The position numbers and the translations under genes are program-made. Positions 1 through 64,000 of a DNA stretch of 64,000 bases are shown here, piece after piece (position 1 is the first letter of the stretch; each line of letters begins with the position of its first letter). The stretch spans positions 62,001 to 126,000 of the forward strand of contig JAUCBJ010006962.1 of assembly GCA_032718475.1 (NCBI GenBank), read 5' to 3'. The stretch comes from Nemertoderma westbladi. Lineage: Eukaryota; Animalia; Xenacoelomorpha. The notes beneath the pieces are model-generated. The model saw only the letters and a program-made list of their open reading frames with translations. It searched no databases and was not told the origin of the DNA.

Positions 1-345
1 TATCCCGCAAAAGCTTTTACAATGATCCCAATTATCAGAAGTCATCCACGTGCTCAAGCCAGCCGTCCTTAGAGCGTTATGCCCTTCCGATCAGACATTT
101 ATAAAGGGCTGTCTACTGTAGGTTGACTGTCATGATTTTCGTCTTCTTTGAATTTACAAAAAGATCAACACTAAAGCAACCTGCTCCAATGAGCAGAGGA
201 ACCTTTGGGCTCCCTCTAGTGATTCTGACAGTACCCCTATGTTTGCTGCGCAGCCCAGGTCAGGTCAGGTATTCTATGTCATTGATCAAGAAAACTTGCC
301 ACCTCCATGCAGCATAAAGGAGGTGCCATCTGTAGCTGCATAGAC
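1..345 (-). pseudogene. RTE-clade LINE reverse transcriptase fragment (degenerate YADD region)
   Basis: The minus strand reads approximately DLGCAANIGVLSESLEGAQRFL...VNSKKTKIMT...HVDDF. Bases ~25-90 match the RTE copy at ~33742-33812. Confidence 0.65.
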
Positions 346-349
346 CCTC

Positions 350-2784
350 TTACTAGGGCAAATCTGGTCCTGTAACTAGGACCCCCTTCGTTCTGGGATA
401 AGGACGCCCTTGGTCCTGGATTAAGGACCCATATACTTGGCTGCAGGGGTATATGGTCTGGCCAGGCAGATGGTGATCTACCAATGGCTGGTCAGGAGTA
501 GAGTGTTCTCATGTCCACTCTGAGTACACTTCACTGCGACCTGCACCTGGCAGCAGGGGTACAGGGCATGACCCAGCAGATGAGCTGCACAGCCAATGGT
601 GGGTCATGTGCGCCAGAGTAGATATGGGTGATGGGCCTCATATCTGACTCCACTGCGACACCCACCCTGTGGAATGGCAAACCAGAGTGTGGTATTTGCC
701 CCGATAAAACGGCTGACTCGGCAAAAAAGCACCCCCCAACCCCCACAATGGATTACATTAGTAATGCGGAGGTCCGGCCACTTGAGGCCAGTGGAATGAC
801 CGGACAAAATCGGCCTCACAGGCGTCAGTTATCTCCTGACCGGCTGTCTGTTTCACCCCCTACTGGAGAGAGAGCGGCAAACAATTCTTTGAGTCCCTTT
901 CCTGATGACCTTTCTGGCCCAAACCCTGGGTCACCAGGGAGGCCAGATTGTGAGGGGGATAGGATTTCTGGAGTTAGAGGCTACACTCATGATCCACCCC
1001 GACCAACAAATCCATTGATGAATCTGAGGCAAGTCACTAGACTAGCCTCAGTAAACACCCTAACACTCGGGTCCCCAATGCGAAAAGGTGAGCTGACTGC
1101 CTTGGCAGATATGCTTTCTCTTAGTGCAGTGGGTGTTCAAGAGCACCGAATGCAGACTGGACAGACTGATGAGGTTCTTATTAAGGACATGGGGGCGGTT
1201 GGCGACTCGCCCTCGCGTCAGCGGATGACAGTGGCAATGGTGGAATTGGTCTATTGATGAATCCAACTGCACATGCAGCATTGGACAAAATAGACCAAAT
1301 CTCTAACCGCATCATCCGTTGTCACTTCTCATGTTCTGGAAGGCTGGCTAAGAAGTTTCCTAAGGTGGTTCTGATTGTGTGCTACTCTCCAACTAGTGTT
1401 GCCCCTGTAGAGGAGGTGGAAAATTTCTACCACAATCTACAAGCAGCTACTGATGGAGTGGATCAGCATGCATTCTTAACATTCCTCGGGAGACTTTAAT
1501 GCAAGTCTGCGTCAATCACCTACATCGCCCTGGGTCTATAGCAATAGTGTTAACCGAAATTCCGTCCTTCTTCAGGATTTTATCTCTGGAAATGGATTGT
1601 TTTCGGAAGGAACCCAGTTCAAGAAGCGAACTGGAAAGCTATGGACTCATAGTGGACCCAGTGGTTACAAGTCCCAGATAGACTATATCCTGTTTCGTAG
1701 GAAATACAGGAGCTCTATACAAGACTGTAATGCATTTACACTTCGACCCTTCTCCAGTGATCAACGCCTTATTGTGGCCAAGGTAAGACTTAGTCTGCGT
1801 GCTAGCAGAACAACGAAATCTGCCTTGCCACGGCATTACTGGTCCTTTCTGTTACAACAGCCAAGTGTGAGATCCAGCTTCACACTATAGCTGAGCAACA
1901 GGTATGATGTTCTTGCCTCGCAGATCACTGTGAGAGCTATACTGCCTTCACAGGGGCAGTTAAGTTAGCAGCTGCAGAAACAGTTCCTGTATACCCTCGA
2001 AACAGGAAACGGGCCCCCTGGACTGACAACAAAATTCAGAAGTGCCGAAATGACATCTACAAGGCGCAGAAAGAGTCCCGACTCAAACAGACTACAGCGG
2101 CCTAGAATGCAGTTAAGGCTGCATCGAGGTCCCTGAACAGGCAGTACTCTGTTAATTTACAGTAGGGTTGATGCCATCAATGATGCTGACCACAGCAGGC
2201 AATTATCCCAGGCATGGAGATTGATCAACTTGCTTACTGTTCGAAAAAGCCAACCAACCACCAAGGTTAAGGCTGAATCACCAGCCGATCGCCTCAATGG
2301 TTGGAAGGCCCACTTTGAAAAGCTCCTCAATAATGATAGGGTATTGCCTGATAACTTTATAGAAGTAAAAGTGTCTGAGTCTGTACTCCCAGATATTCCC
2401 ATTGGTGATATCTCCTTTGAGGAAGTGAAGGCTGCTGCAAAGAGCATTAAGACCAATCGTGCCAGTGGAATAATGGTGTCCCCCCTGAGGTCTTTAAAAT
2501 ACCTGAATGTTTAAAGCTCATCTATCCCATCATAGTAGACATGTACCGAACAACAAGAGTCCCACAAGAAATGAAAACAAATAAGTTGGTGCCAGTTCCC
2601 AAGAAGGGCAACCTAACAATCTATGGTTCTTTTCGGGGAATCTCATTGATCTCGATTGCTGCAAAGCTATACAATAGAAATATATTAAATCGCATAAGGG
2701 ATCCAATTGAGAGACTGCTCTGTGGAAATCAGAATGGGTTCCGTAAAGGTCATGGGACCATGGAGCCCATTTTGGCACTTAGAA
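350..2784 (+). mobile_element. Decayed RTE-clade LINE, 5' part (AP endonuclease + N-terminal RT)
   Basis: Frameshifted ORFs carry APE motifs (SVNTLTL, GVQEHR, VCYSPT, GDFNA, QIDYILFR, SSDQRLI) and RT motifs (VPVPKKGNL, RGISLISIAAKLYN, QNGFRKG). The 5' boundary is approximate. Confidence 0.85.
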
Positions 2785-4705
2785 TAAATGGAAGAGACGG
2801 TAACAATACCTGCAATATCCTACTGTAAAGTTTGTGAATCAAATCATAAATCCGACCTTCTCACCAAAACAGTAAACTCCAAGTAAGCGAATATATTGCA
2901 GTATTGATCTCTTATAACCGGTGAGGCAGAAAACAGTCTACGAGCAGACAAACTTCGATAAAACAAAATCCCGCGCAGCGAATCCTAAAATCAGGCTGAC
3001 TCACTGACGGACTAAGAGGCTCGTATACTTTGCCGCGGTGTGATTTATATGGTTGGGCAAAGGGAACGCTAGCTAGGTACAGAGGCAGAGATTTGGAGAT
3101 GTCTAACTAGCGGGCAAAGCACAGTAAGGACGAAAGTTAATTTTATATATTTTGAGGTGTAAATAATTTCTAACGCGCGTGTGTTAATTCTGAACGGTCA
3201 AAAACAGTTTTGCTCCTTCACATATATAATTACTGGGTACGGTGTGCATTTTACGAAATATTCTAATTTTGTAACTTGTAGGTCCAATACTCACGAATGA
3301 TAAGGTTCCTTCCCCTCTTGCGTATTTCCAGGACTCAAATTCAGGCATAGGGTTAATGCTACGCCCAGAATTCGGCAATTTTAGGTACCAGGTCCCTGAT
3401 ACTAAGAAGAGATGTGTTAGTTTACTACTGTAGGCGTACAGTTACTAATAGCTATCCTGGCGTCCTATCTAGAATTTTAGTCACCCAGGTAGTCCGGGTA
3501 ACTTCCTATCAGGGCGTTGGCGGGGACACGGTAGATGTTAGTATCCCTAATAGCCTCAATTTATTTGCGCCTAGCTGTAAACTGCCCTACCGCCTGAACG
3601 GTACAATCCCAATTCAGGTGAAAACACAGCAACCCCCCTAGCCTACAAGTTCTAATGCAATGGACACCGTTGTACTACAAATAGTCGCACACACACCTGT
3701 ACTTAGCAAGAGTTAGGCGTACAGTTTGCTGCACCCTACCAATTTGTATGCTTCGTACCGGTGTGCCTACGTCCTATCTGCTTACTAGTATCTGCCTGCT
3801 CTCTCCCTCCGTAGGAATATGAAGGTCTACTGTGGTTTTCCTGAATCAAGACAGTACATTCCCTAAGATGTAATTTTAGGCTCACAGCGTGTCACTACTT
3901 CTACCCTTTGATCTTTTGGTCTTATACTTAGGTAGCAAGGCGTCGAACGCTGTCTAACCTTTCAGGCGATGGGCGAATAACTCAAGATGGTATTGCGGGT
4001 TGTCTCTTGTCTACATTCCCGTGATGTTCCCGTTCATTGCTGCGGCCCGATCTCTAGCCGGCCATCCTGTCCCTTAGCTGGGTTCACCGTAGTGAATCAT
4101 GGTAAAACAGATAGAAAAGGCAGATTAGCGATAATTCTGACTTTATTACAGAAGATATAATTATAATACAATGTAATCTGAAATAAACTAAGCACGACAG
4201 AATATTGATAAGATAAGATAATCTGAGAAGTATATTATAGTAGGAATGATAATGATAACTAATGAACAAATCGCACCTTTATATACCAAATTTGTGCTGC
4301 AATCAATCGAGATAATTCTCGATTGTTCTATAGGTTCTAACGGGTTTTTAAAGATAGCTATTGGTCCAGCTAATGTATAACTTGCACGACATTGGATACA
4401 ATCTAATAACTGCAGTCTCATTGGTTAATCTAGGTACAAACGAATGCAATTTAATTTGTAGCGGTCAATTTAAATGAGTTGAAATTCTGCACAAAAAATA
4501 ATTCGCACTTACTAGGATTCGAACTCAATACCTACTACACATATAATTTCCAACGCTTTACCGACTGAGCTACTGAACCACTTGACCAATAGGCGTACAA
4601 ATGATAGAACAAATACGAATGAGAACTCAAAGCAATCTTTACAAAGTTAATTCGAATAAAATAAAATTTTGAAAATCCACGGCATTTAGGGAATATAATT
4701 CTATA
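2785..4705 (-). repeat. 3' LTR (1921 bp)
   Basis: Near-identical to 19405-21325; about 10 substitutions counted by eye and no indels. Confidence 0.97.
4493..4579 (-). ncRNA. tRNA-like Pol III cassette in the 3' LTR
   Basis: Minus strand shows an A box/D-arm (TAGCTCAGTCGGTAAAGC), a B box (GAGTTCGAATCC) and a T6 run. The acceptor stem does not pair. Confidence 0.55.
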
Positions 4706-4899
4706 CCGCTCCATGAAAACAGGATATTATCGTGCATAAAATATACGGTTTTCACCAATAATCAATCAAACTATAGAATACTTAGGGCGTACTTACATAT
4801 TTACAAATTAAATTTCAAATAATACTTCCTTTCTACGTAATGATTCGATACAAAAATAATTACAAATTCAAACTTTACGTATTTAAGGCTTTACTAAGT

Positions 4900-5533
4900 A
4901 AGTACAATATAAATCTAAATTAAATTCACCAATATAAATCTATTGCATCTCAATATTGCATAAATTCAAACAATTACAAATACAAATAAATGAAAACAAT
5001 AAGAAAGGCTCGCGAGTCTTCCATCTACTATTGCATCTCAAATATTGCATAAATTCAAGTAATTACAAATACTTTCGTACCTAAATGTAGATTGCATAAG
5101 TTCGGAATAATTACAAATATGAGTCTTTCTAAGCACAAAATTTTCTAACTACAAAACTTTCTAAATACAAAATATAACGCTTTACAAATGAAACTATAAG
5201 AAAGGCCCACGAGTCTTCCATCTACTCTTACTTTCTATTTCACTGTAAATACAAATACTGCTTATAAGATATAAATTGCATAATATTCGGAACAATATAA
5301 ATTGCATAAGTTCGGAATAATATAAATTGCATAAGATCGGAATAATTACAAATATAAAATATAAATTCTTACAAATGTAAGTCTTACTAAATATAAGTTT
5401 TACTAAATATAAGTTCTTATTTCTAAATTTCATAAATTCGGAACAATACAAATTGCATAAGTTCGGAATAAACACAAATATAAATATAAATTCAAATAAA
5501 TCACAAATCACAAGAAAGGCTCACGAGTCTTCC
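4900..5533. repeat. AT-rich tandem repeats in the BEL 3' UTR
   Basis: Recurrent AAATTGCATAAGTTCGGAATAATTACAAAT-like units, plus three copies of the AAGGCTCGCGAGTCTTCC motif. Confidence 0.7.
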
Positions 5534-5725
5534 GTCCACCCTTGCCCTCCCTTATCGCTTAGTTGATCGAGCCCTGCCGCGTCCTCGAAAACTGCGCACA
5601 GGTGACTTTGCTCGCGATATGGGACTAATGGGGCGAGTCACTGGTTTACTTGGGACGTTGAGAGACGGAGCGACTATTTCTTCGCAAATTCGTCTATTTA
5701 GCATCCCAAAACCTCGACCGATTCC

Positions 5726-6507
5726 TCATGACCGATCAGTTGTCACTACAGTTGGTAGAACGTCTGGGAACGCGCGAGAAGCGGACGACGCAGACCCAAG
5801 AGTAGCTTGCGCCCCCTGTTGATCAGCTGGTGTATGTCCCGATCCTCCTACTGGTTCTCTTGGAAGCGATACCGTATCCCGAGTAACTCGAATGGTCGGC
5901 TCAACTCCCTTACGTTCTTCTATATTAATAATTTTCTTTAATTGTTGGCCCACTTTCTGGACCCGTATGATCCTACCCTGTCCGTCCTCCCGAGGGTGAC
6001 GTGCAGACGGCGCAACCGGAGTGGCTGGTATATTTGTCGCCTCTAGGACCTCTTCTTCCTCGAATACGCTCGCTCGTATACGTTTATGGTAAAACGCGGC
6101 TCGGTACGCCCATGCGACGGTTAACCAAGCTCCTTTATTCCGCTTTTCAGTTCGGAAACGATCGAATTCACCATACGTAATGCGATTAACGACTTTCTGA
6201 AAATTCCACGTGTTTTTGTTATCCGGGTGAATCTGTAGTAGATACTCGCGCACCACTCGGAATCCACTGTCGTTGGGGCAAAATATCGACAACCTCGATA
6301 AGTTCGTCATATTGGGGCATAGCGGAGATGTATCCTTCCGACATCATCGTTTGAGGATTTACCGCCCAAAATCCGAGATGCGCCCTCATCGGAAACCGTC
6401 TTCTTTGTGCCGATACATGTTCGTCGGCTAAATCTTCCCACTCATCAAATAACTTCCTCACGAGTTTTACAGATTCGTGTTCATAAGGTATGTCTCTTAG
6501 TTGGCAT
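5726..6507 (-). pseudogene. Frameshifted C-terminal continuation of BEL ORF2
   Basis: Removing 4 nt near 6512 restores a third CCHC knuckle (CTYCNIKGHRASEC) in frame with ORF 6219-6461. A 1-nt shift near the run at ~6275-6278 joins ORF 5726-6310. Confidence 0.65.
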
Positions 6508-9282
6508 TCAGATGATTGCTCGATGTCCTTTTATATTGCAATAAGTACATTGAGCCATAAATCTCCAGCAAGTATAAAAGGTATGAGACCCTTGATCCCC
6601 ACACCATCCACAGATTAGCTGAGTCGTAGAAATGTGCTTTCCACTGCACTTTGTCATATGATGTCCAGCGACGCCACATTTACTACACATCGTATTGGCA
6701 GGGTACCACACTCGTTCGTATATAAGATCTCCAATCGGTCGAGCGCTTCCTCCCACACTATAATCGTAATCATCTGGGTCTATGGGTTGGTAGGTTTCTG
6801 AAGGTTGTATACAAACTATAGCGTCTGTTGCTTCAAGTTGTCGAATCTCCGTCTGAGATTTCTTCGGGAGGTTCCTTTCTATCTCAAGAAGTTCCTCTAA
6901 AGGATCGTCAGCGATCGTAGTAGTTACTTCGAAATCATCACCAAGGTGACCGATAGGCGCGCGCGTCTGCCGTGATTCATCCGTAATCTCAACGATACGT
7001 TCTCCTTCATAGGGTAACAATGTAAACATAGATGGTCTTTCGATAAGAGATCCCGCACAGCGAAGATACACGTCTCGAAATATACTAAATCCTGCTCGAG
7101 TAAAGGCATTACACTGAGCGTCGGAGTTGTAGAAGGGTTCAAGGAATCGTCTAAACACGTCGGTACGAATTCTCCCTTCCATGTAGAACGTATGATCTTC
7201 TCCGAGACAAAGTGGATGTCTTTTGAGAGTCCGAGACACAATGTCGGCGATTAGGCAAACATTCACTGACGACTCTATTGCTAAATAATATTGTAAGACC
7301 GCTCTTGGAGGTGACGTAATAGCCCAATACACGCATCCTCTCCATTTAAGCTGTGATTCAAACTCACTCATATCTGGAGTATCACCTTCTCCATAAGTTT
7401 CAATATACTTGTTTCTATTACTTTCCTTATAATCCCAATTGAATAACAGGTAGGAAATGTATCCAGTTCCAGTCTTCTGAGTATTATACTCACGAAAATA
7501 TCCCTGTTCTATAGACCACAAAATAAGAGGTCGAGTGTCGACGTAAGGTGTCGGTAGTCGGTCATCGCTGTCCGTCATGCCGGCGAAGTCGCTAATTAAG
7601 TCCTCCCTTACTCCTGATCCAATCTTTACAACAGTTTTATCTAAAATCATGTTTCTTACCATCTTCGGTAGCATTCTAGCGTCGATATTACAAGCTTGGT
7701 CCATCTTCTTTACTATGTCAGTGATAAGATGGTGTCGCTTTGTATTCGCTGGAGGTATCGGCATTCGTTTGTCGCTCCTCTGTCTACTGAAAACGTGCAG
7801 GACTCCGTCCGCCGCTCTAATTTGTATAGTCTTAGAAGTCAAACTCTGCTGATGACTGCCGCCCTCGTTGTCGTAAAACATGTAACCATTTTCCTGAAAC
7901 GATCTAAACGTCCTATTCCATTCATCCAGCAATTCTTCCGAAGGTTGCCAAATCTTCTCTATGTCCTTATCATCTTCGAAACGAATAACCTTACCTCGCC
8001 AATCTGCGGCAATATCTGTATCCGACTCGAAGGTTCCGGTTCCAATCCATAAACGAATCGTCTTGGTTAAATATCCTTTCAAATTACTCGGAGCTATATC
8101 GGCACCAGCTCTATCCAGTTCCTTGAAGTCTTGGATATGAGGTGGAACGTTGTACACGACCTTTTGAGTAATATGTCTACGTAAATCATATATCTTACTC
8201 ATATCGCTGAAAACAACTGCAGGAAGAAACTCCAAGTTCGAAATGATTTCTGGATGATCCACGATGGGTATTTCGTACGTCGTATCCTGTCGGACTGGTA
8301 TACTAATAGGAAAATTGAGTGTCGTACTCAATGGTTTCGTAGTCGAAGTACTATACGGTTGCATTTCTCTTGTCCTCTCCGGGGATGCAATCTGTAGTCT
8401 CTGAATAACGTTTTGAGCAAAGTTTATGCTCTCGAAAACTTCCGGTGTCATCTCCTTAGCTGGAGTTTGATCGTGTGACGTCCAATGGTAAGGTAGGCTC
8501 GCGAGTCTTCCGCCCCATTCTTCCATCTCACCTTTCTCGAAAGCCTTGTAGGCTCTGTATAGGCTAAGAGCTTCTTTCTTTTCGCGGGTTGACTGATTTG
8601 CCTCGTCCAGCGTAAGTTCAAATACATCGGGTTCAACAACCTTAGGTGGGTAGACGACAATTTCTCCCGCCTTTGGTCCGGTCATAGCAAATGAATGATA
8701 TAGATTCGATAAAGGATACCCTCCTTCCTGGTAGCGTAGTTGTTGATGGTTCGAACACCTCGCCAATATCGGTTCGGGATTTTCCTTATTCAAACGCATC
8801 GGAATCGCATTTCGTTGTTCGCGCATACAAGAACCGCATTGATAATAAAGTTTATAAACTGAAAATGCTTCCTTGGTTTCTCTATCGTCCCCTCGAGTTC
8901 GTCTGTAAAGATGCATTCCATCAAATTCATCTCTTACCGCGGGCATAGGTTCGTGCGCCTTTAGGTATTGCATGGTATGATACAAACGACTAATTTCAGT
9001 ATCGGGGTCTTCGCTAATATCTCCCGTATCACACAAAGCGTCGTACGGGTAAAGTTCGTTGAAGGTTTGGCGCAAACTTTCGATTCTTTCGTTTAATGCG
9101 TTTTGCCTTCTCTTTAATACATTTGAGTCATATTTAATTCTCGCGAGTTTCGCTGTACTTTCCGATAATTCTTTTATACCGAATATAGTATAATCCTTGG
9201 CTCCAAATCTTTCGAATGGCGCTGCTGCCTCCTCTTGGATATCATATCCCCATCTCGGCTCTCCTTGTATCCCTTTTTCCAT
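6508..9282 (-). CDS. BEL accessory ORF2: putative DEDDy (WRN/Mut-7/EXD-like) 3'-5' exonuclease with CCHC zinc knuckles
   Basis: 924-aa ORF with ExoI-like FYDNEG, TIQI, LPKMVRNMILDKTVVKIGSGVREDL (ExoII), YVDT and ExoIII-like QYYLAIES. C-terminal knuckles are CSKCGVAGHHMTKC and CGWCGDQGSHTFYTC. The N-terminal part has CGSC...CSNH. Confidence 0.7.
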   Translation of the reverse strand: MEKGIQGEPRWGYDIQEEAAAPFERFGAKDYTIFGIKELSESTAKLARIKYDSNVLKRRQNALNERIESLRQTFNELYPYDALCDTGDISEDPDTEISRLYHTMQYLKAHEPMPAVRDEFDGMHLYRRTRGDDRETKEAFSVYKLYYQCGSCMREQRNAIPMRLNKENPEPILARCSNHQQLRYQEGGYPLSNLYHSFAMTGPKAGEIVVYPPKVVEPDVFELTLDEANQSTREKKEALSLYRAYKAFEKGEMEEWGGRLASLPYHWTSHDQTPAKEMTPEVFESINFAQNVIQRLQIASPERTREMQPYSTSTTKPLSTTLNFPISIPVRQDTTYEIPIVDHPEIISNLEFLPAVVFSDMSKIYDLRRHITQKVVYNVPPHIQDFKELDRAGADIAPSNLKGYLTKTIRLWIGTGTFESDTDIAADWRGKVIRFEDDKDIEKIWQPSEELLDEWNRTFRSFQENGYMFYDNEGGSHQQSLTSKTIQIRAADGVLHVFSRQRSDKRMPIPPANTKRHHLITDIVKKMDQACNIDARMLPKMVRNMILDKTVVKIGSGVREDLISDFAGMTDSDDRLPTPYVDTRPLILWSIEQGYFREYNTQKTGTGYISYLLFNWDYKESNRNKYIETYGEGDTPDMSEFESQLKWRGCVYWAITSPPRAVLQYYLAIESSVNVCLIADIVSRTLKRHPLCLGEDHTFYMEGRIRTDVFRRFLEPFYNSDAQCNAFTRAGFSIFRDVYLRCAGSLIERPSMFTLLPYEGERIVEITDESRQTRAPIGHLGDDFEVTTTIADDPLEELLEIERNLPKKSQTEIRQLEATDAIVCIQPSETYQPIDPDDYDYSVGGSARPIGDLIYERVWYPANTMCSKCGVAGHHMTKCSGKHISTTQLICGWCGDQGSHTFYTCWRFMAQCTYCNIKGHRAII

Positions 9283-9943
9283 AATTAGGGGTGTAGTTAC
9301 ATAATCATTACTACTAGAGGGAATACAACAGAGTTTGTAGTTAGTTGTGAGGAGACGTGAGAGTTTCGTCTGCCCTTTGGGCTCGACAACGCTCTAACCT
9401 CCTACCCATAGCCTAAGATCTAGGGTTTCTTTAATGACACGCTGCTTCTTATCTAAAATTTTTTGCCGAAATAAAAACGAATTTGGGCTAACTGGCTGTG
9501 AGTCTAAAATACTCACTTTTTGATCCCAAACTATTATCAGAAAATAAGCAGTCAAGAATTAGTAATAAATATAGGGGAGTCTATTTATTGACTTAACTTA
9601 TTGAAACAAGACCGTGTAAAATTTAATTAAAAATTTTAAGAAAGGCTCGCAAGTCTTCCTCTCTTGTTTCTCTAATTTTAAGTTCCACCCGACTGTACCC
9701 TGAAATCTATTCACTGGAGAAAATTTTAAAAATTTTTCAAATCCAAATGGATTGTCTAAAATTTCGAAAATGTCTCAATATTGTGAGTTCCAAGTAGAAT
9801 TCCATTTCTTATACCTACAAATCCCGCTCCTATGTGACACATAAGGGTACCACCCTCAATGTTCACATATAAAGACAATGGAATTCTACCGCTGTCTTTA
9901 CTACGGTGTACAGGTACGTGGAAATCTATTTGTAAACTCCTAA

Positions 9944-10906
9944 TTATTTACTAGTATTAGGTGGAGATTTGTAGTCTCCAGACTCGTTACGAGTCTCTTC
10001 AAGAAGTACGAGACGTTGAGTCGGTCTGTCTACTATACGACCGTCAATTGTCCGTACCGTCACAGTTCTTGTCACTCCATCCATAGATGGATGTGTGGCT
10101 AAAATTACACCTGTTATCCAGAAGCGTCTTTTTAGATTCACTTCCGCTAACAGCACGTGATCTCCCGGCTTTAATGCGCGGGTGTTATTGTACCATGTTG
10201 TTCTGGCAGAAATAGAGGGCAAATAATGGTTTTGCCATATTTCCCAGAATTTGTTAGCTAGTAGTTGCGTGATTTTCCACGCTTTTCTACCGTAGCTGTC
10301 GCTTTCTATTGGAATAGAAATAGGTGTCAATGTGGTCGGTGCCTGCATAAGCAGGTGTGCCGGTGTCAAAGCAAACTGAGATTGTTTGTCATCGGGTACT
10401 AATACTATTGGTCTAGTATTTAGTATTGCCTCGATTTCAACAAACAGTGTTGTCAGTTGGTCGTCTGTCAATATGTGGTTTACTGGAATGACTTTTGCCA
10501 TTGCCGTCTTTATAGATCTAATCAATCTCTCCCAGACTCCGCCTCTCCAAGGACTATCTGGAGGATTGAACTTCCAAACAATCTTGTGAGGTTGCAGTTC
10601 GTTCGAGATTTGATCATGATCTAATTTCTTAAAGGCTCTAGCAATCTCATTTCGAGCACCAACAAAGTTTGTCCCTTGGTCTGAGTACAAGCATTTTACT
10701 AGTCCGCGTCTAGCGATAAATCGCCGCAGTGCTAGTATAAACGCGTTGGTAGAAAGATCCATCACACGTTCAATATGAACTGCCCTACTGGACATACATG
10801 TGAAAATCAGTCCCCAGCGTTTTACTAGTATACGTCCACGTTTCGTATGTATGGGACCAAAGCAATCAATTCCAGTCTCTGTAAAAGGTGGTCTGAATGC
10901 TTGAAG
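9944..10906 (-). CDS. BEL integrase core (in frame with gag-pol after one premature TGA)
   Basis: TGIDCFGP, RAVHIE, YSDQGTNFVGA, GGVWERLIRSIK, EAILNTRP. In frame with ORF 10907-18595. Confidence 0.93.
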   Translation of the reverse strand, partial: LQAFRPPFTETGIDCFGPIHTKRGRILVKRWGLIFTCMSSRAVHIERVMDLSTNAFILALRRFIARRGLVKCLYSDQGTNFVGARNEIARAFKKLDHDQISNELQPHKIVWKFNPPDSPWRGGVWERLIRSIKTAMAKVIPVNHILTDDQLTTLFVEIEAILNTRPIVLVPDDKQSQFALTPAHLLMQAPTTLTPISIPIESDSYGRKAWKITQLLANKFWEIWQNHYLPSISARTTWYNNTRALKPGDHVLLAEVNLKRRFWITGVILATHPSMDGVTRTVTVRTIDGRIVDRPTQRLVLLEETRNESGDYKSPPNTSK

Positions 10907-13900
10907 TCATGCTTGTGGAAGTTCACTCATTTCTTGGGTACCTATTCTAGAATGTACCTTTTTACAAATAATACACGTACGTGTCACTGAACTTAACGCT
11001 TTACTGGGTCTAATTAATACAAATCTTGTACGTAAGTAGGAAAGACAGTGGTGTCTTCCAGCGTGTTTCAGATGTAAATGTGCGTCCAGTATCATTGCAC
11101 GTTGTAGTTCGTGGTGTTGCGGTATTATTATTGGGTATCTAAAGTTTGTGTTAAAGTCAATGTTTTGAAGCCGAGATTTATGACAAATTAAGCCATTATA
11201 AATAATCGGACTCCAACTCAGTATTGGTGACGACTTGATTGGTTGACCTTGATTTATGGATGTGAATTCGCGCGCGAAATATCGCAGTTGGTAATGGCGA
11301 ATTAATTTAATCTCACACCTGTCAATCTCAGCCAAGGTAAGTCGACGTGTAAAGTCACGTTTGCCTTTTACGTATTGTACAAAACGTACAATCCACGCTA
11401 ACTTTCGGCAAGCGTTTGACCAAGAGTCTGTTAAGTTTACAATCCGGTCGACGTGAGTATTTGTGACGTCATCAGGTAAGTCAATGGAGATTTTGGAAGG
11501 TTTTGAATTACTAGAAGGGCCCACGGGTCCGCCGGTAAGTATTCCCTTGTTGACTGTTGATCCGTCCGGGTCTACAAGTAATTTGTCCTTCTTCGTCTTC
11601 TTACCTTGATTGTCGGTACTTTGTAAGTCGATCGTTAATGGTGGTTTGAACTCTATGGGGTCAGCAGTTTTCGGTAAACTTATTTTTCTGCCGACATTAA
11701 TCCCAGGTCTCACCATAGGTTGCAAGTTCGGTATGTCTCTTGAGCGCAAAGTAACACCTGTATTTACATTAGCGTAGGTACTACCCACATCTGTAATACA
11801 TGAGGTTTCACCGTGCTTAGGGTTGCTCAAGTGTGTCAAAATTGGTAGTTTGTCAATACAAGGCCGCTCCAATAGGGAAACTGCGGCTTTACTGTTAGTC
11901 AATACATTACTAATGTCCGGTAGAACATTTTGTGATGTTTCTGACAAAATGTCTAGTCGACTGTCTAGTAATGTGTCTGGCGATACGTCTGGTAACGTAT
12001 CTGGTTGTTTGTCAATAGAAGGCCGCTCCAATAGGGAAACTGCGGCTTTACTATTTGTCAATATGTTACTAGTGTCTGGTAGAACATTTTGTGACATGTC
12101 TGGCAAAATGTCTGGTTGACCGTCTAGTAACGTGTCTGGTTGACCGTCTGGCGATATGTCTGGTGTAGAAAGGCTCGCAAGTCTTCCTCTCTTGACCTTT
12201 GAAGTTATATCCTTCCATTTCGCCTTCGGTTTCTTCTTGAGTTTCGCCGCCGTCGTCCTTTTCTTTGCCTTCCCCTTCTTTGGTTTCTTGATTTCAGCGT
12301 CCTTAGGGATGGTGTTAGACTTGTTGTCGTATAACGGTGGCCAATCTTGCGTCGATTTCTGCAAGAATTGGGGTCCGTGTTGCCAAAATTCTTTGTTCTC
12401 CGGTTTACAGAATTCCTCAGGCATCATTCCTCGCGACGCAATATCAGCTGGGTTTTGTGGTCCGGGACAATGTCGCCAATCCTCTTTTATTGAACGGTCT
12501 AGAATTTCTGCGCGACGGTTAGCTACGAATGTCTTGAATTCAAGTGTGTCGTTGTTTATGTAAAATAAAACCAACGTCGCGTCAGTCCAATAAAATATCT
12601 GTAAACTTGACTGTAGTTCTGTCTGTATAAGGTTCACGATGGTGGTTGACAGGGTTGCGGCTTGTAGCTCAGCTCGTGGTGTCGTCATATACTTAGTAGG
12701 CATTGTTTTTGCCTTAGAAGTAATGAGCGAAACATCGAATTCTTCTGAGTCTACTTGTCTGCGCAAGTACGCTGCCACACCAAAACCGTTGTCACTGGCG
12801 TCAGAAAAACAGTGTAGTTCCAAGTTGTCAGGAAATGTACTTTGTAATGGAAAGTAGACTCTGGGTATGGAATAATCCTCTAGCGAAGATAATTCCGCCT
12901 CCCAGGTCTTCCATAAGTCCACTTGGTCTGATGAGATCGGCTCGTCCCATGTTAGTCCATCCTTCCAAATACTGCGCATATAAATGCGGGCTTGCCGTAT
13001 TACTGGACTGATGAATCCTAACGGATCGAACAATCGGCTCAATTTTGACAAGCATGATCTCTTTGTCAGTGTGTTTTCTTGACTGTCCAGTCTCACTTTC
13101 ACTCGAAAGTTGTCCGTGTTTGGGTCCCAAAAGAGCCCCAACACCTTGGTCGTCGGTAGTGGTTCGAACTCTAGGTCTATGTCACCACCTCCACGCTCAG
13201 TCGTTCCGAATGAGTCTACTAATTCGGCACTGTTTGAGGCGAATTTGGTGAGGTTAAAACCTCCGCCCGCTAAGCAGTCCCGCAATTGATGTGCTACTGT
13301 TGTAGCACGTTCTACTGTGTCGCAACTCTGTAATCCGTCGTCGACGTAGAAGTCACGTTCCACAATCCTAATTATCTCTGGGTCATATAGGTGTTTCTGA
13401 TCTCTAGCGGCTTGTTTTAGGGCGTACATCGTGCAGTTTGGGCTGTCTCTGGCACCGAAAACGCGAACTTGCATTTGGTAAGTCGCCGGTGGTAGACTTA
13501 AGTCTCCTTCCGGATACCAGAGGAACCGCAAACTGTCTCTGTCTCGCTCTAACGCTCTCACTTGGTGAAACATCGCTTCAACGTCGCAAGTAAAAGCTAC
13601 TTGACGCTGACGGAAGCGCATAATCACCCCCATAAGATAATTATTCATGTTTGGTCCATCCATCAACTCACTATTGAGGGACATTCCCTCAAACAGAGCC
13701 GCACAGTCGTTGACTACGCGTACTTTATCTGGTTTGTCGGGGTGTCTCACATAGTGATGTGGCAGGTAGTATGTCTGGTTAGTCACTATCTCTGGGTTAG
13801 TCATTCGGATAGCGTATCCCTTTGTCAAATACGTCTCCATCTGATTGTTGTACTGTAGATGGGCTTTCTCGTCCTTTAATAGACGTTGCCGTATTGAGTG

Positions 13901-16900
13901 TAGACGTCTTAAAGCTAGTGGGTAGTTATTTATAAGTTTAGGACTTTGGCTACGCCATAACATCCCCACCTCATAATGTCCGTCTTTCGTCTGGCGGATA
14001 GTATCTTCCATGATCTTCAGAGATTGTTTCTCCTGTTCCGACATACAAGGTTCGTTGCTACCAGGTTCAGCTGTATCTTGTTCTAACCACCTGATAGTCT
14101 TCTCCGTTAATTCTTTGTCTAGTGCAGCTTGTTCCAATTGATGATTTCTCAACGCGTCATCATCGATATCGACGGGCGTTGTTGAGGTTGTTGGGGTAGG
14201 TAGACTCGCAAGCCTTCCGGCGTTATCATCTGTCGTCGATGGAATCTCTGACTGACTCGTCTTCTCCCCAAGTTCTAAACTCACCTGGTGGGTTAGCTGC
14301 TCCTTGTGACTTATCATACTAGTCACACGTCTGTCATGTTTTGTCGACTGTAGTGTAGTATGGTTCACGTCGTGTGAGAAGGAATGAATTGAATTTGTAG
14401 TTAATAAACTACATGTACTTTGTACATCGTCTTCCTCGTCACTTACGTCTAGTGTGCGCACAGGCGCTCGAGTATACCACCCTATCGGCGTTCTGCAGGC
14501 GTATGCGTTTCCCGCTACGACTGCCGATGGTCTGGTTTCCCACACTTGGTGTAGGTTGAATTGGTCCGTCCCGATCAGCATGGCTACCGATCTATAATTG
14601 ACAGGACATTCGGGTACACCAAGGTGTCTGAAATACTTACGGTCCTCCAAGGATTGTTCTGGGACCGGACCTAGTAGGTTACTAAAGTCTTTGGTGGCCG
14701 CAAAGGTCAAATCCTTGAAGGGTAACAAAGACCTCTCCCTCTCGCTGTGTTGCGATTTCGGAAGAAGAGAGTCTAAGTTTAACTTGACTCGTGTCACTGG
14801 TATTGCACGCTGTCCGTGCATACTACTTACAGTATAACTGACGCGCTTACCTTGTCGGAGATCCGTCACTACATCAGCTATCTTTTCATCCACGTAACTG
14901 TGAGATGAGGCTGAATCTAGAATCGCGTAGATTCTCTTACTCCCCTTTGTGCCAGTAATCTTAATCGGAATTACACTGAATCCCTTCAGTTGGTCAGTAG
15001 TCAGAAGCGCGATCGATGGCTGTTCATCTCCATCCGAATATACGTCGTCGTCTTCTGACTCTTCGTCCGACGATCCGGATTGTTCTGAGAAGCAATCCTC
15101 AATATGGGTCACGAAGGTTGGAGTCGTTTTCGATTCTCGTTTTTTGTAGGCCGCATTACATCTCGCTGCTGCTTCCGGGTGTTCCCTGGCGAAGCGTTTT
15201 GTCGGCGTGTGGCTGTCTGTGTGGAGCAGACCGTCGTGGTTGCGTCCACAGGATGGACAAGTGTCGGTATTTGGGCAATCTTTACGGACGTGTCCGTGTC
15301 GCGTACACCGCCAACAAGAGTCCAATGGCCGTATCTGCAGCCGTCGTTCTTCCGAGTTTAACTCGCGAAACTGTCGACAACCTCTCAACTTGTGACCGCT
15401 ATACCGCTTGCCTAAATGCTCGCAGTATTGGCAGCCGCTGAAGTCGGTACTGAGTTGTTGTCTCGTCTGTTTTGTCCCAATGGGCGCAGATACCCTACTA
15501 CCGTCCGAGAATTGTCGTGATTCCGTCGATGTGGCGTAAGTGGCCGTCTTGGTGGATGTTGTCTGGGGTTTTTGTCGGTTGGAGGATGGCAATGTGATTC
15601 CTTCTGCCACGATGTGCTGGTCAGTGTAGTTAGATCGAGTTTCTACTACTGCCTCCCTGGATATTAAAAGGTACACATCCTCTAGTTTTAAGAATCCACC
15701 CCGCTCTTCTCGCTGGTATTCGATCTTTCTCCACTCCCGGCGAAGTCGATGGTGGAGTCGCCCTATGATCTTTAATAGGACTGTAGGGGTATTCCCGTAG
15801 TCAAGTTGTCCAATGGATCTTAAAGTAGTGATAGCGTTCTTTATCTCGTCGGCCAGTTTTAATAAGTCGACGGGTTTAGTGATAGCCCCTCCCTTACAGA
15901 GTTCCTCTATTACTGACCTGGCCATACTGACTGTACCTTCGTATATCGAAGTTAAACGATCGTACGCTAGTTCGAAGGCGTCCGGTACACCAACGAAGGT
16001 CTCTGCCAAACGTTTAGGTTCTCCTGACAACGTTTGAAGCAGGTAATTAAACTTCTCCCGTGATGTAAAGGCGCACACGGCGATCTGAGATTCGATATAG
16101 TCTACGAATGTGTGCCAGTGTTTTGAACTACCGGAAAACTTCGGTGGTTGTTGTACCGGCAATCCTTGCCTGGCTGCGAATTTCGCTATCTCCTCGGCAA
16201 CGTTCAGAGTTTCGCGTCCTTGGTTGGTAACCTGGTTGATGTTCTCCCTTCTTGGCGCTTTTCCCTGATACGATGTATGTTTTGAAGGTACCGGTCTTTG
16301 TGGTTCCTTCGGGTGTCTATTGTGTTCGAATTCGGAATTTCTCGAACTGTCGGTGTAACCTTCCTCCAGACGTTCCTCGATCTGAGCCAACTTGTTAACA
16401 ACTGGTCGCAGGATGTCGGCGAACTGTTGTGTACTGATTGCGTCCGTTGGTTGTAACGCCTTCGGTGTTGGTGTATTCTGTGGAGGATTGTCTACAAAGA
16501 AGTTGTCTGAACGCTCGCGTTTATATTCATCGGCCGCCCCTGTTCTAAATACCTCGCGTTTCGGGTAATCCGATTCGCTCGAAGTACTACTATCATCTGG
16601 ATATGGTGGTCGACGTGCTCGCGTACGTTGCGTCGTACGAATTCTAACGTTTCGTTTTGGAACATCGTCCACTGATCTCCGTTGTTCGGTAGGCTCGCAA
16701 GTCTTCCTCGAAGTCGTAGATTGCGATGTACACTGGTTGAACGGTCGCGTATCCACTGTTCTCCGTTGTTCGGTAGGCTCGCAAGTCTTCCTCGAAGTCG
16801 TAGATTGCGATGTACACTGGTTGAACGGTGGTCGGATGACAGCGTTTGAATCAACTGGCCTTGTAGGTCGAAACGTCATTGGGTATTCGTAGTGCGTAAC

Positions 16901-18595
16901 CGGTTTAGGTGTCAAAGGTGGACTCACCTGTTTTGTCGTCAGTAGTGCAGGTCCAGTCAACAAACTACTACGATCTATAATCGGTGGGTTACTTACCTTG
17001 ACTTTCGGAATAGGCGACGACATTGCTCTTGGCGGTGTAAACTTGTCCGGAATAACAAACCTGTGTTCCGTCGCACCATGGATAGGAGAAATATTACTAC
17101 TACCAGCAATCGAAACAGGTTCCTTAGTCATAACCGGTGCAAACATATGAGTTACCTGTGGGAATCGTTGACATAAGTCCTTTACTAATTGTCGTTCCCG
17201 TCCGGGTGCTCCTACGCTTCCTTCCTTCTTCCGTTCCTGAATTTGGCGATGTCTTACCTCTATCTGGTCCAAGTCATGTCCGTCTCGAGATCTCATCAAT
17301 CGATCGCGGGCTTGTAGATTCAGATCTTCCTTCGCGTTGGCTAATTCTCTCGCCTTCTTCCCGAGTTCGAAATGAAGTTTAACTTCCTTCTCGCGTTGTT
17401 CCGTCTGTTGTTGTTGCGCCTCGAACTCCGCTTGTCGTATAGCTGATTGAGCCTTTATTTGCCGTTTTTTCATCTCGGCTCTCGCTTCTGATACTAACCT
17501 CTGTTGCTCTAACTCAGCCGCTGCTGCTGCCGTTTGTCGCTCTAACTCTGCTGCTGCCGTTCGTTGCGCTAACTCGGCCGCTGCCGCTTGTTGGGCGATG
17601 TCCAACTCCAACCTTTCCATCTCGGCCGCTTCCAACTCGGCTTGTTCTTGCAGATGAGAGATTCTTGCAACATTCGCAACGCGTAGTTTCTCTTCCTGCA
17701 CGGCTGCTTGTGCCGTCAACAGTTGAGCTTGTTCCTCCGCTTCCCGTTGTTGTCTATCATGCTGTTGTTGCTGTCTGGAAATTTCTGACGTCACTATACT
17801 TATCTCGCCGATTTCGCTGCGAATACTCACTAACGATTGGTCCAGTATTCCCGGTGCCGATTCGATTCGTACGGGTGAAGTTTCCCTCGTATATTCCGGC
17901 ACGGTTTCCAAATTGTCTACGTCTTCGCCGCACATACGTAAGTGGTCCGTCAGATGTTTCAATTGTCCATCTAGTCGGTACAGTTCCTGTTCTTCCTCGG
18001 GTTGCAATAATTCGTCCGAAACTGACTCGCCTAACAACTGGTCCGCTTGTTCCTGTTGTATTTGCCTAATCGTCGACTTAAACTGAATCAGTTTCTCTCT
18101 AGCGATCATTAGTTTCTCGAGGATTCTAAGTTGAGTATCCATGTCCTGTCTCTGTCTAGCTAGATCTTGTAGACCAATTAGGTTATCTACGGACTTGTGT
18201 ACTCTATTTTGTACTCTAACCTGGAGGGTGTAGAACTCGAATCGAGACATCGGAGCGGTCAACTCGTTTAATATGCGTTGGCCTTCCCCAATACTCCTGG
18301 TTATATGCGCCATGTATCCTCCGACGCTTCTAACCACACTCTCCTGGCTTCCTGCTGAACTTACCATGTCCGTTTCCCTGTATCTAGGTTGCGGAACAGT
18401 TAGAAAGTCCTCGGTCCTGCCGTCGCCTCGTACTACGGCATCCGGTACTCCCGTTGGATGTACTGGTGACGCACACGGTGTAGGTTCGGTAGGCTCGCGA
18501 GTCTTCCCCTGTTGTTCTTCCGCTGCTGACTTATCCGCGTCACATGAGTCATAGTCGGTTTGTGTATTCTTCGTATAGTCTTGTTTGTCACTCAT
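10907..18595 (-). CDS. BEL/Pao gag-pol polyprotein (Gag, zinc knuckles, aspartic protease, RT, RNase H, start of integrase)
   Basis: PKFSG gag motif, CWRCTRHGHVRKDC knuckles, protease ILDSAS, RT YLPHH/KVRVVNDC/DVEAMFHQV/FYVDDGL, RNase H HCFSDAS/TPRAELQAA/WTDA/NPADIASRG, IN HHCC. Confidence 0.96.
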   Translation of the reverse strand: MSDKQDYTKNTQTDYDSCDADKSAAEEQQGKTREPTEPTPCASPVHPTGVPDAVVRGDGRTEDFLTVPQPRYRETDMVSSAGSQESVVRSVGGYMAHITRSIGEGQRILNELTAPMSRFEFYTLQVRVQNRVHKSVDNLIGLQDLARQRQDMDTQLRILEKLMIAREKLIQFKSTIRQIQQEQADQLLGESVSDELLQPEEEQELYRLDGQLKHLTDHLRMCGEDVDNLETVPEYTRETSPVRIESAPGILDQSLVSIRSEIGEISIVTSEISRQQQQHDRQQREAEEQAQLLTAQAAVQEEKLRVANVARISHLQEQAELEAAEMERLELDIAQQAAAAELAQRTAAAELERQTAAAAAELEQQRLVSEARAEMKKRQIKAQSAIRQAEFEAQQQQTEQREKEVKLHFELGKKARELANAKEDLNLQARDRLMRSRDGHDLDQIEVRHRQIQERKKEGSVGAPGRERQLVKDLCQRFPQVTHMFAPVMTKEPVSIAGSSNISPIHGATEHRFVIPDKFTPPRAMSSPIPKVKVSNPPIIDRSSLLTGPALLTTKQVSPPLTPKPVTHYEYPMTFRPTRPVDSNAVIRPPFNQCTSQSTTSRKTCEPTEQRRTVDTRPFNQCTSQSTTSRKTCEPTEQRRSVDDVPKRNVRIRTTQRTRARRPPYPDDSSTSSESDYPKREVFRTGAADEYKRERSDNFFVDNPPQNTPTPKALQPTDAISTQQFADILRPVVNKLAQIEERLEEGYTDSSRNSEFEHNRHPKEPQRPVPSKHTSYQGKAPRRENINQVTNQGRETLNVAEEIAKFAARQGLPVQQPPKFSGSSKHWHTFVDYIESQIAVCAFTSREKFNYLLQTLSGEPKRLAETFVGVPDAFELAYDRLTSIYEGTVSMARSVIEELCKGGAITKPVDLLKLADEIKNAITTLRSIGQLDYGNTPTVLLKIIGRLHHRLRREWRKIEYQREERGGFLKLEDVYLLISREAVVETRSNYTDQHIVAEGITLPSSNRQKPQTTSTKTATYATSTESRQFSDGSRVSAPIGTKQTRQQLSTDFSGCQYCEHLGKRYSGHKLRGCRQFRELNSEERRLQIRPLDSCWRCTRHGHVRKDCPNTDTCPSCGRNHDGLLHTDSHTPTKRFAREHPEAAARCNAAYKKRESKTTPTFVTHIEDCFSEQSGSSDEESEDDDVYSDGDEQPSIALLTTDQLKGFSVIPIKITGTKGSKRIYAILDSASSHSYVDEKIADVVTDLRQGKRVSYTVSSMHGQRAIPVTRVKLNLDSLLPKSQHSERERSLLPFKDLTFAATKDFSNLLGPVPEQSLEDRKYFRHLGVPECPVNYRSVAMLIGTDQFNLHQVWETRPSAVVAGNAYACRTPIGWYTRAPVRTLDVSDEEDDVQSTCSLLTTNSIHSFSHDVNHTTLQSTKHDRRVTSMISHKEQLTHQVSLELGEKTSQSEIPSTTDDNAGRLASLPTPTTSTTPVDIDDDALRNHQLEQAALDKELTEKTIRWLEQDTAEPGSNEPCMSEQEKQSLKIMEDTIRQTKDGHYEVGMLWRSQSPKLINNYPLALRRLHSIRQRLLKDEKAHLQYNNQMETYLTKGYAIRMTNPEIVTNQTYYLPHHYVRHPDKPDKVRVVNDCAALFEGMSLNSELMDGPNMNNYLMGVIMRFRQRQVAFTCDVEAMFHQVRALERDRDSLRFLWYPEGDLSLPPATYQMQVRVFGARDSPNCTMYALKQAARDQKHLYDPEIIRIVERDFYVDDGLQSCDTVERATTVAHQLRDCLAGGGFNLTKFASNSAELVDSFGTTERGGGDIDLEFEPLPTTKVLGLFWDPNTDNFRVKVRLDSQENTLTKRSCLSKLSRLFDPLGFISPVIRQARIYMRSIWKDGLTWDEPISSDQVDLWKTWEAELSSLEDYSIPRVYFPLQSTFPDNLELHCFSDASDNGFGVAAYLRRQVDSEEFDVSLITSKAKTMPTKYMTTPRAELQAATLSTTIVNLIQTELQSSLQIFYWTDATLVLFYINNDTLEFKTFVANRRAEILDRSIKEDWRHCPGPQNPADIASRGMMPEEFCKPENKEFWQHGPQFLQKSTQDWPPLYDNKSNTIPKDAEIKKPKKGKAKKRTTAAKLKKKPKAKWKDITSKVKRGRLASLSTPDISPDGQPDTLLDGQPDILPDMSQNVLPDTSNILTNSKAAVSLLERPSIDKQPDTLPDVSPDTLLDSRLDILSETSQNVLPDISNVLTNSKAAVSLLERPCIDKLPILTHLSNPKHGETSCITDVGSTYANVNTGVTLRSRDIPNLQPMVRPGINVGRKISLPKTADPIEFKPPLTIDLQSTDNQGKKTKKDKLLVDPDGSTVNKGILTGGPVGPSSNSKPSKISIDLPDDVTNTHVDRIVNLTDSWSNACRKLAWIVRFVQYVKGKRDFTRRLTLAEIDRCEIKLIRHYQLRYFAREFTSINQGQPIKSSPILSWSPIIYNGLICHKSRLQNIDFNTNFRYPIIIPQHHELQRAMILDAHLHLKHAGRHHCLSYLRTRFVLIRPSKALSSVTRTCIICKKVHSRIGTQEMSELPQA

Positions 18596-18678
18596 TTCGG
18601 TAGTTGTAAGTCAAGTAAAGTGAGTGTCAAAGTATCGAGTTTACCGTATTTATATCTAAACGGTACTAATTACAGTCA

Positions 18679-18803
18679 TATAAAATTAGCCTACCGGCCG
18701 ATTTTATAGCAGATGGATAAAATTAGCCTAAACGGCCAATTTTACAGCAAATAAATGTCACGGAATAAGTATATAATAAAATTAGCCTAGCGGCCAATTT
18801 TAT
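18679..18803 (-). promoter_or_regulatory. Three repeated stem-loops in the BEL 5' leader
   Basis: Sense-strand AAAATTGGCC-loop-GGCTAATTTT occurs three times, ~80-200 nt upstream of the gag ATG. Confidence 0.55.
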
Positions 18804-19404
18804 AACAAATAAATCGGATAACGATATGCGTTATCAAAAGGTAAATTAAATACAATAATACGGACTAATTCAGCAATGAACAAAGAAATCATACGGAATG
18901 CATAAATACTTGAGACAGTGGAACCCACAATAATTTTAACTAATACGGTAATGCCTAACTTATTTATGCAACTTTTCGAACTCACCCACTCCAATAATTC
19001 TCCAGAAAAACAGATTCCCAGATACAAACCGGACGTGAACCTTTCCGTTTTCAGCGTTGCGGACGAAACGCGATTTTCCCAACCAAAGTTGTTGGGTTAT
19101 CTATCTCCCAAACTTGCTAAACACGGTCTTGCTCCCGTTACAGTCTAGAAATGAGTTCTGAATCCTGAAAAACAAAAGAGTTAGGTTTTACTTTACGAAA
19201 ATTTTGTACCGGTACAATATGGTATTTAAACCCTTTTAAACACCGGTATTCAATTCCAAAAATATTTTATACGCGGTTCAAATCAAATTTTATTTCAAAA
19301 AATTAGCACTTAGCTAATCAAATACAAACTTTTACCTCAAAATACAAAAATTTTCAAATAACTTTAGTCCTACCGAACCGTAGTTCAGTAAGACATATTC
19401 CTAC

Positions 19405-21325
19405 TAAATGGAAGAGACGGTAACAATACCTGCAATATCCTACTGTAAAGTTTGTGAATCAAATCATAAATCCGACCTTCTCACCAAAACAGTAAACTCC
19501 AAGTAAGCGAATATATTGCAGTATTGATCTCTTATAACCGGTGAGGCAGAAAACAGTCTACGAGCAGACAAACTTCGATAAAACAAAATCCCGCGCAGCG
19601 AATCCTAAAATCAGGCTGACTCACTGACGGACTAAGAGGCTCGTATACTTTGCCGCGGTGTGATTTATATGGTTGGGCAAAGGGAACGCTAGCTAGGTAC
19701 AGAGGCAGAGATTTGGAGATGTCTAACTAGCGGGCAAAGCACAGTAAGGACAAAAGTTAATTTTATATATTTTGAGGTGTAAATAATTTCTAACGCGCGT
19801 GTGTTAATTCTGAACGGTCAAAAACAGTTTTGCTCCTTCACATATATAATTACTGGGTACGGTGTGCATTTTACGAAATATTCTAATTTTGTAACTTGTA
19901 GGTCCAATACTCACGAATGATAAGGTTCCTTCCCCTCTTGCGTATTTCCAGGACTCAAATTCAGGCATAGGGTTAATGCTACGCCCAGAATTCGGCAATT
20001 TTAGGTACCAGGTCCCTGATACTAAGAAGAGATGTGTTAGTTTACTACTGTAGGCGTACAGTTACTAATAGATATCCTGGCGTCCTATCTAGAATTTTAG
20101 TCACCCAGGTAGTCCGGGTAACTTCCTATCAGGGCGTTGGCGGGGACACGGTAGATGTTAGTATCCCTAATAGCCTCAAATTATTTGCGCCTAGCTGTAA
20201 ACTGCCCTACCGCCTGAACGGTACAATCCCAATTCAGGTGAAAACACAGCAACCCCCCTAGCCTACAAGTTCTAATGCAATGGACACCGTTGTACTACAA
20301 ATAGTCGCACACACACCTGTACTTAGCAGGAGTTAGGCGTACAGTTTGCTGCACCCTACCAATTTGTATGCTTCGTACCGGTGTGCCTACGTCCTATCTG
20401 CGTACTACTATCTGCCTGCTCTCTCCCTCCGTAGGAATATGAAGGTCTACTGTGGTTTTCCTGAATCAAGACAGTACAGTCCCTAAGATGTAATTTTAGG
20501 CTCACAGCGTGTCACTACTTCTACCCTTTGATCTTTTGGTCTTATACTTAGGTAGCAAGGCGTCGAACGCTGTCTAACCTTTCAGGCGATGGGCGAATAA
20601 CTCAAGATGGTATTGCGGGTTGTCTCTTGTCTACATTCCCGTGATGTTCCCGTTCATTGCTGCGGCCCGATCTCTAGCCGGCCATCCTGTCCCTTAGCTG
20701 GGTTCACCGTAGTGAATCATGGTAAAACAGATAGAAAAGGCAGATTAGCGATAATTCTGACTTTATTACAGAAGATATAATTATAATACAATGTAATCTG
20801 AAATAAACTAAGCACGACAGAATATTGATAAGATAAGATAATCTGAGAAGTATATTATAGTAGGAATGATAATGATAACTAATGAACAAATCGCACCTTT
20901 ATATACCAAATTTGTGCTGCAATCAATCGAGATAATTCTCGATTGTTCTATAGGTTCTAACGGGTTTTTAAAGATAGCTATTGGCCCAGCTAATGTATAA
21001 CTTGCACGACATTGGATACAATCTAATAACTGCAGTCTCATTGGTTAATCTAGGTACAAACGAATGCAATTTAATTTGTAGCGGTCAATTTAAATGAGTT
21101 GAAATTCTGCACAAAAAATAATGCGCACTTACTAGGATTCGAACTCAATACCTACTACACATATAATTTCCAACGCTCTACCGACTGAGCTACTGAACCA
21201 CTTGACCAATAGGCGTACAAATGATAGAACAAATACGAATGAGAACTCAAAGCAATCTTTACAAAGTTAATTCGAATAAAATAAAATTTTGAAAATCCAC
21301 GGCATTTAGGGAATATAATTCTATA
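19405..21325 (-). repeat. 5' LTR (1921 bp)
   Basis: Direct repeat of 2785-4705, followed on + by the TSD TAGAA. Confidence 0.97.
21113..21199 (-). ncRNA. tRNA-like Pol III cassette in the 5' LTR
   Basis: Same as 4493-4579, but the D-stem is perfect (GCTC...GAGC). Confidence 0.55.
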
Positions 21326-21330
21326 TAGAA

Positions 21331-21845
21331 GGATAATTGAAGAGTTATCAAAAAAGAAAGACAGGCATCTGGCTGTTATGTTTGTTGACTTCTACAAGGC
21401 CTTTGATTCAGTCTCTCGCTCACGTATGTTCAGCATACTTTCATTATATGGGATTCCTGATGAAATTATTGCAGCAATCAGATCAGTATACGATGGTTCG
21501 ACAACATTTGTGTCTACTGAATACGTAAGGGAAAGGCATGGGCAGCCTTGAATAGGCTTTCCAGGATTTGGAAGTCACCGAGAATTAATCGGAAACTTAA
21601 GGTCCGATAATTTAGAGCAGCAGTAGTTCCAGTACTCCTCCATGGGAGTCCATGCTGGGCTCTAACTGCTGAGGACACCAAATCTCTGGATGGCTCATTC
21701 ACAACAATGCTACGCCGGGTTCATTGTGTCAAGTACAATGCACACATCTCCAACCAGACACTATATAAGATTGGAGGTGTCTCATTGGTTCCCCCAAGCT
21801 TGACACTAGAACAAAATCGCCTCCGATTTGCAGGACATTTGCTTT
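21331..21845 (+). mobile_element. RTE LINE continuation (RT, internally deleted)
   Basis: VMFVDFYKAFDS, YGIPDEII, then a jump to GKAWAALNRL...RLRFAGH. Matches the minus copy at 33079-33812. Confidence 0.85.
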
Positions 21846-23098
21846 TTGAATGGAGAAAGCTTTTCCTTGAGCTGATCAAAAATCTTTCAAAGATCATTTA
21901 TAGAACACAAATGTGTACAGTGAGATGGAATAACGTTTTGTCATTTGATTTTTCTATTACTAATGGAGTTAGGCAAGGGTCGGTTATTTCACCGGTCCTG
22001 TTCTGTGTTGTTTTAAATGTGCTGATTTCACGGCTCAGACAGGCAAAAATAGGTTGTTATATTGGTGCTCAGTTTTATGATTGTCCGTCCTTTGCGGACG
22101 ATATGTTTCTATTGTGCCCGTCCGTAATTGGCCTACAATACATGATTAATATTTGCAAAGATTTTTCTAAAGAGTATAAATTACAGATTAGTACTGATAT
22201 TGATCCGAAAAAAAGTAAAACTAAATGTATCCCGTTCCAGAACACATGGAAGCCGCCTAGTGTGAATATTTCAGTAAATAACGTTACACTACCATGGGTT
22301 GAGAAAGGGCTACATTTAGGAATTCTGCTTAATTTTACGTGTAGTGTCAATATAGATATACAGCGTAAGAGAGGTGCATTTATAGGAAAATTGGCAAATT
22401 TAAGGCAGGAATTTTCATTCGCTCACCCGGGGTGCTTGTCTAACATTCAACGTACTTATGCGATAAGTTTTTAGATTTCTTAGATAGTTTTTTTTATGCC
22501 GTAGAATATACACCGCTTGGAATACGAATGTGCGCTACATTTATCATCTACCGTATAACAGCCATAGGTTCATAGTAGAAGATATTGTTAATTTTCCCCA
22601 CCCTAAGGTTATGCTCAGTAAACGTTTAGTTAAATTTGCAACTAGTGTTTTGACTTCTGATAAATTGTGTATAAGATTTCTGGCAAATTTAGTATTTTAT
22701 GATTGTAGATGTAGAAGTGGTGCGAACTTGCGTAACATAGGGAATGAGTGTGGTATAAATGATCTACGTAAAATATCAGTAGGTGACCTTTCTAATTTAC
22801 GATATGTGCCTTCTCCACCTGATAGTTACTGGCGAGTTAAATTGTGTAAAGAAATTATTGATTGCTATTTCGATGAGACTACAGTACCAGATTTCTCATC
22901 TGAAGAACTAATTGAAATTTTGAAATATGTATCGTCGTTCTAGATATTTTCTAGTGTCTTAATACTTATTTGTGTTTTTCCTTGTTTTTTTTGTGCAACT
23001 TACATATTAGTTAATTACTTAAATTTACTTTACATTACTGTGCGGTACTAATATATATATATATGATATATTATGTATGAATATACAACATTAATTAA
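21846..23098 (+). mobile_element. 5'-truncated non-LTR retrotransposon of a second family nested in the RTE
   Basis: RT motifs NGVRQGSVISPVLF and SFADDMFLL, with an AT-rich tail. Apparent TSD TTGCTTT (21839-21845, 23099-23105). Confidence 0.8.
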
Positions 23099-23105
23099 TT
23101 GCTTT

Positions 23106-23346
23106 CGCCGTGAGGACCAGCCAGTGCATAATCTTGTACTTTGGCAGCCTCATGGAGTGAATAAGCATGGTGGACAGCCCATGACTTTCTAGAGACGCAT
23201 CTTAAAGGACAGTGGCCTTGAAGATGCGGATAATCTAGCAAATGTCATGGGTGATAGGGAGTTGTGGCGGTGCAATTTTGTCGATAAGCCGGCACAGCAT
23301 TCCTAAAAATGCAGCTGCAATGCAGCATGCCGATCCTAGTAGTAGT
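23106..23346 (+). mobile_element. RTE LINE 3' end with (TAG)n tail
   Basis: Resumes CFRREDQPVHNLVLWQPH and ends in tagtagtagt, as does the minus copy (actactacta at ~33079). Confidence 0.8.
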
Positions 23347-24584
23347 GCGCAGCAAAGTCTAGATCAGTAAGGACTTTGCTGGATTTCCTCGACTTCTTGT
23401 GTCAGTGCCAGTAGTGGGTGTTAACATCACCTACAATACACTTACACATTAATTTATTTTCTTCCGGCAGTTTAGAATTATCCAGATTGGTTTTGAAACG
23501 TTGCTTTAATATGAGAATTTCACTATGACTCCTTTCATTATCTTTTCATAAGATAGAAATAACCAAAATGATCGCATAATTAACATTTGTATATTAAATT
23601 TTCCTACGCGGTTAGAATTCACTCAAGGGAATTATTTATGTGGGTTTAAGTTACTCTGAGCAGCCTATCATTATAGTGAATTTTAATTGTTTTGCATTTA
23701 ACAATTGTTAATTATTAATCCGACACATTGTTTCACTAATTAATTTCACCAATTTACAACCCAAATTAAATTTGCTACAGTTTGAGTTTGAGTTTTATGT
23801 ATTGTATTTTAGTACTGTATATCTCAACAATAGACTAAACGAGGAAATATTCTAATAACGATTGTCTGCCTATGTGTAAGGTTTTCCATTTCACCATTCA
23901 TATTCGTTTCAGTCTGGGAATAAATTTCGGTTTGCTTAAGTTTCATTACAGTAATTATCAATGTGCAGTTAAGAAACCATTATACGTTTCCATGACAAAA
24001 CACAGTTATCGGGTTAGGACTTTGTATAGAGTACTTTCAAACGAAAGTAATAAGTTGGGACTTTAGCGCTCCCGGAGTTTATGCAAACGGTTTTATTATT
24101 AATTATTGATAAGTGTGAAATTGGCTATTCGCGAAACTGAGGGGTATTCGCAATCAATATTCAGCGAGTTAGAATATTATGGTATTTTCATCAGTCTTAC
24201 AATCATTTTGCACTTAGTACAAATTGAATATAAGTGTGATTGACTAATTAACGAAAATTAAAATAACACGAGAGAAAGTAAAAAAAACTAATTGATAATA
24301 GGTAAAAAAAATTAAAATATAGCAGACAATAAAAGTCAGAAAAACCGACGTACCGGTAATGAGTTATTTAAACGAACTTTCATATTTTACAGATTTATAA
24401 CTGATGTTACACGAATATTGATTGGATTGTATTATTTTTCCTGTAAATATTGTGAATTGATAAAATTGAAACAATAACTATTTTCATCATTGTGTGAAAA
24501 GTTTCACATAAACAGTATTTATGTACCGAGCGAGCGCGGCGGGGATGTTTACATAAATATACACGAAGTGGGGACTTCGCGCAG

Positions 24585-25055
24585 CACGAAGTTGGCAGAG
24601 CCTTAGCGAATTGACACTGTTAGGGGGTAGGTCAATTTATGCAAATAGACACGTTGGCCCTCTAGCGGCAGACTGGAGAACTGCAGATGGATTCGCCTCC
24701 TTTGAAAGTCACAGCTAATGGTCTAATACATATCTGCCAAGTTTCAGCTTAAACGGATTAAAAGCAAAGAAATGGGAGGCCATTTAATGTTTAGACATGT
24801 GGCCCTCTAGCGGGAGACCATTGCACTGATGGTGTCTGAAAGTCTCTCAAAAATCTCAACTTTTGCTCATATTGATACCTACAAATTTTCAACTTGGCAG
24901 CTTTAAATCCGACAAAGTTATTAGCATGTCAAAATCGTAACGACGACGACGACGACAACGACGACGACGACGACAACGACGACGACAACGACGACGACGA
25001 CAACTATTTGCCACAACTAACAGTGTCAATTCGCTAAGGCTCCGCCAACTTCGTG
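24585..25055. mobile_element. Non-autonomous element with ~39-bp (sub)terminal inverted repeats and a (GAC/AAC)n microsatellite (HINE/MITE-like)
   Basis: CACGAAGTTGGCAGAGCCTTAGCGAATTGACACTGTTAG at 24585-24623 is inverted at 25017-25055. Microsatellite at ~24940-25004. Confidence 0.7.
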
Positions 25056-25855
25056 GCTCGCCCCACAAGGGTCATTCATTCATAAGTACCCTTTTCACAA
25101 AATGATGTTGGCCATTTTGTTAAATTATGTCAATTTAACGACATTCTGAATGCTTAATTATTAGCGTTAATATTGTAATGACTATGAAATGTCTATTGTC
25201 TGTAATATTGTTTAGGATATTTAATAAAACTCATATCCTTTTCATGCAACTAATTGCAGTTGGTACATCAACTAAATAATCTAACACTTAGCCTACAATC
25301 AATGGCTATCAAGTTGTTAATTTTCTTAAAAATAACTCACGTTTAGGTAGCCTATAATGCACTAATTATTGCAATTTACCTGCTATAAAAGGCAACTTTG
25401 GGGAATAAAAATACGCATTACTCTACATAAAAACAATAGAGTTTTCTCTTATAACCATAAAATTGTTTGACTAATAATTTCACAAATTTAGAACCTCAAT
25501 TTGGGGTATCTCAACAATTGAGACAGGGGGGAAACTCGACGCAAAACCTGCCTTGGCGAATTAATATCCCGCCTCGATGTTAAATTCTCAATTTATGGAA
25601 AGGAGCAGGTTACAGTGGCACGTTATTTTAACCAAAACAATAAACTAAACACAATAGAACATGTTACAGTTTTATTTTTGAGAGTTATCAGCTGTTATTT
25701 GCGTCGAATTTCCCCTGGAGAGATTAATTTTTATTGCGCCGAGTTTCCCCCCCTATCTTCAACAATTGGACCATGGAGGAATTTTGAAATAACAATTGTC
25801 AATGTCTAGGTTTTCCATTTCACGGCAATCACTCACTACTAGTATAGAGTACTTT

Positions 25856-26345
25856 AGATACTAGACGCCGTAGACAACGTCGTCAACCCCGATTGTGACA
25901 TCAGGTTGGGAGGCCTGTCCGGCTTCCGCCGCCGTGCAGCGGCGTTGCTTCTCTCCAACGGGTGTCATCAGACTCTTTGCAGCAGTCCCAACTGTTGGAA
26001 AGCGGATGATGGTTGCATCTGCTTGCTGTGCAACAATCCGGCTGACACTAAATTGCACTTCAAATCTTGCCCTGGCATTCCCCCATGCGCGACTAACCTT
26101 CGATGCGCTCTTTTCCTTCTCACCCTGGGTCTCCCCAAATAATTATTTTTTATCACTGTTTGCCATATTTTAATCGCCTTATATTTTTCTGCCAAGCTGT
26201 ACATTTAAATTATATGAATTCATACGTAGGCTACTTACTGTATTGTATATTATTATCTTACTCGTATGAGTGTTACCATGTTATCCATTTGTATTATTAT
26301 TTAACTAATATTCCGTATGTTATGGGATTAAAAATAAATATATTC
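25856..26345 (+). mobile_element. Short 5'-truncated LINE insertion
   Basis: 12-bp TSD ATAGAGTACTTT (25844-25855, 26346-26357), C-terminal zinc-finger-like CLLCNNPADTKLHFKSC and an AATAAA-containing tail. The paralogous site at ~24027 is empty. Confidence 0.6.
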
Positions 26346-27364
26346 ATAGAGTACTTTCAAAGGCATCTAAAAGGAAAGTAATAAGTTAGGACTTTAGCAC
26401 TCCCGGAGTTTATGCAAACGCTTTTATTATTAGGTAATAAATGTGAAATAGGCTATTCGCGAAAAGGAGGGGTATTCGCAATCAATATTCAGCGTATTAG
26501 CGTATTAGGGTATATGCGGTCTTATAATCATTTAACACTTGGTAGTTGGTACAAATGGAATGTAAGTGTAAGAAGTGTGTTTGTAAGTTAGCATTATGGC
26601 CATTCGAAACTCGAGTGTTTAAGTGTGTTTGAAAAGAACCAATTCCCATAATGCCGCTAAGGGGGGCCAAGTTTTTCATACACATGACACACTGGACTGC
26701 AAAAGTGGCAAAATGCTAATTGTTGGAAATGGTCTAAAAAACGTTTTGACAAAGTTTCAGCAAGGACCACGAGTTAGCACTTTGAGATAGCACTTACTGT
26801 AAATAATTGAGATAGATATGTGAACTTGGGGTAAGTTATGTGACTACACCGATGATATGCGGTTTCAAGATTACGTTTAATCGGGTATTATAATCAATCA
26901 TAAATGATCGATGTTTCCCCCCCCCCCTAACACACTGACAACGTATTGCAATGTGTTACTTACTATACTGTAGCGGGTACAAATGATAACTTCATATATA
27001 AATTACATAAATTATATTTTATTATTAATTAATTATTGATACTAAATTAAATAAGTTATACATTAGGTATAAATTAATATTCTAAAAGACCACTAGGTAG
27101 GTCGACCTTCCTTTATCAGTTCCATTTGTTTGTTCCTACAATATTGTTGGATAGGGCTTCCTAAGTGGAAAAATATTTATAGTTCCGGTAGTAAAACTAT
27201 AGAATTTTTATAGTAACAACTATTACAAAATAATATGTTGTTTCTTAATAAAACGAATCGTAATATAATTTATTTAGTCTATTCTTCCTTGAGGGAAAGA
27301 AGAAGTTCAGGTAATTAATCAGATCGAGAGAATAGAGACTTTCCTTCCTTCGATAAACAACAGT

Positions 27365-29205
27365 TTACTGATTCTCCACGCTGTGCTGGTTGCGTTTATG
27401 GGTCGATAGATGAGATGTTTGGGAGAAAGATTTACCACAAGTATCACAGATGTAGGGTTTATCTCCTGTGTGGATACGTTGGTGGGTTGTTAGATAGGAA
27501 CTTGTGGTGAATGATTTACTACAGACGTTACAACTGTAGGGTTTATCTCCAGTGTGAGTACGATTGTGTTTTATTAGAGAACCGTTCTCTGAGAAAGCTT
27601 TGTTGCACATAATACATTGGAACGGTTTCTCGCCAGAGTGAGTGCGTCGGTGGGTTGTTAGATGGGACTGTCGGCTGAAAGCTTTACTACATGTAGAGCA
27701 GCTGAACGGTTTCTCCCCAGAGTGAGTGCGTTGGTGACGTGTTAGATTGGACTGTTGGCTGAAACCTTTACTACATGTAGAGCAGCTGAACGGTTTCTCA
27801 CCAGAGTGAACCCGTTCGTGCTCCATTAGTTGGGATTTACATCCAAACACTTTCCCACAAGAACTACAACCCAAACTATCAACTGGTTTATCTGAACTGG
27901 AACGTTTCTTGGGACCACTGGGAACGTTGGAACCCGAACCTGTTGGAGTAGAACCGGGTTCATTGTGTTTCCGTTTTAAATGGGAAACGAGAAAAGATTC
28001 CACGGTGTAGACGATGTCGCAATGTTCGCAAGGGAATTTAGGTAAACTCTTATCGTGAACTAAATCTAATCTTCTTCTCTCAGCACATCCACCTCGACTA
28101 CTTTGGTGTCTAAGAATTGCCTCCTGATTATCGGACCGGTAACTTCCACACACGGTACACAGAATCATCCCGTCTTCCAAAACTCTCATCCCCAATTTCT
28201 TATTCTTCGGTTGTTTGGTAATTAATCCCAATTCCTCCGCGTATTCCGTTCCGTACCAAACAAGGAGTTCCGTACCGGCTGCAACTGGTTTACAGACCCG
28301 ATAATACATATCCTCTCTGAACTGGAAAGCACAAACTGTTTGTTCCTCCTCCCATTTGGCGCAGTTTACGAAGCGCATCCAATTAGACTTGTACTCCCAT
28401 CTCCCGCTGACAGTAAAGAATTTACCCACACCGTCCAACATCAACCAGCTGTAACCGTCAGACTTGCCGGGTTTAGGTTTACCAGGTTTCCTCTCTCCGC
28501 CATAAGGGCCAAATAATGTTCCCGGATTCAATTCGACCTTTGTAAACACTCCTTTATTATGAATCGGAGATTTCTTTATCTCCAAACACGAGGGAATTGT
28601 TCTGCTGCCCCGGTTCCTTCCTCCGCGAGTGGTTTCGGTATTCGGTACGAAGTTAAACTCGCCGTGTACCGGACACTGTAAGTCACTATATTCCTCGCCG
28701 CAATGGTCGCAGAAAATAAAGTTGTTGAATGATTTTATTGGGCAGTTGCGGTTGGCGTAATCGACCTCCTTTCTGGGACGTAAACCACATCGGGGTGCGA
28801 AAGGAGCCGACGATTTAGGAGAGACTATGACATTTAAATCCGACTCAACTGTAGAAGAACCCGAAATCTCTTCAACTATTTCTTCTCCCTCGGCTACTGA
28901 GGCCGGACTTCCCCCACTAGAAGTCCATCCCGCTCCCGAACCAACGCGTCCCAAACTGTTAGCGAGTTTATCGTTAACCGATTCCTCGGCACTCGGTACA
29001 GATGGACCAACAGTATCCGAGTGTCTACCGGAACTGACGTCATCCAACAGATCGATCGCTGTATCAGATCGATTCACATCGGGAATACATTCCAGCTGTT
29101 CTTTTATTTCCTCGATGGAATCAGTTGTAACGATAAACGATGGCGAATTAACACCTCCTGTTTCCCTGATAATATCGGTCGGAGATAAAGTTACTAAGTT
29201 CCCTT
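27365..29205 (-). CDS. PRDM9: PRDM9-like gene, exon 2: SSXRD-like motif, Zn knuckle, PR/SET domain, C2H2 fingers
   Basis: GLRPRKEVDY, FCDHCGEEYSDLQCPVHG, FGPYGG, SNWMRFVNCA, MYYRVC, ELLVWYGTEY. One or two isolated fingers are followed by six tandem C2H2 fingers with TGEKP-type linkers. AG acceptor at 29207-29206. Confidence 0.85.
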
Positions 29206-31925
29206 CTGTGGCTGAAAGCGGCCATGTTTAATTAGTTACTAATTTTATAGAAGTTTTAATTGGTTATTAATAAATATTGTAATATGTTCAATTCTTATTC
29301 ATAGATATATTGATTGATTGAATGAATATTAGCATATCTCGAGATATGCACGTTATTTTTTGGAACTTATTTATGATGCAAAATATACCAAATCTCTAGA
29401 AGTTTAAAACTTGGTATTATCATGCCGTGTTAATAAAAGTTAGTGTAATCGCCCACTCTGAGCAAGCAGGTAGTTTCATTTAGGCTATTAACCCTAGCTG
29501 TCCCGGGCTAATTGACTACCCGGTACGTAGGCTACTGTAATTGGCCCGGGGGGGGGGGGTCATTTTAGACAATTGTTAAATCTTTGTCTCAAAAATTCCA
29601 ATTTTGAAGGTATAAGGGTTTTCAAGATCGTTGATCACGATAATGCTAAAAATATTTTCTGGCGATTCAACCATCATTGTTAGTGCTTTGGTCCCCCAGG
29701 ATGAAAAGTACAAGTTAATAAATGTCAAACTAAAAAATGTTGTGTTTGGTTTGATAATTCTGAACGTATACGGGTTTTCGAGGTCGTTAATCACGAAAAA
29801 ACTAGTTATAAATATTGCTTGTAAATGAAAACCAAATTTTGGTGCCATTCTGGTGCTCCCGAACGAAAAGTACAAGTAGTAAAAAATAGCAAAATGCCTT
29901 TGGTTTGGCAATTCTGAAGCTATACAGGTGTTCAAGGTCGCTGATCACGATAGAACTCGTTAAAAATCATTCGAGGTAACGCAACAATCGTTTTGTTGAA
30001 TTTCTCCAAATTAAATTCATATCGAGAAAAATCATTTTGAAATTACCAATTGAGGGAAAGGAACAGTTTATATAGGTTGTACTTTCTAACAAAAATAATA
30101 AACAAATATCATTAAAAATTAATAAAAATGAGTCTAGGTTACAGTGTCAGCATACTACAATATATAAATTAGGGGTGTGCCGGATATCCGGCCGGATTTT
30201 GAGAAAAAATCCGCTTCCGGCTCCGGCTCCGACCGGATTTCAATTTTTTCGCCGGATTTCAATTTCAACGAATTGTTGCCAAAATTTACAATTAATGTAA
30301 ATTTTCAAAAAAAAACATCAAACTAAGTTTTACTTTAAATTAAAACAAATTTAAACATAAACAAATACAATGTAATACAAATTAATTATTTTAATAGTTG
30401 CATCATATTCATTCATATTATGAATGATAAAGTCTGTAGCAGAGCTATTATTTTATGACTATCTACTCGCTGAGCTGACTGACTACTTTTTACCAAGAAT
30501 ATTTGTATTTGGTTGGGCTCAGCCTCACTAACACTTAATATATAATAAATAGTACATGTATGGCCATATACTAATTAAGCTTACCACCGTGAATGACCAG
30601 TTTATATATTCGACAGGCAATTTAGAAACTAGTAAATCCAATTTAAATCAGAGAGTATATACAAAAACTACACCTATTATTTATTATTATTCGTTCTATT
30701 TTTCAATTTGCACTTTATTTATCAAATCAATCCATTATATCAAATCGGCGTAGGTTATGGTACAAAAATATTAGTTTATCTCCACGATTCGGAAGTAGAC
30801 GAGAGCGTTTCTCATCAAATACATTACCAACCTCTACAAATATTCACTCGGAATAAATTGAAGATGCTGGTGATACTAAATATATGTACAAGTGTTTGTA
30901 AATTAGGAAATGATCCCTTATTTGCAGCCAACCAACGTAAAACGCTCTTCTCGTCCCGTTTAGTTGGGATAATTGACATATACTTACTAATCTACTTCTG
31001 AATTCATAATATTATTAAAGTCAAAGTCCTTATCATGACCTTGCTGATAATGATCCAGCAAGTTATCTATCGATGCAGGACCTAACGCCAAAAGGACCAA
31101 ATGACGTGGTATCCTCCCTCCCTCCAGTTCTGTTCATGCATAAAGGATTCATGCATAGCTGATTCAAGGAAAAAAGTGGTGAGATATAAAAAAAATCCGG
31201 CTTAGCCGGAATTCCGGCAGAATGTTTACTACAAATCCGGCTCCGGCCTGGCCGGTTTGAAAATAGTCAATCCGGCACATCCCTAATATAAATGAATGAA
31301 CATTTATAAATATAAACATTTGTATGGTTAATGAATAATCAATGACATTGAATGAATAAAGTTCCCGTAAAATATAGGGAGAAACATCATATTTGGTGCG
31401 GGAAGTATCGTTTTTGGTTGAAAGTGAATTAAATTTGGGTATAGAAATAATTATATTTTGGGTGCCGGTTTGAGTAATTTAATTATTTTTGGGATCGCAG
31501 AGATATTTAAATTGGGGGATGTTAATTGTTGGGGCTATTAAAGAACATTAACAAACACAACGGGAAATAATAGCAGCAAACGATATGGCAGAAATTGTGG
31601 AAGGGGGAGTTTACCAATTAATTATGCTAAATTAATTAATAAATGCTGAAGGTAATTAATTACCGATCCGGAAATATAATAGATAAATAACTGTTTGAAC
31701 TATTACCGGTATGTATTGCTTTTTTACACAATATATAGCGGGAAAAAATGTTTAAGAAGATTCCGTCCTACTGTGATCGGCCATGACATTTCCCCAATAA
31801 TTTTCCCTCAATAAATACTAGCGCGATTCTGTAACGAGTAAAATTTATGTTGAGATAAATAATATATCTCGGTGAAATATATAAAAACTAAATTATTTAA
31901 TTACTATGGCCGTTTTCAACCACCG
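29206..31925 (-). mobile_element. TIR DNA element forming the PRDM9-like intron (introner-like)
   Basis: Minus-strand ends CG|GTGGTTGAAAACGGCCAT ... ATGGCCGCTTTCAGCCACAG| are inverted repeats. Splicing 31923-29206 joins the two exons in frame. Confidence 0.75.
30170..31285. mobile_element. hAT-type MITE nested in the intron
   Basis: TIR TAGGGGTGTGCCGGAT / ATCCGGCACATCCCTA, 8-bp TSD ATATAAAT (30162-30169, 31286-31293) and subterminal CCGG repeats. Confidence 0.85.
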
Positions 31926-32485
31926 TGATTCTCTTCAGTGATAGACTCTGTTTCATTCACGTCTTTCATGTGAAAATCGAAACTTCCTTCTGCGCTCAGA
32001 TAACTGCCACTTCCCTCGCTACGCTCGATGCTGTCGCTGTACCATTCATACGGACCTGGCGGAGAATCCGTCGCTTTCCTTCTGTAATAAGGAAGTACCA
32101 GATCCGAGTTGGTACAGGCCACGGATTCCTTGTCTGAATCATCCTCACAAACATCGACAATAATATCCTCAAATATGGAGTGATCCATAGAGAGTGATCC
32201 ATCTTCTTCTTCGTCTTCAACTATAACATCCATCGATTCGTCGTCGATACCAACTATCTTATCTTCAGGAATAACTTCCCGCCCAGACACTCTATTAGTC
32301 TTTTCCTTCATAAAATCTGGGGGTTCTATTGGCTTGGCTCTGAGTTCGTTAAAACCTAAAGACGTCAGCATCTCGAATTGTTCCTTCAAGGCCAAAGATC
32401 GACGCCTATCAAAGATGCTCATTAACTCCCATTCGTTGTCGGTGAAATAGTGACGGATGGAATCGAACTCGGAATCCATTGACAT
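31924..32485 (-). CDS. PRDM9: PRDM9-like gene, exon 1: ancestral KRAB domain + acidic linker
   Basis: FDSIRHYFTDNEWELMSIFDRRRSLALKEQFEMLTSLGF...PPDFM resembles the PRDM9/SSX KRAB. A GT donor at 31923 gives a predicted 800-aa spliced product. Confidence 0.8.
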
Positions 32486-32654
32486 CTCGAAGAGTTAATA
32501 TATGATATAAAGTGATTTAAAAATACAATATACTATTACAATACAGTTAGAAATTTTGTTATTCTAGAAGTAGAACATAAACTGCAAAACGAATATAATG
32601 TATTCAGTGATACAGTAGGTACTGCAGTAGCTTGCTAAATTAAGCTATTCTATA

Positions 32655-32802
32655 CGGTGGCTGAAAGCGGACAAAATAATTCACTTGGCACTACATTTTT
32701 TAATTATTATTTTGATCAAATTTTTTTTCTTGAATTTCAACACAGGTTGAAATTCAAATATCATTGTTGATCAAAATGAAAATTGACCGCTTTCAGCCAC
32801 AG
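32655..32802 (+). mobile_element. 148-bp MITE, sibling of the intron-forming element
   Basis: TA|CGGTGGCTGAAAGCGG...CCGCTTTCAGCCACAG|TA; the TA TSD is Tc1/mariner-like. Confidence 0.8.
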
Positions 32803-33078
32803 TAAATTGTAGGATAGGTGTCATACGGGTCTGGTCTGGACGGTGTCTGTCGGTCTGTAAGTAGGTCGACAACTTCACTGACGTCACCTACAACATAAAG
32901 TTTATTTTTATTTTACTGTGTAATACACTTTATTTTACTTTAATATCTGTACAATATATTTTCCGTAATTTTTCCTCTATTTTAAACAACAACAGAACAA
33001 ATACAGAAATGTTGATTGCATTTGTACCGTTATGTAGTCATTTGAATATAGGATCAGGTGACAAAGTCAGGTGGGATA

Positions 33079-33812
33079 ACTACTACTATAATCGGCCTGC
33101 TGCATTGAAACTGCACATTGAGATGCTATGCCAGCATAACAAAAACATATTCTCAACATCATGCAATCCACAATTGACAAGCCCAATTGAGCGTGCATTA
33201 AGAATGCTATGCCAATCAAAGTTGCACCGCCATTTATTTAAGGAGATTATTCACATTATTCTAAGGCCAGAGTCCTTTAGGAGGCGTTTCACGAAATTCA
33301 CGGGCTGCCACCATGCTTATTCACTCAATGAGGACGCCAAAGCGCAAGATTATGCACTGGCTGGTTCTGACGGCAAAAGCAATGTCCTGCAAAGCGGGGG
33401 CGGTTCTGTTCAAGTGTCAAGCTAGGGGAGACTAATGAAACACCTCCAAGGTTGTATAGACTGATACAGGCTACGGTTGGAGATGTGTTCATTGTACTTG
33501 ACACAATGAGCCCAACACAGCATTCTTGAGAATGTGCCATCCAGAGATTTGGTGTCCTCAGCAGCAGTTAGAGCCCAGCATGGACTCCCGTACAGGATAA
33601 GAGTACTGGTACTACTACAGCCATAATAAATAATCGAACCTTAAGTTTCCGGGTTATTCTATTGGACTTCCAAATCATGTACAGACTATTTTACGCCGCC
33701 AATGCCTTCCCCTTACATATCGGAAGGTCTGAATTTCGAATCCATAATCCCAAATACCAGAAGTCATCCACGTGCTCAAGCAAGCCGTCCCTAGAGCTTA
33801 AATGCCCCTTTC
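33079..33812 (-). mobile_element. RTE LINE 3' fragment (same family as the host LINE)
   Basis: LGGVSLVSPSLTLEQNRPRFAGHCFCRQNQPVHNLALWRPH matches 21760-21845 plus 23100-23150; (TAG)n tail. Confidence 0.85.
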
Positions 33813-34143
33813 AAACAATGACCATAAAATGACCCAAACCACCCGATTAATAGCCAACTGCAAATGAGGTGTAAAAATCACGAAAAAAAAACACCATAAT
33901 TATTCGAGGAATCGGAACAAAAGTGCGTGGTGGCATGAACAGAACATCGAAAATGAGCGGTAACATGAACAGAACACAACATCGAAAGTGCGCGGTAACA
34001 CACAACACCGAAATACCGGTACTGTACGTGGTGATGTAAACATGAGTGGGCCTTTCGTGGAGCTGCGAACCAATAAAACCACAATAATATAAATTATTAC
34101 AGTACTGTATGATACACCATACAAAAATATTTAGGCCTATCTA

Positions 34144-34923
34144 GGGTATTAGTACGTTTGAACGACACTAGCCGATCAAGCCTGAAATCTGATAGAAACT
34201 GATAAAATTGGTGCCGGTACCGGTACAGCAGTATTGTTCTCCATCTTCATCACAATGCGGATATTGTTTTATACTAATGGGCCTATTACTTTTATTGTTT
34301 ATTGTGTTATTTATATTGTTACTTTTATTAAATATGTGTTGTATTGTATTTATACAAGAGCAATAGGCCTACTATTACTGTAATGGGCCTACTCTGTCTC
34401 TGGCATGGCTTAATTTAATTTCCTCGAGGTCGGTAAACTGATCGAGACTGGAGGAGTGTGTTATTGAATTTGCGCTATTGGGGAGCTTCTCTCCCGTACT
34501 CTACAACCAAATGGGCAACCAACCCAACCCTACGCAACCAACCCAACCCTTTGTCCCTTTCCAGGTTGTGCTGCACAATCCAAAGTTGTGCTTGTAATCT
34601 CCTTGCTTATTTCAAGCATTATTACCGGTAGTACTGAATGTCCACTCATGTCCAACTACTGTACGATATGATCTAATCAACCCAAACGGCTCTTTTCAGG
34701 GCCGCCATATCAGCATATGAATATACAATTATGTCGCAACAACGCTTGCAATCCAATAAGCCTATAGATTATGTTAAAATAATAAATTCCCCTCCAAGAA
34801 CTTAATAAATAATACCCGCGCAATCCTCAAGATTGCTCACAATACTGCTATACCGGTACCGGTACCATGATTTATCTGATTTCAGGCTTGTTCGGCTAGT
34901 GTCGTTCAAACGTACTAATACCC
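34144..34923. mobile_element. MITE with ~50-bp TIRs
   Basis: GGGTATTAGTACGTTTGAACGACACTAGCCGATCAAGCCTGAAATC is inverted at ~34878-34923, with a flanking duplication CTATCTA. Confidence 0.8.
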
Positions 34924-35939
34924 CTATCTAGCTAGCTTTCAGCTTACTGTATACAGGTATACCGGTAGGCCTAATTTAAAAAAATAAAATGTTATTTTAT
35001 AGACTTAGGCCTACTGGCAGACTCGTTATTATTCTAGAAATCAAACTTATGATAAATGAAACTATAGGCCTACTACCAACTACCGTTATTTACGAATCTA
35101 CCTACTGTCAGACCGTACAGGCAGACTATACGAGAAACACTACGGTACCATACTACCGGTACCTAATGCAGTAATGCATATCTGCACGTCGAAAGGGGAA
35201 TGGTATGGAGTTAGAAAAAGTTTCACTTTATCGACTCCCGGTACCGATATCATACTAAAACTACAGTAAATGCCGGATGGGATGGGTATTGCCTACAATA
35301 GTGAATTCCTTGCTTGTGTGCCTGACTGCCTGAATGTGTTGCAACAGAGTCTGTATTCAGAAAATGTTTCACTTTAGGGCCTACCGACTTTCATACTGCT
35401 ACATGTACGAGTCTGCATGTGTAGAACTATAGCAGCCAAGTCTGTCTTCAGGAAATGTTTCACTTTCACATTTGCAACCTACAGTATTGCGACCAAGGAC
35501 AGACTTGTCAGATATGTGCTAGAATATATCCTGTGTCTTTGTGGGGTCGGTAATCGCCACTAATCGGTATGCAGTTCTAGTTCCAGTTCTTCCCGCTAAA
35601 GGGCGAAATGTATGAAAGTGAAAACATTCTCCCATTTCCGTCATTTTTAATTAGAATTAAAATTAATTTGAATCTTGGCATTGTTTGTACTATTGTATAT
35701 ACTAAAGCTTATCTTATTTCGTTTTGTTATAATCGTAATCAATATATAAATTTATATCGCGCCCTTTACTTAGTGGTCAAAGGCGCACGTTACACATAAT
35801 CTTAAAATTAATAAAAACTAATCACTGTACGAACTGAATTAAATGAGTTTAAAACATAATTAAAAACACAACTGAAGACATGAGTTCACTTGAGAAACGT
35901 GAGATTATAATTCATGTTAAAAAAATGTAATTATAATCA

Positions 35940-36355
35940 TTGGAATTCCATTTTGAATAAATGAGTCTTTAATAGTTTTTTAAATATTTCTATCGAGGGA
36001 GATCGGCGAATGTTGATGGGAAGTGACTTCCAAATTGTAGGTGCAGCTACCGCGAAAGAACGTTTACCATAGCTTGCAAGATTGAATTTAGGAACGCTAA
36101 GAAAAGTCAGTTCAGCGGAACGTAGTTCGCGTTAGGCCGATGATGTGAATACATTTATAGGTCATTAGCGCAATCTTGAAATCGATCCGGCATAGAATAG
36201 GTAGCCAATGTAGCTCTTTCAACACCGGTGTAATGTGGTCTCTTTTGCGTGTTCCTGTTAGCAGGCGTGCGGCAGAATTCTGGACATACTGCAACTTTTT
36301 AACTACCTTCCAAGGAAGACCATAATATAACGCTTTGTTGTAATCTAGTTTGCTT
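35940..36355 (-). mobile_element. L2/CR1-group LINE 3' fragment
   Basis: LQYVQNSAARLLTGTRKRDHITPVLKELHWLPILCRIDFKIALMTYKC; RSFAVAAPTIWKSLP. Confidence 0.85.
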
Positions 36356-36681
36356 GCTGGCTATATGGCTAGCTATGGCTAGCTATGGCTACAATAGAAC
36401 CTGTAATGATAATAAAAAAGCAGGCGCTTTGATAAGGTCGTAAGACCCCTAAAGGCGCCTGCTATAACAAATATAAGTACAATTATTATTATAATTATGT
36501 AATTAATTTATTAACAATGCAACATATTCGCAACGTTTATATTAAAACAAATTATTGTTTAAAATATAATAAATTTTATAAATTGAGACACTGTTAGAGG
36601 AGTGGGTCAATTTTTGCAGAGATGTTGTCGGGGTTATTCGGGTTTAGAGCTGTCGGTTTGACAATTTGTAGTCATCTAATA

Positions 36682-37374
36682 CAGTACAGGCCACCAGAAA
36701 ACGCAGATTTGTACAATTGTGAACACATTTTATCAAATGTGTACCAGTGTAATGTAATGTTGTTGAACGGGACAATTGAACATAATTGAACATAATTAAA
36801 TTGGCAACAACCAAAATTTTTTCGCCAAAGGATACAATTGAATACTTTTGAAACGCTTAGTAATCTGGAAATTCTCTGTAGTTTGCCGCGAACTGTCACT
36901 TACTGCAGCTGGAAATGCGATAAGGATTTTGTTTACCTTTATAGTTTGCGGTTAATAGTGTCTAGTAGGCAGGCCTATAGTTCGTGATGTTAAGGCATCT
37001 TCTGGTGTTTCTCTGTGCCATCTCGGTGTCAGACTAATGGCGCGACATCTCCCTCCACTAAATTAATTATTCAATGGTCTAGGCTCCTCCATCCATATAC
37101 CCATCCACTCCCATACAGTCCATGAACCTCCATGTGGTCTTGTATGTAGTTCTCTCTCTGTCCGCAATGTTACGCCCTGGGGGCTCTCTCATCTACCTGA
37201 TATCAGACATACAGGCGCACCGCACACTAAGCCTTTGTCGGTCCCAGCAAGTTAGCCTCCTGCTGTGTGATCTAGAAGATAACTCGCCATAACCTGCCAA
37301 TCAGATGACTTGAACAAATGTGTTCACATGTGATCACATTGGATGAAATCTGCTTTTTCTGGTGGCCTGTACTG
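36682..37374. mobile_element. Tc1/mariner-type MITE
   Basis: TIR CAGTACAGGCCACCAGAAAA, flanked by TA on both sides. Confidence 0.85.
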
Positions 37375-38599
37375 TACGTCCAACAGATGAGATTTTTGTG
37401 AGACTATCATTCGCCATCAGTTAAATAGTATACCGCTAGAGGGCTACATTTTAAGCAATAAATATCCTCCAATTAAATATATAAATAAATGTCCTTGCAT
37501 TTAATCCGTTCAAGCTGAAATCTTTCAGATATTTACTAGAACACAACATGTCTCTTTGTGGGGTCGGTAATCAGTCTGTAGTTCTCCAACCTTCCTTTCT
37601 TGGACTTAACCTTCCCCATTTCCTTGATATTAATAACGAACCTGTCTTTAGACTGGGTAGTTCTTGTCAAGAGTTGAGCCGTTCAAAAACACGATGTGTG
37701 TGTGTATAACCTGTGATTATGATTTGTTTGCCTAGGCGAATGTGTATTACATTAGATGGGAGGCAGTTTTTTGGTTGATGTAAGTCATTCTTGGTTTGCA
37801 TCTTCCAATCCCATCTGTTTCTTGGAGTCCGTGTAAGACAGGTTCGTTTAAAGCCATCTTGATGGCGTTCTAGTTAGTTAACGCTGAATCTTTTAATTAT
37901 GTACAATACCACATGCTGCAACTATGTGAGGAAGGTGATCTGTATGCAGTTCTCCTGTCTGACGCTAGAAGGGAAATGTCTGAAAGTGAAAACTTTCCAC
38001 CGTTTACTTGATTTTTACAATTTAATTTGAAACTTGGTATATGTACTAGAACTCTGGCTTCGTATTCGTTTTTGGCTCCATTTTTTACAGATCATTTATA
38101 AGACAGGCGGCTTCTTAGAATGCGGTAATGAATTATAGAGGAATGAACATTATTAGACGTTCAATGACTTTTATTAGTATATTAGCCAGCGAGCCAATTA
38201 AGGCAATTGTTGGATTGCAGAGAAACAGTTACACTGCACTGGTAGGACGTTAATACAATAATTGGATAATTTAATTATGTTACATATACGCACGATGATG
38301 TATGACCCTTGACCCCGGCATGTCCTAGCTACACATTAAACATTTTCAGTACGAGATATAAGAAACAACAAATTGCAGGTAATTAATAGCATGTACAGCA
38401 TGTACTATTTTAAATAAATTTTAAATGTTATATAATAAAATCTGACCAGGTTAGGGATTTCTCATCTTAGTAGCTTTGTAAATTCCTAAATTAACCAGCA
38501 CAGAGCTGTTAGATTCGCTAAGCAAATCATAATATTTATAAAGTGAAGGATGGCGATGATAGTGGAGTCGGATTGATTCATCCAATGCAATTGGATGAT

Positions 38600-39240
38600 G
38601 GATGATGATGGATAAATGCAATTAGTCCTCAATTTGAGAATCGTTGCATTGGGTACACAACCTGTCTTCCTTGGCAATATTGGTCCATCTGCCTGTTTCA
38701 ATATGGAGGTTATGGGAACCACATCTGAAGCGCGACATGGCCCTACGTAGATAGGATGGTCACACAAGCCACATACTGTAGGTATGATTCAGACACAAAC
38801 CAATCCTTAACAAAAAGAAAGCCCTTGGGAGATGCCGCCATATCAGCGTCAGCAGAATTATATAATTGAAAATTTTCTTCTGAATTCCAAGGGGAAAACA
38901 TCAACTTCCCCGAATACTTTTAAGTTTGGAGTCTTATTGTAGAACGATTATTCAATATTCTATTCAAGAATTTAGGGTGCAATTTCTCGACATCTTGACA
39001 CGCATGGAAGCCCCAAACCTGGCAACCATATTCTAGAATCGGCCTTATAAGAATGTTGTAAATGGATATCATTGTTTATTTAGACGGAAACGGGAAATAG
39101 TTGAAGAATCCCAATAGTGTAAAATATGCTTTGCTAGCCTTATCAGCTAGCGCACTCTGGACTGTATAGAAGGAGCCTGAAGAAGAAAGGTTTACACCTA
39201 GGTAGATATAATTGCTTACAAACTCCAGAACGTTGCCCTT
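38600..39240 (-). mobile_element. LINE ORF2 3' fragment
   Basis: YIYLGVNLSSSGSF...KASKAYF, IRPILEYGCQVWG, RFRCGSHNLHIETGRWTNIAKEDRLCTQCN. Confidence 0.75.
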
Positions 39241-39927
39241 AAAATTCAATTAATAAGGTAGTTCCGTGCCCAGGTCACCGGGGTAATCATAATATTGTTG
39301 GGGGGAGTTTCATATTTTACAGGTGACACAAAATTAAAGTTATACCAAATATTTCGGCCTACAGGCCTTTATCAATGGATTTATACTGTAGGTATTATTA
39401 TATAACACGTAAAACACACCAACGTACCGACAGGAAGGAATACCGGTAAGTCCTGACTAAAGATTAAGGCACCGAAAATACGTACAGTAGATAACTAATT
39501 AAATAAATAATGTCGGGGGGGGGGGGGGGGGGGTGGTATCTGGGTAACATGAAAATATAAAAATATAGCACCACATTATAGAGTGTACCTGTACAGTTTG
39601 CAAATATGAAACAATTGTTTAACGGGTGAAAGTGCCTTGTAAAGAAGGCATATATTTCAAAGGGTGAGGGTATATAGACCCAGCATAGAAATGGCAAATT
39701 TCTATGGCCCCACCCAAGCAAAAACATATAAATTCAAACTGGTGCATATAAAAAAAAAAAAAAATTAACCAAGATCAATACAAATTTGTAAATACAGTAC
39801 CGTTATATAAACTCATGCTATATACAGTATATCTAACTCGAATAAAATTGTATGTTATAATTAATTATTAATATTAAGTTTCGTACCATTCAAATTGAAG
39901 GAAAATAAATTTGCTACACGAACTATA

Positions 39928-40917
39928 TTAGTGACGAATATATTTCAAGAAGGCATTAGAGGACCATCGACCCTTTTCTCTAATCTGAATATCAGATAAT
40001 CCTTCCCGGGCCGCTTCTGTGGCAGCGCCGATTCTAAAACTGTGAGACTTATAAAGCTTTGTAGATAAATTTAGAAAACCAAGGACTTTGGTTAACATTG
40101 ACAAAAACTCGTTCCTATAAACAATGTCACCTGACCGCCATATAAATAACGGCCCCTCTTTGTCTGGACGTTTTTCAAGATAATCCTGAATAATACCGAT
40201 TGGGTTATGCTCAGGGTTGTTTGTTATTTCTAATTTAGCTGGTACATAAGGGTGTTTTTGATGTTTGTACTTTCTAATAGTAATAATAAGTCTAGGTCCG
40301 TCGTATTGTAGATCTGTTCTATTTATAACCACTTCGTCAGTACCCTTTTTTGGTGCGAATTCACCTACTCGTAAAAAACCATAAAAAGCTAATATAAATA
40401 CAGATCTAAGTAACGAGTTAGTATAAGGATCAGGATAAACAGAACTGCACACATGCAACATTCGTGATAAAATTGGTTTTGTGATAGGAAGTCTCGAATC
40501 TACCGATATATTGGATTTTCCTAAACCATTCAAAGCTCTAGAAATAAGAAAAGATTTGGTAGGGTCTGTCATATTAAGTAATCGATGAGGCATGGCTATA
40601 GCCGACATATAATTTAAAATTGTAGCCCTACTAAGGTTGATCGAGTCCAAATATGCAATAAAACACCCTAGCATTGTTACATCTAAAGGCAGTGTGAGTT
40701 GTGTATTCATTGTTTGCGATAGAAACGATCGCAGCTTGGTCCATATGTTTGCATATGAAATCAAAGTAGTCTCCTCCCACGCCGCGTCAATGAGTTGTGT
40801 GTATCGAAGAAGTAATCGTTGGGCAGTAGATCCCGAGGGATTAGCGTTGGTTCCTTGTTGGCGTTCGGGGAAATTGCCATAAATGATTCTACCTGTAGAC
40901 GTGAAAGAAGATCGCAT
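39928..40917 (-). CDS. Tyrosine recombinase
   Basis: FYGFLRVGEF, KSHSFRIGAAT, GRWSSNAFLKYIR (R-H-R-Y catalytic set). Confidence 0.93.
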   Translation of the reverse strand: MRSSFTSTGRIIYGNFPERQQGTNANPSGSTAQRLLLRYTQLIDAAWEETTLISYANIWTKLRSFLSQTMNTQLTLPLDVTMLGCFIAYLDSINLSRATILNYMSAIAMPHRLLNMTDPTKSFLISRALNGLGKSNISVDSRLPITKPILSRMLHVCSSVYPDPYTNSLLRSVFILAFYGFLRVGEFAPKKGTDEVVINRTDLQYDGPRLIITIRKYKHQKHPYVPAKLEITNNPEHNPIGIIQDYLEKRPDKEGPLFIWRSGDIVYRNEFLSMLTKVLGFLNLSTKLYKSHSFRIGAATEAAREGLSDIQIREKGRWSSNAFLKYIRH

Positions 40918-42539
40918 TTAGAGTTAAGCTTTCCGGGTATATGGTTGGCTCGGAATAAAAGGTTATGATGCATTGATGCTATTACAATTTTGCGCACCAA
41001 TATCATAATATAGTGGTCCTTGGAGGATTTGTTATTTAAAATTGATACCAGTCCTTCATTATCTGTACGGAAAATGACCCTTTTTCCTATCAGCAGCGGG
41101 CCCCAAATCTCGAGCATCAACATAATTGGGTACAATTCAAGAAGAGAAATATTGCTGCACTCCTTCCAACGATCAGGCCATTCACCATAAAACCATTGTG
41201 ACCCGAAAATAGCCCCGTAACCCTTAGTTTGTGCAGCATCTGAAAAGAGTTCAATTGTATCATTGGATGTCCAGAAGTCATCAATAAACATTGTACAACC
41301 GTTATAGTGTTTCAAGAACATTTCCCAGGCATTGAGATCGGCTCTCGCCCACTTCTTTAGTCGGACTCGATGGTGTAAACGAGTAACAGTGGTAGACAGA
41401 TAAATCAGCCTCCGTAAAAAGGCTCGGCCCGGAATAATCACTTGACAGGCAAAGTTTAATAATCCTATCGCTGACAACAGATCACGTTTTGTGACCCACC
41501 GTTTAGATTTAATGTTATTAATGACCGAAAACGATTTTTGTAACTTCTCAATAGGAAGTCTGGCGACTTGATTCATTGAATCTAGCTCGATACCCAAAAA
41601 GGTAATTACCTGAAATGGACCAATAGTTTTTTCGGCAGATAACGGAATACCTACATCATGGCACATTTTTTGAAATGCCTGCAGTTGTCCTAAACACGTG
41701 TTTCGATCATTGGCAGCCATGAAAAAATCATCCAAAATGTGGACTAAGTTTGGAATTAATAATTTATTTTTTCCTATCCATTGCATGGCTGTAGATAACT
41801 TCTCGAAAATTGAGCAGCTGGAACTGGCCCCCATTTCCAAACATTTATCATAATAATATTTACCTTTCCATTCTGAACACATTAAATAATAATCTAAAGG
41901 TGAAATTGGTATTAACCGAAATGCTGATGCAATGTCCGTTTTGGCCATAAAGCAACCGCGTTCTAATTTACGTATAATAGCAATTGCATCTTCAACTTTA
42001 TAATAAGTCACTGATGCATTGTCCCGTGGTATGTTATAATTTACTGACAGTTCATTGTAGGGGGCTGACAGATCATGTATCATTCGATACTGATTTGGAT
42101 CTTTCTTCGGTCGCACACCTATAGGGTTTATATGATACACTTTGAATGGAGGCTCATTGAATGGCCCAGCCATTCGCCCTGCTTCGATTTCTTTTGTCAG
42201 TTTCTGATCCACTACCATTGCATGAGTCTTAGCGGATAGTGAGTTGGAAGATATGGTTGTAACTATTGGACCTTGGTAATGTAATCTAAAACCATGCAAA
42301 AAACCATTTCGTAGATAATCTATTAACTCCTTTGTATATCCTTCAAGCCATATCCTTAGTTTGTCCCATTTAATTGGCGTAGGAAGATATAAGTGGCTGT
42401 CTTGATGATCCGTTATTACCGAATTCACGACTTCCGGGCACAGCCCCAGGTCGACGGTTACCACCTCGGTTGACCCCGGATCCGCTTCCAGCTGTGTGAT
42501 TGCTGCCTCGGCCACGCAAGTAATATCTCCGGTTTCCAC
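40761..42539 (-). CDS. DIRS/Ngaro reverse transcriptase-RNase H
   Basis: YRMIHDLS, KTDIASAFRLIP, LEMGASSS, HILDDFF, ITFLGIELDS; RH motifs FSDAA, LLELYPI, RTDN, CDLLSR. True start uncertain. Confidence 0.93.
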   Translation of the reverse strand: METGDITCVAEAAITQLEADPGSTEVVTVDLGLCPEVVNSVITDHQDSHLYLPTPIKWDKLRIWLEGYTKELIDYLRNGFLHGFRLHYQGPIVTTISSNSLSAKTHAMVVDQKLTKEIEAGRMAGPFNEPPFKVYHINPIGVRPKKDPNQYRMIHDLSAPYNELSVNYNIPRDNASVTYYKVEDAIAIIRKLERGCFMAKTDIASAFRLIPISPLDYYLMCSEWKGKYYYDKCLEMGASSSCSIFEKLSTAMQWIGKNKLLIPNLVHILDDFFMAANDRNTCLGQLQAFQKMCHDVGIPLSAEKTIGPFQVITFLGIELDSMNQVARLPIEKLQKSFSVINNIKSKRWVTKRDLLSAIGLLNFACQVIIPGRAFLRRLIYLSTTVTRLHHRVRLKKWARADLNAWEMFLKHYNGCTMFIDDFWTSNDTIELFSDAAQTKGYGAIFGSQWFYGEWPDRWKECSNISLLELYPIMLMLEIWGPLLIGKRVIFRTDNEGLVSILNNKSSKDHYIMILVRKIVIASMHHNLLFRANHIPGKLNSKCDLLSRLQVESFMAISPNANKEPTLIPRDLLPNDYFFDTHNSLTRRGRRLL

Positions 42540-43827
42540 CCCTTCTTGGGAAGGTACTACGATGGCCTCTTGAGTGGAAACCGGCTCTTGGAAAGGGCTG
42601 GAGATAATTACCGGTATCGTTAGCCAAAGGGTGAGGACATTTCATCAGACGATGGGATGAACCGCAATTAGGACATTCATGTCTGTAATCGCAATGAATG
42701 CATCTACCACCCTTATGGAAAATATGGCAATAACCAAATGGTACTACAAGCGCCCCCACTTTCCTATTGGTAGCCATGAGGCTTATTTCTTGAATAGCTA
42801 CACCCCACGAATAGCTTGACGGTTCATTCTGACGACATTGTCGGAAACGTTCGTCGTAGAGGAGCCATGCCCCACCATTGTCCTTGACATCCTTCACGAT
42901 GGTTACGTATTTTCTTAGATGTTTTGTCTCAGCTGGGAACTTCTGTTCATAAATTGCCGAGAACAAATTCCATGCCACTAGCCATCGTTCGAAGGTTGTT
43001 ATGTCATTTACTATATTCTCGGAATCAAAAATCAGAGTAGGCTGATTTCCATGTTCTGTATTATTGGCTGACAACTGTAATGGGATTCGTTTATTTGTTT
43101 TAGGTGCCATGGGATTATTTAGTAATGATGATAAGTCTATATATTTATTCGTCCATATCTTTTCCTTAAGGTCCAACGGTATTAATGCATCAACTGGGAT
43201 AATATGTGAATTACAATTTATCCTATTGTGGCCTGAACCCGATAATGATTCCTGTACATTAATAACTGGCTCACCTGCCAAAGAAGTTGCTTCATTCGAT
43301 GGTTGTGGAATTGATTCTGGCGGCGCTGTTGTAGGGTGGAGAATTGGTTGATATTGAATTGGTGGTGGGTGCATCATAGGAGGCTGTTGATTTACCATTG
43401 GATGCACGCTGTGTCCCATCAGATTAGCTTGAGAAAAGTTGTAAGGCAATGACGGATATCCAGTGGGATAGTACATCGTTGGGTGTTGCTGTTGGTATGG
43501 AAACCCTGGAGTAGATGTTGATATCGGGGTGTATGGGTAAGGATAACTGGTACTCGGGATTCCAAAACTGCCAGGTGAATTATTTGGAACTGAAGTTCCT
43601 ATTGTCTGATTAAGGGAAGTTTGTACGCCGGCGCTTGGACTAATTGTTGTAATTGTTCCAGACACTTGTTCCATTGTTGAACTGCCAACGGCTACTGCAC
43701 GAACTGTTTCAGTAGAAATTGCATTTCTGGAATTTGTAGTCGAACTTGAGGTACGAGTTCGTTTGGGATAAGTACGTGTCTCGGTGGTCCTCAATACCAC
43801 AGATCTAGATCGTTTTTTAGCTGGCAT
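42370..43827 (-). CDS. DIRS/Ngaro Gag-like protein
   Basis: LKEKIWTNKYIDLSSLL, WLLYDERFRQ and the zinc motif CHIFHKGGRCIHCDYRHECPNCGSSHRLMKC. Confidence 0.85.
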   Translation of the reverse strand: MPAKKRSRSVVLRTTETRTYPKRTRTSSSTTNSRNAISTETVRAVAVGSSTMEQVSGTITTISPSAGVQTSLNQTIGTSVPNNSPGSFGIPSTSYPYPYTPISTSTPGFPYQQQHPTMYYPTGYPSLPYNFSQANLMGHSVHPMVNQQPPMMHPPPIQYQPILHPTTAPPESIPQPSNEATSLAGEPVINVQESLSGSGHNRINCNSHIIPVDALIPLDLKEKIWTNKYIDLSSLLNNPMAPKTNKRIPLQLSANNTEHGNQPTLIFDSENIVNDITTFERWLVAWNLFSAIYEQKFPAETKHLRKYVTIVKDVKDNGGAWLLYDERFRQCRQNEPSSYSWGVAIQEISLMATNRKVGALVVPFGYCHIFHKGGRCIHCDYRHECPNCGSSHRLMKCPHPLANDTGNYLQPFPRAGFHSRGHRSTFPRRGGNRRYYLRGRGSNHTAGSGSGVNRGGNRRPGAVPGSREFGNNGSSRQPLISSYAN

Positions 43828-44598
43828 ATTCCTCGCCTAGTCATATATGCAATATGATAAAAGCTCAGTATTCATAAAATTTATTAACTTAAATGTTTAT
43901 TGATTAAATAAAATAATGAAATAAATTTTAATTTAAATTTAATTTAAATTTAATTTTAATTTTAATAGTCCAGTAGTGCCAGGTACACTCACGCACACAC
44001 ACATGACTAGGGCTAGACTTGAGCTAGTTCTTGGCCTAGTCTTATATTATCGTATAATATCTTATACTTGTCGTATAAGGCTCTAGACTCTAAAGCAAAT
44101 TGTTACATTTAGTTATGTGTGAGTGGTGAGAGACGATTGATTATATCAAATTAGACTGAGTAATTATTATAATAATATGTAAATTAGTATTGTATTGTTG
44201 TAGTTAATGTTGTGTTTGGTTGATCTACGATTATTGTTAAAGATTTTGAGTTTATATTATTGAGCTATATAGTACAATAATGAATAATTAATTATTTAAT
44301 TAAATTAATTATTAATTAATGCAATAAAGTAATTTGAGTCAAATATAATAATAATATGTGGCGGTCATGTACTTTATAGTTAATATCGGTCCAACATCCT
44401 GATAATTTCCGAATTTATTTGTGGGAATGTCAACGACCAATGTATAATATCAGCCTAGCCTCTGAACTGTCTGGTTCCATTTATTAGATATAGGGAACAA
44501 ATCGCTAAACCTGTCCGCTAGCATTGACTAACTGATTCACTTCCCAATGCCTTAAAGATATTTATTATTCCTGATATTGCACGGGATAACATGTTTAC

Positions 44599-44771
44599 CA
44601 GGCGAAGTCAGTCAGACCAGGATAAACAACTTTTATTGCTGTATGATTTATGAAGGATAGTCTGGGCTCCCCTGTGTTAAGGCAGTCAGGCGAAGTCAGT
44701 CAGACCAGGATAAACAACTTTTATTGCTGTATGATTTATGAAGGATAGTCTGGGCTCCCCTGTGTTAAGGC
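44599..44771. repeat. 88-bp tandem duplication containing a minus-strand AATAAA
   Basis: CAGGCGAAGTCAGTCAGACCAGG...GTGTTAAGGC starts at 44599 and again at 44687. Confidence 0.85.
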
Positions 44772-45271
44772 TGTGTTGAGACTGGAGTCAGGGGTCAGCA
44801 GGCAGGAGTACACAGTAGTTATACTGTGGATGAATGATATCAGATTTTTTAGTTCAGGCTGAATGAGATTTCACAGACTTTCATTATTAGAATTTAGCTA
44901 TCAATCGTCTATCCTTCGTGGGTGTTCTGGTCCTTGGTCAGCAAAAGTGGGCATAATGTATATGTATAATGTCAGGGAAAGAATGTATAATATATTGCAT
45001 TATTTATATTTGTTGTACTAATTGCGACACCATTAATGTAGATATACGATTGTGGAAAATTTGCAGAAGCTTAATGATTACATAATTTAATGTGTCATGA
45101 CTAAAAATGTATGCAATAATGCAACAACATGATGTGTAATTGAACATTAATTGTACGCATATTACTCGTTTTTAGTAATCAATAATTGTGTTGTAAGCAT
45201 ATATATACGCCGATCATCGTAATGCTTGTAACATAATGTACAATTAATTTCGTGGCACATATAATTAAATG

Positions 45272-46295
45272 TGTGGTAAGCGTATATTCACGCAATAGTG
45301 CTCACAATAGAATGTTTAATTAATTATGCGGCACAGAATGTAAAATAAAATTGTGCGGCAAGCGTATACTCACGCATTAGTGCTCGCAATAGAATGTATA
45401 ATTATTTATGCGGCACAGAATATGAAATTACTTGTGCGGCAAGCGTATACTCACGCAATAGTGCTCACAATAGAATGTTTAATTAATTATGCGGCACAGA
45501 ATGTAAAATAAAATTGTGCGGCAAGCGTATACTCACGCATTAGTGCTCGCAATAGAATGTATAATTATTTATGCGGCACAGAATATGAAATTACTTGTGC
45601 GGCAAGCGTATACTCACGCAATAGTGCTCGCAATAGAATGTATAATTAATTATGCGGCACAGAATATGAAATTACTTGTGCGGCAAGCGTATACTCACGC
45701 AATAGTGCTCGCAATAGAATGTATAATTAATTATGCGGCACAGAATATAAAATTACTTGTGCGGCAAGCGTATACTCACGCAATAGTGCTCGCAATAGAA
45801 TGTTTAATTAATTATGCGGCACAGAATATAATATTACTTGTGCGGCAAGCGTATACTCACGCAATAGTGCTCGCAATAGAATGTATAATTAATTATGCGG
45901 CACAGAATATAAAATTACTTGTGCGGCAAGCGTATACTCACGCAATAGTGCTCGCAATAGAATGTATAATAAATTATGTGGCACAGAATATAATATTACT
46001 TGTGCGGCAAGCGTATACTCACGCAATAGTGCTTGCAATAGAATGTATAATTAATTATGCGGCACAGAATATAAAATTACTTGTGCGGCAAGCGTATACT
46101 CACGCAATAGTGCTCGCAATAGAATGTTTAATTAATTATGCGGCACAGAATATGAAATTAGTTGTGCGGCAAGCGTATACTCACGCGATAGTGCTCGCAA
46201 TAGAATGTATAATAAATTATGTGGCACAGAATATAATATTACTTGTGCGGCAAGCGTATACTCACGCAATAGTGCTCGCAATAGAATGTATAATT
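45272..46295. repeat. 81-bp minisatellite, ~12-13 copies
   Basis: Unit GTGCGGCAAGCGTATACTCACGCAATAGTGCTCGCAATAGAATG...; the ORF track shows a 27-aa repeat. Confidence 0.95.
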
Positions 46296-48959
46296 GTTAT
46301 TATTGTAATTGTAATTGTATATTTAATTATTATGTGACTAGCATATAGGCTTAAAAAATTAACTGTAATTTAATTGATTAAAAATTAAAATATTCTGAAT
46401 TCATCCGAAGGGTTGTAAGTTATCGGCTGTCAAGAAAGCCGAATAGATTGCTGCATAACCTTTGTTGTTTGATTTATACTGTATCAGTATAAGCAGTGAC
46501 GGATAAGACTTGCTTTCCATTACACCACCTTGCGGCTTCTTTATTAATTTATATTCAACCCCGAGCGGATGCTCACGTTGCATCATAAAGTACATTGGGC
46601 TCAATATTCTACAATATCACCCAATAATTATTTAAATCCCCCCCATGCGGTGCAATATAATACAGTCCACTACCACACACTACTCGCCACTACCGCATAG
46701 CGTGCTACATAGCTGATGTACTCTAATAACATGCCATCACGCCATATTATATTGGTATCTCTAGTCCTCCATAATAAATTATAAATAATAATTATAAATA
46801 AATAATAAATCCTTATAAATTAATTCGAGTAATAATACATAGAGATCTTTCAGCTGATTAAACTCCGCCGCTTTACAGTCTTAATGGTTGCCATTCTATC
46901 CGGTTTTAATTGGGAGGATATATTTCTAATTACGATGATTTAGTTAACAAATTTCAGGATCTCGGAGAAAACAGGAGATGCGACACCTACACCGAACAAC
47001 ATCATTCTCTCCGGGATAACAACAATGCCAATCCCGCCAAACTCCGCGAGATATGTCTGCACAAACAGATTGACTACCAGCAGCTTCTTCAACTATTTAC
47101 GGACTCAAACTAATTTACAATCAATGAAGTTACACAATTTACAATTTACAATGCAATGCAATAAGTCAGCCCCAGTCAGGGTTGGGGAGTCTTATTCCAA
47201 GCCACAGGATATTAGTTCGGATACTCAATGGATGAGTGCTAGGTCATCTGCTATATTCGACATGCAATCATTCGCTATCACAGGTAATCAGAAAATACGG
47301 CCTTTCTCACCATTTATATGCTGGCAACACACAGTTCGACATTAGTTTCTACCTATAAATTATGTATGTATGCTGTAGGTACAACCGAAAATTGTCTCAG
47401 AGATGTAAGAATTTGGATGAAGGAAGGACTATTTTTAAAAAATTACCACAGATAAACTTCTACTGCAGTCTGGATTCGGTGACCAATTTGCACAGTTGCC
47501 GCCTTCAAAGTTAATAACAAGTTTCAAAATCTCAGCAAAACAAATGTCCAATGTTGTACCATTTACAACCTCTCTAGAAACAAGCGATATCTCTGCCAAC
47601 CCGACTTGGAAATCTTAATACATGATTTTTCAGGGTAATGAGATATTAATAATCAACATTATTATGATCACCTGCAAAATATATTACCTAGTTACAATAT
47701 TAAGAAATCTCTGCCACTCGACTGTTAGAAAGTCTTCAAAAAGCGAGAACATATAACTCTCGTTCTAAAACGACTTCATTCCTCCCCATTAATACACGGG
47801 TGGAATTGGAAACTGGCAATGTTATGTTTCAAGAGTTTAAAATGGCTTGGCACCGCACTAACTCAGCAATTTATTGACGTCATACACACCCGATAGAGAA
47901 TTACATTGGAGTGCTGACAATATATTAGTAATCCCTCCGTACACGCTAGAGAACTATGGGAGGAGGAACGCCTTCTCCATTGCCAGGCCACGTGTTTGTG
48001 TCTCATTACTTTAAGACGTTTTGTCAGCCAGTGCCGCTACATTGCAAATTTTTACATCGTAACTGAAAACTGTTATATATGTATATATTAGTGTGAATAT
48101 AATTTTTGAACTTCCAACCAACGCGTGCACAGTTCGGCTTTACAATAAATTATTAAAATACTGTAAATTATGAATTAAATTAAGCCAACATTGTGGTAAA
48201 AATGATTTCCTTAATTAATTGGAAACGGAGAAACAACATGTTCCTATCTGTTCACAAGAAAGTGCACCCTGTTAAATACTGTATGTAAAATTAGTGGCCT
48301 TGGTGAGAAAAAATCCTTTTATAATTGAGATGTCTCGGGTAAATCAATTAATTAATTATAAAATCTTATCACCGTGTTAATGAACTTGGTTTATCTTTTG
48401 GATTATAGAATTGTGTATTTCACTGCGTTCTAGAATTATTTGCATTCTATAATTTATTTACTTCTAGTTTTATAAGCGATTTATATTCATTGGTTTCTAG
48501 AATTCAGTTTATTATATTTGATTATATATATATATATATGCATTGGCCGATAAGGGCCAGTGCGAATATATAACTTTTGAGCATACCCAACAAACTTGCT
48601 TAGATGTAAATGAAATACTAATATGATCCACTAGGGGGCTCTAATTAACAAGTAGTGAGGTATGGCCCTTCCAGAACTTTTTTCCTTCTAAAATATATTT
48701 TGAAATAGCAATAAATACCACGATGTTCCACGCAGTGGTGGAAGAAAATAATTGACACAATGGCTCTAATTATAGAGTTTTCTTTAAAAAAAAATAATAT
48801 AGGTAGAATATAGACGCCGAAACAAGGAAAAGTAGCGAGAAACAGAAGTGCAAAAATGCAGAATCTGATAATTACATATGTTTCTACTCAACGAATTTCC
48901 CTGAAATAAATTGAACAGCAATAATTATTGATTCATGAATAATTATTATAACTTTTGTT

Positions 48960-49188
48960 GGGCACAGCTTAGCAAAGTCGAGAATGACGTCCAGATGGGA
49001 TCGAAGTGGTGACCGCCATTTTGGCGCTCTTACCATTCCGCTAGCGGCTCAGGCAAAAAAAAAGGTAGACCTTGAAATACTACCTAATATACCTAGCTCC
49101 CATCTGTCAAACCATATCTGCAGCCACTATATTCGATTCTTTGTTATTATGTGCTTCGCCGTCTCTTGTACTTCACTAAGCTGTGCCA
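48960..49188. mobile_element. Small inverted-repeat-bounded element
   Basis: GGCACAGCTTAG...AAGT is inverted as ACTT...CTAAGCTGTGCC. Confidence 0.45.
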
Positions 49189-50258
49189 AACGGAAGGTTT
49201 GATAATTTGCACAAATACAACATGAATACACATGAATAATTATGGAAACTTGATTCATTTAGCGGCCACTACAGTTTAACAAAACATAGTTTGAAACCTA
49301 AAAAACAAGGAAATATACTTTAGGATTACAATGTTGCATGCTATTTAAGGTATGTATGGTATGGTATATAACTATGCTTGGCATGGTATCGTCCGACCCT
49401 TAGTCTTAGGGCATGCTACAGTTTATGTTTGGTTTGCTGATATAAGATGTATGCTATGCATGCTATGATAACTAACTGTAGATGTTATGTTAGGTATGTA
49501 TCCTAACATTTCACGACTACTAGAAACGATATTCTAGCGACAGGAATATAATCCATTAGCAGTTAGTATTGAAAACACTTCAGCCTTACAAATTCAGTAT
49601 GTGCTACATTATTATAGCCATTATTTATGTGCCTCTATAAATTTCATTATTATTCTATATCTATAATATTGTTATAGGGCCTATTCTATATTTGTCATTG
49701 TCTCGACGAGCTGAATTATTATATAGTTATGCATTATGTTATGTTATGTATGTATGCTATGGTATTATACTATGCTATGCTATGCTATGCTATGATATGA
49801 CATTTCCTTCATTGCGTGTATCCAATGGGAGATTTGTCTTGAAGGACCCATACCAATTTAAATGGCCCTTAGGAACAGTGTCTACTGAGGGCCATTTAAG
49901 TGGCTCCAATGAGACATTGTCTTGAATGGGCCACTTTAACTTTTTACCCTTTTTACACCTTTAACCCTATTCATACCGGAAATAATAATAAAAAATTTAC
50001 TCTTATTAGCGTGCTTAAAATCACATTTTTAGGTTTTCTGGGGCGCTGATTATAAATATTCCAATTTCTTGGGAAGTTTTTTTTATTAAAATTTTGTTAT
50101 TAGTTTTGTTTATTATTAATTTGGCACACACCTCCGAAAAATACAATTTGAAATGTCTAAAGCCGTTTTTATTTATTCCAATGAATTCAGAACCAACGTA
50201 AAACACATGTAATGCGAGAAACAAGATGTAGAAATCAATTCGTATCTATTGCCATCTA

Positions 50259-50630
50259 GGGCCATTTTACATTTAAGTGGCTCAAATGAGACATTGTCTT
50301 AAATGGGCCACTTCCTTTTAAATGGCCCTTACAAACATTGTTTACTGAGGGCCATTTTACATTTAAGTGGCTCAAATGAGACATTGTCTTGAATGGGCCA
50401 CTTCCTTTTAAATGGCCCTTACAAACATTGTTTACTGAGGGCCATTTTACATTTAAGTGGCTCAAATGAGACATTGTCTTAAATGGGCCACTTCCTTTTA
50501 AATGGCCCTTACGAACATTGTCTACTCACTACTGAGGGCTATTTTATATTTAAGTGGCTCAAATTGGACATTGTCATGAATGGGCCACTTCCTTTTAAAT
50601 GGCCCTTAGGAACATTGTCTAATGAGGGCC
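50259..50630. repeat. 90-bp minisatellite (~4 copies; related copy at ~49855-49940)
   Basis: GGGCCATTTTACATTTAAGTGGCTCAAATGAGACATTGTC... repeats at 50259, 50349 and 50439. Confidence 0.9.
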
Positions 50631-50696
50631 ACAATCATTAATATAGGAATTGAATTGCCGTAATACAATAGGTTACTTTAGGTAGTAACAACACAA

Positions 50697-52758
50697 CCCC
50701 CCCCCCCCCCCCCCCCCCCCTCATAAGCGTGAGCGCAACCAACTGACAAAGACAACATTTTCACCCCTTTGCGAATCCCCTAGTTTCTAATACAAAACAT
50801 TCCTTGATTTTGAAGATACAGAGATTTGAAAATATGAAATGGCCCTTAAACCTAAAACAAATATATTAAATGGCCTTCCAAGGAAAACACATCCGTGTTA
50901 GATTGTGTTCATATTGTACAGTTAAATTACATTAAATTTATTAATAGTGGCCCTAACAAAATATAAAAATATAAAAAATGGCCCTAAATTTACAAAATTA
51001 CATTCCTAAACTACAATCAGAGGTGTGACGCTGAATGTGGCTTCTACTAAAAGGCCCGTGCTCCACTGGTAACTCATAAGGTTAGCACGAACTTAGTTCC
51101 AATCGCACATTTTCAAAGGCGAACTTATGTAGTTCCAATTGAAACGCATTTAGTTCCAAAATAAATTTTACAAAGCGAACTTAGTTCCAATCGAGGCGAA
51201 CTTAGTTCCAATCCCAGAATATCAAAACGAACTTAGTTCCAATGGAAGCGAATTTAGTTCCAATGGATGTGAATTTAGTTCCAATGCATGCGAATTTAGT
51301 TCCAATGGAAGCGAATTTAGTTCCAATGCATACGAATTTAGTTCCAATGGAAGCGAATTTAGTTCCAATGCATGCGAATTTAGTTCCAATGGGTGCGAAT
51401 TTAGTTCCAATGCATGCGAATTTAGTTCCAATGGGTACGAACTTTTTTCTCTAGTTATTGGAACTAAGTTCGCCTAAATTGGAAATAAATTCGCCAAAAT
51501 TGGAACTAAATTCGTTTCCATTGGAACTAAATTCTTTTCCATTGGAACTAAATTCGCATGAGGCTTAAATTGGAACTAAGTACGGGGAATCGTAATTGCC
51601 AATTGCCAAATTATATTTTCCAATTGGCTGCAATATATTTACTGTAAATCTAAAAGGTCATTTTATATATTTTGATAGGGCCACTGTTAATAAATTTAAT
51701 GTAATTTAACTGTACAATATGAACTCAATCTAACATGAGTGTATTTTCCTAGGAAGGCCATTTAATATGTTTGTTTTGGGTTTTAGGGCCATTTCATATC
51801 TCTGTATTTCTAATTCAGGGAATATTCTAAGGAAATCTTGATATCGCACTTCAATTGGGATTTTGGTGGATATTATTTATTATATAATACAATAACTGCT
51901 GTAAACAACGGTATGGGAGGTATGAGGGGAGGGGGTTAACTATAATATGCTGAGCCTGATATAATCTGAAATTTACAGGTACAGAGATTATAAATGCACG
52001 TTTTTGTATGGAAAATGTGCCTGAGCTAGTATTATGCACCTTAATTATTACTATAATGATTGCCAGGTATCACGTCAAAATGATTATAAAATATGAAATA
52101 TCGAAGGTTTTAAATTTTGTGAAATTTAAAACTGCATATAAAAAACTTAAAAATCTGCATATGGATCATTTTCTCCCCAATGATGCAGCGCAGGTTGTAT
52201 TATAGTATTGATTTCACAAGTTTCAGCTTAACGTATCATAAATAACGAAACTGGAGGAGAATTTCACTTTACTATTATTACTTACTTTTATTATTAACTT
52301 ATAAGGCGATGGGCAAATGGCAAGGCAAGCAGTAGAAGCCACCTTTGCCTCACATCTCTGATTGTAATCCCAATTATACTTCCCCCTGCCTTTTCCGTTT
52401 GACACATGTCTGTTCGCCAGTCTATTTCTGCCAATAGACATCAATAAAATTAATTTATGAATTTAGGGCCATATTTTATATTTTGATATTATAAAGGGGC
52501 CACTTTTAATAAATTTAATATAATTAACTGTAGATTATGAACTCAATCTAACATGGGTGTATTTTCCTAGGAAGGCCATTTAATATATTTGTTTTAGGTT
52601 TTAGGGCCATTTCATATCTTTGTATTTCTAATTCAGGGCATATTCTAAGGAAATCTTGATATCGCACTTCAATTGGGATTTGGGTGTAGACCTATATTTT
52701 TATTATATGATACAATAACTGTTGTTAACAACGGTGGCAAGTATGGGGGGGGGGGGGG
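50697..52758. mobile_element. Foldback-like structure with long inverted arms and a central inverted 21-bp array
   Basis: ~50830-50980 is inverted at ~51660-51800 and again at ~52465-52615. The GAATTTAGTTCCAATG array (~51090-51435) faces an inverted array (~51458-51580). Poly-C and poly-G lie at the edges. Confidence 0.7.
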
Positions 52759-53849
52759 ATTAACATCGTGCCCGTGTGTGTCTGAGTCTGTATTCACAGA
52801 AATACTCAATATTCAAACCCCTTAACTTTTCCTACAATTAACATAATACGTTTTTAATGACTAAATCTGAAACATTTTGAAATCTCAAACTATATTTGAA
52901 AGTTATTTTTTGTGGTACTAAATATCGTCTGGTGTGTTTAAAAATGGCCAAACCAAATAATTACAAAAAAATGTTTCAAGAGGGTGAGTGTGGGTATGTA
53001 TGGAGATTTCGTGTGTTTGGTTCTATTTGGATGTATGGTAACAAGATAGGGGCACCTCACCTTCCACATTTTTGCCTGTATGAGTTAAGCCTGTGTATTA
53101 TATGTGCAATATGTATTGTATTTTGAATGTGTATTGTACTTTATTATGTATATTATAAATATTATATTTACCGGTAAACTCTAAACAGTTGGGCATAGCC
53201 TGCTGCGTAGTCTCTGACGTGTTTCCATAAATTATCAGTTTTATTTAACTGCCTTCAACCAGCTCGCTGGTCGGAGTTAATATGGTAATTAAAGAAATAT
53301 TATTATGATTATTATTATTGCTTTCTTAGTGACGACCATAAACTCAGAACTTAGTAATATACAAGACTGGCTAATTTCCAATCAGTCGTGCAGCGATCTA
53401 TCTCTTTTGTCGGACCATCTCTTTGGAACAACATATCACCTAAACTGAGAGAAATCAAAAGTAGGAACATGTTTATAAAAAATATGAAATTAAAACTAAT
53501 GTCATCGGAGAGCAGCGATCTATAAAAATAAATAAAAAGTAAAAATAACAATTTTTTTTAAACATTTAACAGAGGGATCGTAAGGAGGTCTACGTAGCAA
53601 CAACGGTGTGTGGGTGGGGGTCGATTGACCAATGAAAAGGGAATTGGGTGCACTGGTTGCAGTCTGACCACGGTTGGTTTCGGGCAGAAGTCAGAATGAA
53701 TGATTTGGTCGCACTGCAGTATATTCATATGTAAACAAGGCCTCAAGAATTGACAAAGTGAAAATTGTGCTGATTTGCCGGGAAAATAACATAGAGGCTA
53801 CGGGACAAAGAAAATACTGGCCAATGGCTGGTGATTTCGTCACTATAGC

Positions 53850-54740
53850 TCTATACCAAAATATACGCTAAAGGGAGTAAGTTTTATGTGCTCTCAAATC
53901 CCTTGAGATACTGCCAGTTTTAGAGTAGTTCGCGTATTGCACAAAAACGACAGATTTTTGCCGCAAAAACTTTAACAAAAAACATCCCTCCATAAAGGTT
54001 CGATTCGTTGGTTGTGTGTACTTCTACCAGCTATGATACTAAGCCAGTATATTCTGCAACAATTCTGTTTTCATCTCCTTTGTCTCCACTAACTCTAGAG
54101 GGCAAACCATATTTATCAACATCCTCTCGAAACAGAGGCAACACTGTCGATGCACAATTGTTAGCAGACATTTGTAAGTAAGTACATTTATTATAGGAAG
54201 GGATCTTGGGGTCTTAGCCTAACACCATAACAAACACCTCGAAAAATACAGCTTGCCAACACATTGTTACTACTGTAAGTAAGTAATTAGTCTCGAATGT
54301 CCATCAATTCCGCCATGCAGGACTAAATTCCATCGAATGAGAATATGGTGTGGGTGTCCATCAATGCGAAAGTGAGTTGGCCGCCTTTACGCTGTACTTT
54401 CGACGAAAGACAAGCGCTCCCCATCTAGATGCGGATGAATTTGGATCTACCTCCTGAAGGATTCTATGAACAGCATTTAGTCCAGCAAATACATTTCTGC
54501 TACGAAGTATCGACAAATCTACACCCAGCATAAGGGTATTAAATCTTCTTCATTTGTGTCGTGATAGTGACGACGCACACCCAGTTCATATTCTCGCACT
54601 CGATCCATTATTGTCGATCTGCTTACACCATACATTTTTGATATCTGGGTCTATCTAAATGCACTTTCATGTAAGAACACGAGGATTTCGTTTGATATGT
54701 CGAATTTTGGTCTACCACATATCTTGACTCTAGATGAGTA
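53850..54740 (-). pseudogene. IS3EU-like DDE transposase relic
   Basis: Minus strand fragments GGIDGHSRLITYL, LFREDVDKYGLPSRVSGDKGDENRIVAEY and STHNQRIE, with multiple disruptions. Confidence 0.7.
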
Positions 54741-55748
54741 TCGATCGAGTTAATAGTTGGTACTTGTACAGTTGGTACTTGTTAATTTATTGGAAACGTA
54801 GCGAGCCCTCCTAGGGATATAAAATATAAAAATTCCCCATCCAAATTCTGAATGACTAAAGTTACAGTTTCATAATAACTTAATTCATTTTTAATTTATT
54901 TCGCCGGATTATCTACCGAGTTCGCTCGACCTAGTAGTAGTAGTGGCGAAGATACTGTAGGAAGGTGGGTTAATTACTTCGCTCTTTCTTGAGGGCGAAG
55001 TTTACTGCGTATCACTGACTACGAAATTGTATTTAATTACAGTAATATCTAATTCTGATTAAATATTGATAATTATATCTAATTATTTATTAATAATTAT
55101 TAGCAAGTCGTTAGACTCGATTACTGTAAGAGAAAAAGCTACTGACTACTGGCTACTGGCCACTGACTACTGACCTAGAACAAAAACGGCTCTAACGATT
55201 TTGATGAATTTTTGCATGAACCATGAAAATAGATTTCTATGGGTACTTGTGAAATCTCGGTTTAAATTGAAACATCTTGTTTTTCTTTCGAAAAATAGCC
55301 CCACAACACGAAAATTGCCATAGGCTCAATGATGAAAGTCTGCAGGAGGCTGTCTGCTTATAAGGCTAAATGTTTACTCAGCCTCATTATGATTCTCCAT
55401 AAGGCTAATATTATAGTTTGAAATATAAAAATTTGTTATAATCATATAATTGTTGTATTTAATTAATATCGTTGTTTACATTGAACAGTGTAAATTGTTA
55501 ATCGCGGTTTACATTGAAACATCTCAAATTGTTTTATTTATTACAAAAATATGAACGAATTTGTCTTATTCACTTCTTGTGCGCCATTGTATTGAATTCA
55601 TGACAACTGCTGTTATTATTATTAATCAATAATAGACACCTGACTCCTCTCTGACTATTCTATCCGATAGAACAAAATAATCATTTCGCTAACTGCTCTC
55701 TCTCTATAATTCATTAGATCATTACAACATAATAATTATATTTTGAAG

Positions 55749-56928
55749 GGATCTAGGACACTTGCCCCCCGGACACTTGCCCCCCGGACACTTGCCCCCC
55801 GGACACTTCCCCCCCAATTAAAGTGTTAAAATTAATCTGGGTGCATCAAAGCAATAAACAAAAGTTAAAGATGGTTACATGACAAGTTGTATATAGACAA
55901 GTTTTTTCAAAATTATAAAAGAAACATTTTTATAGTCAAATTTTGTTTGTTTTTCTTTTAATTCCTTTAATTCTTTTAATTTCTTTTAATTGGGATCTGC
56001 CGCCCCCAAACCCCCGCTTCTTTTCTTGGGGGCTACCGCCCCCCAACCCCCGCTTCTTTTTTTGGGGGCTGTCGCCCCCAAACCCCCGCTTCTTTTCTTG
56101 GGAGTTATCGCCCCCAGACCCCGGCATTTCCCTGAGTGCCCGTGGTGAAAGACTTAAGACCACTTTGAAATAATTAATTCATATTTGTATCATCAGATAA
56201 TAAATTGACTAAGCCTAAAGTAGGAGCTGTATTGAATGTTAACCAATTTAATATATAAATTACTACAATATTATATAATTCAACAAAATCCTATTAAAAA
56301 TATTGCAAGTAACCAGGAAATTTAATATGTAGTGTGTATAATATCTATATAGTATGTATAGTAATATGTATATCAATATGTAATGCTGAACACAGAATAC
56401 AGGTCGACGCATGTCGATTTTACCCTGGAGAGGTATAATTTTGATTGCAACAATAATATTCATCCCAATCTGCTACAATTTGAAGAAGACTATTACATAA
56501 TAATACCTATAATTAAAACAGTTAATAATTATAATTCTATAGTTAATAAAAACAGTATATCATTCCGGGGTTGGAATTTATAGGTCATCTAATATAATTA
56601 ATTGTTTAAAGATTAGCAAACAATACGATGTAATTGCATTGATAAAACCCATAAATAAAACTTGGATATAAAATGTAAAATCGGGATGCAAAAGATCACT
56701 TTCTGAGCTACGAAAGGAAAATTGGATACAACTTATCTGGATACAAGCGGACCGTTTACTTTACAAAATGAAAAATACGAATGTGCGAAGTTAAGATCAG
56801 TCGGGGGGGGAAGTGTCCGCGGGGGGGAAGTGTCTGGGGGGGGAAGTGTCCGGGGGGGAAGTGTCCTACTTGAGCGGGGGGGAACTGTCCGGGGGGGAAG
56901 TGTCCGGGGGGGGAAGTGTCCGAACACC
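55749..56928. mobile_element. MULE-type non-autonomous element
   Basis: 9-bp TSD ATTTTGAAG (55740-55748, 56929-56937), GG...CC ends, inverted subterminal GGACACTTGCCCCCC arrays and internal 33-bp repeats (~55995-56122). Confidence 0.85.
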
Positions 56929-57683
56929 ATTTTGAAGTTGTCTAGAAAATTTCTCGTACACCACCAGGACTACCCTCACACTAATTTATTATCAGACAGA
57001 ACAAAAAGCTTTTACTTGACTCGTACTGTCTCCTACGGCTTGCTTCACGGGCCGCTAGTCCCGTCTCTTGTTAAAAATATGTTACCAGTCACATAGCTTA
57101 TCTAATTACATTTTATATGAATTTATGAAAATATTACAGAAGTGAAACAATATAAATTAATATTTAAATAACTAACTCGGTTGTAGCAGCGGATAATTTT
57201 ACATCACAAGATCCAGGGCGAGGTGATGGTATCTCTGTTCCCTTCTTCACACCATAGAAATCTCCTTTATCAAACATTTTATCAATATTGGATAGTTTGA
57301 AAACGCAAATACTCGAGGCATTACTGAAACCTAATAACATAAATTCAAATATTTGAATTTAAATATTAGTATTATCCTTCATCAATATAGTAAAATTTGA
57401 AGCACACATTGTAAAATATATATTTTTATTAAAAATGAGAATTCTGTAAATTAAAATTTAATAAATCTTATGTACTGTATATCTCCGGTGTTACGGGATT
57501 ATCCCTATCTGATGTTTGCCTCTCTAGAAATCCATACGTAATCTAGCAGAGACATTTACTGGTTGTTATTATCACCCACCAATAAGGGGATTGCGACCTA
57601 TCAAAGTCAATGTAGCAATAGGGCCTCACGGCCAATCAGTCATAATCACGTGTTGTGATAGATATAACATTGTCATACAGTGA

Positions 57684-57880
57684 TGGTGTAAACGCTACGC
57701 CGACAACCGACTACCGACAACCAACGCAGACAAACATTATTACAGCTAATTAATATTATTTATTAATTCACTGAAAGGAAAAGGTTAGTGGAAGGTTTTT
57801 CTAACCAAAACAATAAACGAGGGTCACGTACTCAGGTTACATTTTCATATTTGCTGTTTTCGGTGTAGCGTTTACACCCC
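57684..57880. mobile_element. 197-bp MITE with 8-bp TSD
   Basis: GGTGTAAACGCTACGCCGA / TCGGTGTAGCGTTTACACC, with TSD TACAGTGA (57676-57683, 57881-57888). Confidence 0.8.
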
Positions 57881-58980
57881 TACAGTGACCGTATTAAATA
57901 TATTGTTTATCCATTGTGCATAGAGATTTACAGGGGTTAATCACTATAAGTGAACTCCTAATATTGTGCCAGTAGTGTCTTGTTAAAGATGTAATATTAT
58001 GGTTTTGTTCAGAAATGGAAATTTGTTAACCCTATTACTGTAGCACTGGGGTGTTTAGACCATTAGCAGCACTGGGGACCCGGACCAGAATTCACAGCCA
58101 ATTGCTTAAAAGTACTTCTTAGTAGGATTGGTGTTAACTTGGTATAAACTTGAAAACTATTCTTATTTTATAAGTTCATACTTGGATAATAGTAATAACT
58201 GGCAATGCATGGCAAGTTTTATTAACTTTCTAAACTTTTTAAGTTTATTTCATGTTAACTTAGTAAGTACAGTAATCAATACTAAATGTCTGAGTTAAAA
58301 TCGTAATAAGAACGTTATAATTAACTATACTTATATTCTTGTATTCTTGTAAAGTTTTAAGGTTAAAATTAACATACCAAGGAGAACTCGTAGAGCACAC
58401 CTAAACGGAATCACCTCGCTGAGTCACTGGTTAGCAGGAGAGAAGGAATGCGAGAGAGAGGACTAGGATGCATCCTCGGAGGAATTCGCCGCCGGCTCCA
58501 GTTTGCGTTGGTGCGGTCTAGCTCCCTATGCATCCGGGGTGGACGACGCAGTTGGCGGGGCTTGGGGTTTGGTGATGGTGCGGGGATCAGAGGCCCAGAC
58601 CTCTCTGAGCGTGGCTAAGATCATCGAAACGGTAACTAACGGAGTAACCAATGGGACGACAGCGGAAGCTAAACTCGCTGCCATTAACAAACTAAAGGAG
58701 ACCCCGATGAGTGCTGACGAGACCGCATAGAAACTGAGAGTGAACGACTTAGATCCCATGTAACATAACATAACTTTTGTTCAGTAATCTAATCATCATT
58801 TTGTGCTTCGATATTTAATTATTTTCATAATTTCAATCATTTCTTATGCAATGTAACCATTAAAATTAAATCTCGTATTTGAACGTTACTTTAGTAAAAA
58901 TAAATAAATAAATTATTAGAATTCAGTAAATTGATAATACAAAACAATAAAATAATTTATCAATGTATATATAACATATA

Positions 58981-59716
58981 ACAGTAGTACGATTTATTAA
59001 AGACTACAAACCTAGGCACCACCTAACTCCAGATGACTTTTCTGAATCTGGACTACTTAACTTAGATAGTAGAGTTAAGCAGCTACGCCTTAACCATGTG
59101 TATAAAGTGTATAATGGTAAATGTCCCAATTACCTAAAACAAAAATTCAACAGAGTACGCGATACACACTCTTACAGTACCAGAGCTAGTGCTTCAAACT
59201 TCTACCTCCCGAATTGTAAATCCTTTGAATCCGATACTTTCTTTTTTAACGGCATAAAAAATTGGAACGCTCTGCCTAATGAAATTAAAAACCTAAATAA
59301 TCAACATTCTTTTAAATCTGCAGTTAAATCTCATCTCCGTGTGCAATGTAAAATAGGTACAATAGTCCTACAGTAAGTTATTAGTTTACTAATTATTTAC
59401 TATTTATACTGTAATTACGTTTTATAATAAATTGTTCTGTACATTACATCTTTATCGTTGAGTCGGGCATTGTCACGCTCTCGGTAAAGTTGTACATGTA
59501 CATAGTGTAATTACGTTTTATATTGGTTTTAGGTTAGCGTAGTGTAATATTGTATTTGTAACCAAGTAACATAAAGGACCCCCTTGGAAATAAGCTGCAA
59601 AGCTTTAGGGGTAATCCTATATGTTATGTTGGACAATACCTTTATACCGGTACATTGTTTGGTGTATTTGTTAATGTTTTTACATAATGTATAAATAAAT
59701 CTATCTATCTATCTAT
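58981..59716 (+). mobile_element. CR1/Crack-group LINE 3' fragment
   Basis: VYKVYNGKCPNYL...HSYSTRAS...FFFNGIKNWNALPNEIK...FKSAVKSHL, a (TCTA)n tail and an apparent TSD ATATAACATATA. Confidence 0.8.
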
Positions 59717-60039
59717 AATATAACATATACATATAGATATAACATTAAAGAAAACGATTTACTGTACAATATGGTAAACTAAATAGAATGTACATTATTT
59801 TGTCAATAGATACAAATATATTTAATTAAATATAAAAGGCACTAAAGAATTAGAAAATAATTAAATATTCATTCATATCATATGAGAGTAAAAAATATGT
59901 ATTATAATATTAATTATATACTGCTGTAAGATGCACTAAAAATGGTAATGGAATTATAAATATATATACATATGATTTGAGAGTAAAAAGTAAAAATAAA
60001 AATATGTATTCAAGGTTAGCAATATTCAATTAATTTCAT

Positions 60040-60470
60040 GTTAAATGCGTGGTTTCGATTTTATTTATTATTAAGCCTTGGAATAATGCCGACGAGGGAG
60101 TTAGAATTATAACATCTTGCGGCCGTGTATCCATGGCAACCCGGTTGATCTGGGACATTTATGAGATATTGGTCTAATCTACGTTTAAAGCTGTATGTGT
60201 TGCAAAATGAAGTATCTCGAAGTTCACGTGGAAGAGTATTATATAATCTCGGTCCCATTACAAAGAAACTGTTGTCGTAAAGAGTTCTAGAATGACCGGA
60301 ACTGATGAGGCGAGGAAGGATACATGAACGCCCTCTTTGGTCCCTGAAACTGGAGGTAATCGCGGAATTGGAAAGCGGATTTGTCAAATTGGGAACAATA
60401 TTTTCTAATATCTTCCAGACATATATAATGAGATATCCTTCACACCGCCTTTCCAAGGAATAGATATATA
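60040..60470 (-). mobile_element. CR1-group LINE 3' fragment
   Basis: YSLERRCEGYLIIYVWKILENIVPNL...RGRSC...GPRLYNTLPRELRD...FKRRLDQYLINVPDQP. Confidence 0.8.
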
Positions 60471-60620
60471 AATTCCGGAAGTTTTAAGTGACAGGGGAGA
60501 TGTGTCACTACGTGTTACTACATTAGCAAAGAGTGCAGGAGGACATATGGCGGAAATTACACACGCCACAAATCGTGTTGAATTAAAATTGTTAGAAAGT
60601 GGATCCTATATCGAAGTAGA

Positions 60621-61860
60621 TTGATTTCTCTTCAACACAATTACAATCAAACCCTCATGGTTCAGAGTAGTAAACTTCGAGAACTTGTAGATGAGGCAGA
60701 CTCACTTCAAGATTCTAGGAATCTTACAATGCTATTTGATAAATTGCGAAATGTTCGGGTAAATTATCTGCGTGTATCTGCACTGTTTGATATACATAGA
60801 TCTAAGTTGAAGGATGAATTGATTGGTGAATCCGAATCGCAGATTGAAATTAGAGACGAAGAAGGTGAGTTAGAAGAATGGAGACGAGTCTTTATTGAAT
60901 CATTGGAGCTGTATTTATTAATTAAGAGGGTAGTTATTCCCGGACTACCATTACCAACCACTGCAAATATACAAGTTGCAGCCGTATTTGAAGGAAATAT
61001 TTGGAGAAGGAAGTCTGAAGAAAGCAGACAAAGACCTGTTAACTCAAGAAGAGCTCGATTTGTAGCAGCGAGATATCTATGGCATCATCTCAAATAGCAC
61101 GATTGTGTAGGTTGGAGTGTGACCAGGCTAGGCTCATTGCTGAGCAGAAGGAAACAGATCGTTCCCAATTAGCAGATCAACAGTTATCAGAAGAAGTAGA
61201 AGAGGTGTTAAACTTAACCCGAGATATGCAACAGATGAACTTGGAGGAAGTAAACCAACAGACTGCGGAAACGAATGCAAATCGGATTGAGCGTGAACGT
61301 GTATCAGAACTGGAGCACTTGCATATAGAAGCAGAGTTAGAAACTGTCCTTCGAGATCGCAAAGCAAATGAGAAGCGATTAGAACGAGAAGAAGAAATTG
61401 CACTCTTAAAGCGTGAAGATGAATGGGCTGAATGGTAACGTGTCACCAAATGCATTCAAGATGCATATTTATTGGAGCTGGACCGTTTAAGAGTAAAACG
61501 AGCTGCAGATGATGAGCGAGATCAGAATGCAGATAAATTAAGGCAAACAGAGCGGGAGAAGCTATTTGTGAGCAGATTCAATTCCGCCTCACCAACCCCC
61601 ATAAAGTGGGAAGTGGCGCCTTTAAGCAATATTGGGAAGTATGAGGTTGATTATCAATCAACCTCGTATCACCCCAATAAATGGGGACGACAAACCCCAA
61701 AGGGCCGCACACAATGAAGGTCAGAGGTTAAACCTCCAGGAGAGGGAAAGTGACAGTAGTGGGGGGGGGGGGGGGGGGAACACTCCCACAGAGGTGAGAG
61801 GCGAGAAGTGGGTAACTGGCCAATGAGAGCCAGAGTAGTGCATCCGCTGAGTGATAGGGC
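60621..61860 (+). pseudogene. Decayed coiled-coil, gag-like ORF
   Basis: Chain of frameshifted E/R/L-rich ORFs, compositionally like a BEL gag N-terminus. No diagnostic motif seen. Confidence 0.3.
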
Positions 61861-61863
61861 CAA

Positions 61864-62159
61864 TGTAGAGTAGAGATTAGATATATATTACCGGTTGGTG
61901 CCCATCAGAATTCAGTTTAATCAGTCACTTAGGGCAGTATGGTGACACTTTAAGACCGTCACTGCCGTCACCAATACATATTATCGTTACCGGTTAGTGC
62001 TTTCATCTATACTGACTGTGCTGTCATATCTTATATTCTATCAACGTACATATACCTTACTATCAATTATATTGGAAGAAAGACAAACAACTGCTTTCAC
62101 TCACACGGCGGGGACGCGTATATAAACCGAACTGGTCAGGATCCTGTGATTCCGTCACA
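61864..62159 (+). repeat. Candidate short LTR
   Basis: TGT...ACA-bounded segment ~55 nt upstream of a gag-like ATG. No partner in the window. Confidence 0.3.
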
Positions 62160-62214
62160 GTCTTAAAGTCACCCGAAGCCTAGACAACTGCGACCTCCAC
62201 CAATAGAAGTAAAG

Positions 62215-63612
62215 ATGAGCCAAGAAGGAGAGAGGACACCGCCGCGGACCCCGGACGACAACCTAACGATCCGCGAGGCCGCGACGCGACGGTATCGACC
62301 CATGACGCCGGGTTCGTCTACGATAGGCGATCCTGCGGCCCAGGCGGAGGGCGGCCTTCTACCACAACAAGGAACGAGCGAGTCGAGAGAAGGGAGAGAC
62401 GAGTCAACGCACGACAGTGGTCGAGGAACCGATGTTGCCGGCCAGCCACAGGCCGAGGGCGACGGACGGCCCACCGGAACGGCGATGGTTGGGCCGCCGG
62501 TACGATGCCGAACACGGAGAGAAAGAGGGGACGTCGGCGACGAGGACGTCGGAGTCAGCGACCAGTTGCAACGAGCCTACAACGCAACGAGGAGACAGCT
62601 AAAGGAAGCCAGGGAGGGAACAAAACTGGACCAGGTGGAACTAGAACAGCGACTAGGTGAGTCGAACAAACACTTTGATTATCTAGTTCGCTTTGGGCAA
62701 GGACAGTTGGCGGGTGAGAGAGTGAGAGAGACCGCCACCAAACTGTTCGAACTGTGGCAATCTAGGGGTATAGAACCTGGTGTAGTGTACATAGGGCCAT
62801 ATTTAATGGATGCCAGGGGAGTTAAGTTAGTGGGTTGGGCGGGGCCGCACGAGGGCGAATCCGAGGTTGACTCCGAGGATTCGGTCTCGTCGGTCAGCAA
62901 AAACCCCGGAAAGCGGGGGAAAGTTAGCAGGACAGAGAGGCGATGGGAGTCCGTCGTGACCGATAAGTCCGCTACATCCTCCGCGAAAGAAAGAAGGGTG
63001 TTAGAAATAGATCTGGCGTGTCAGCTGAGCATTGCGGCGCTAGATCAGAAAGAGTTAGAGAGACAACTGAGTGAGGGGACCGCATTATTAGAGAAGAGAG
63101 AGAGTTGCCAGGGAATGTAGAGAGAGGGCCGAGAGAGTGGCGAGAGAGCTGAGGATGCGAGGAACGGGAGGAGAATGAGAACGAGCGTAAAGAGTGGGAG
63201 ACGAGGTAGAGAACGAGCGTAAAGAGCGGAGACGAGGTAGAGAACGAGCGTAAGAGCGAGAGAGAGAGACGAGGAGTAAGAGCGAAGCGAGCGCGAGGCG
63301 AGGCGGCTTGAGAGGGTTGCGAGAGAGGCAGAGTTGGCCGAGCAGAGTTTACGAGAGGATAGAGAGAGAGAGAGAGAGGGAAAGCGTATGCGGGATGATA
63401 TGCATGCCCGGCTAAGGGGGCTTATGCAGTATCAGGCCAAGCAGAAGCGCCGACTAGAACTGGCGCAGTTGGGACTATCAGAGAGTGAGGCTGGCTCGGG
63501 TAGTGTTTACGAGGAGCCAGAAGTAGTGAAACGTTTGTTAATACCCCACTTACAGGCACCGGGCGAGAGAACCAGAACTGGTGTAGCCGTACGGGCGGGG
63601 GGGGGGGGGTAA
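62215..63612 (+). pseudogene. Probable retrotransposon gag N-terminus (disrupted)
   Basis: 301-aa ORF with DSVSSVS and an E/R-rich coiled coil, continuing through frameshifted GA-rich repeats. Confidence 0.4.
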
Positions 63613-64000
63613 TAATAATACGTTAGAAGAAATTAATATTAATAGTACCGTAGTAGATAACCCTAATCAAACTTTTATTGCAGGAAATATATTTTACCCG
63701 GTAATTTAAATTTAAATCAAATAATCTCAAATAATAATTCCAATTCAAATATTCAAAATAATCCGAACTAATAATTTAAATTCTAATATATATCCAAATA
63801 ATTCGAATAATAATTTAAATTTAGAAAATAATAATAATTCTAATTTAAATAATTTAAATAATAATATTGATAACGGGGCTATTAATACTAATGTAGACAC
63901 AGGTAGTCCGGCCAACGGGGCCTGCAAGGCCACGCAGTTAGTGCGCAGGGAGTAGCGGGGTGAGAGACCCCGACGGGGGCCTGGTAGGCCACGTAGTATA

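What the first reader, a model, noticed from the sequence alone, without database searches (positions are those of the whole stretch)
5005..18507. Ten dispersed, same-orientation copies of an 18-nt near-palindrome throughout the BEL element, independent of reading frame
Seen: (A/T)AGGCTCGC(G/A)AGTCTTCC variants start at 5005, 5202, 5516, 8494, 9642, 12170, 14201, 16690, 16774 and 18490. Four are non-coding, three read GRLASL (ORF2 and gag-pol) and three read RKTCEP/GKTREP (gag). The core AAGGCTCG|CGAGTCTT is a 16-bp palindrome with one mismatch, and the 14201 copy swaps the two mismatched positions. I did not notice it outside the element. Inference: conservation across frames points to a nucleic-acid-level signal. 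It could be a binding site for an element-encoded protein such as ORF2 (analogous to VANC target motifs in Arabidopsis VANDAL transposons), or a dimerisation/packaging signal. With ORF2 it is the best candidate for an undescribed self-recognition system.
Basis: partly seen in the sequence, partly recalled or inferred. Interest (0 to 1): 0.85.

Follow-up and report, generated by a model that had tools for sequence, protein, structure and literature searches.

The report
Self-pairing word tiles giant retrotransposon
An unusually long BEL/Pao jumping gene from what is likely an animal carries eleven or twelve same-direction copies of one 20-letter near-palindrome, written through genes and spacers about every 1-2.5 kb, which likely act as repeated pairing and packaging sites on its RNA genome; we found no such design described for these elements.

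Summary
All ten copies are present (0.01 expected by chance). The true unit is a 20-bp dyad; an eleventh copy (6952) is significant and a twelfth (11514) borderline. All lie inside a young 18.5-kb BEL/Pao element (LTRs 99.5% identical), in linker-like or inserted protein regions in two frames, at about eight separate sites. None lies in the LTRs or the rest of the window. Only some copies trace to local duplication.

On the element's own RNA each copy is a weak hairpin, but its 8-nt self-complementary core pairs in 12 of 12 copies (4 of 12 on the other strand), and neighbouring copies are predicted to pair. I favour a multivalent RNA pairing and packaging signal (0.40). Rivals: a DNA site for ORF2 (0.25), a host factor site (0.12), neutral copying (0.10). 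Each strand or conservation test is only suggestive (P 0.01-0.2).

ORF2 has three CCHC-type knuckles and likely a DEDDy-like exonuclease domain; nothing tested links it to the motif. No genome or close relative was available. The scan noted a similar tiled word in a fungal Ty3/gypsy element (unchecked).

The parts
2785..21325 (-). BEL/Pao LTR retrotransposon, 18,541 bp, inserted into the RT gene of a LINE, with a 5-bp target-site duplication at 2780-2784 and 21326-21330
   Evidence: empty-site junction contigs in 4 of 4 runs (table 5)
19405..21325 (-). 5' LTR, 1921 bp, TA...TA ends; no motif copy
   Evidence: 10 mismatches to the 3' LTR, 99.48%
2785..4705 (-). 3' LTR; no motif copy
10907..18610 (-). 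gag-pol frame, 2567 aa (DUF1759, CCHC, Pao peptidase A17, integrase H2C2); ends at an in-frame stop just before the integrase core, so this copy is broken there
9944..10906 (-). integrase core and DUF5641, same frame as gag-pol; best relatives only 44-46% identical
6508..9393 (-). ORF2 (924 aa from the Met at 9282): N-terminal region of unknown fold with a CxxC...CxxH pattern, a likely DEDDy-type 3'-5' exonuclease domain (about aa 465-675), and three CCHC-type knuckles, the third cut short by the stop
   Evidence: the exonuclease call is not significant by profile comparison
5003..5022 (-). motif copy, non-coding 3' region (the only copy with a single mismatch in the 16-bp core)
5200..5219 (-). 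motif copy, non-coding; two deviations that show no variant at 5% or more in the laid runs
5514..5533 (-). motif copy, non-coding
6952..6971 (-). degenerate 11th copy in ORF2 between the exonuclease-like domain and the knuckles (reads RQTRAPI); one two-sided pair change
   Evidence: 0 of 300 simulations reach its score
8492..8511 (-). motif copy in an ORF2 linker-like segment (GRLASLP)
9640..9659 (-). motif copy between integrase and ORF2; shares 28 identical bases with the 12168 copy
11514..11533 (-). possible 12th copy (borderline), inside the lineage-specific insertion between RNase H and integrase
   Evidence: 14 of 300 simulations reach its score
12168..12187 (-). motif copy in pol (GRLASLS), inside an insertion of about 285 aa that homolog P0102 lacks
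14199..14218 (-). motif copy between protease and RT (GRLASLP) with the position-6/15 bases swapped; a 9-nt deletion variant starts at 14215 in family contigs
16688..16707 (-). motif copy in gag (RKTCEPT), part of an 84-bp tandem duplication
16772..16791 (-). motif copy in gag (RKTCEPT), tandem partner of 16688
18488..18507 (-). motif copy near the gag N-terminus (GKTREPT); its 3' arm plus flank is complementary over 11 nt to the hairpin behind the primer site
19394..19404 (-). primer-binding position without a tRNA-type start; exactly complementary over 11 nt to LTR positions 885-895 (predicted self-priming)
20431..20441 (-). predicted self-primer at the likely start of R (also 3811-3821 in the 3' LTR)
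   Evidence: expected 6e-4; predicted pairing near 1; putative R-U5 folds at z -3.6, putative U3 at z 0.5
19368..19393 (-). predicted 11-bp hairpin with a UACG loop directly behind the primer site

Best explanation
The 20-nt motif is a real, repeated cis-signal of this BEL/Pao family that likely acts on the element's genomic RNA as a multivalent pairing and packaging site, where the self-complementary core of one copy is predicted to pair with any other copy on the same or the partner RNA. On the sense RNA each copy is predicted to be at most a weak 3-5-bp stem under a loop that holds an 8-nt palindrome, an architecture like the HIV-1 dimer initiation hairpin. Two copies are predicted to form an interrupted 20-bp duplex (-15 to -32 kcal/mol). 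About eight such sites, 0.7-2.5 kb apart, would fold or zip a roughly 17-kb RNA and hold two genomes together for packaging and template switching, with Gag (and perhaps ORF2) zinc knuckles as likely chaperones. The shared direction and the kept central mismatch would avoid perfect double-stranded RNA. SHOWN: existence, positions, frames, orientation, dyad pattern, placement in linker-like or inserted protein segments. COMPUTED: folding and duplex energies. INFERRED: selection, action on RNA, the packaging role, any protein partner, and spread of copies by short template switches during reverse transcription.
For: (1) The inner four pairs are Watson-Crick or G-U in 12 of 12 copies on the sense strand against 4 of 12 on the antisense strand. 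Five of the six variable transition types give G-U on the sense strand (sign test by hand 0.11, or 0.23 if the invariant A-C is counted against). (2) All-pairs duplex energies among the ten strong copies are never weaker than -15.2 on sense but reach -8.1 on antisense. (3) In local folds of the sense RNA, neighbouring copies pair with each other (5514 with 5003, P 0.87; 16772 with 16688, P 0.55) and self-hairpins do not form; this shows feasibility only, since near-palindromes pair by construction. (4) Both degenerate copies carry a two-sided pair change while keeping the position-6/15 mismatch (P about 0.1 each). (5) The only stretches of 10 nt or more in the 14.6-kb sense interior complementary to the 64 nt behind the 5' LTR are the tails of three gag copies (about 0.02 by hand, post hoc; predicted occupancy 0.11). 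(6) All sites share one orientation. (7) Spacing is more even than random with tandem copies collapsed (P 0.005-0.06). (8) The element is predicted to self-prime through RNA-RNA pairing and encodes knuckle proteins. (9) 0 of 12 variable places fall in 60 motif bases of the 3' region (P 0.065 by base class).
Against: The isolated hairpin is weak on the sense RNA (-0.4 to -3.4 kcal/mol, except -4.9 at 14199) and mostly stronger on the antisense strand. Mean duplex energy hardly differs between strands (-21.1 against -20.5). The most conserved asymmetry (position 6/15) is A-C on sense and G-U on antisense. The central variants are also exactly the CpG transitions that methylation would give. The ten strong copies keep the same letters in their arms with no two-sided changes, which fits protein recognition equally well. 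Uncollapsed spacing is not significant (P 0.06-0.15). Unstratified conservation P is 0.25. Identical sites cannot set a unique register between two genomes. Same orientation also follows from copying by template switching. There are no RNA data; no run on record as RNA held the stretch.
Confidence: 0.4

Rival explanations
1. The motif is a double-stranded DNA site for an element-encoded protein, most plausibly ORF2 through its N-terminal Cys/His region, binding as a dimer. Sites every 1-2.5 kb would keep the whole element free of silencing, as VANC or TnpA proteins do for plant DNA transposons.
For: The 20-bp dyad has constant arms and a looser 4-bp centre, and the 14199 copy keeps one G and one A half-site. 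The element's interior is CpG-rich (observed/expected 1.1-1.5) while the LINE on its left flank is depleted (0.40). Spacing is fairly even. ORF2 is an orphan accessory gene on the same element. There is plant precedent (PMC5735166 and bioRxiv 10.64898/2026.08.24.746577, passages).
Against: No DNA-binding domain was found in ORF2; its recognisable parts point to single-stranded substrates. The promoter-bearing LTR has no copy, though only about one is expected there (P about 0.35 by hand). CpG richness is also expected of any young, actively copying element, and the rest of the window is at 0.91. VANC motifs are 9 nt and non-coding. Co-occurrence of ORF2 and motif across families could not be tested.
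Confidence: 0.25
2. The motif recruits a host DNA-binding factor, for example a BEN-domain protein of the BANP type that reads a CGCG core, or another dimeric factor, which opens or insulates chromatin along the element.
For: The central 8 bp of three strong copies equals the middle of the BANP/CGCG element TCTCGCGAGA (PMC10206803 passages). A host factor needs no partner gene on the element.
Against: The flanking TC/GA bases that BANP contacts differ, 7 of 10 strong copies break the CGCG core, and a BEN site does not explain the 12 conserved outer bases. No copy was found in about 45 kb of flanking DNA.
Confidence: 0.12
3. The motif works on the minus-strand cDNA during reverse transcription, as a hairpin or as a marker for internal plus-strand starts every few kb, so that an 18.5-kb copy is finished efficiently.
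For: The hairpin is better formed on the antisense (= minus-strand cDNA) sequence in 11 of 12 copies as RNA. Orientation and spacing fit. Several copies are preceded on the sense strand by purine runs (12 nt at 9640/12168; sequence).
Against: With DNA parameters the hairpins are marginal (0 to -1.7 kcal/mol). The motif does not resemble the element's own 3' polypurine tract, and purine runs are not shared by all copies.
Confidence: 0.08
4. The copies are neutral or nearly neutral by-products: a hairpin-prone 20-mer was repeatedly copied by template switching and survived where proteins tolerate it.
For: Some copies do come from local duplication or share flank (16688/16772; the 3' cluster; 28 bp at 9640/12168). 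A 9-nt deletion variant overlaps the end of the 14199 copy in family contigs of 3 of 4 runs. The conservation test is not significant at 0.05.
Against: Most pairs share no more than 0-4 flanking bases while the 20-mers differ at only 0-4 positions among the pairs printed, so the flanks have decayed or never matched while the motif held. It is the only word of 11 nt repeated at three or more distant places in the interior. Read by hand from the flank, the deletion junction at 14215 still matches the arm pattern.
Confidence: 0.1

Closest known systems
HIV-1 dimerization initiation site (DIS/SL1; PMC4066764, passages)
   Same: A short stem under a loop holding a palindrome flanked by unpaired bases; predicted route from loop-loop pairing to an extended duplex; zinc-knuckle nucleocapsid as the likely chaperone.
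   Different: DIS is one site in the 5' UTR with a 6-nt palindrome on a stable stem. Here there are 11-12 near-identical copies along the whole RNA, mostly in coding sequence, with an 8-nt core on a weak stem, and pairing is only predicted.
Ty1 PAL1/PAL2 palindromes (PMC6844567, passages)
   Same: Self-complementary sequences proposed or shown to dimerise an LTR-retrotransposon RNA; alternative contact points exist.
   Different: The PALs are 6-7 nt, differ from one another and are confined to the 5' end (PAL3 in GAG was dispensable). Here one 20-nt word is repeated from gag to the 3' UTR.
Multiple dispersed packaging signals of ssRNA viruses (MS2, HBV, picornaviruses; PMC6281560, passages)
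   Same: Many sites spread along the genome with a shared feature; spacing matters.
   Different: Those are degenerate stem-loops with short loop motifs read by coat protein. These are near-identical 20-mers whose stem is weak and whose core is self-complementary, in a retroelement.
VANC target motifs of Arabidopsis VANDAL elements, and TnpA/Spm motifs (PMC5735166; bioRxiv 10.64898/2026.08.24.746577; passages)
   Same: A family-specific motif in many copies within one element that also carries an accessory gene; partial amplification by tandem duplication.
   Different: Those are plant DNA transposons with 9-10-nt motifs, non-coding for VANC, and binding is shown. Here it is a likely animal retroelement with a 20-bp dyad inside coding linkers and no binding evidence.
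DEDDy-exonuclease ORF3 of bdelloid Juno and Vesta LTR retrotransposons (PMC5408684: first fifth of text, passages, Discussion)
   Same: An extra ORF downstream of pol that likely carries a DEDDy-type exonuclease domain.
   Different: Those are rotifer-specific retrovirus-like lineages with a function not shown. ORF2 here is in a BEL/Pao element, is 924 aa with knuckles, has no detectable homolog, and its exonuclease identity is only a lead.

Membership tests
BEL/Pao LTR retrotransposons | Pao-type gag-pol domains (DUF1759, peptidase A17, integrase with DUF5641) in PR-RT-RH-IN order | tested here: met
   (PF05380 E 1e-41, PF03564 E 6e-11, PF18701 E 1e-21)
BEL/Pao LTR retrotransposons | Two LTRs with a target-site duplication | tested here: met
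   1921-bp LTRs, 5-bp duplication; ends are TA...TA rather than the usual TG...CA
Retroviral DIS / Ty1 PAL dimerisation signals | Self-complementary sequence on the genomic (sense) RNA | tested here: met
   the 8-nt core pairs fully (Watson-Crick or G-U) in 12 of 12 copies; homo-duplex -15 to -25 kcal/mol
Retroviral DIS / Ty1 PAL dimerisation signals | Palindrome exposed in the loop of a stable hairpin | tested here: not met
   sense hairpins -0.4 to -4.9 kcal/mol; predicted in context in 1 of 12 copies (9640)
Retroviral DIS / Ty1 PAL dimerisation signals | Single locus in the 5' leader | tested here: not met
   no copy in the leader (18611-19404); copies run from gag to the 3' region
Retroviral DIS / Ty1 PAL dimerisation signals | Dimerisation shown and needed for mobility | not testable with these tools
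   needs bench work
Dispersed packaging signals | Multiple sites spread along the genomic RNA | tested here: met
Dispersed packaging signals | Stem-loops bound by the capsid protein | not testable with these tools
   no protein-RNA prediction or data available
VANC-type anti-silencing systems | Short motif confined to non-coding tandem repeats | tested here: not met
   6 of 10 strong copies are in coding sequence; only two groups are tandem
VANC-type anti-silencing systems | Element-encoded sequence-specific DNA-binding protein | tested here: inconclusive
   no DNA-binding domain or homolog found for ORF2; both structure models unusable
VANC-type anti-silencing systems | Local loss of methylation at the sites | not testable with these tools
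   only CpG ratios could be computed
BANP / CGCG element | TCTCGCGAGA consensus | tested here: not met
   8 of 10 bases match in 3 of 10 strong copies, fewer in the rest
DEDDy 3'-5' exonucleases (ORF2) | Fold and acidic ExoI-II-III motifs | tested here: inconclusive
   ESM Atlas 0.91 to a cluster with PF01612 on 50% of members; NCBIfam DnaQ E 0.03-0.14 over aa 467-530; a 20-sequence bacterial profile aligns only aa 540-562, below control scores; D-x-E at 471-473, D561 and E670 picked by eye from recalled motifs
Self-primed LTR retrotransposons (Tf1/sushi-like criterion) | 10 bp or more in the LTR complementary to sequence starting 0-5 bp after the 5' LTR | tested here: met
   11 bp starting 0 bp after the LTR; criterion from PMC6317226 passage; transcription start not mapped

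The most novel reading that the evidence does not exclude
A giant, self-primed BEL/Pao lineage has evolved a family-specific self-recognition code: one self-complementary 20-mer tiled along its whole RNA, even through proteins, lets genomes of the same family find, fold and co-package one another, with the accessory exonuclease-knuckle protein ORF2 as its dedicated reader or trimming enzyme and a switch that couples the gag copies to the primer-site hairpin.
Probability: 0.12. Interest if true: 0.85.

Novelty: new variant of a known kind. Interest (0 to 1): 0.6.

Why it matters
How very long LTR-retrotransposon RNAs are selected, compacted and paired is largely unknown outside Ty1, Ty3 and retroviruses, where the signals sit at the 5' end. 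A single word tiled through coding sequence would be a different solution, testable with short RNAs. If the rival is right and ORF2 binds the DNA site, this would be a VANC-like self-targeting system in a likely animal retroelement, and my paper searches found none described. Either way it gives a defined 20-nt handle on the function of an orphan accessory gene.

Tried and rejected
Genome-wide scan: no genome is held for this window.

Motif in public collections: 0 hits in viral contigs, 26 single hits in metagenome contigs, 9 single hits in prokaryote genomes. None of the 26 metagenome loci encodes a relative of gag-pol, integrase or ORF2, and none has a second copy within 2 mismatches. I take them as chance; these collections hold little animal DNA.

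Relatives of the element: the integrase alone found none in viral contigs. An alignment found one distant locus, L120 (33%), with no comparable repeat family in 10.6 kb, most of which probably lies outside that element; this is no real baseline.

ORF2 homologs: none by word-index search; one knuckle-only hit by phmmer over 1.84 billion proteins; nothing useful in PDB sequences or plasmids; no Atlas hit for aa 40-260. Both AlphaFold runs were single-sequence with pLDDT 30, so no fold search was run. HMM and hhalign comparisons with bacterial PF01612 proteins were not significant; the RNase D and Pol I loci (64 loci) were fetched but not used in the profile.

Rfam and ARAGORN found nothing in the element. 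No RNA holder was listed; this is no evidence on expression.

The whole-element variant list showed only 40 of 1462 places, 0 of 40 in motifs, which is uninformative (about 0.5 expected). The 'goes back 88' joint looked like an extra motif copy but is explained by the repeat just outside the laid stretch.

Rejected by inspection: a 5' splice-site reading (only 5 of 10 copies have GT on the antisense strand), peptide-level selection (two frames plus non-coding copies), and recalled Smad, p53 and ETS motifs.

Full report
THE ELEMENT. The window holds an 18,541-bp LTR element on the minus strand (2785-21325). Its 1921-bp LTRs differ at 10 positions (99.48%), end in TA...TA, and are flanked by a 5-bp duplication inside a LINE RT gene; contigs spanning the empty site occur in 4 of 4 runs laid. 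Pfam places gag-pol in BEL/Pao, a group described as metazoan-only (PMC3601003, passage). The best integrase relatives are 44-46% identical. One in-frame stop separates gag-pol from the integrase core, so this copy is broken there. The family is multi-copy: 27,457 contigs of run X1 lie on it, 1,689 of them under 90% identity. No genome is held.

THE OBSERVATION. The 18-mer with up to 3 mismatches gives 15 matches (11 on +, 4 reverse readings of the same sites) against a shuffle mean of 0.01. The unit is really 20 bp: an 8-bp arm, a 4-bp centre C[AG]C[AG], and an 8-bp arm. A weight matrix scores the ten at 28-34, a further copy at 6952 at 21, one at 11514 at 13, and the best site outside the element at 13. 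In 300 Markov simulations of the interior, 0 reach the 6952 score and 14 reach the 11514 score. Coding copies use two frames. Six of the eight coding copies lie in the lowest quarter for order-promoting residues; the two degenerate ones are average. One of the 26 longer homologs printed spans the RNase H-integrase junction, and it lacks about 285 aa that here hold two copies. Every 11-mer repeated at three or more distant places in the interior belongs to this motif.

INDEPENDENCE AND SPACING. 16688/16772 are an 84-bp tandem duplication, the three 3' copies sit in a duplicated AT-rich block, and 9640/12168 share 28 identical bases; other pairs share 0-4 flanking bases. Collapsing the two tandem groups leaves 7 strong sites, 8 with 6952 and 9 with 11514. 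The largest gap is then smaller than random at P 0.058, 0.005 and 0.015. Without collapsing, P is 0.15, 0.06 and 0.09. Absence from the LTR is not significant (about one copy expected, by hand). All sites share one orientation, which selection or copying by template switching would both give.

CONSERVATION IN THE FAMILY. On 4985-5545, four runs show 12 substitution places at 5% or more, none in the 60 motif bases: P 0.25 unstratified, 0.065 allowing for base class. The deviations of the 5200 and 5514 copies show no such variant, so they are likely family-wide and not decay in this copy. On the whole element only 40 of 1462 places were shown, which is uninformative. A 9-nt deletion starting at 14215 overlaps the end of the 14199 copy in contigs of 3 of 4 runs; read by hand from the flank, the junction still fits the arm pattern. 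Selection is therefore likely but not proven.

WHICH MOLECULE. As an isolated hairpin the motif is weak on the sense RNA (-0.4 to -3.4 kcal/mol; -4.9 at 14199), mostly stronger on the antisense strand, and marginal as DNA. As a duplex between two copies the pattern shifts. The inner four pairs are Watson-Crick or G-U in 12 of 12 copies on sense and 4 of 12 on antisense. All-pairs energies run from -15.2 to -32.3 on sense and -8.1 to -29.5 on antisense, with similar means. Five of six variable transition types give G-U on sense, but the invariant position-6/15 pair is A-C on sense, so the strand signal is suggestive only (0.11-0.23 by hand), and the central changes are also what CpG decay would give. 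In local folds, neighbouring copies pair with each other (P 0.87 and 0.55) and not as hairpins, which shows feasibility, not use. Each degenerate copy has one two-sided pair change (P about 0.1 each). The only sense stretches of 10 nt or more complementary to the 64 nt behind the 5' LTR are the tails of the 18488, 16772 and 16688 copies; the long-range form is predicted at 0.11 against 0.89 for the local hairpin; this was found post hoc. The element also meets a published criterion for self-priming, so it likely relies on RNA-RNA pairing elsewhere.

ORF2. It has no detectable homolog beyond its knuckles. The ESM Atlas lists a 3'-5' exonuclease cluster at 0.91 (PF01612 on 50% of members; 156 of 256 shared features, below the 170 typical of true family members), and NCBIfam gives a weak DnaQ match. 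A profile of 20 bacterial stand-alone exonucleases aligns only one short stretch, below control scores. Both structure models failed. DEDDy accessory ORFs are known from bdelloid LTR elements, with function not shown (PMC5408684). No call links ORF2 to the motif.

MECHANISM. I commit to a multivalent RNA pairing and packaging signal (0.40): copies spread by short template switches, are kept where proteins tolerate them, and pair with one another to fold a roughly 17-kb RNA and link two genomes, with zinc-knuckle proteins as chaperones. Positions, frames and the dyad pattern are shown; energies are computed; selection, RNA-level action and function are inferred. A DNA site for ORF2 (0.25) explains the constant arms and the CpG-rich interior about as well and is the main rival. 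A host factor (0.12), neutral copying (0.10) and a cDNA signal (0.08) follow; 0.05 is left unassigned.

COMPARISON AND NOVELTY. It works like HIV-1 DIS or Ty1 PAL combined with dispersed packaging signals but is a member of neither: it is neither a single 5' site nor a stable hairpin. It fails the non-coding-tandem feature of VANC targets and the BANP consensus. Ten full-text searches turned up no report of a tiled palindromic word in a BEL/Pao or other LTR element; the library lacks most subscription papers, and I read listings, passages or single sections only, no supplements. PMC6431247 was seen only as a listing. The scan's own notes record a similar evenly spaced half-palindrome in a fungal Ty3/gypsy element (e1-7136916) and self-priming BEL/Pao elements in other DNA; I did not check these, and they are not counted as support.

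VERDICT. This is a real and unusual feature, a new variant of known cis-signal types, with a testable but unproven mechanism. Interest 0.6.

Noticed in passing
window 19394-19404 and 20431-20441 (-): There is no tRNA-type primer site. The first 11 nt after the 5' LTR are exactly complementary to LTR positions 885-895, in an initiator-like context (recalled consensus); expected 6e-4; predicted pairing near 1; the putative R-U5 is strongly structured (z -3.6). This is a Tf1-like self-priming signature in a BEL/Pao element. The scan's notes report the same in another genome (unchecked).
   Followed up: partly
window 2785-2786, 4704-4705, 19405-19406, 21324-21325: The LTRs begin and end with TA rather than TG...CA.
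   Followed up: partly
window about 4500-4585 and 21120-21205 (-): A tRNA-like stretch with A-box- and B-box-like words (recalled consensus) lies in the putative U3 of both LTRs; ARAGORN and Rfam do not call it.
   Followed up: partly
window 6508-9282 (-): Orphan accessory ORF with a likely DEDDy exonuclease domain plus three knuckles in a BEL/Pao element; the third knuckle is cut by the stop, and open frames continue at 6219-6530 and 5726-6343.
   Followed up: partly
window about 11470-12390 (-): An insertion of about 285 aa between RNase H and integrase, with a 159-bp tandem repeat and two motif copies, absent from homolog P0102.
   Followed up: partly
window 1-2784 and 21326-21850: The host LINE RT gene is interrupted by the element; the left part has CpG observed/expected 0.40 against 1.1-1.5 inside the element and 0.91 in the rest of the window.
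   Followed up: partly
window 27365-29227 (-): Single open frame with a PR/SET domain and a C2H2 zinc-finger array (PRDM-like).
   Followed up: no
window 39928-43836 (-): Overlapping frames with RT/RNase H and weak tyrosine-recombinase matches, likely a DIRS-type retrotransposon.
   Followed up: no
window 45270-46461, 49793-50631, 51112-51561: Tandem arrays with 81-, 90- and 21-bp units.
   Followed up: no

What the first reader, a model, noticed from the sequence alone, without database searches (positions are those of the whole stretch)
5726..9282. BEL/Pao retrotransposon carries a DEDDy 3'-5' exonuclease + zinc-knuckle gene in the env position
Seen: a 924-aa ORF (~1180 aa if two frameshifts are repaired) lies between pol and the 3' LTR, inside the TSD-bounded element. 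It has no obvious signal peptide or TM segment. It contains FYDNEG, LPKMVRNMILDKTVVKIGSGVREDL and QYYLAIES, then CCHC knuckles. Established: this motif series characterises WRN/Mut-7(Nibbler)/EXD DEDDy exonucleases, some of which act in small-RNA pathways, and the usual BEL extra ORF is env-like. Inference: this is a captured nuclease, possibly a small-RNA counter-defence or a cDNA/RNA end-processing factor. ExoIII appears as YxxxE rather than YxxxD. I do not know of a described BEL lineage with this cargo but cannot search for one.
Basis: partly seen in the sequence, partly recalled or inferred. Interest (0 to 1): 0.85.

Follow-up and report, generated by a model that had tools for sequence, protein, structure and literature searches.

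The report
Exonuclease-like gene in giant BEL retrotransposon
A young, unusually large BEL/Pao jumping gene carries, where some relatives keep an envelope gene, an extra gene that is conserved among its sister copies, is predicted to fold like an RNA-trimming enzyme joined to zinc knuckles, and likely works on the element's own RNA; such cargo is described for other retrotransposon groups but was not found for this one in the papers searched.

Summary
An 18.5-kb BEL/Pao element (2785-21325, minus strand; 1921-nt LTRs, 10 mismatches; 5-bp target duplication) carries a 924-aa ORF (9282-6508) after integrase, with the stated motifs, CCHC knuckles and no transmembrane segment. Sister copies show purifying selection on the exonuclease-like region (28 synonymous, 12 non-synonymous of 40 listed changes; 29% synonymous expected). 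The DEDDy call is likely (about 0.85) but remote: Pfam, PDB and large protein searches gave no exonuclease hit. Support comes from ESM Atlas (24 of 30 hits PF01612 clusters), a targeted profile test (P about 0.001-0.01, ExoII only) and a partly circular AlphaFold model. ExoI and ExoII acids are in register; ExoIII (YxxxE) is favoured but unresolved. Activity, substrate and expression are untested. DEDDy third ORFs are already known in bdelloid LTR elements, so this is a new variant: BEL/Pao host, larger multidomain protein. The element also lacks a tRNA primer site and has an 11-nt site complementary to its own LTR (Tf1-like self-priming signature), plus a 17-nt motif repeated ten times. Best guess: an accessory nuclease processing the element's own nucleic acids (0.4); RNA-binding adaptor and small-RNA counter-defence are close rivals.

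The parts
2785..4705 (-). 3' LTR, 1921 nt
   Evidence: 99.5% identical to 19405-21325, 10 mismatches, no gaps
19405..21325 (-). 5' LTR, 1921 nt; element termini read TA..TA
2780..2784 (.). 5-bp target-site duplication, left copy (right copy 21326-21330), inside an older LINE reverse-transcriptase gene
   Evidence: host frame continues across the insertion
19394..19404 (-). 11-nt primer-binding position directly after the 5' LTR; no tRNA-type TGG start; complementary to the element's own LTR
   Evidence: 11 of 14,689 internal 11-mers (this one included) have a complement in the LTR
20431..20441 (-). LTR stretch complementary to the primer-binding position; candidate transcript start and self-primer (copy in 3' LTR at 3811-3821)
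   Evidence: start site inferred, not measured
10907..18595 (-). gag-pol: DUF1759, triple Cys-His box, protease, RT (YVDD), RNase H (DAS), integrase zinc finger; ends at an in-frame stop
9944..10906 (-). integrase core and C-terminal DUF5641, behind the stop
   Evidence: Pfam PF18701 E 1.1e-21
6508..9282 (-). extra ORF, 924 aa, in the env position
   Evidence: purifying selection among sister copies
8746..8838 (-). C-x2-C-x23-C-x2-H motif (residues 149-179), possible zinc site, in an N-terminal part with no known relative
   Evidence: pattern match; no Atlas hit for residues 1-420
7183..7914 (-). DEDDy-like 3'-5' exonuclease domain (residues 457-700) with an insertion at about 502-536; D471 (7870-7872), E473 (7864-7866), D561 (7600-7602); ExoIII candidate Y666/E670 (7273-7287), alternative Y630/D634 (7381-7395)
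6520..6687 (-). two complete CCHC knuckles (866-879, 891-905) and a third cut by the first break
   Evidence: weak phmmer hit to a Gag-like knuckle array, E 8.6e-4
6219..6530 (-). open stretch after the first break (near 6513), 103 codons, other frame
   Evidence: indel among sister copies
5726..6343 (-). open stretch after the second break (near 6273), 205 codons, third frame
   Evidence: indel among sister copies
5006..18507 (-). ten copies of a 17-nt motif (5006, 5203, 5517, 8495, 9643, 12171, 14199, 16691, 16775, 18491), nine in one orientation, all inside the element, one inside the extra ORF
   Evidence: 10 matches at up to 2 mismatches, 0 in 100 shuffles

Best explanation
This BEL/Pao retrotransposon carries, after integrase, a third gene that selection keeps intact among its copies, whose product is predicted to join a DEDDy 3'-5' exonuclease fold to CCHC zinc knuckles and likely trims the 3' ends of the element's own RNA or cDNA during replication. 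Shown: position, size, motifs, knuckles, lack of membrane segments, purifying selection. Predicted: the fold, with ExoI and ExoII acids in register. Inferred: translation from a spliced subgenomic RNA (candidate acceptors at 9714, 9496, 9413, 9311), RNA binding by the knuckles as in trypanosome RNase D, catalytic activity with Glu as the fourth acid, and action in cis on the element's own nucleic acids. One concrete substrate would be the self-primer: the element has no tRNA site, and a 5' fragment of its transcript annealed to the primer-binding position would need a clean 3' end.
For: Selection: 28 of 40 listed changes in 7150-8050 are synonymous against 0.293 expected (p 1.2e-7, crude omega 0.18); pol end 7 of 9 (omega 0.11); no indel listed in 7150-8050; the D471 and D561 codons vary only synonymously. 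Fold: ESM Atlas residues 420-760 score 0.92-0.93, 24 of 30 hits PF01612-bearing clusters, residues 1-420 no hit. WRN-like profiles hit residues 538-563 with 3 and 0 of 2000, and 1 and 2 of 2000, shuffles scoring as high; ordered-block score z 3.9, 0 of 300 and 1 of 300 shuffles. AlphaFold with homologues cut before ExoIII put the three strands on 467-474, 483-489 and 495-501, against the alignment's own register for the last two; top Foldseek matches EXD2 and NrnC, E about 1e-4; VIA-align best Z 8.8, rmsd 3.2, 145 aligned, the list being DEDD/DnaQ-type nucleases and polymerases with that domain, many aligned through the model's last helix. Precedents: DEDDy ORF3 with intact acids in bdelloid LTR elements (PMC5408684); a C-terminal zinc-finger domain on a guide-RNA-trimming RNase D (PMC7797062 abstract and section titles). 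Self-priming signature.
Against: No exonuclease hit in Pfam, PDB sequences, the 5.8-billion set or 1.84 billion representatives. hhalign probabilities were 1.5-2.8%, and the broader profile that included RNase D scored weaker (about 1% of shuffles as high). The Atlas tool says shuffled proteins reach 0.9 in 4-10 of 100 cases, and shared features (154-166) lie under its 170 mark. The single-sequence fold failed (pLDDT 30); the guided model is partly circular, has mean pLDDT 57 and about 40 over ExoIII, and Z near 8 is at the edge of what the tool calls common. ExoIII carries Glu, or sits elsewhere. Nothing tests substrate or expression. Tf1 self-primes without such a gene (recalled), and sister copies with about 2 kb of the ORF deleted exist as DNA.
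Confidence: 0.4

Rival explanations
1. The protein keeps the DEDD fold but works mainly as an RNA-binding adaptor, like Egalitarian or EXD1, or like CERV of Cer1 in role: it binds the element's genomic RNA, possibly at the ten 17-nt motifs, and moves it out of the nucleus or to sites of particle assembly.
For: ExoIII is non-canonical or unresolved. The protein is large, with knuckles and a possible second zinc site. A 17-nt motif occurs ten times, only inside the element and mostly in one orientation. Egalitarian and EXD1 are among the fold matches. CERV shows that a spliced accessory protein can be needed for genomic RNA export (PMC10309623 abstract). PMC5408684 notes that EXD1 and Maelstrom are inactive DEDD derivatives that keep RNA binding.
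Against: D471, E473 and D561 are retained, and none of the 40 listed changes alters them or E670. No link between protein and motif was tested; the motif copies do not share one strong predicted fold.
Confidence: 0.27
2. The protein is a counter-defence factor that degrades or over-trims host piRNA or siRNA precursors, or titrates small-RNA machinery, so that the element escapes silencing.
For: Close fold relatives act in small-RNA pathways (Nibbler, EXD1). The family is young (0.5% LTR divergence) and has many sister copies in four runs. Zinc-finger plus DEDD architecture trims small guide RNAs in trypanosomes.
Against: No small-RNA data here. Mature piRNAs carry a 2'-O-methyl end that blocks trimming (established knowledge, recalled). 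In bdelloids DEDDy ORFs showed no clear link to copy number (PMC5408684).
Confidence: 0.22
3. The middle region is not a DEDD exonuclease; the motif matches are chance, and the ORF is a selected accessory protein of another fold.
For: All untargeted sequence searches were blank; statistical support is confined to about 25-80 residues around ExoII; the structure model was guided by a DEDD alignment.
Against: The Atlas result needed no prior guess. With the N-terminus anchored, MAFFT aligns ExoI, both following strands, ExoII and two later blocks in order. AlphaFold corrected the strand register on its own.
Confidence: 0.09
4. The ORF is a neutral passenger recently picked up from the host or another element.
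For: Copies with breaks and internal deletions exist; the ORF outside the domain is less constrained (9 of 16 synonymous, p 0.06).
Against: Strong synonymous excess in the domain; no host-like relative found; the element's own 17-nt motif is embedded in the ORF.
Confidence: 0.02

Closest known systems
DEDDy ORF3 of bdelloid LTR retrotransposons Juno and Vesta, shared with Athena/Terminon elements (PMC5408684; abstract to discussion read)
   Same: Separate ORF after pol in the env position, DEDDy-type domain with retained acids, one Asp changed to Glu, no TM segment, function untested, same functional guesses.
   Different: Host element here is BEL/Pao; the four bdelloid clades named are Juno, Vesta, TelKA and Mag. 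Here the protein is 924 aa or more with CCHC knuckles and a long unknown N-terminus, the Glu is at ExoIII (DEDE) rather than DEED, and homology is too remote for standard searches. Kinship to the bdelloid ORFs was not tested: their sequences were not at hand.
Belpaoviridae / BEL-Pao elements (ICTV profile PMC8742986, whole text; Sinbad paper PMC554778, passages)
   Same: PR-RT-RH-IN order, triple Cys-His box, Pao peptidase, DUF1759 and DUF5641 domains, LTRs, optional third gene.
   Different: 18.5 kb and 1.9-kb LTRs against the stated 4.2-10 kb and 0.2-1.2 kb; third gene not env-like; no tRNA-Arg/Gly primer site; TA..TA ends.
WRN exonuclease, EXD2, Mut-7/Nibbler, RNase D, NrnC (PF01612 DEDDy group)
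   Same: Order and spacing of ExoI, two strands, ExoII helix and later blocks; predicted fold.
   Different: About 35-residue insertion before ExoII, a further insertion before ExoIII, Glu for the last Asp; below the Pfam cut-off. The closest subfamily cannot be named from these data.
Trypanosoma brucei RNase D (PMC7797062; abstract and section list)
   Same: DEDDy domain followed by a zinc-finger domain that aids RNA binding and cleavage.
   Different: Cellular mitochondrial enzyme acting on guide RNAs; an architectural analogy, no kinship shown.
Tf1/Tj1/sushi self-priming (PMC4600332 and PMC6317226, passages)
   Same: Primer-binding position complementary to a stretch of the element's own 5' LTR.
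   Different: Described there for Ty3/gypsy chromoviruses and some plant copia lineages, not BEL/Pao; here only a sequence signature in one copy.
Dada DNA transposons with a DEDDy domain (PMC3706591, passages)
   Same: Mobile element carrying a DEDDy exonuclease proposed to process 3' ends.
   Different: DNA transposon; the domain is inserted inside the transposase.

Membership tests
BEL/Pao (Belpaoviridae) | LTR-flanked gag-pol with protease, RT, RNase H, integrase in that order | tested here: met
   motifs at 14923, 13351, 12808, 11080 on the minus strand; LTRs
BEL/Pao (Belpaoviridae) | Triple Cys-His box and Pao-type domains | tested here: met
   two boxes by pattern, the third read in the translation; PF05380 E 1.3e-41, PF03564 E 6.3e-11, PF18701 E 1.1e-21; definition
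BEL/Pao (Belpaoviridae) | RT phylogeny inside the family | not tested
   no tree built; assignment rests on domains
BEL/Pao (Belpaoviridae) | Primer-binding site for tRNA-Arg or tRNA-Gly (described trait) | tested here: not met
   no TGG start after the 5' LTR; 11 nt complementary to the LTR instead; host tRNA set not available, so a tRNA-fragment primer is not excluded
BEL/Pao (Belpaoviridae) | Size 4.2-10 kb, LTR 0.2-1.2 kb (described range) | tested here: not met
   18,541 nt, LTR 1921 nt; a range of known members rather than a defining rule
DEDDy exonuclease (PF01612 group) | ExoI DxE on the first core strand | tested here: met
   D471/E473 align with the family's DxE when the N-terminus is anchored and lie on strand 467-474, pLDDT about 72; unanchored alignments missed it
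DEDDy exonuclease (PF01612 group) | ExoII Asp after the KxG strand | tested here: met
   the one block found by every method; pLDDT 74-87
DEDDy exonuclease (PF01612 group) | ExoIII YxxxD | tested here: inconclusive
   YxxxE at 666-670 fits the model's last helices and the end-to-end range against RNase D (RNase D positions) but pLDDT is about 40; aligners chose YxxxD at 630-634 or nothing
DEDDy exonuclease (PF01612 group) | Score above the Pfam cut-off | tested here: not met
   no PF01612 match at E up to 1 or 10
DEDDy exonuclease (PF01612 group) | RNase H-like DEDD fold | tested here: inconclusive
   guided model matches the fold, unguided model failed; Atlas features agree
DEDDy exonuclease (PF01612 group) | Metal-dependent 3'-5' nuclease activity | not testable with these tools
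   needs a bench assay
env / viral fusion glycoprotein | Signal peptide, TM anchor, furin site, glycosylation | tested here: not met
   maximum hydropathy 1.38, no RX[KR]R, 2 sequons; downstream pieces under 0.7
Tf1-type self-priming elements | Primer-binding site complementary to the 5' end of the transcript | tested here: inconclusive
   complement found and predicted to pair (0.85-1.0) in a 1156-nt leader fold, but the transcript start is assumed; no RNA data

The most novel reading that the evidence does not exclude
A lineage of giant BEL/Pao retrotransposons has dropped tRNA priming and carries its own DEDDy-knuckle nuclease, which matures the self-made RNA primer by trimming it back to the primer-binding duplex, with the repeated 17-nt motif as its loading site: a replication step done by an element-encoded exonuclease, not described for any LTR retroelement in the papers read.
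Probability: 0.12. Interest if true: 0.8.

Novelty: new variant of a known kind. Interest (0 to 1): 0.52.

Why it matters
If the fold call holds, exonuclease cargo in the env position is not a rotifer oddity but recurs in a separate LTR superfamily, in a young multi-copy family where selection on the gene can be measured, which the bdelloid study did not show for its DEDDy ORFs. That makes the open question from 2017 (end-processing of the element's own RNA, or interference with small-RNA silencing) testable with one soluble domain. The same element also extends the size range of BEL/Pao and shows a tRNA-free priming signature.

Tried and rejected
No whole genome was held, so no copy census or codon-model dN/dS was possible. 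Blank searches for relatives of the ORF: Pfam, PDB sequences, word-indexed protein set near and shorter lengths (11, 30; longer lengths not searched), 1.84 billion representatives (one weak knuckle hit, 29), plasmids and phages, metagenome and viral contigs, exact look-up. Single-sequence AlphaFold failed and was not used for fold search. Integrase-baited scans found 0 viral loci and 1 metagenome BEL element with only about 740 nt after pol and no long ORF there. No RNA holder listed; run X5 is only guessed to be RNA, so expression and splicing were not assessed. Rfam gave 0 matches over the element at E up to 1; no tRNA gene in the window. A fragment-wise alignment misaligned and was dropped. 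Unanchored alignments put ExoI and ExoIII in other registers. Atlas gave no usable hit for residues 1-420. Contig depth was not used to rank genes or count copies. Env reading rejected on hydropathy. Literature: ten searches listed no paper on a DEDD gene in BEL/Pao or on BEL/Pao self-priming; the phrase 'bel pao' matched nothing in the rows, so those two did not restrict to BEL/Pao; only the listed rows were seen; Repbase, Dfam and most subscription journals are not covered; no supplements were read.
Full report
The element. A self-comparison of the window gives two direct repeats of 1921 nt, 2785-4705 and 19405-21325, with 10 mismatches and no gap, 0.5% divergence. A 5-bp duplication flanks them, and the reading frame of an older LINE reverse transcriptase stops at the left edge and resumes at the right, which fixes the element at 18,541 nt on the minus strand with TA..TA ends. 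Inside, one frame of 2567 codons ends at an in-frame stop at 10907-10909 and 320 more codons carry the rest of integrase. [quoted passage not shown] No tree was built. The ICTV profile (PMC8742986, whole text) gives 4.2-10 kb, LTRs of 0.2-1.2 kb, a tRNA-Arg or -Gly primer site and an optional env-like gene; this element departs from all four.

The ORF. ATG 9282 to stop 6508 gives 924 aa. There is no hydrophobic segment (maximum 1.38), no furin-type site and two sequons, so it is not an envelope protein. Two open stretches follow in other frames; the pieces total about 1184 codons.

Sister copies. Five of nine listed runs hold the stretch or part of it, none on record as RNA. Laying contigs on 4400-11400 listed 40 of 235 substitution places and 12 of 16 indel places. 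Two listed indels fall at the two breaks, ten in non-coding parts, and none between 6514 and 9287. The pol stop is not shared by the contigs covering it in any of the four runs. On 7150-8050, 40 of 94 places were listed and no indel. Classing each change singly: 28 synonymous and 12 non-synonymous, against a neutral synonymous share of 0.293 for the same mutation spectrum (p 1.2e-7, crude omega 0.18); rest of the ORF 9 of 16 (p 0.06, omega 0.41); end of pol 7 of 9 (omega 0.11). From I dropped six places already, eight outside the 924-aa ORF and pol, and the stop. These are best-supported subsets and single-site counts, not a codon model. The D471 and D561 codons vary only at the third base, and no listed change touches E473, D634 or E670. 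The gene is therefore under selection in the family. Two joints skipping about 2 kb of it show that deleted copies also exist.

Is it a DEDDy exonuclease? Untargeted sequence searches say nothing: Pfam, PDB sequences (9, 35), 5.8 billion proteins (11, 30) and 1.84 billion representatives, where the one hit is to the knuckles of a Gag-like protein (29, 31). ESM Atlas features for residues 420-760 gave 30 hits at up to 0.93, 24 of them clusters bearing PF01612 (the row shown has it on 50% of members) and 6 unnamed; the tool warns that shuffled proteins reach 0.9 in 4-10 of 100 cases. Residues 1-420 gave no hit. I then built WRN-like profiles from Bacteroidota proteins (the seed profile finds WRN at E 1e-27, then EXD2 and Mut-7). 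They hit the same 25 residues around ExoII: 3 of 2000 full and 0 of 2000 local shuffles scored as high, 1 and 2 of 2000 with a more diverse WRN-like set, and about 20 of 2000 when RNase D and Pol I domains were added. hhalign probabilities stayed under 3%. An ordered six-block score gave z 3.9 but chose the expected place only for ExoII and the two blocks after it. With sequences trimmed to start 14 residues before ExoI, MAFFT put D471 on the family's first Asp in all 60 settings and D561 at the ExoII Asp, and in some settings the two following strands on 483-501; it never put ExoIII on Y666, choosing YGEGD (630-634) or a gap. Single-sequence AlphaFold failed (pLDDT 30). A second run used 26 family cores cut before ExoIII, so it is partly circular. 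It reached pLDDT 57, 70-87 over ExoI and ExoII and about 40 over the C-terminal part, and placed strands two and three on 483-489 and 495-501 although the alignment had them on the insertion. Foldseek ranked EXD2 and NrnC first (E about 1e-4, TM 0.3-0.4); the viral library gave exonucleases and polymerases, none at E under 0.001, and no glycoprotein among the named rows. VIA-align gave Z 8.8 (rmsd 3.2, 145 aligned) at best. Against E. coli RNase D the range 1-238 maps on 14-181; counting back without gaps puts its last catalytic Asp (155) at about residue 668, near E670 and far from D634. I put the fold at about 0.85 and E670 as the fourth acid at about 0.6.

A second feature. The bases after the 5' LTR do not begin with TGG. 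The first 11 are the exact complement of 20441-20431 in the LTR; 11 of 14,689 internal 11-mers, this one included, have such a complement. If transcription starts there, a fold of the 1156-nt leader pairs the first ten bases with the site at 0.85-1.0. This is the signature described for Tf1, Tj1, sushi, Tcn1 and TAR elements (passages of PMC4600332 and PMC6317226). The start site is assumed and a tRNA-fragment primer is not excluded. I found this before looking at earlier AI notes, several of which report the same in other BEL/Pao elements; they are unchecked leads, and if right they imply that self-priming does not need this gene. A 17-nt motif occurs ten times in the window, all inside the element, against none in 100 shuffles; Rfam has no match in the element.

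Mechanism. The best reading is an accessory nuclease, likely made from a spliced RNA (candidate acceptors; untested), that binds RNA through its knuckles and trims 3' ends of the element's own RNA or cDNA (0.4). Retained acids under selection argue for catalysis; the trypanosome RNase D shows that such an architecture can trim short RNAs (abstract); the self-primer is one possible substrate. An RNA-binding adaptor role (0.27) fits the odd ExoIII, the repeated motif and the CERV precedent (abstract). Small-RNA counter-defence (0.22) fits the fold's relatives but has no direct support. A non-DEDD fold (0.09) and a neutral passenger (0.02) remain.

What is known. PMC5408684 (parts 1-3 of 5 read, abstract through discussion) reports DEDDy ORF3s in the bdelloid Juno and Vesta clades and in Terminons, with DEDD changed to DEED, activity unshown, and both end-processing and silencing roles discussed. 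Later papers repeat this (passages of PMC6431247 and PMC6338049); Dada DNA transposons carry a DEDDy domain too. Extra ORFs reported for BEL/Pao in the passages read are env-like; 'exonuclease' does not occur in those two papers' main text. Ten literature searches listed no DEDD gene in BEL/Pao, with the limits given under Tried and rejected. Unchecked AI notes mention Rrp6-like and DEDDh cargo in other LTR elements, mostly gypsy, which suggests the theme recurs.

Verdict. Real, selected, probably a remote DEDDy domain with knuckles in a giant BEL/Pao element: a new variant of a known kind. Interest 0.52; it would rise to about 0.8 if the nuclease were shown to mature the element's own primer.

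Noticed in passing
window 19394-19404 with 20431-20441: No tRNA-type primer site; the first 11 nt after the 5' LTR are complementary to an LTR stretch that sits on an initiator-like sequence (fits the recalled YYANWYY; 5 of 6 with the Drosophila consensus quoted). Pairing is predicted to extend over the U5 end, and a 12-bp hairpin follows the site.
   Followed up: partly
window 5006-18507: A 17-nt motif with a self-complementary core occurs ten times, only inside the element, in both untranslated regions and within gag-pol and the extra ORF, read in different frames; possible packaging, export or protein-binding signal.
   Followed up: partly
window 2785 and 21325: Element ends are TA..TA instead of TG..CA; boundaries are fixed by the target duplication and the host frame. 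The purine tract before the 3' LTR is short and weak.
   Followed up: no
window 3560-3565 and 20180: One of the ten LTR differences falls in an AATAAA that is intact in the 3' LTR only.
   Followed up: no
window 6998-9143: Sister-copy contigs show two joints that skip about 2 kb of the extra ORF, so deletion derivatives exist as DNA.
   Followed up: no
window 11843-12160 and 16668-16829: Tandem duplications inside gag-pol (159 nt at 84%, 78 nt at 99%) that keep the frame; pol has a long low-complexity insertion between RNase H and integrase.
   Followed up: no
window 622-2784 and 21326-about 21800: Decayed LINE with endonuclease-like and reverse-transcriptase pieces, split by the insertion; a second LINE-like RT fragment follows at about 21850-22940 (identities read by eye).
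   Followed up: no
window 27365-29227 and 31916-32494, minus strand: PRDM9-like host gene pieces: SET-like region, C2H2 finger array and a KRAB-like exon, read by eye.
   Followed up: no
window 39928-43836, minus strand: Apparently intact DIRS-type element: gag-like ORF, RT/RNase H ORF and tyrosine recombinase ORF in overlapping frames, read by eye.
   Followed up: no
window 45183-46298 and 60582-63612: A tandem repeat of about 81 nt, and the start of another gag-like region near the window end.
   Followed up: no
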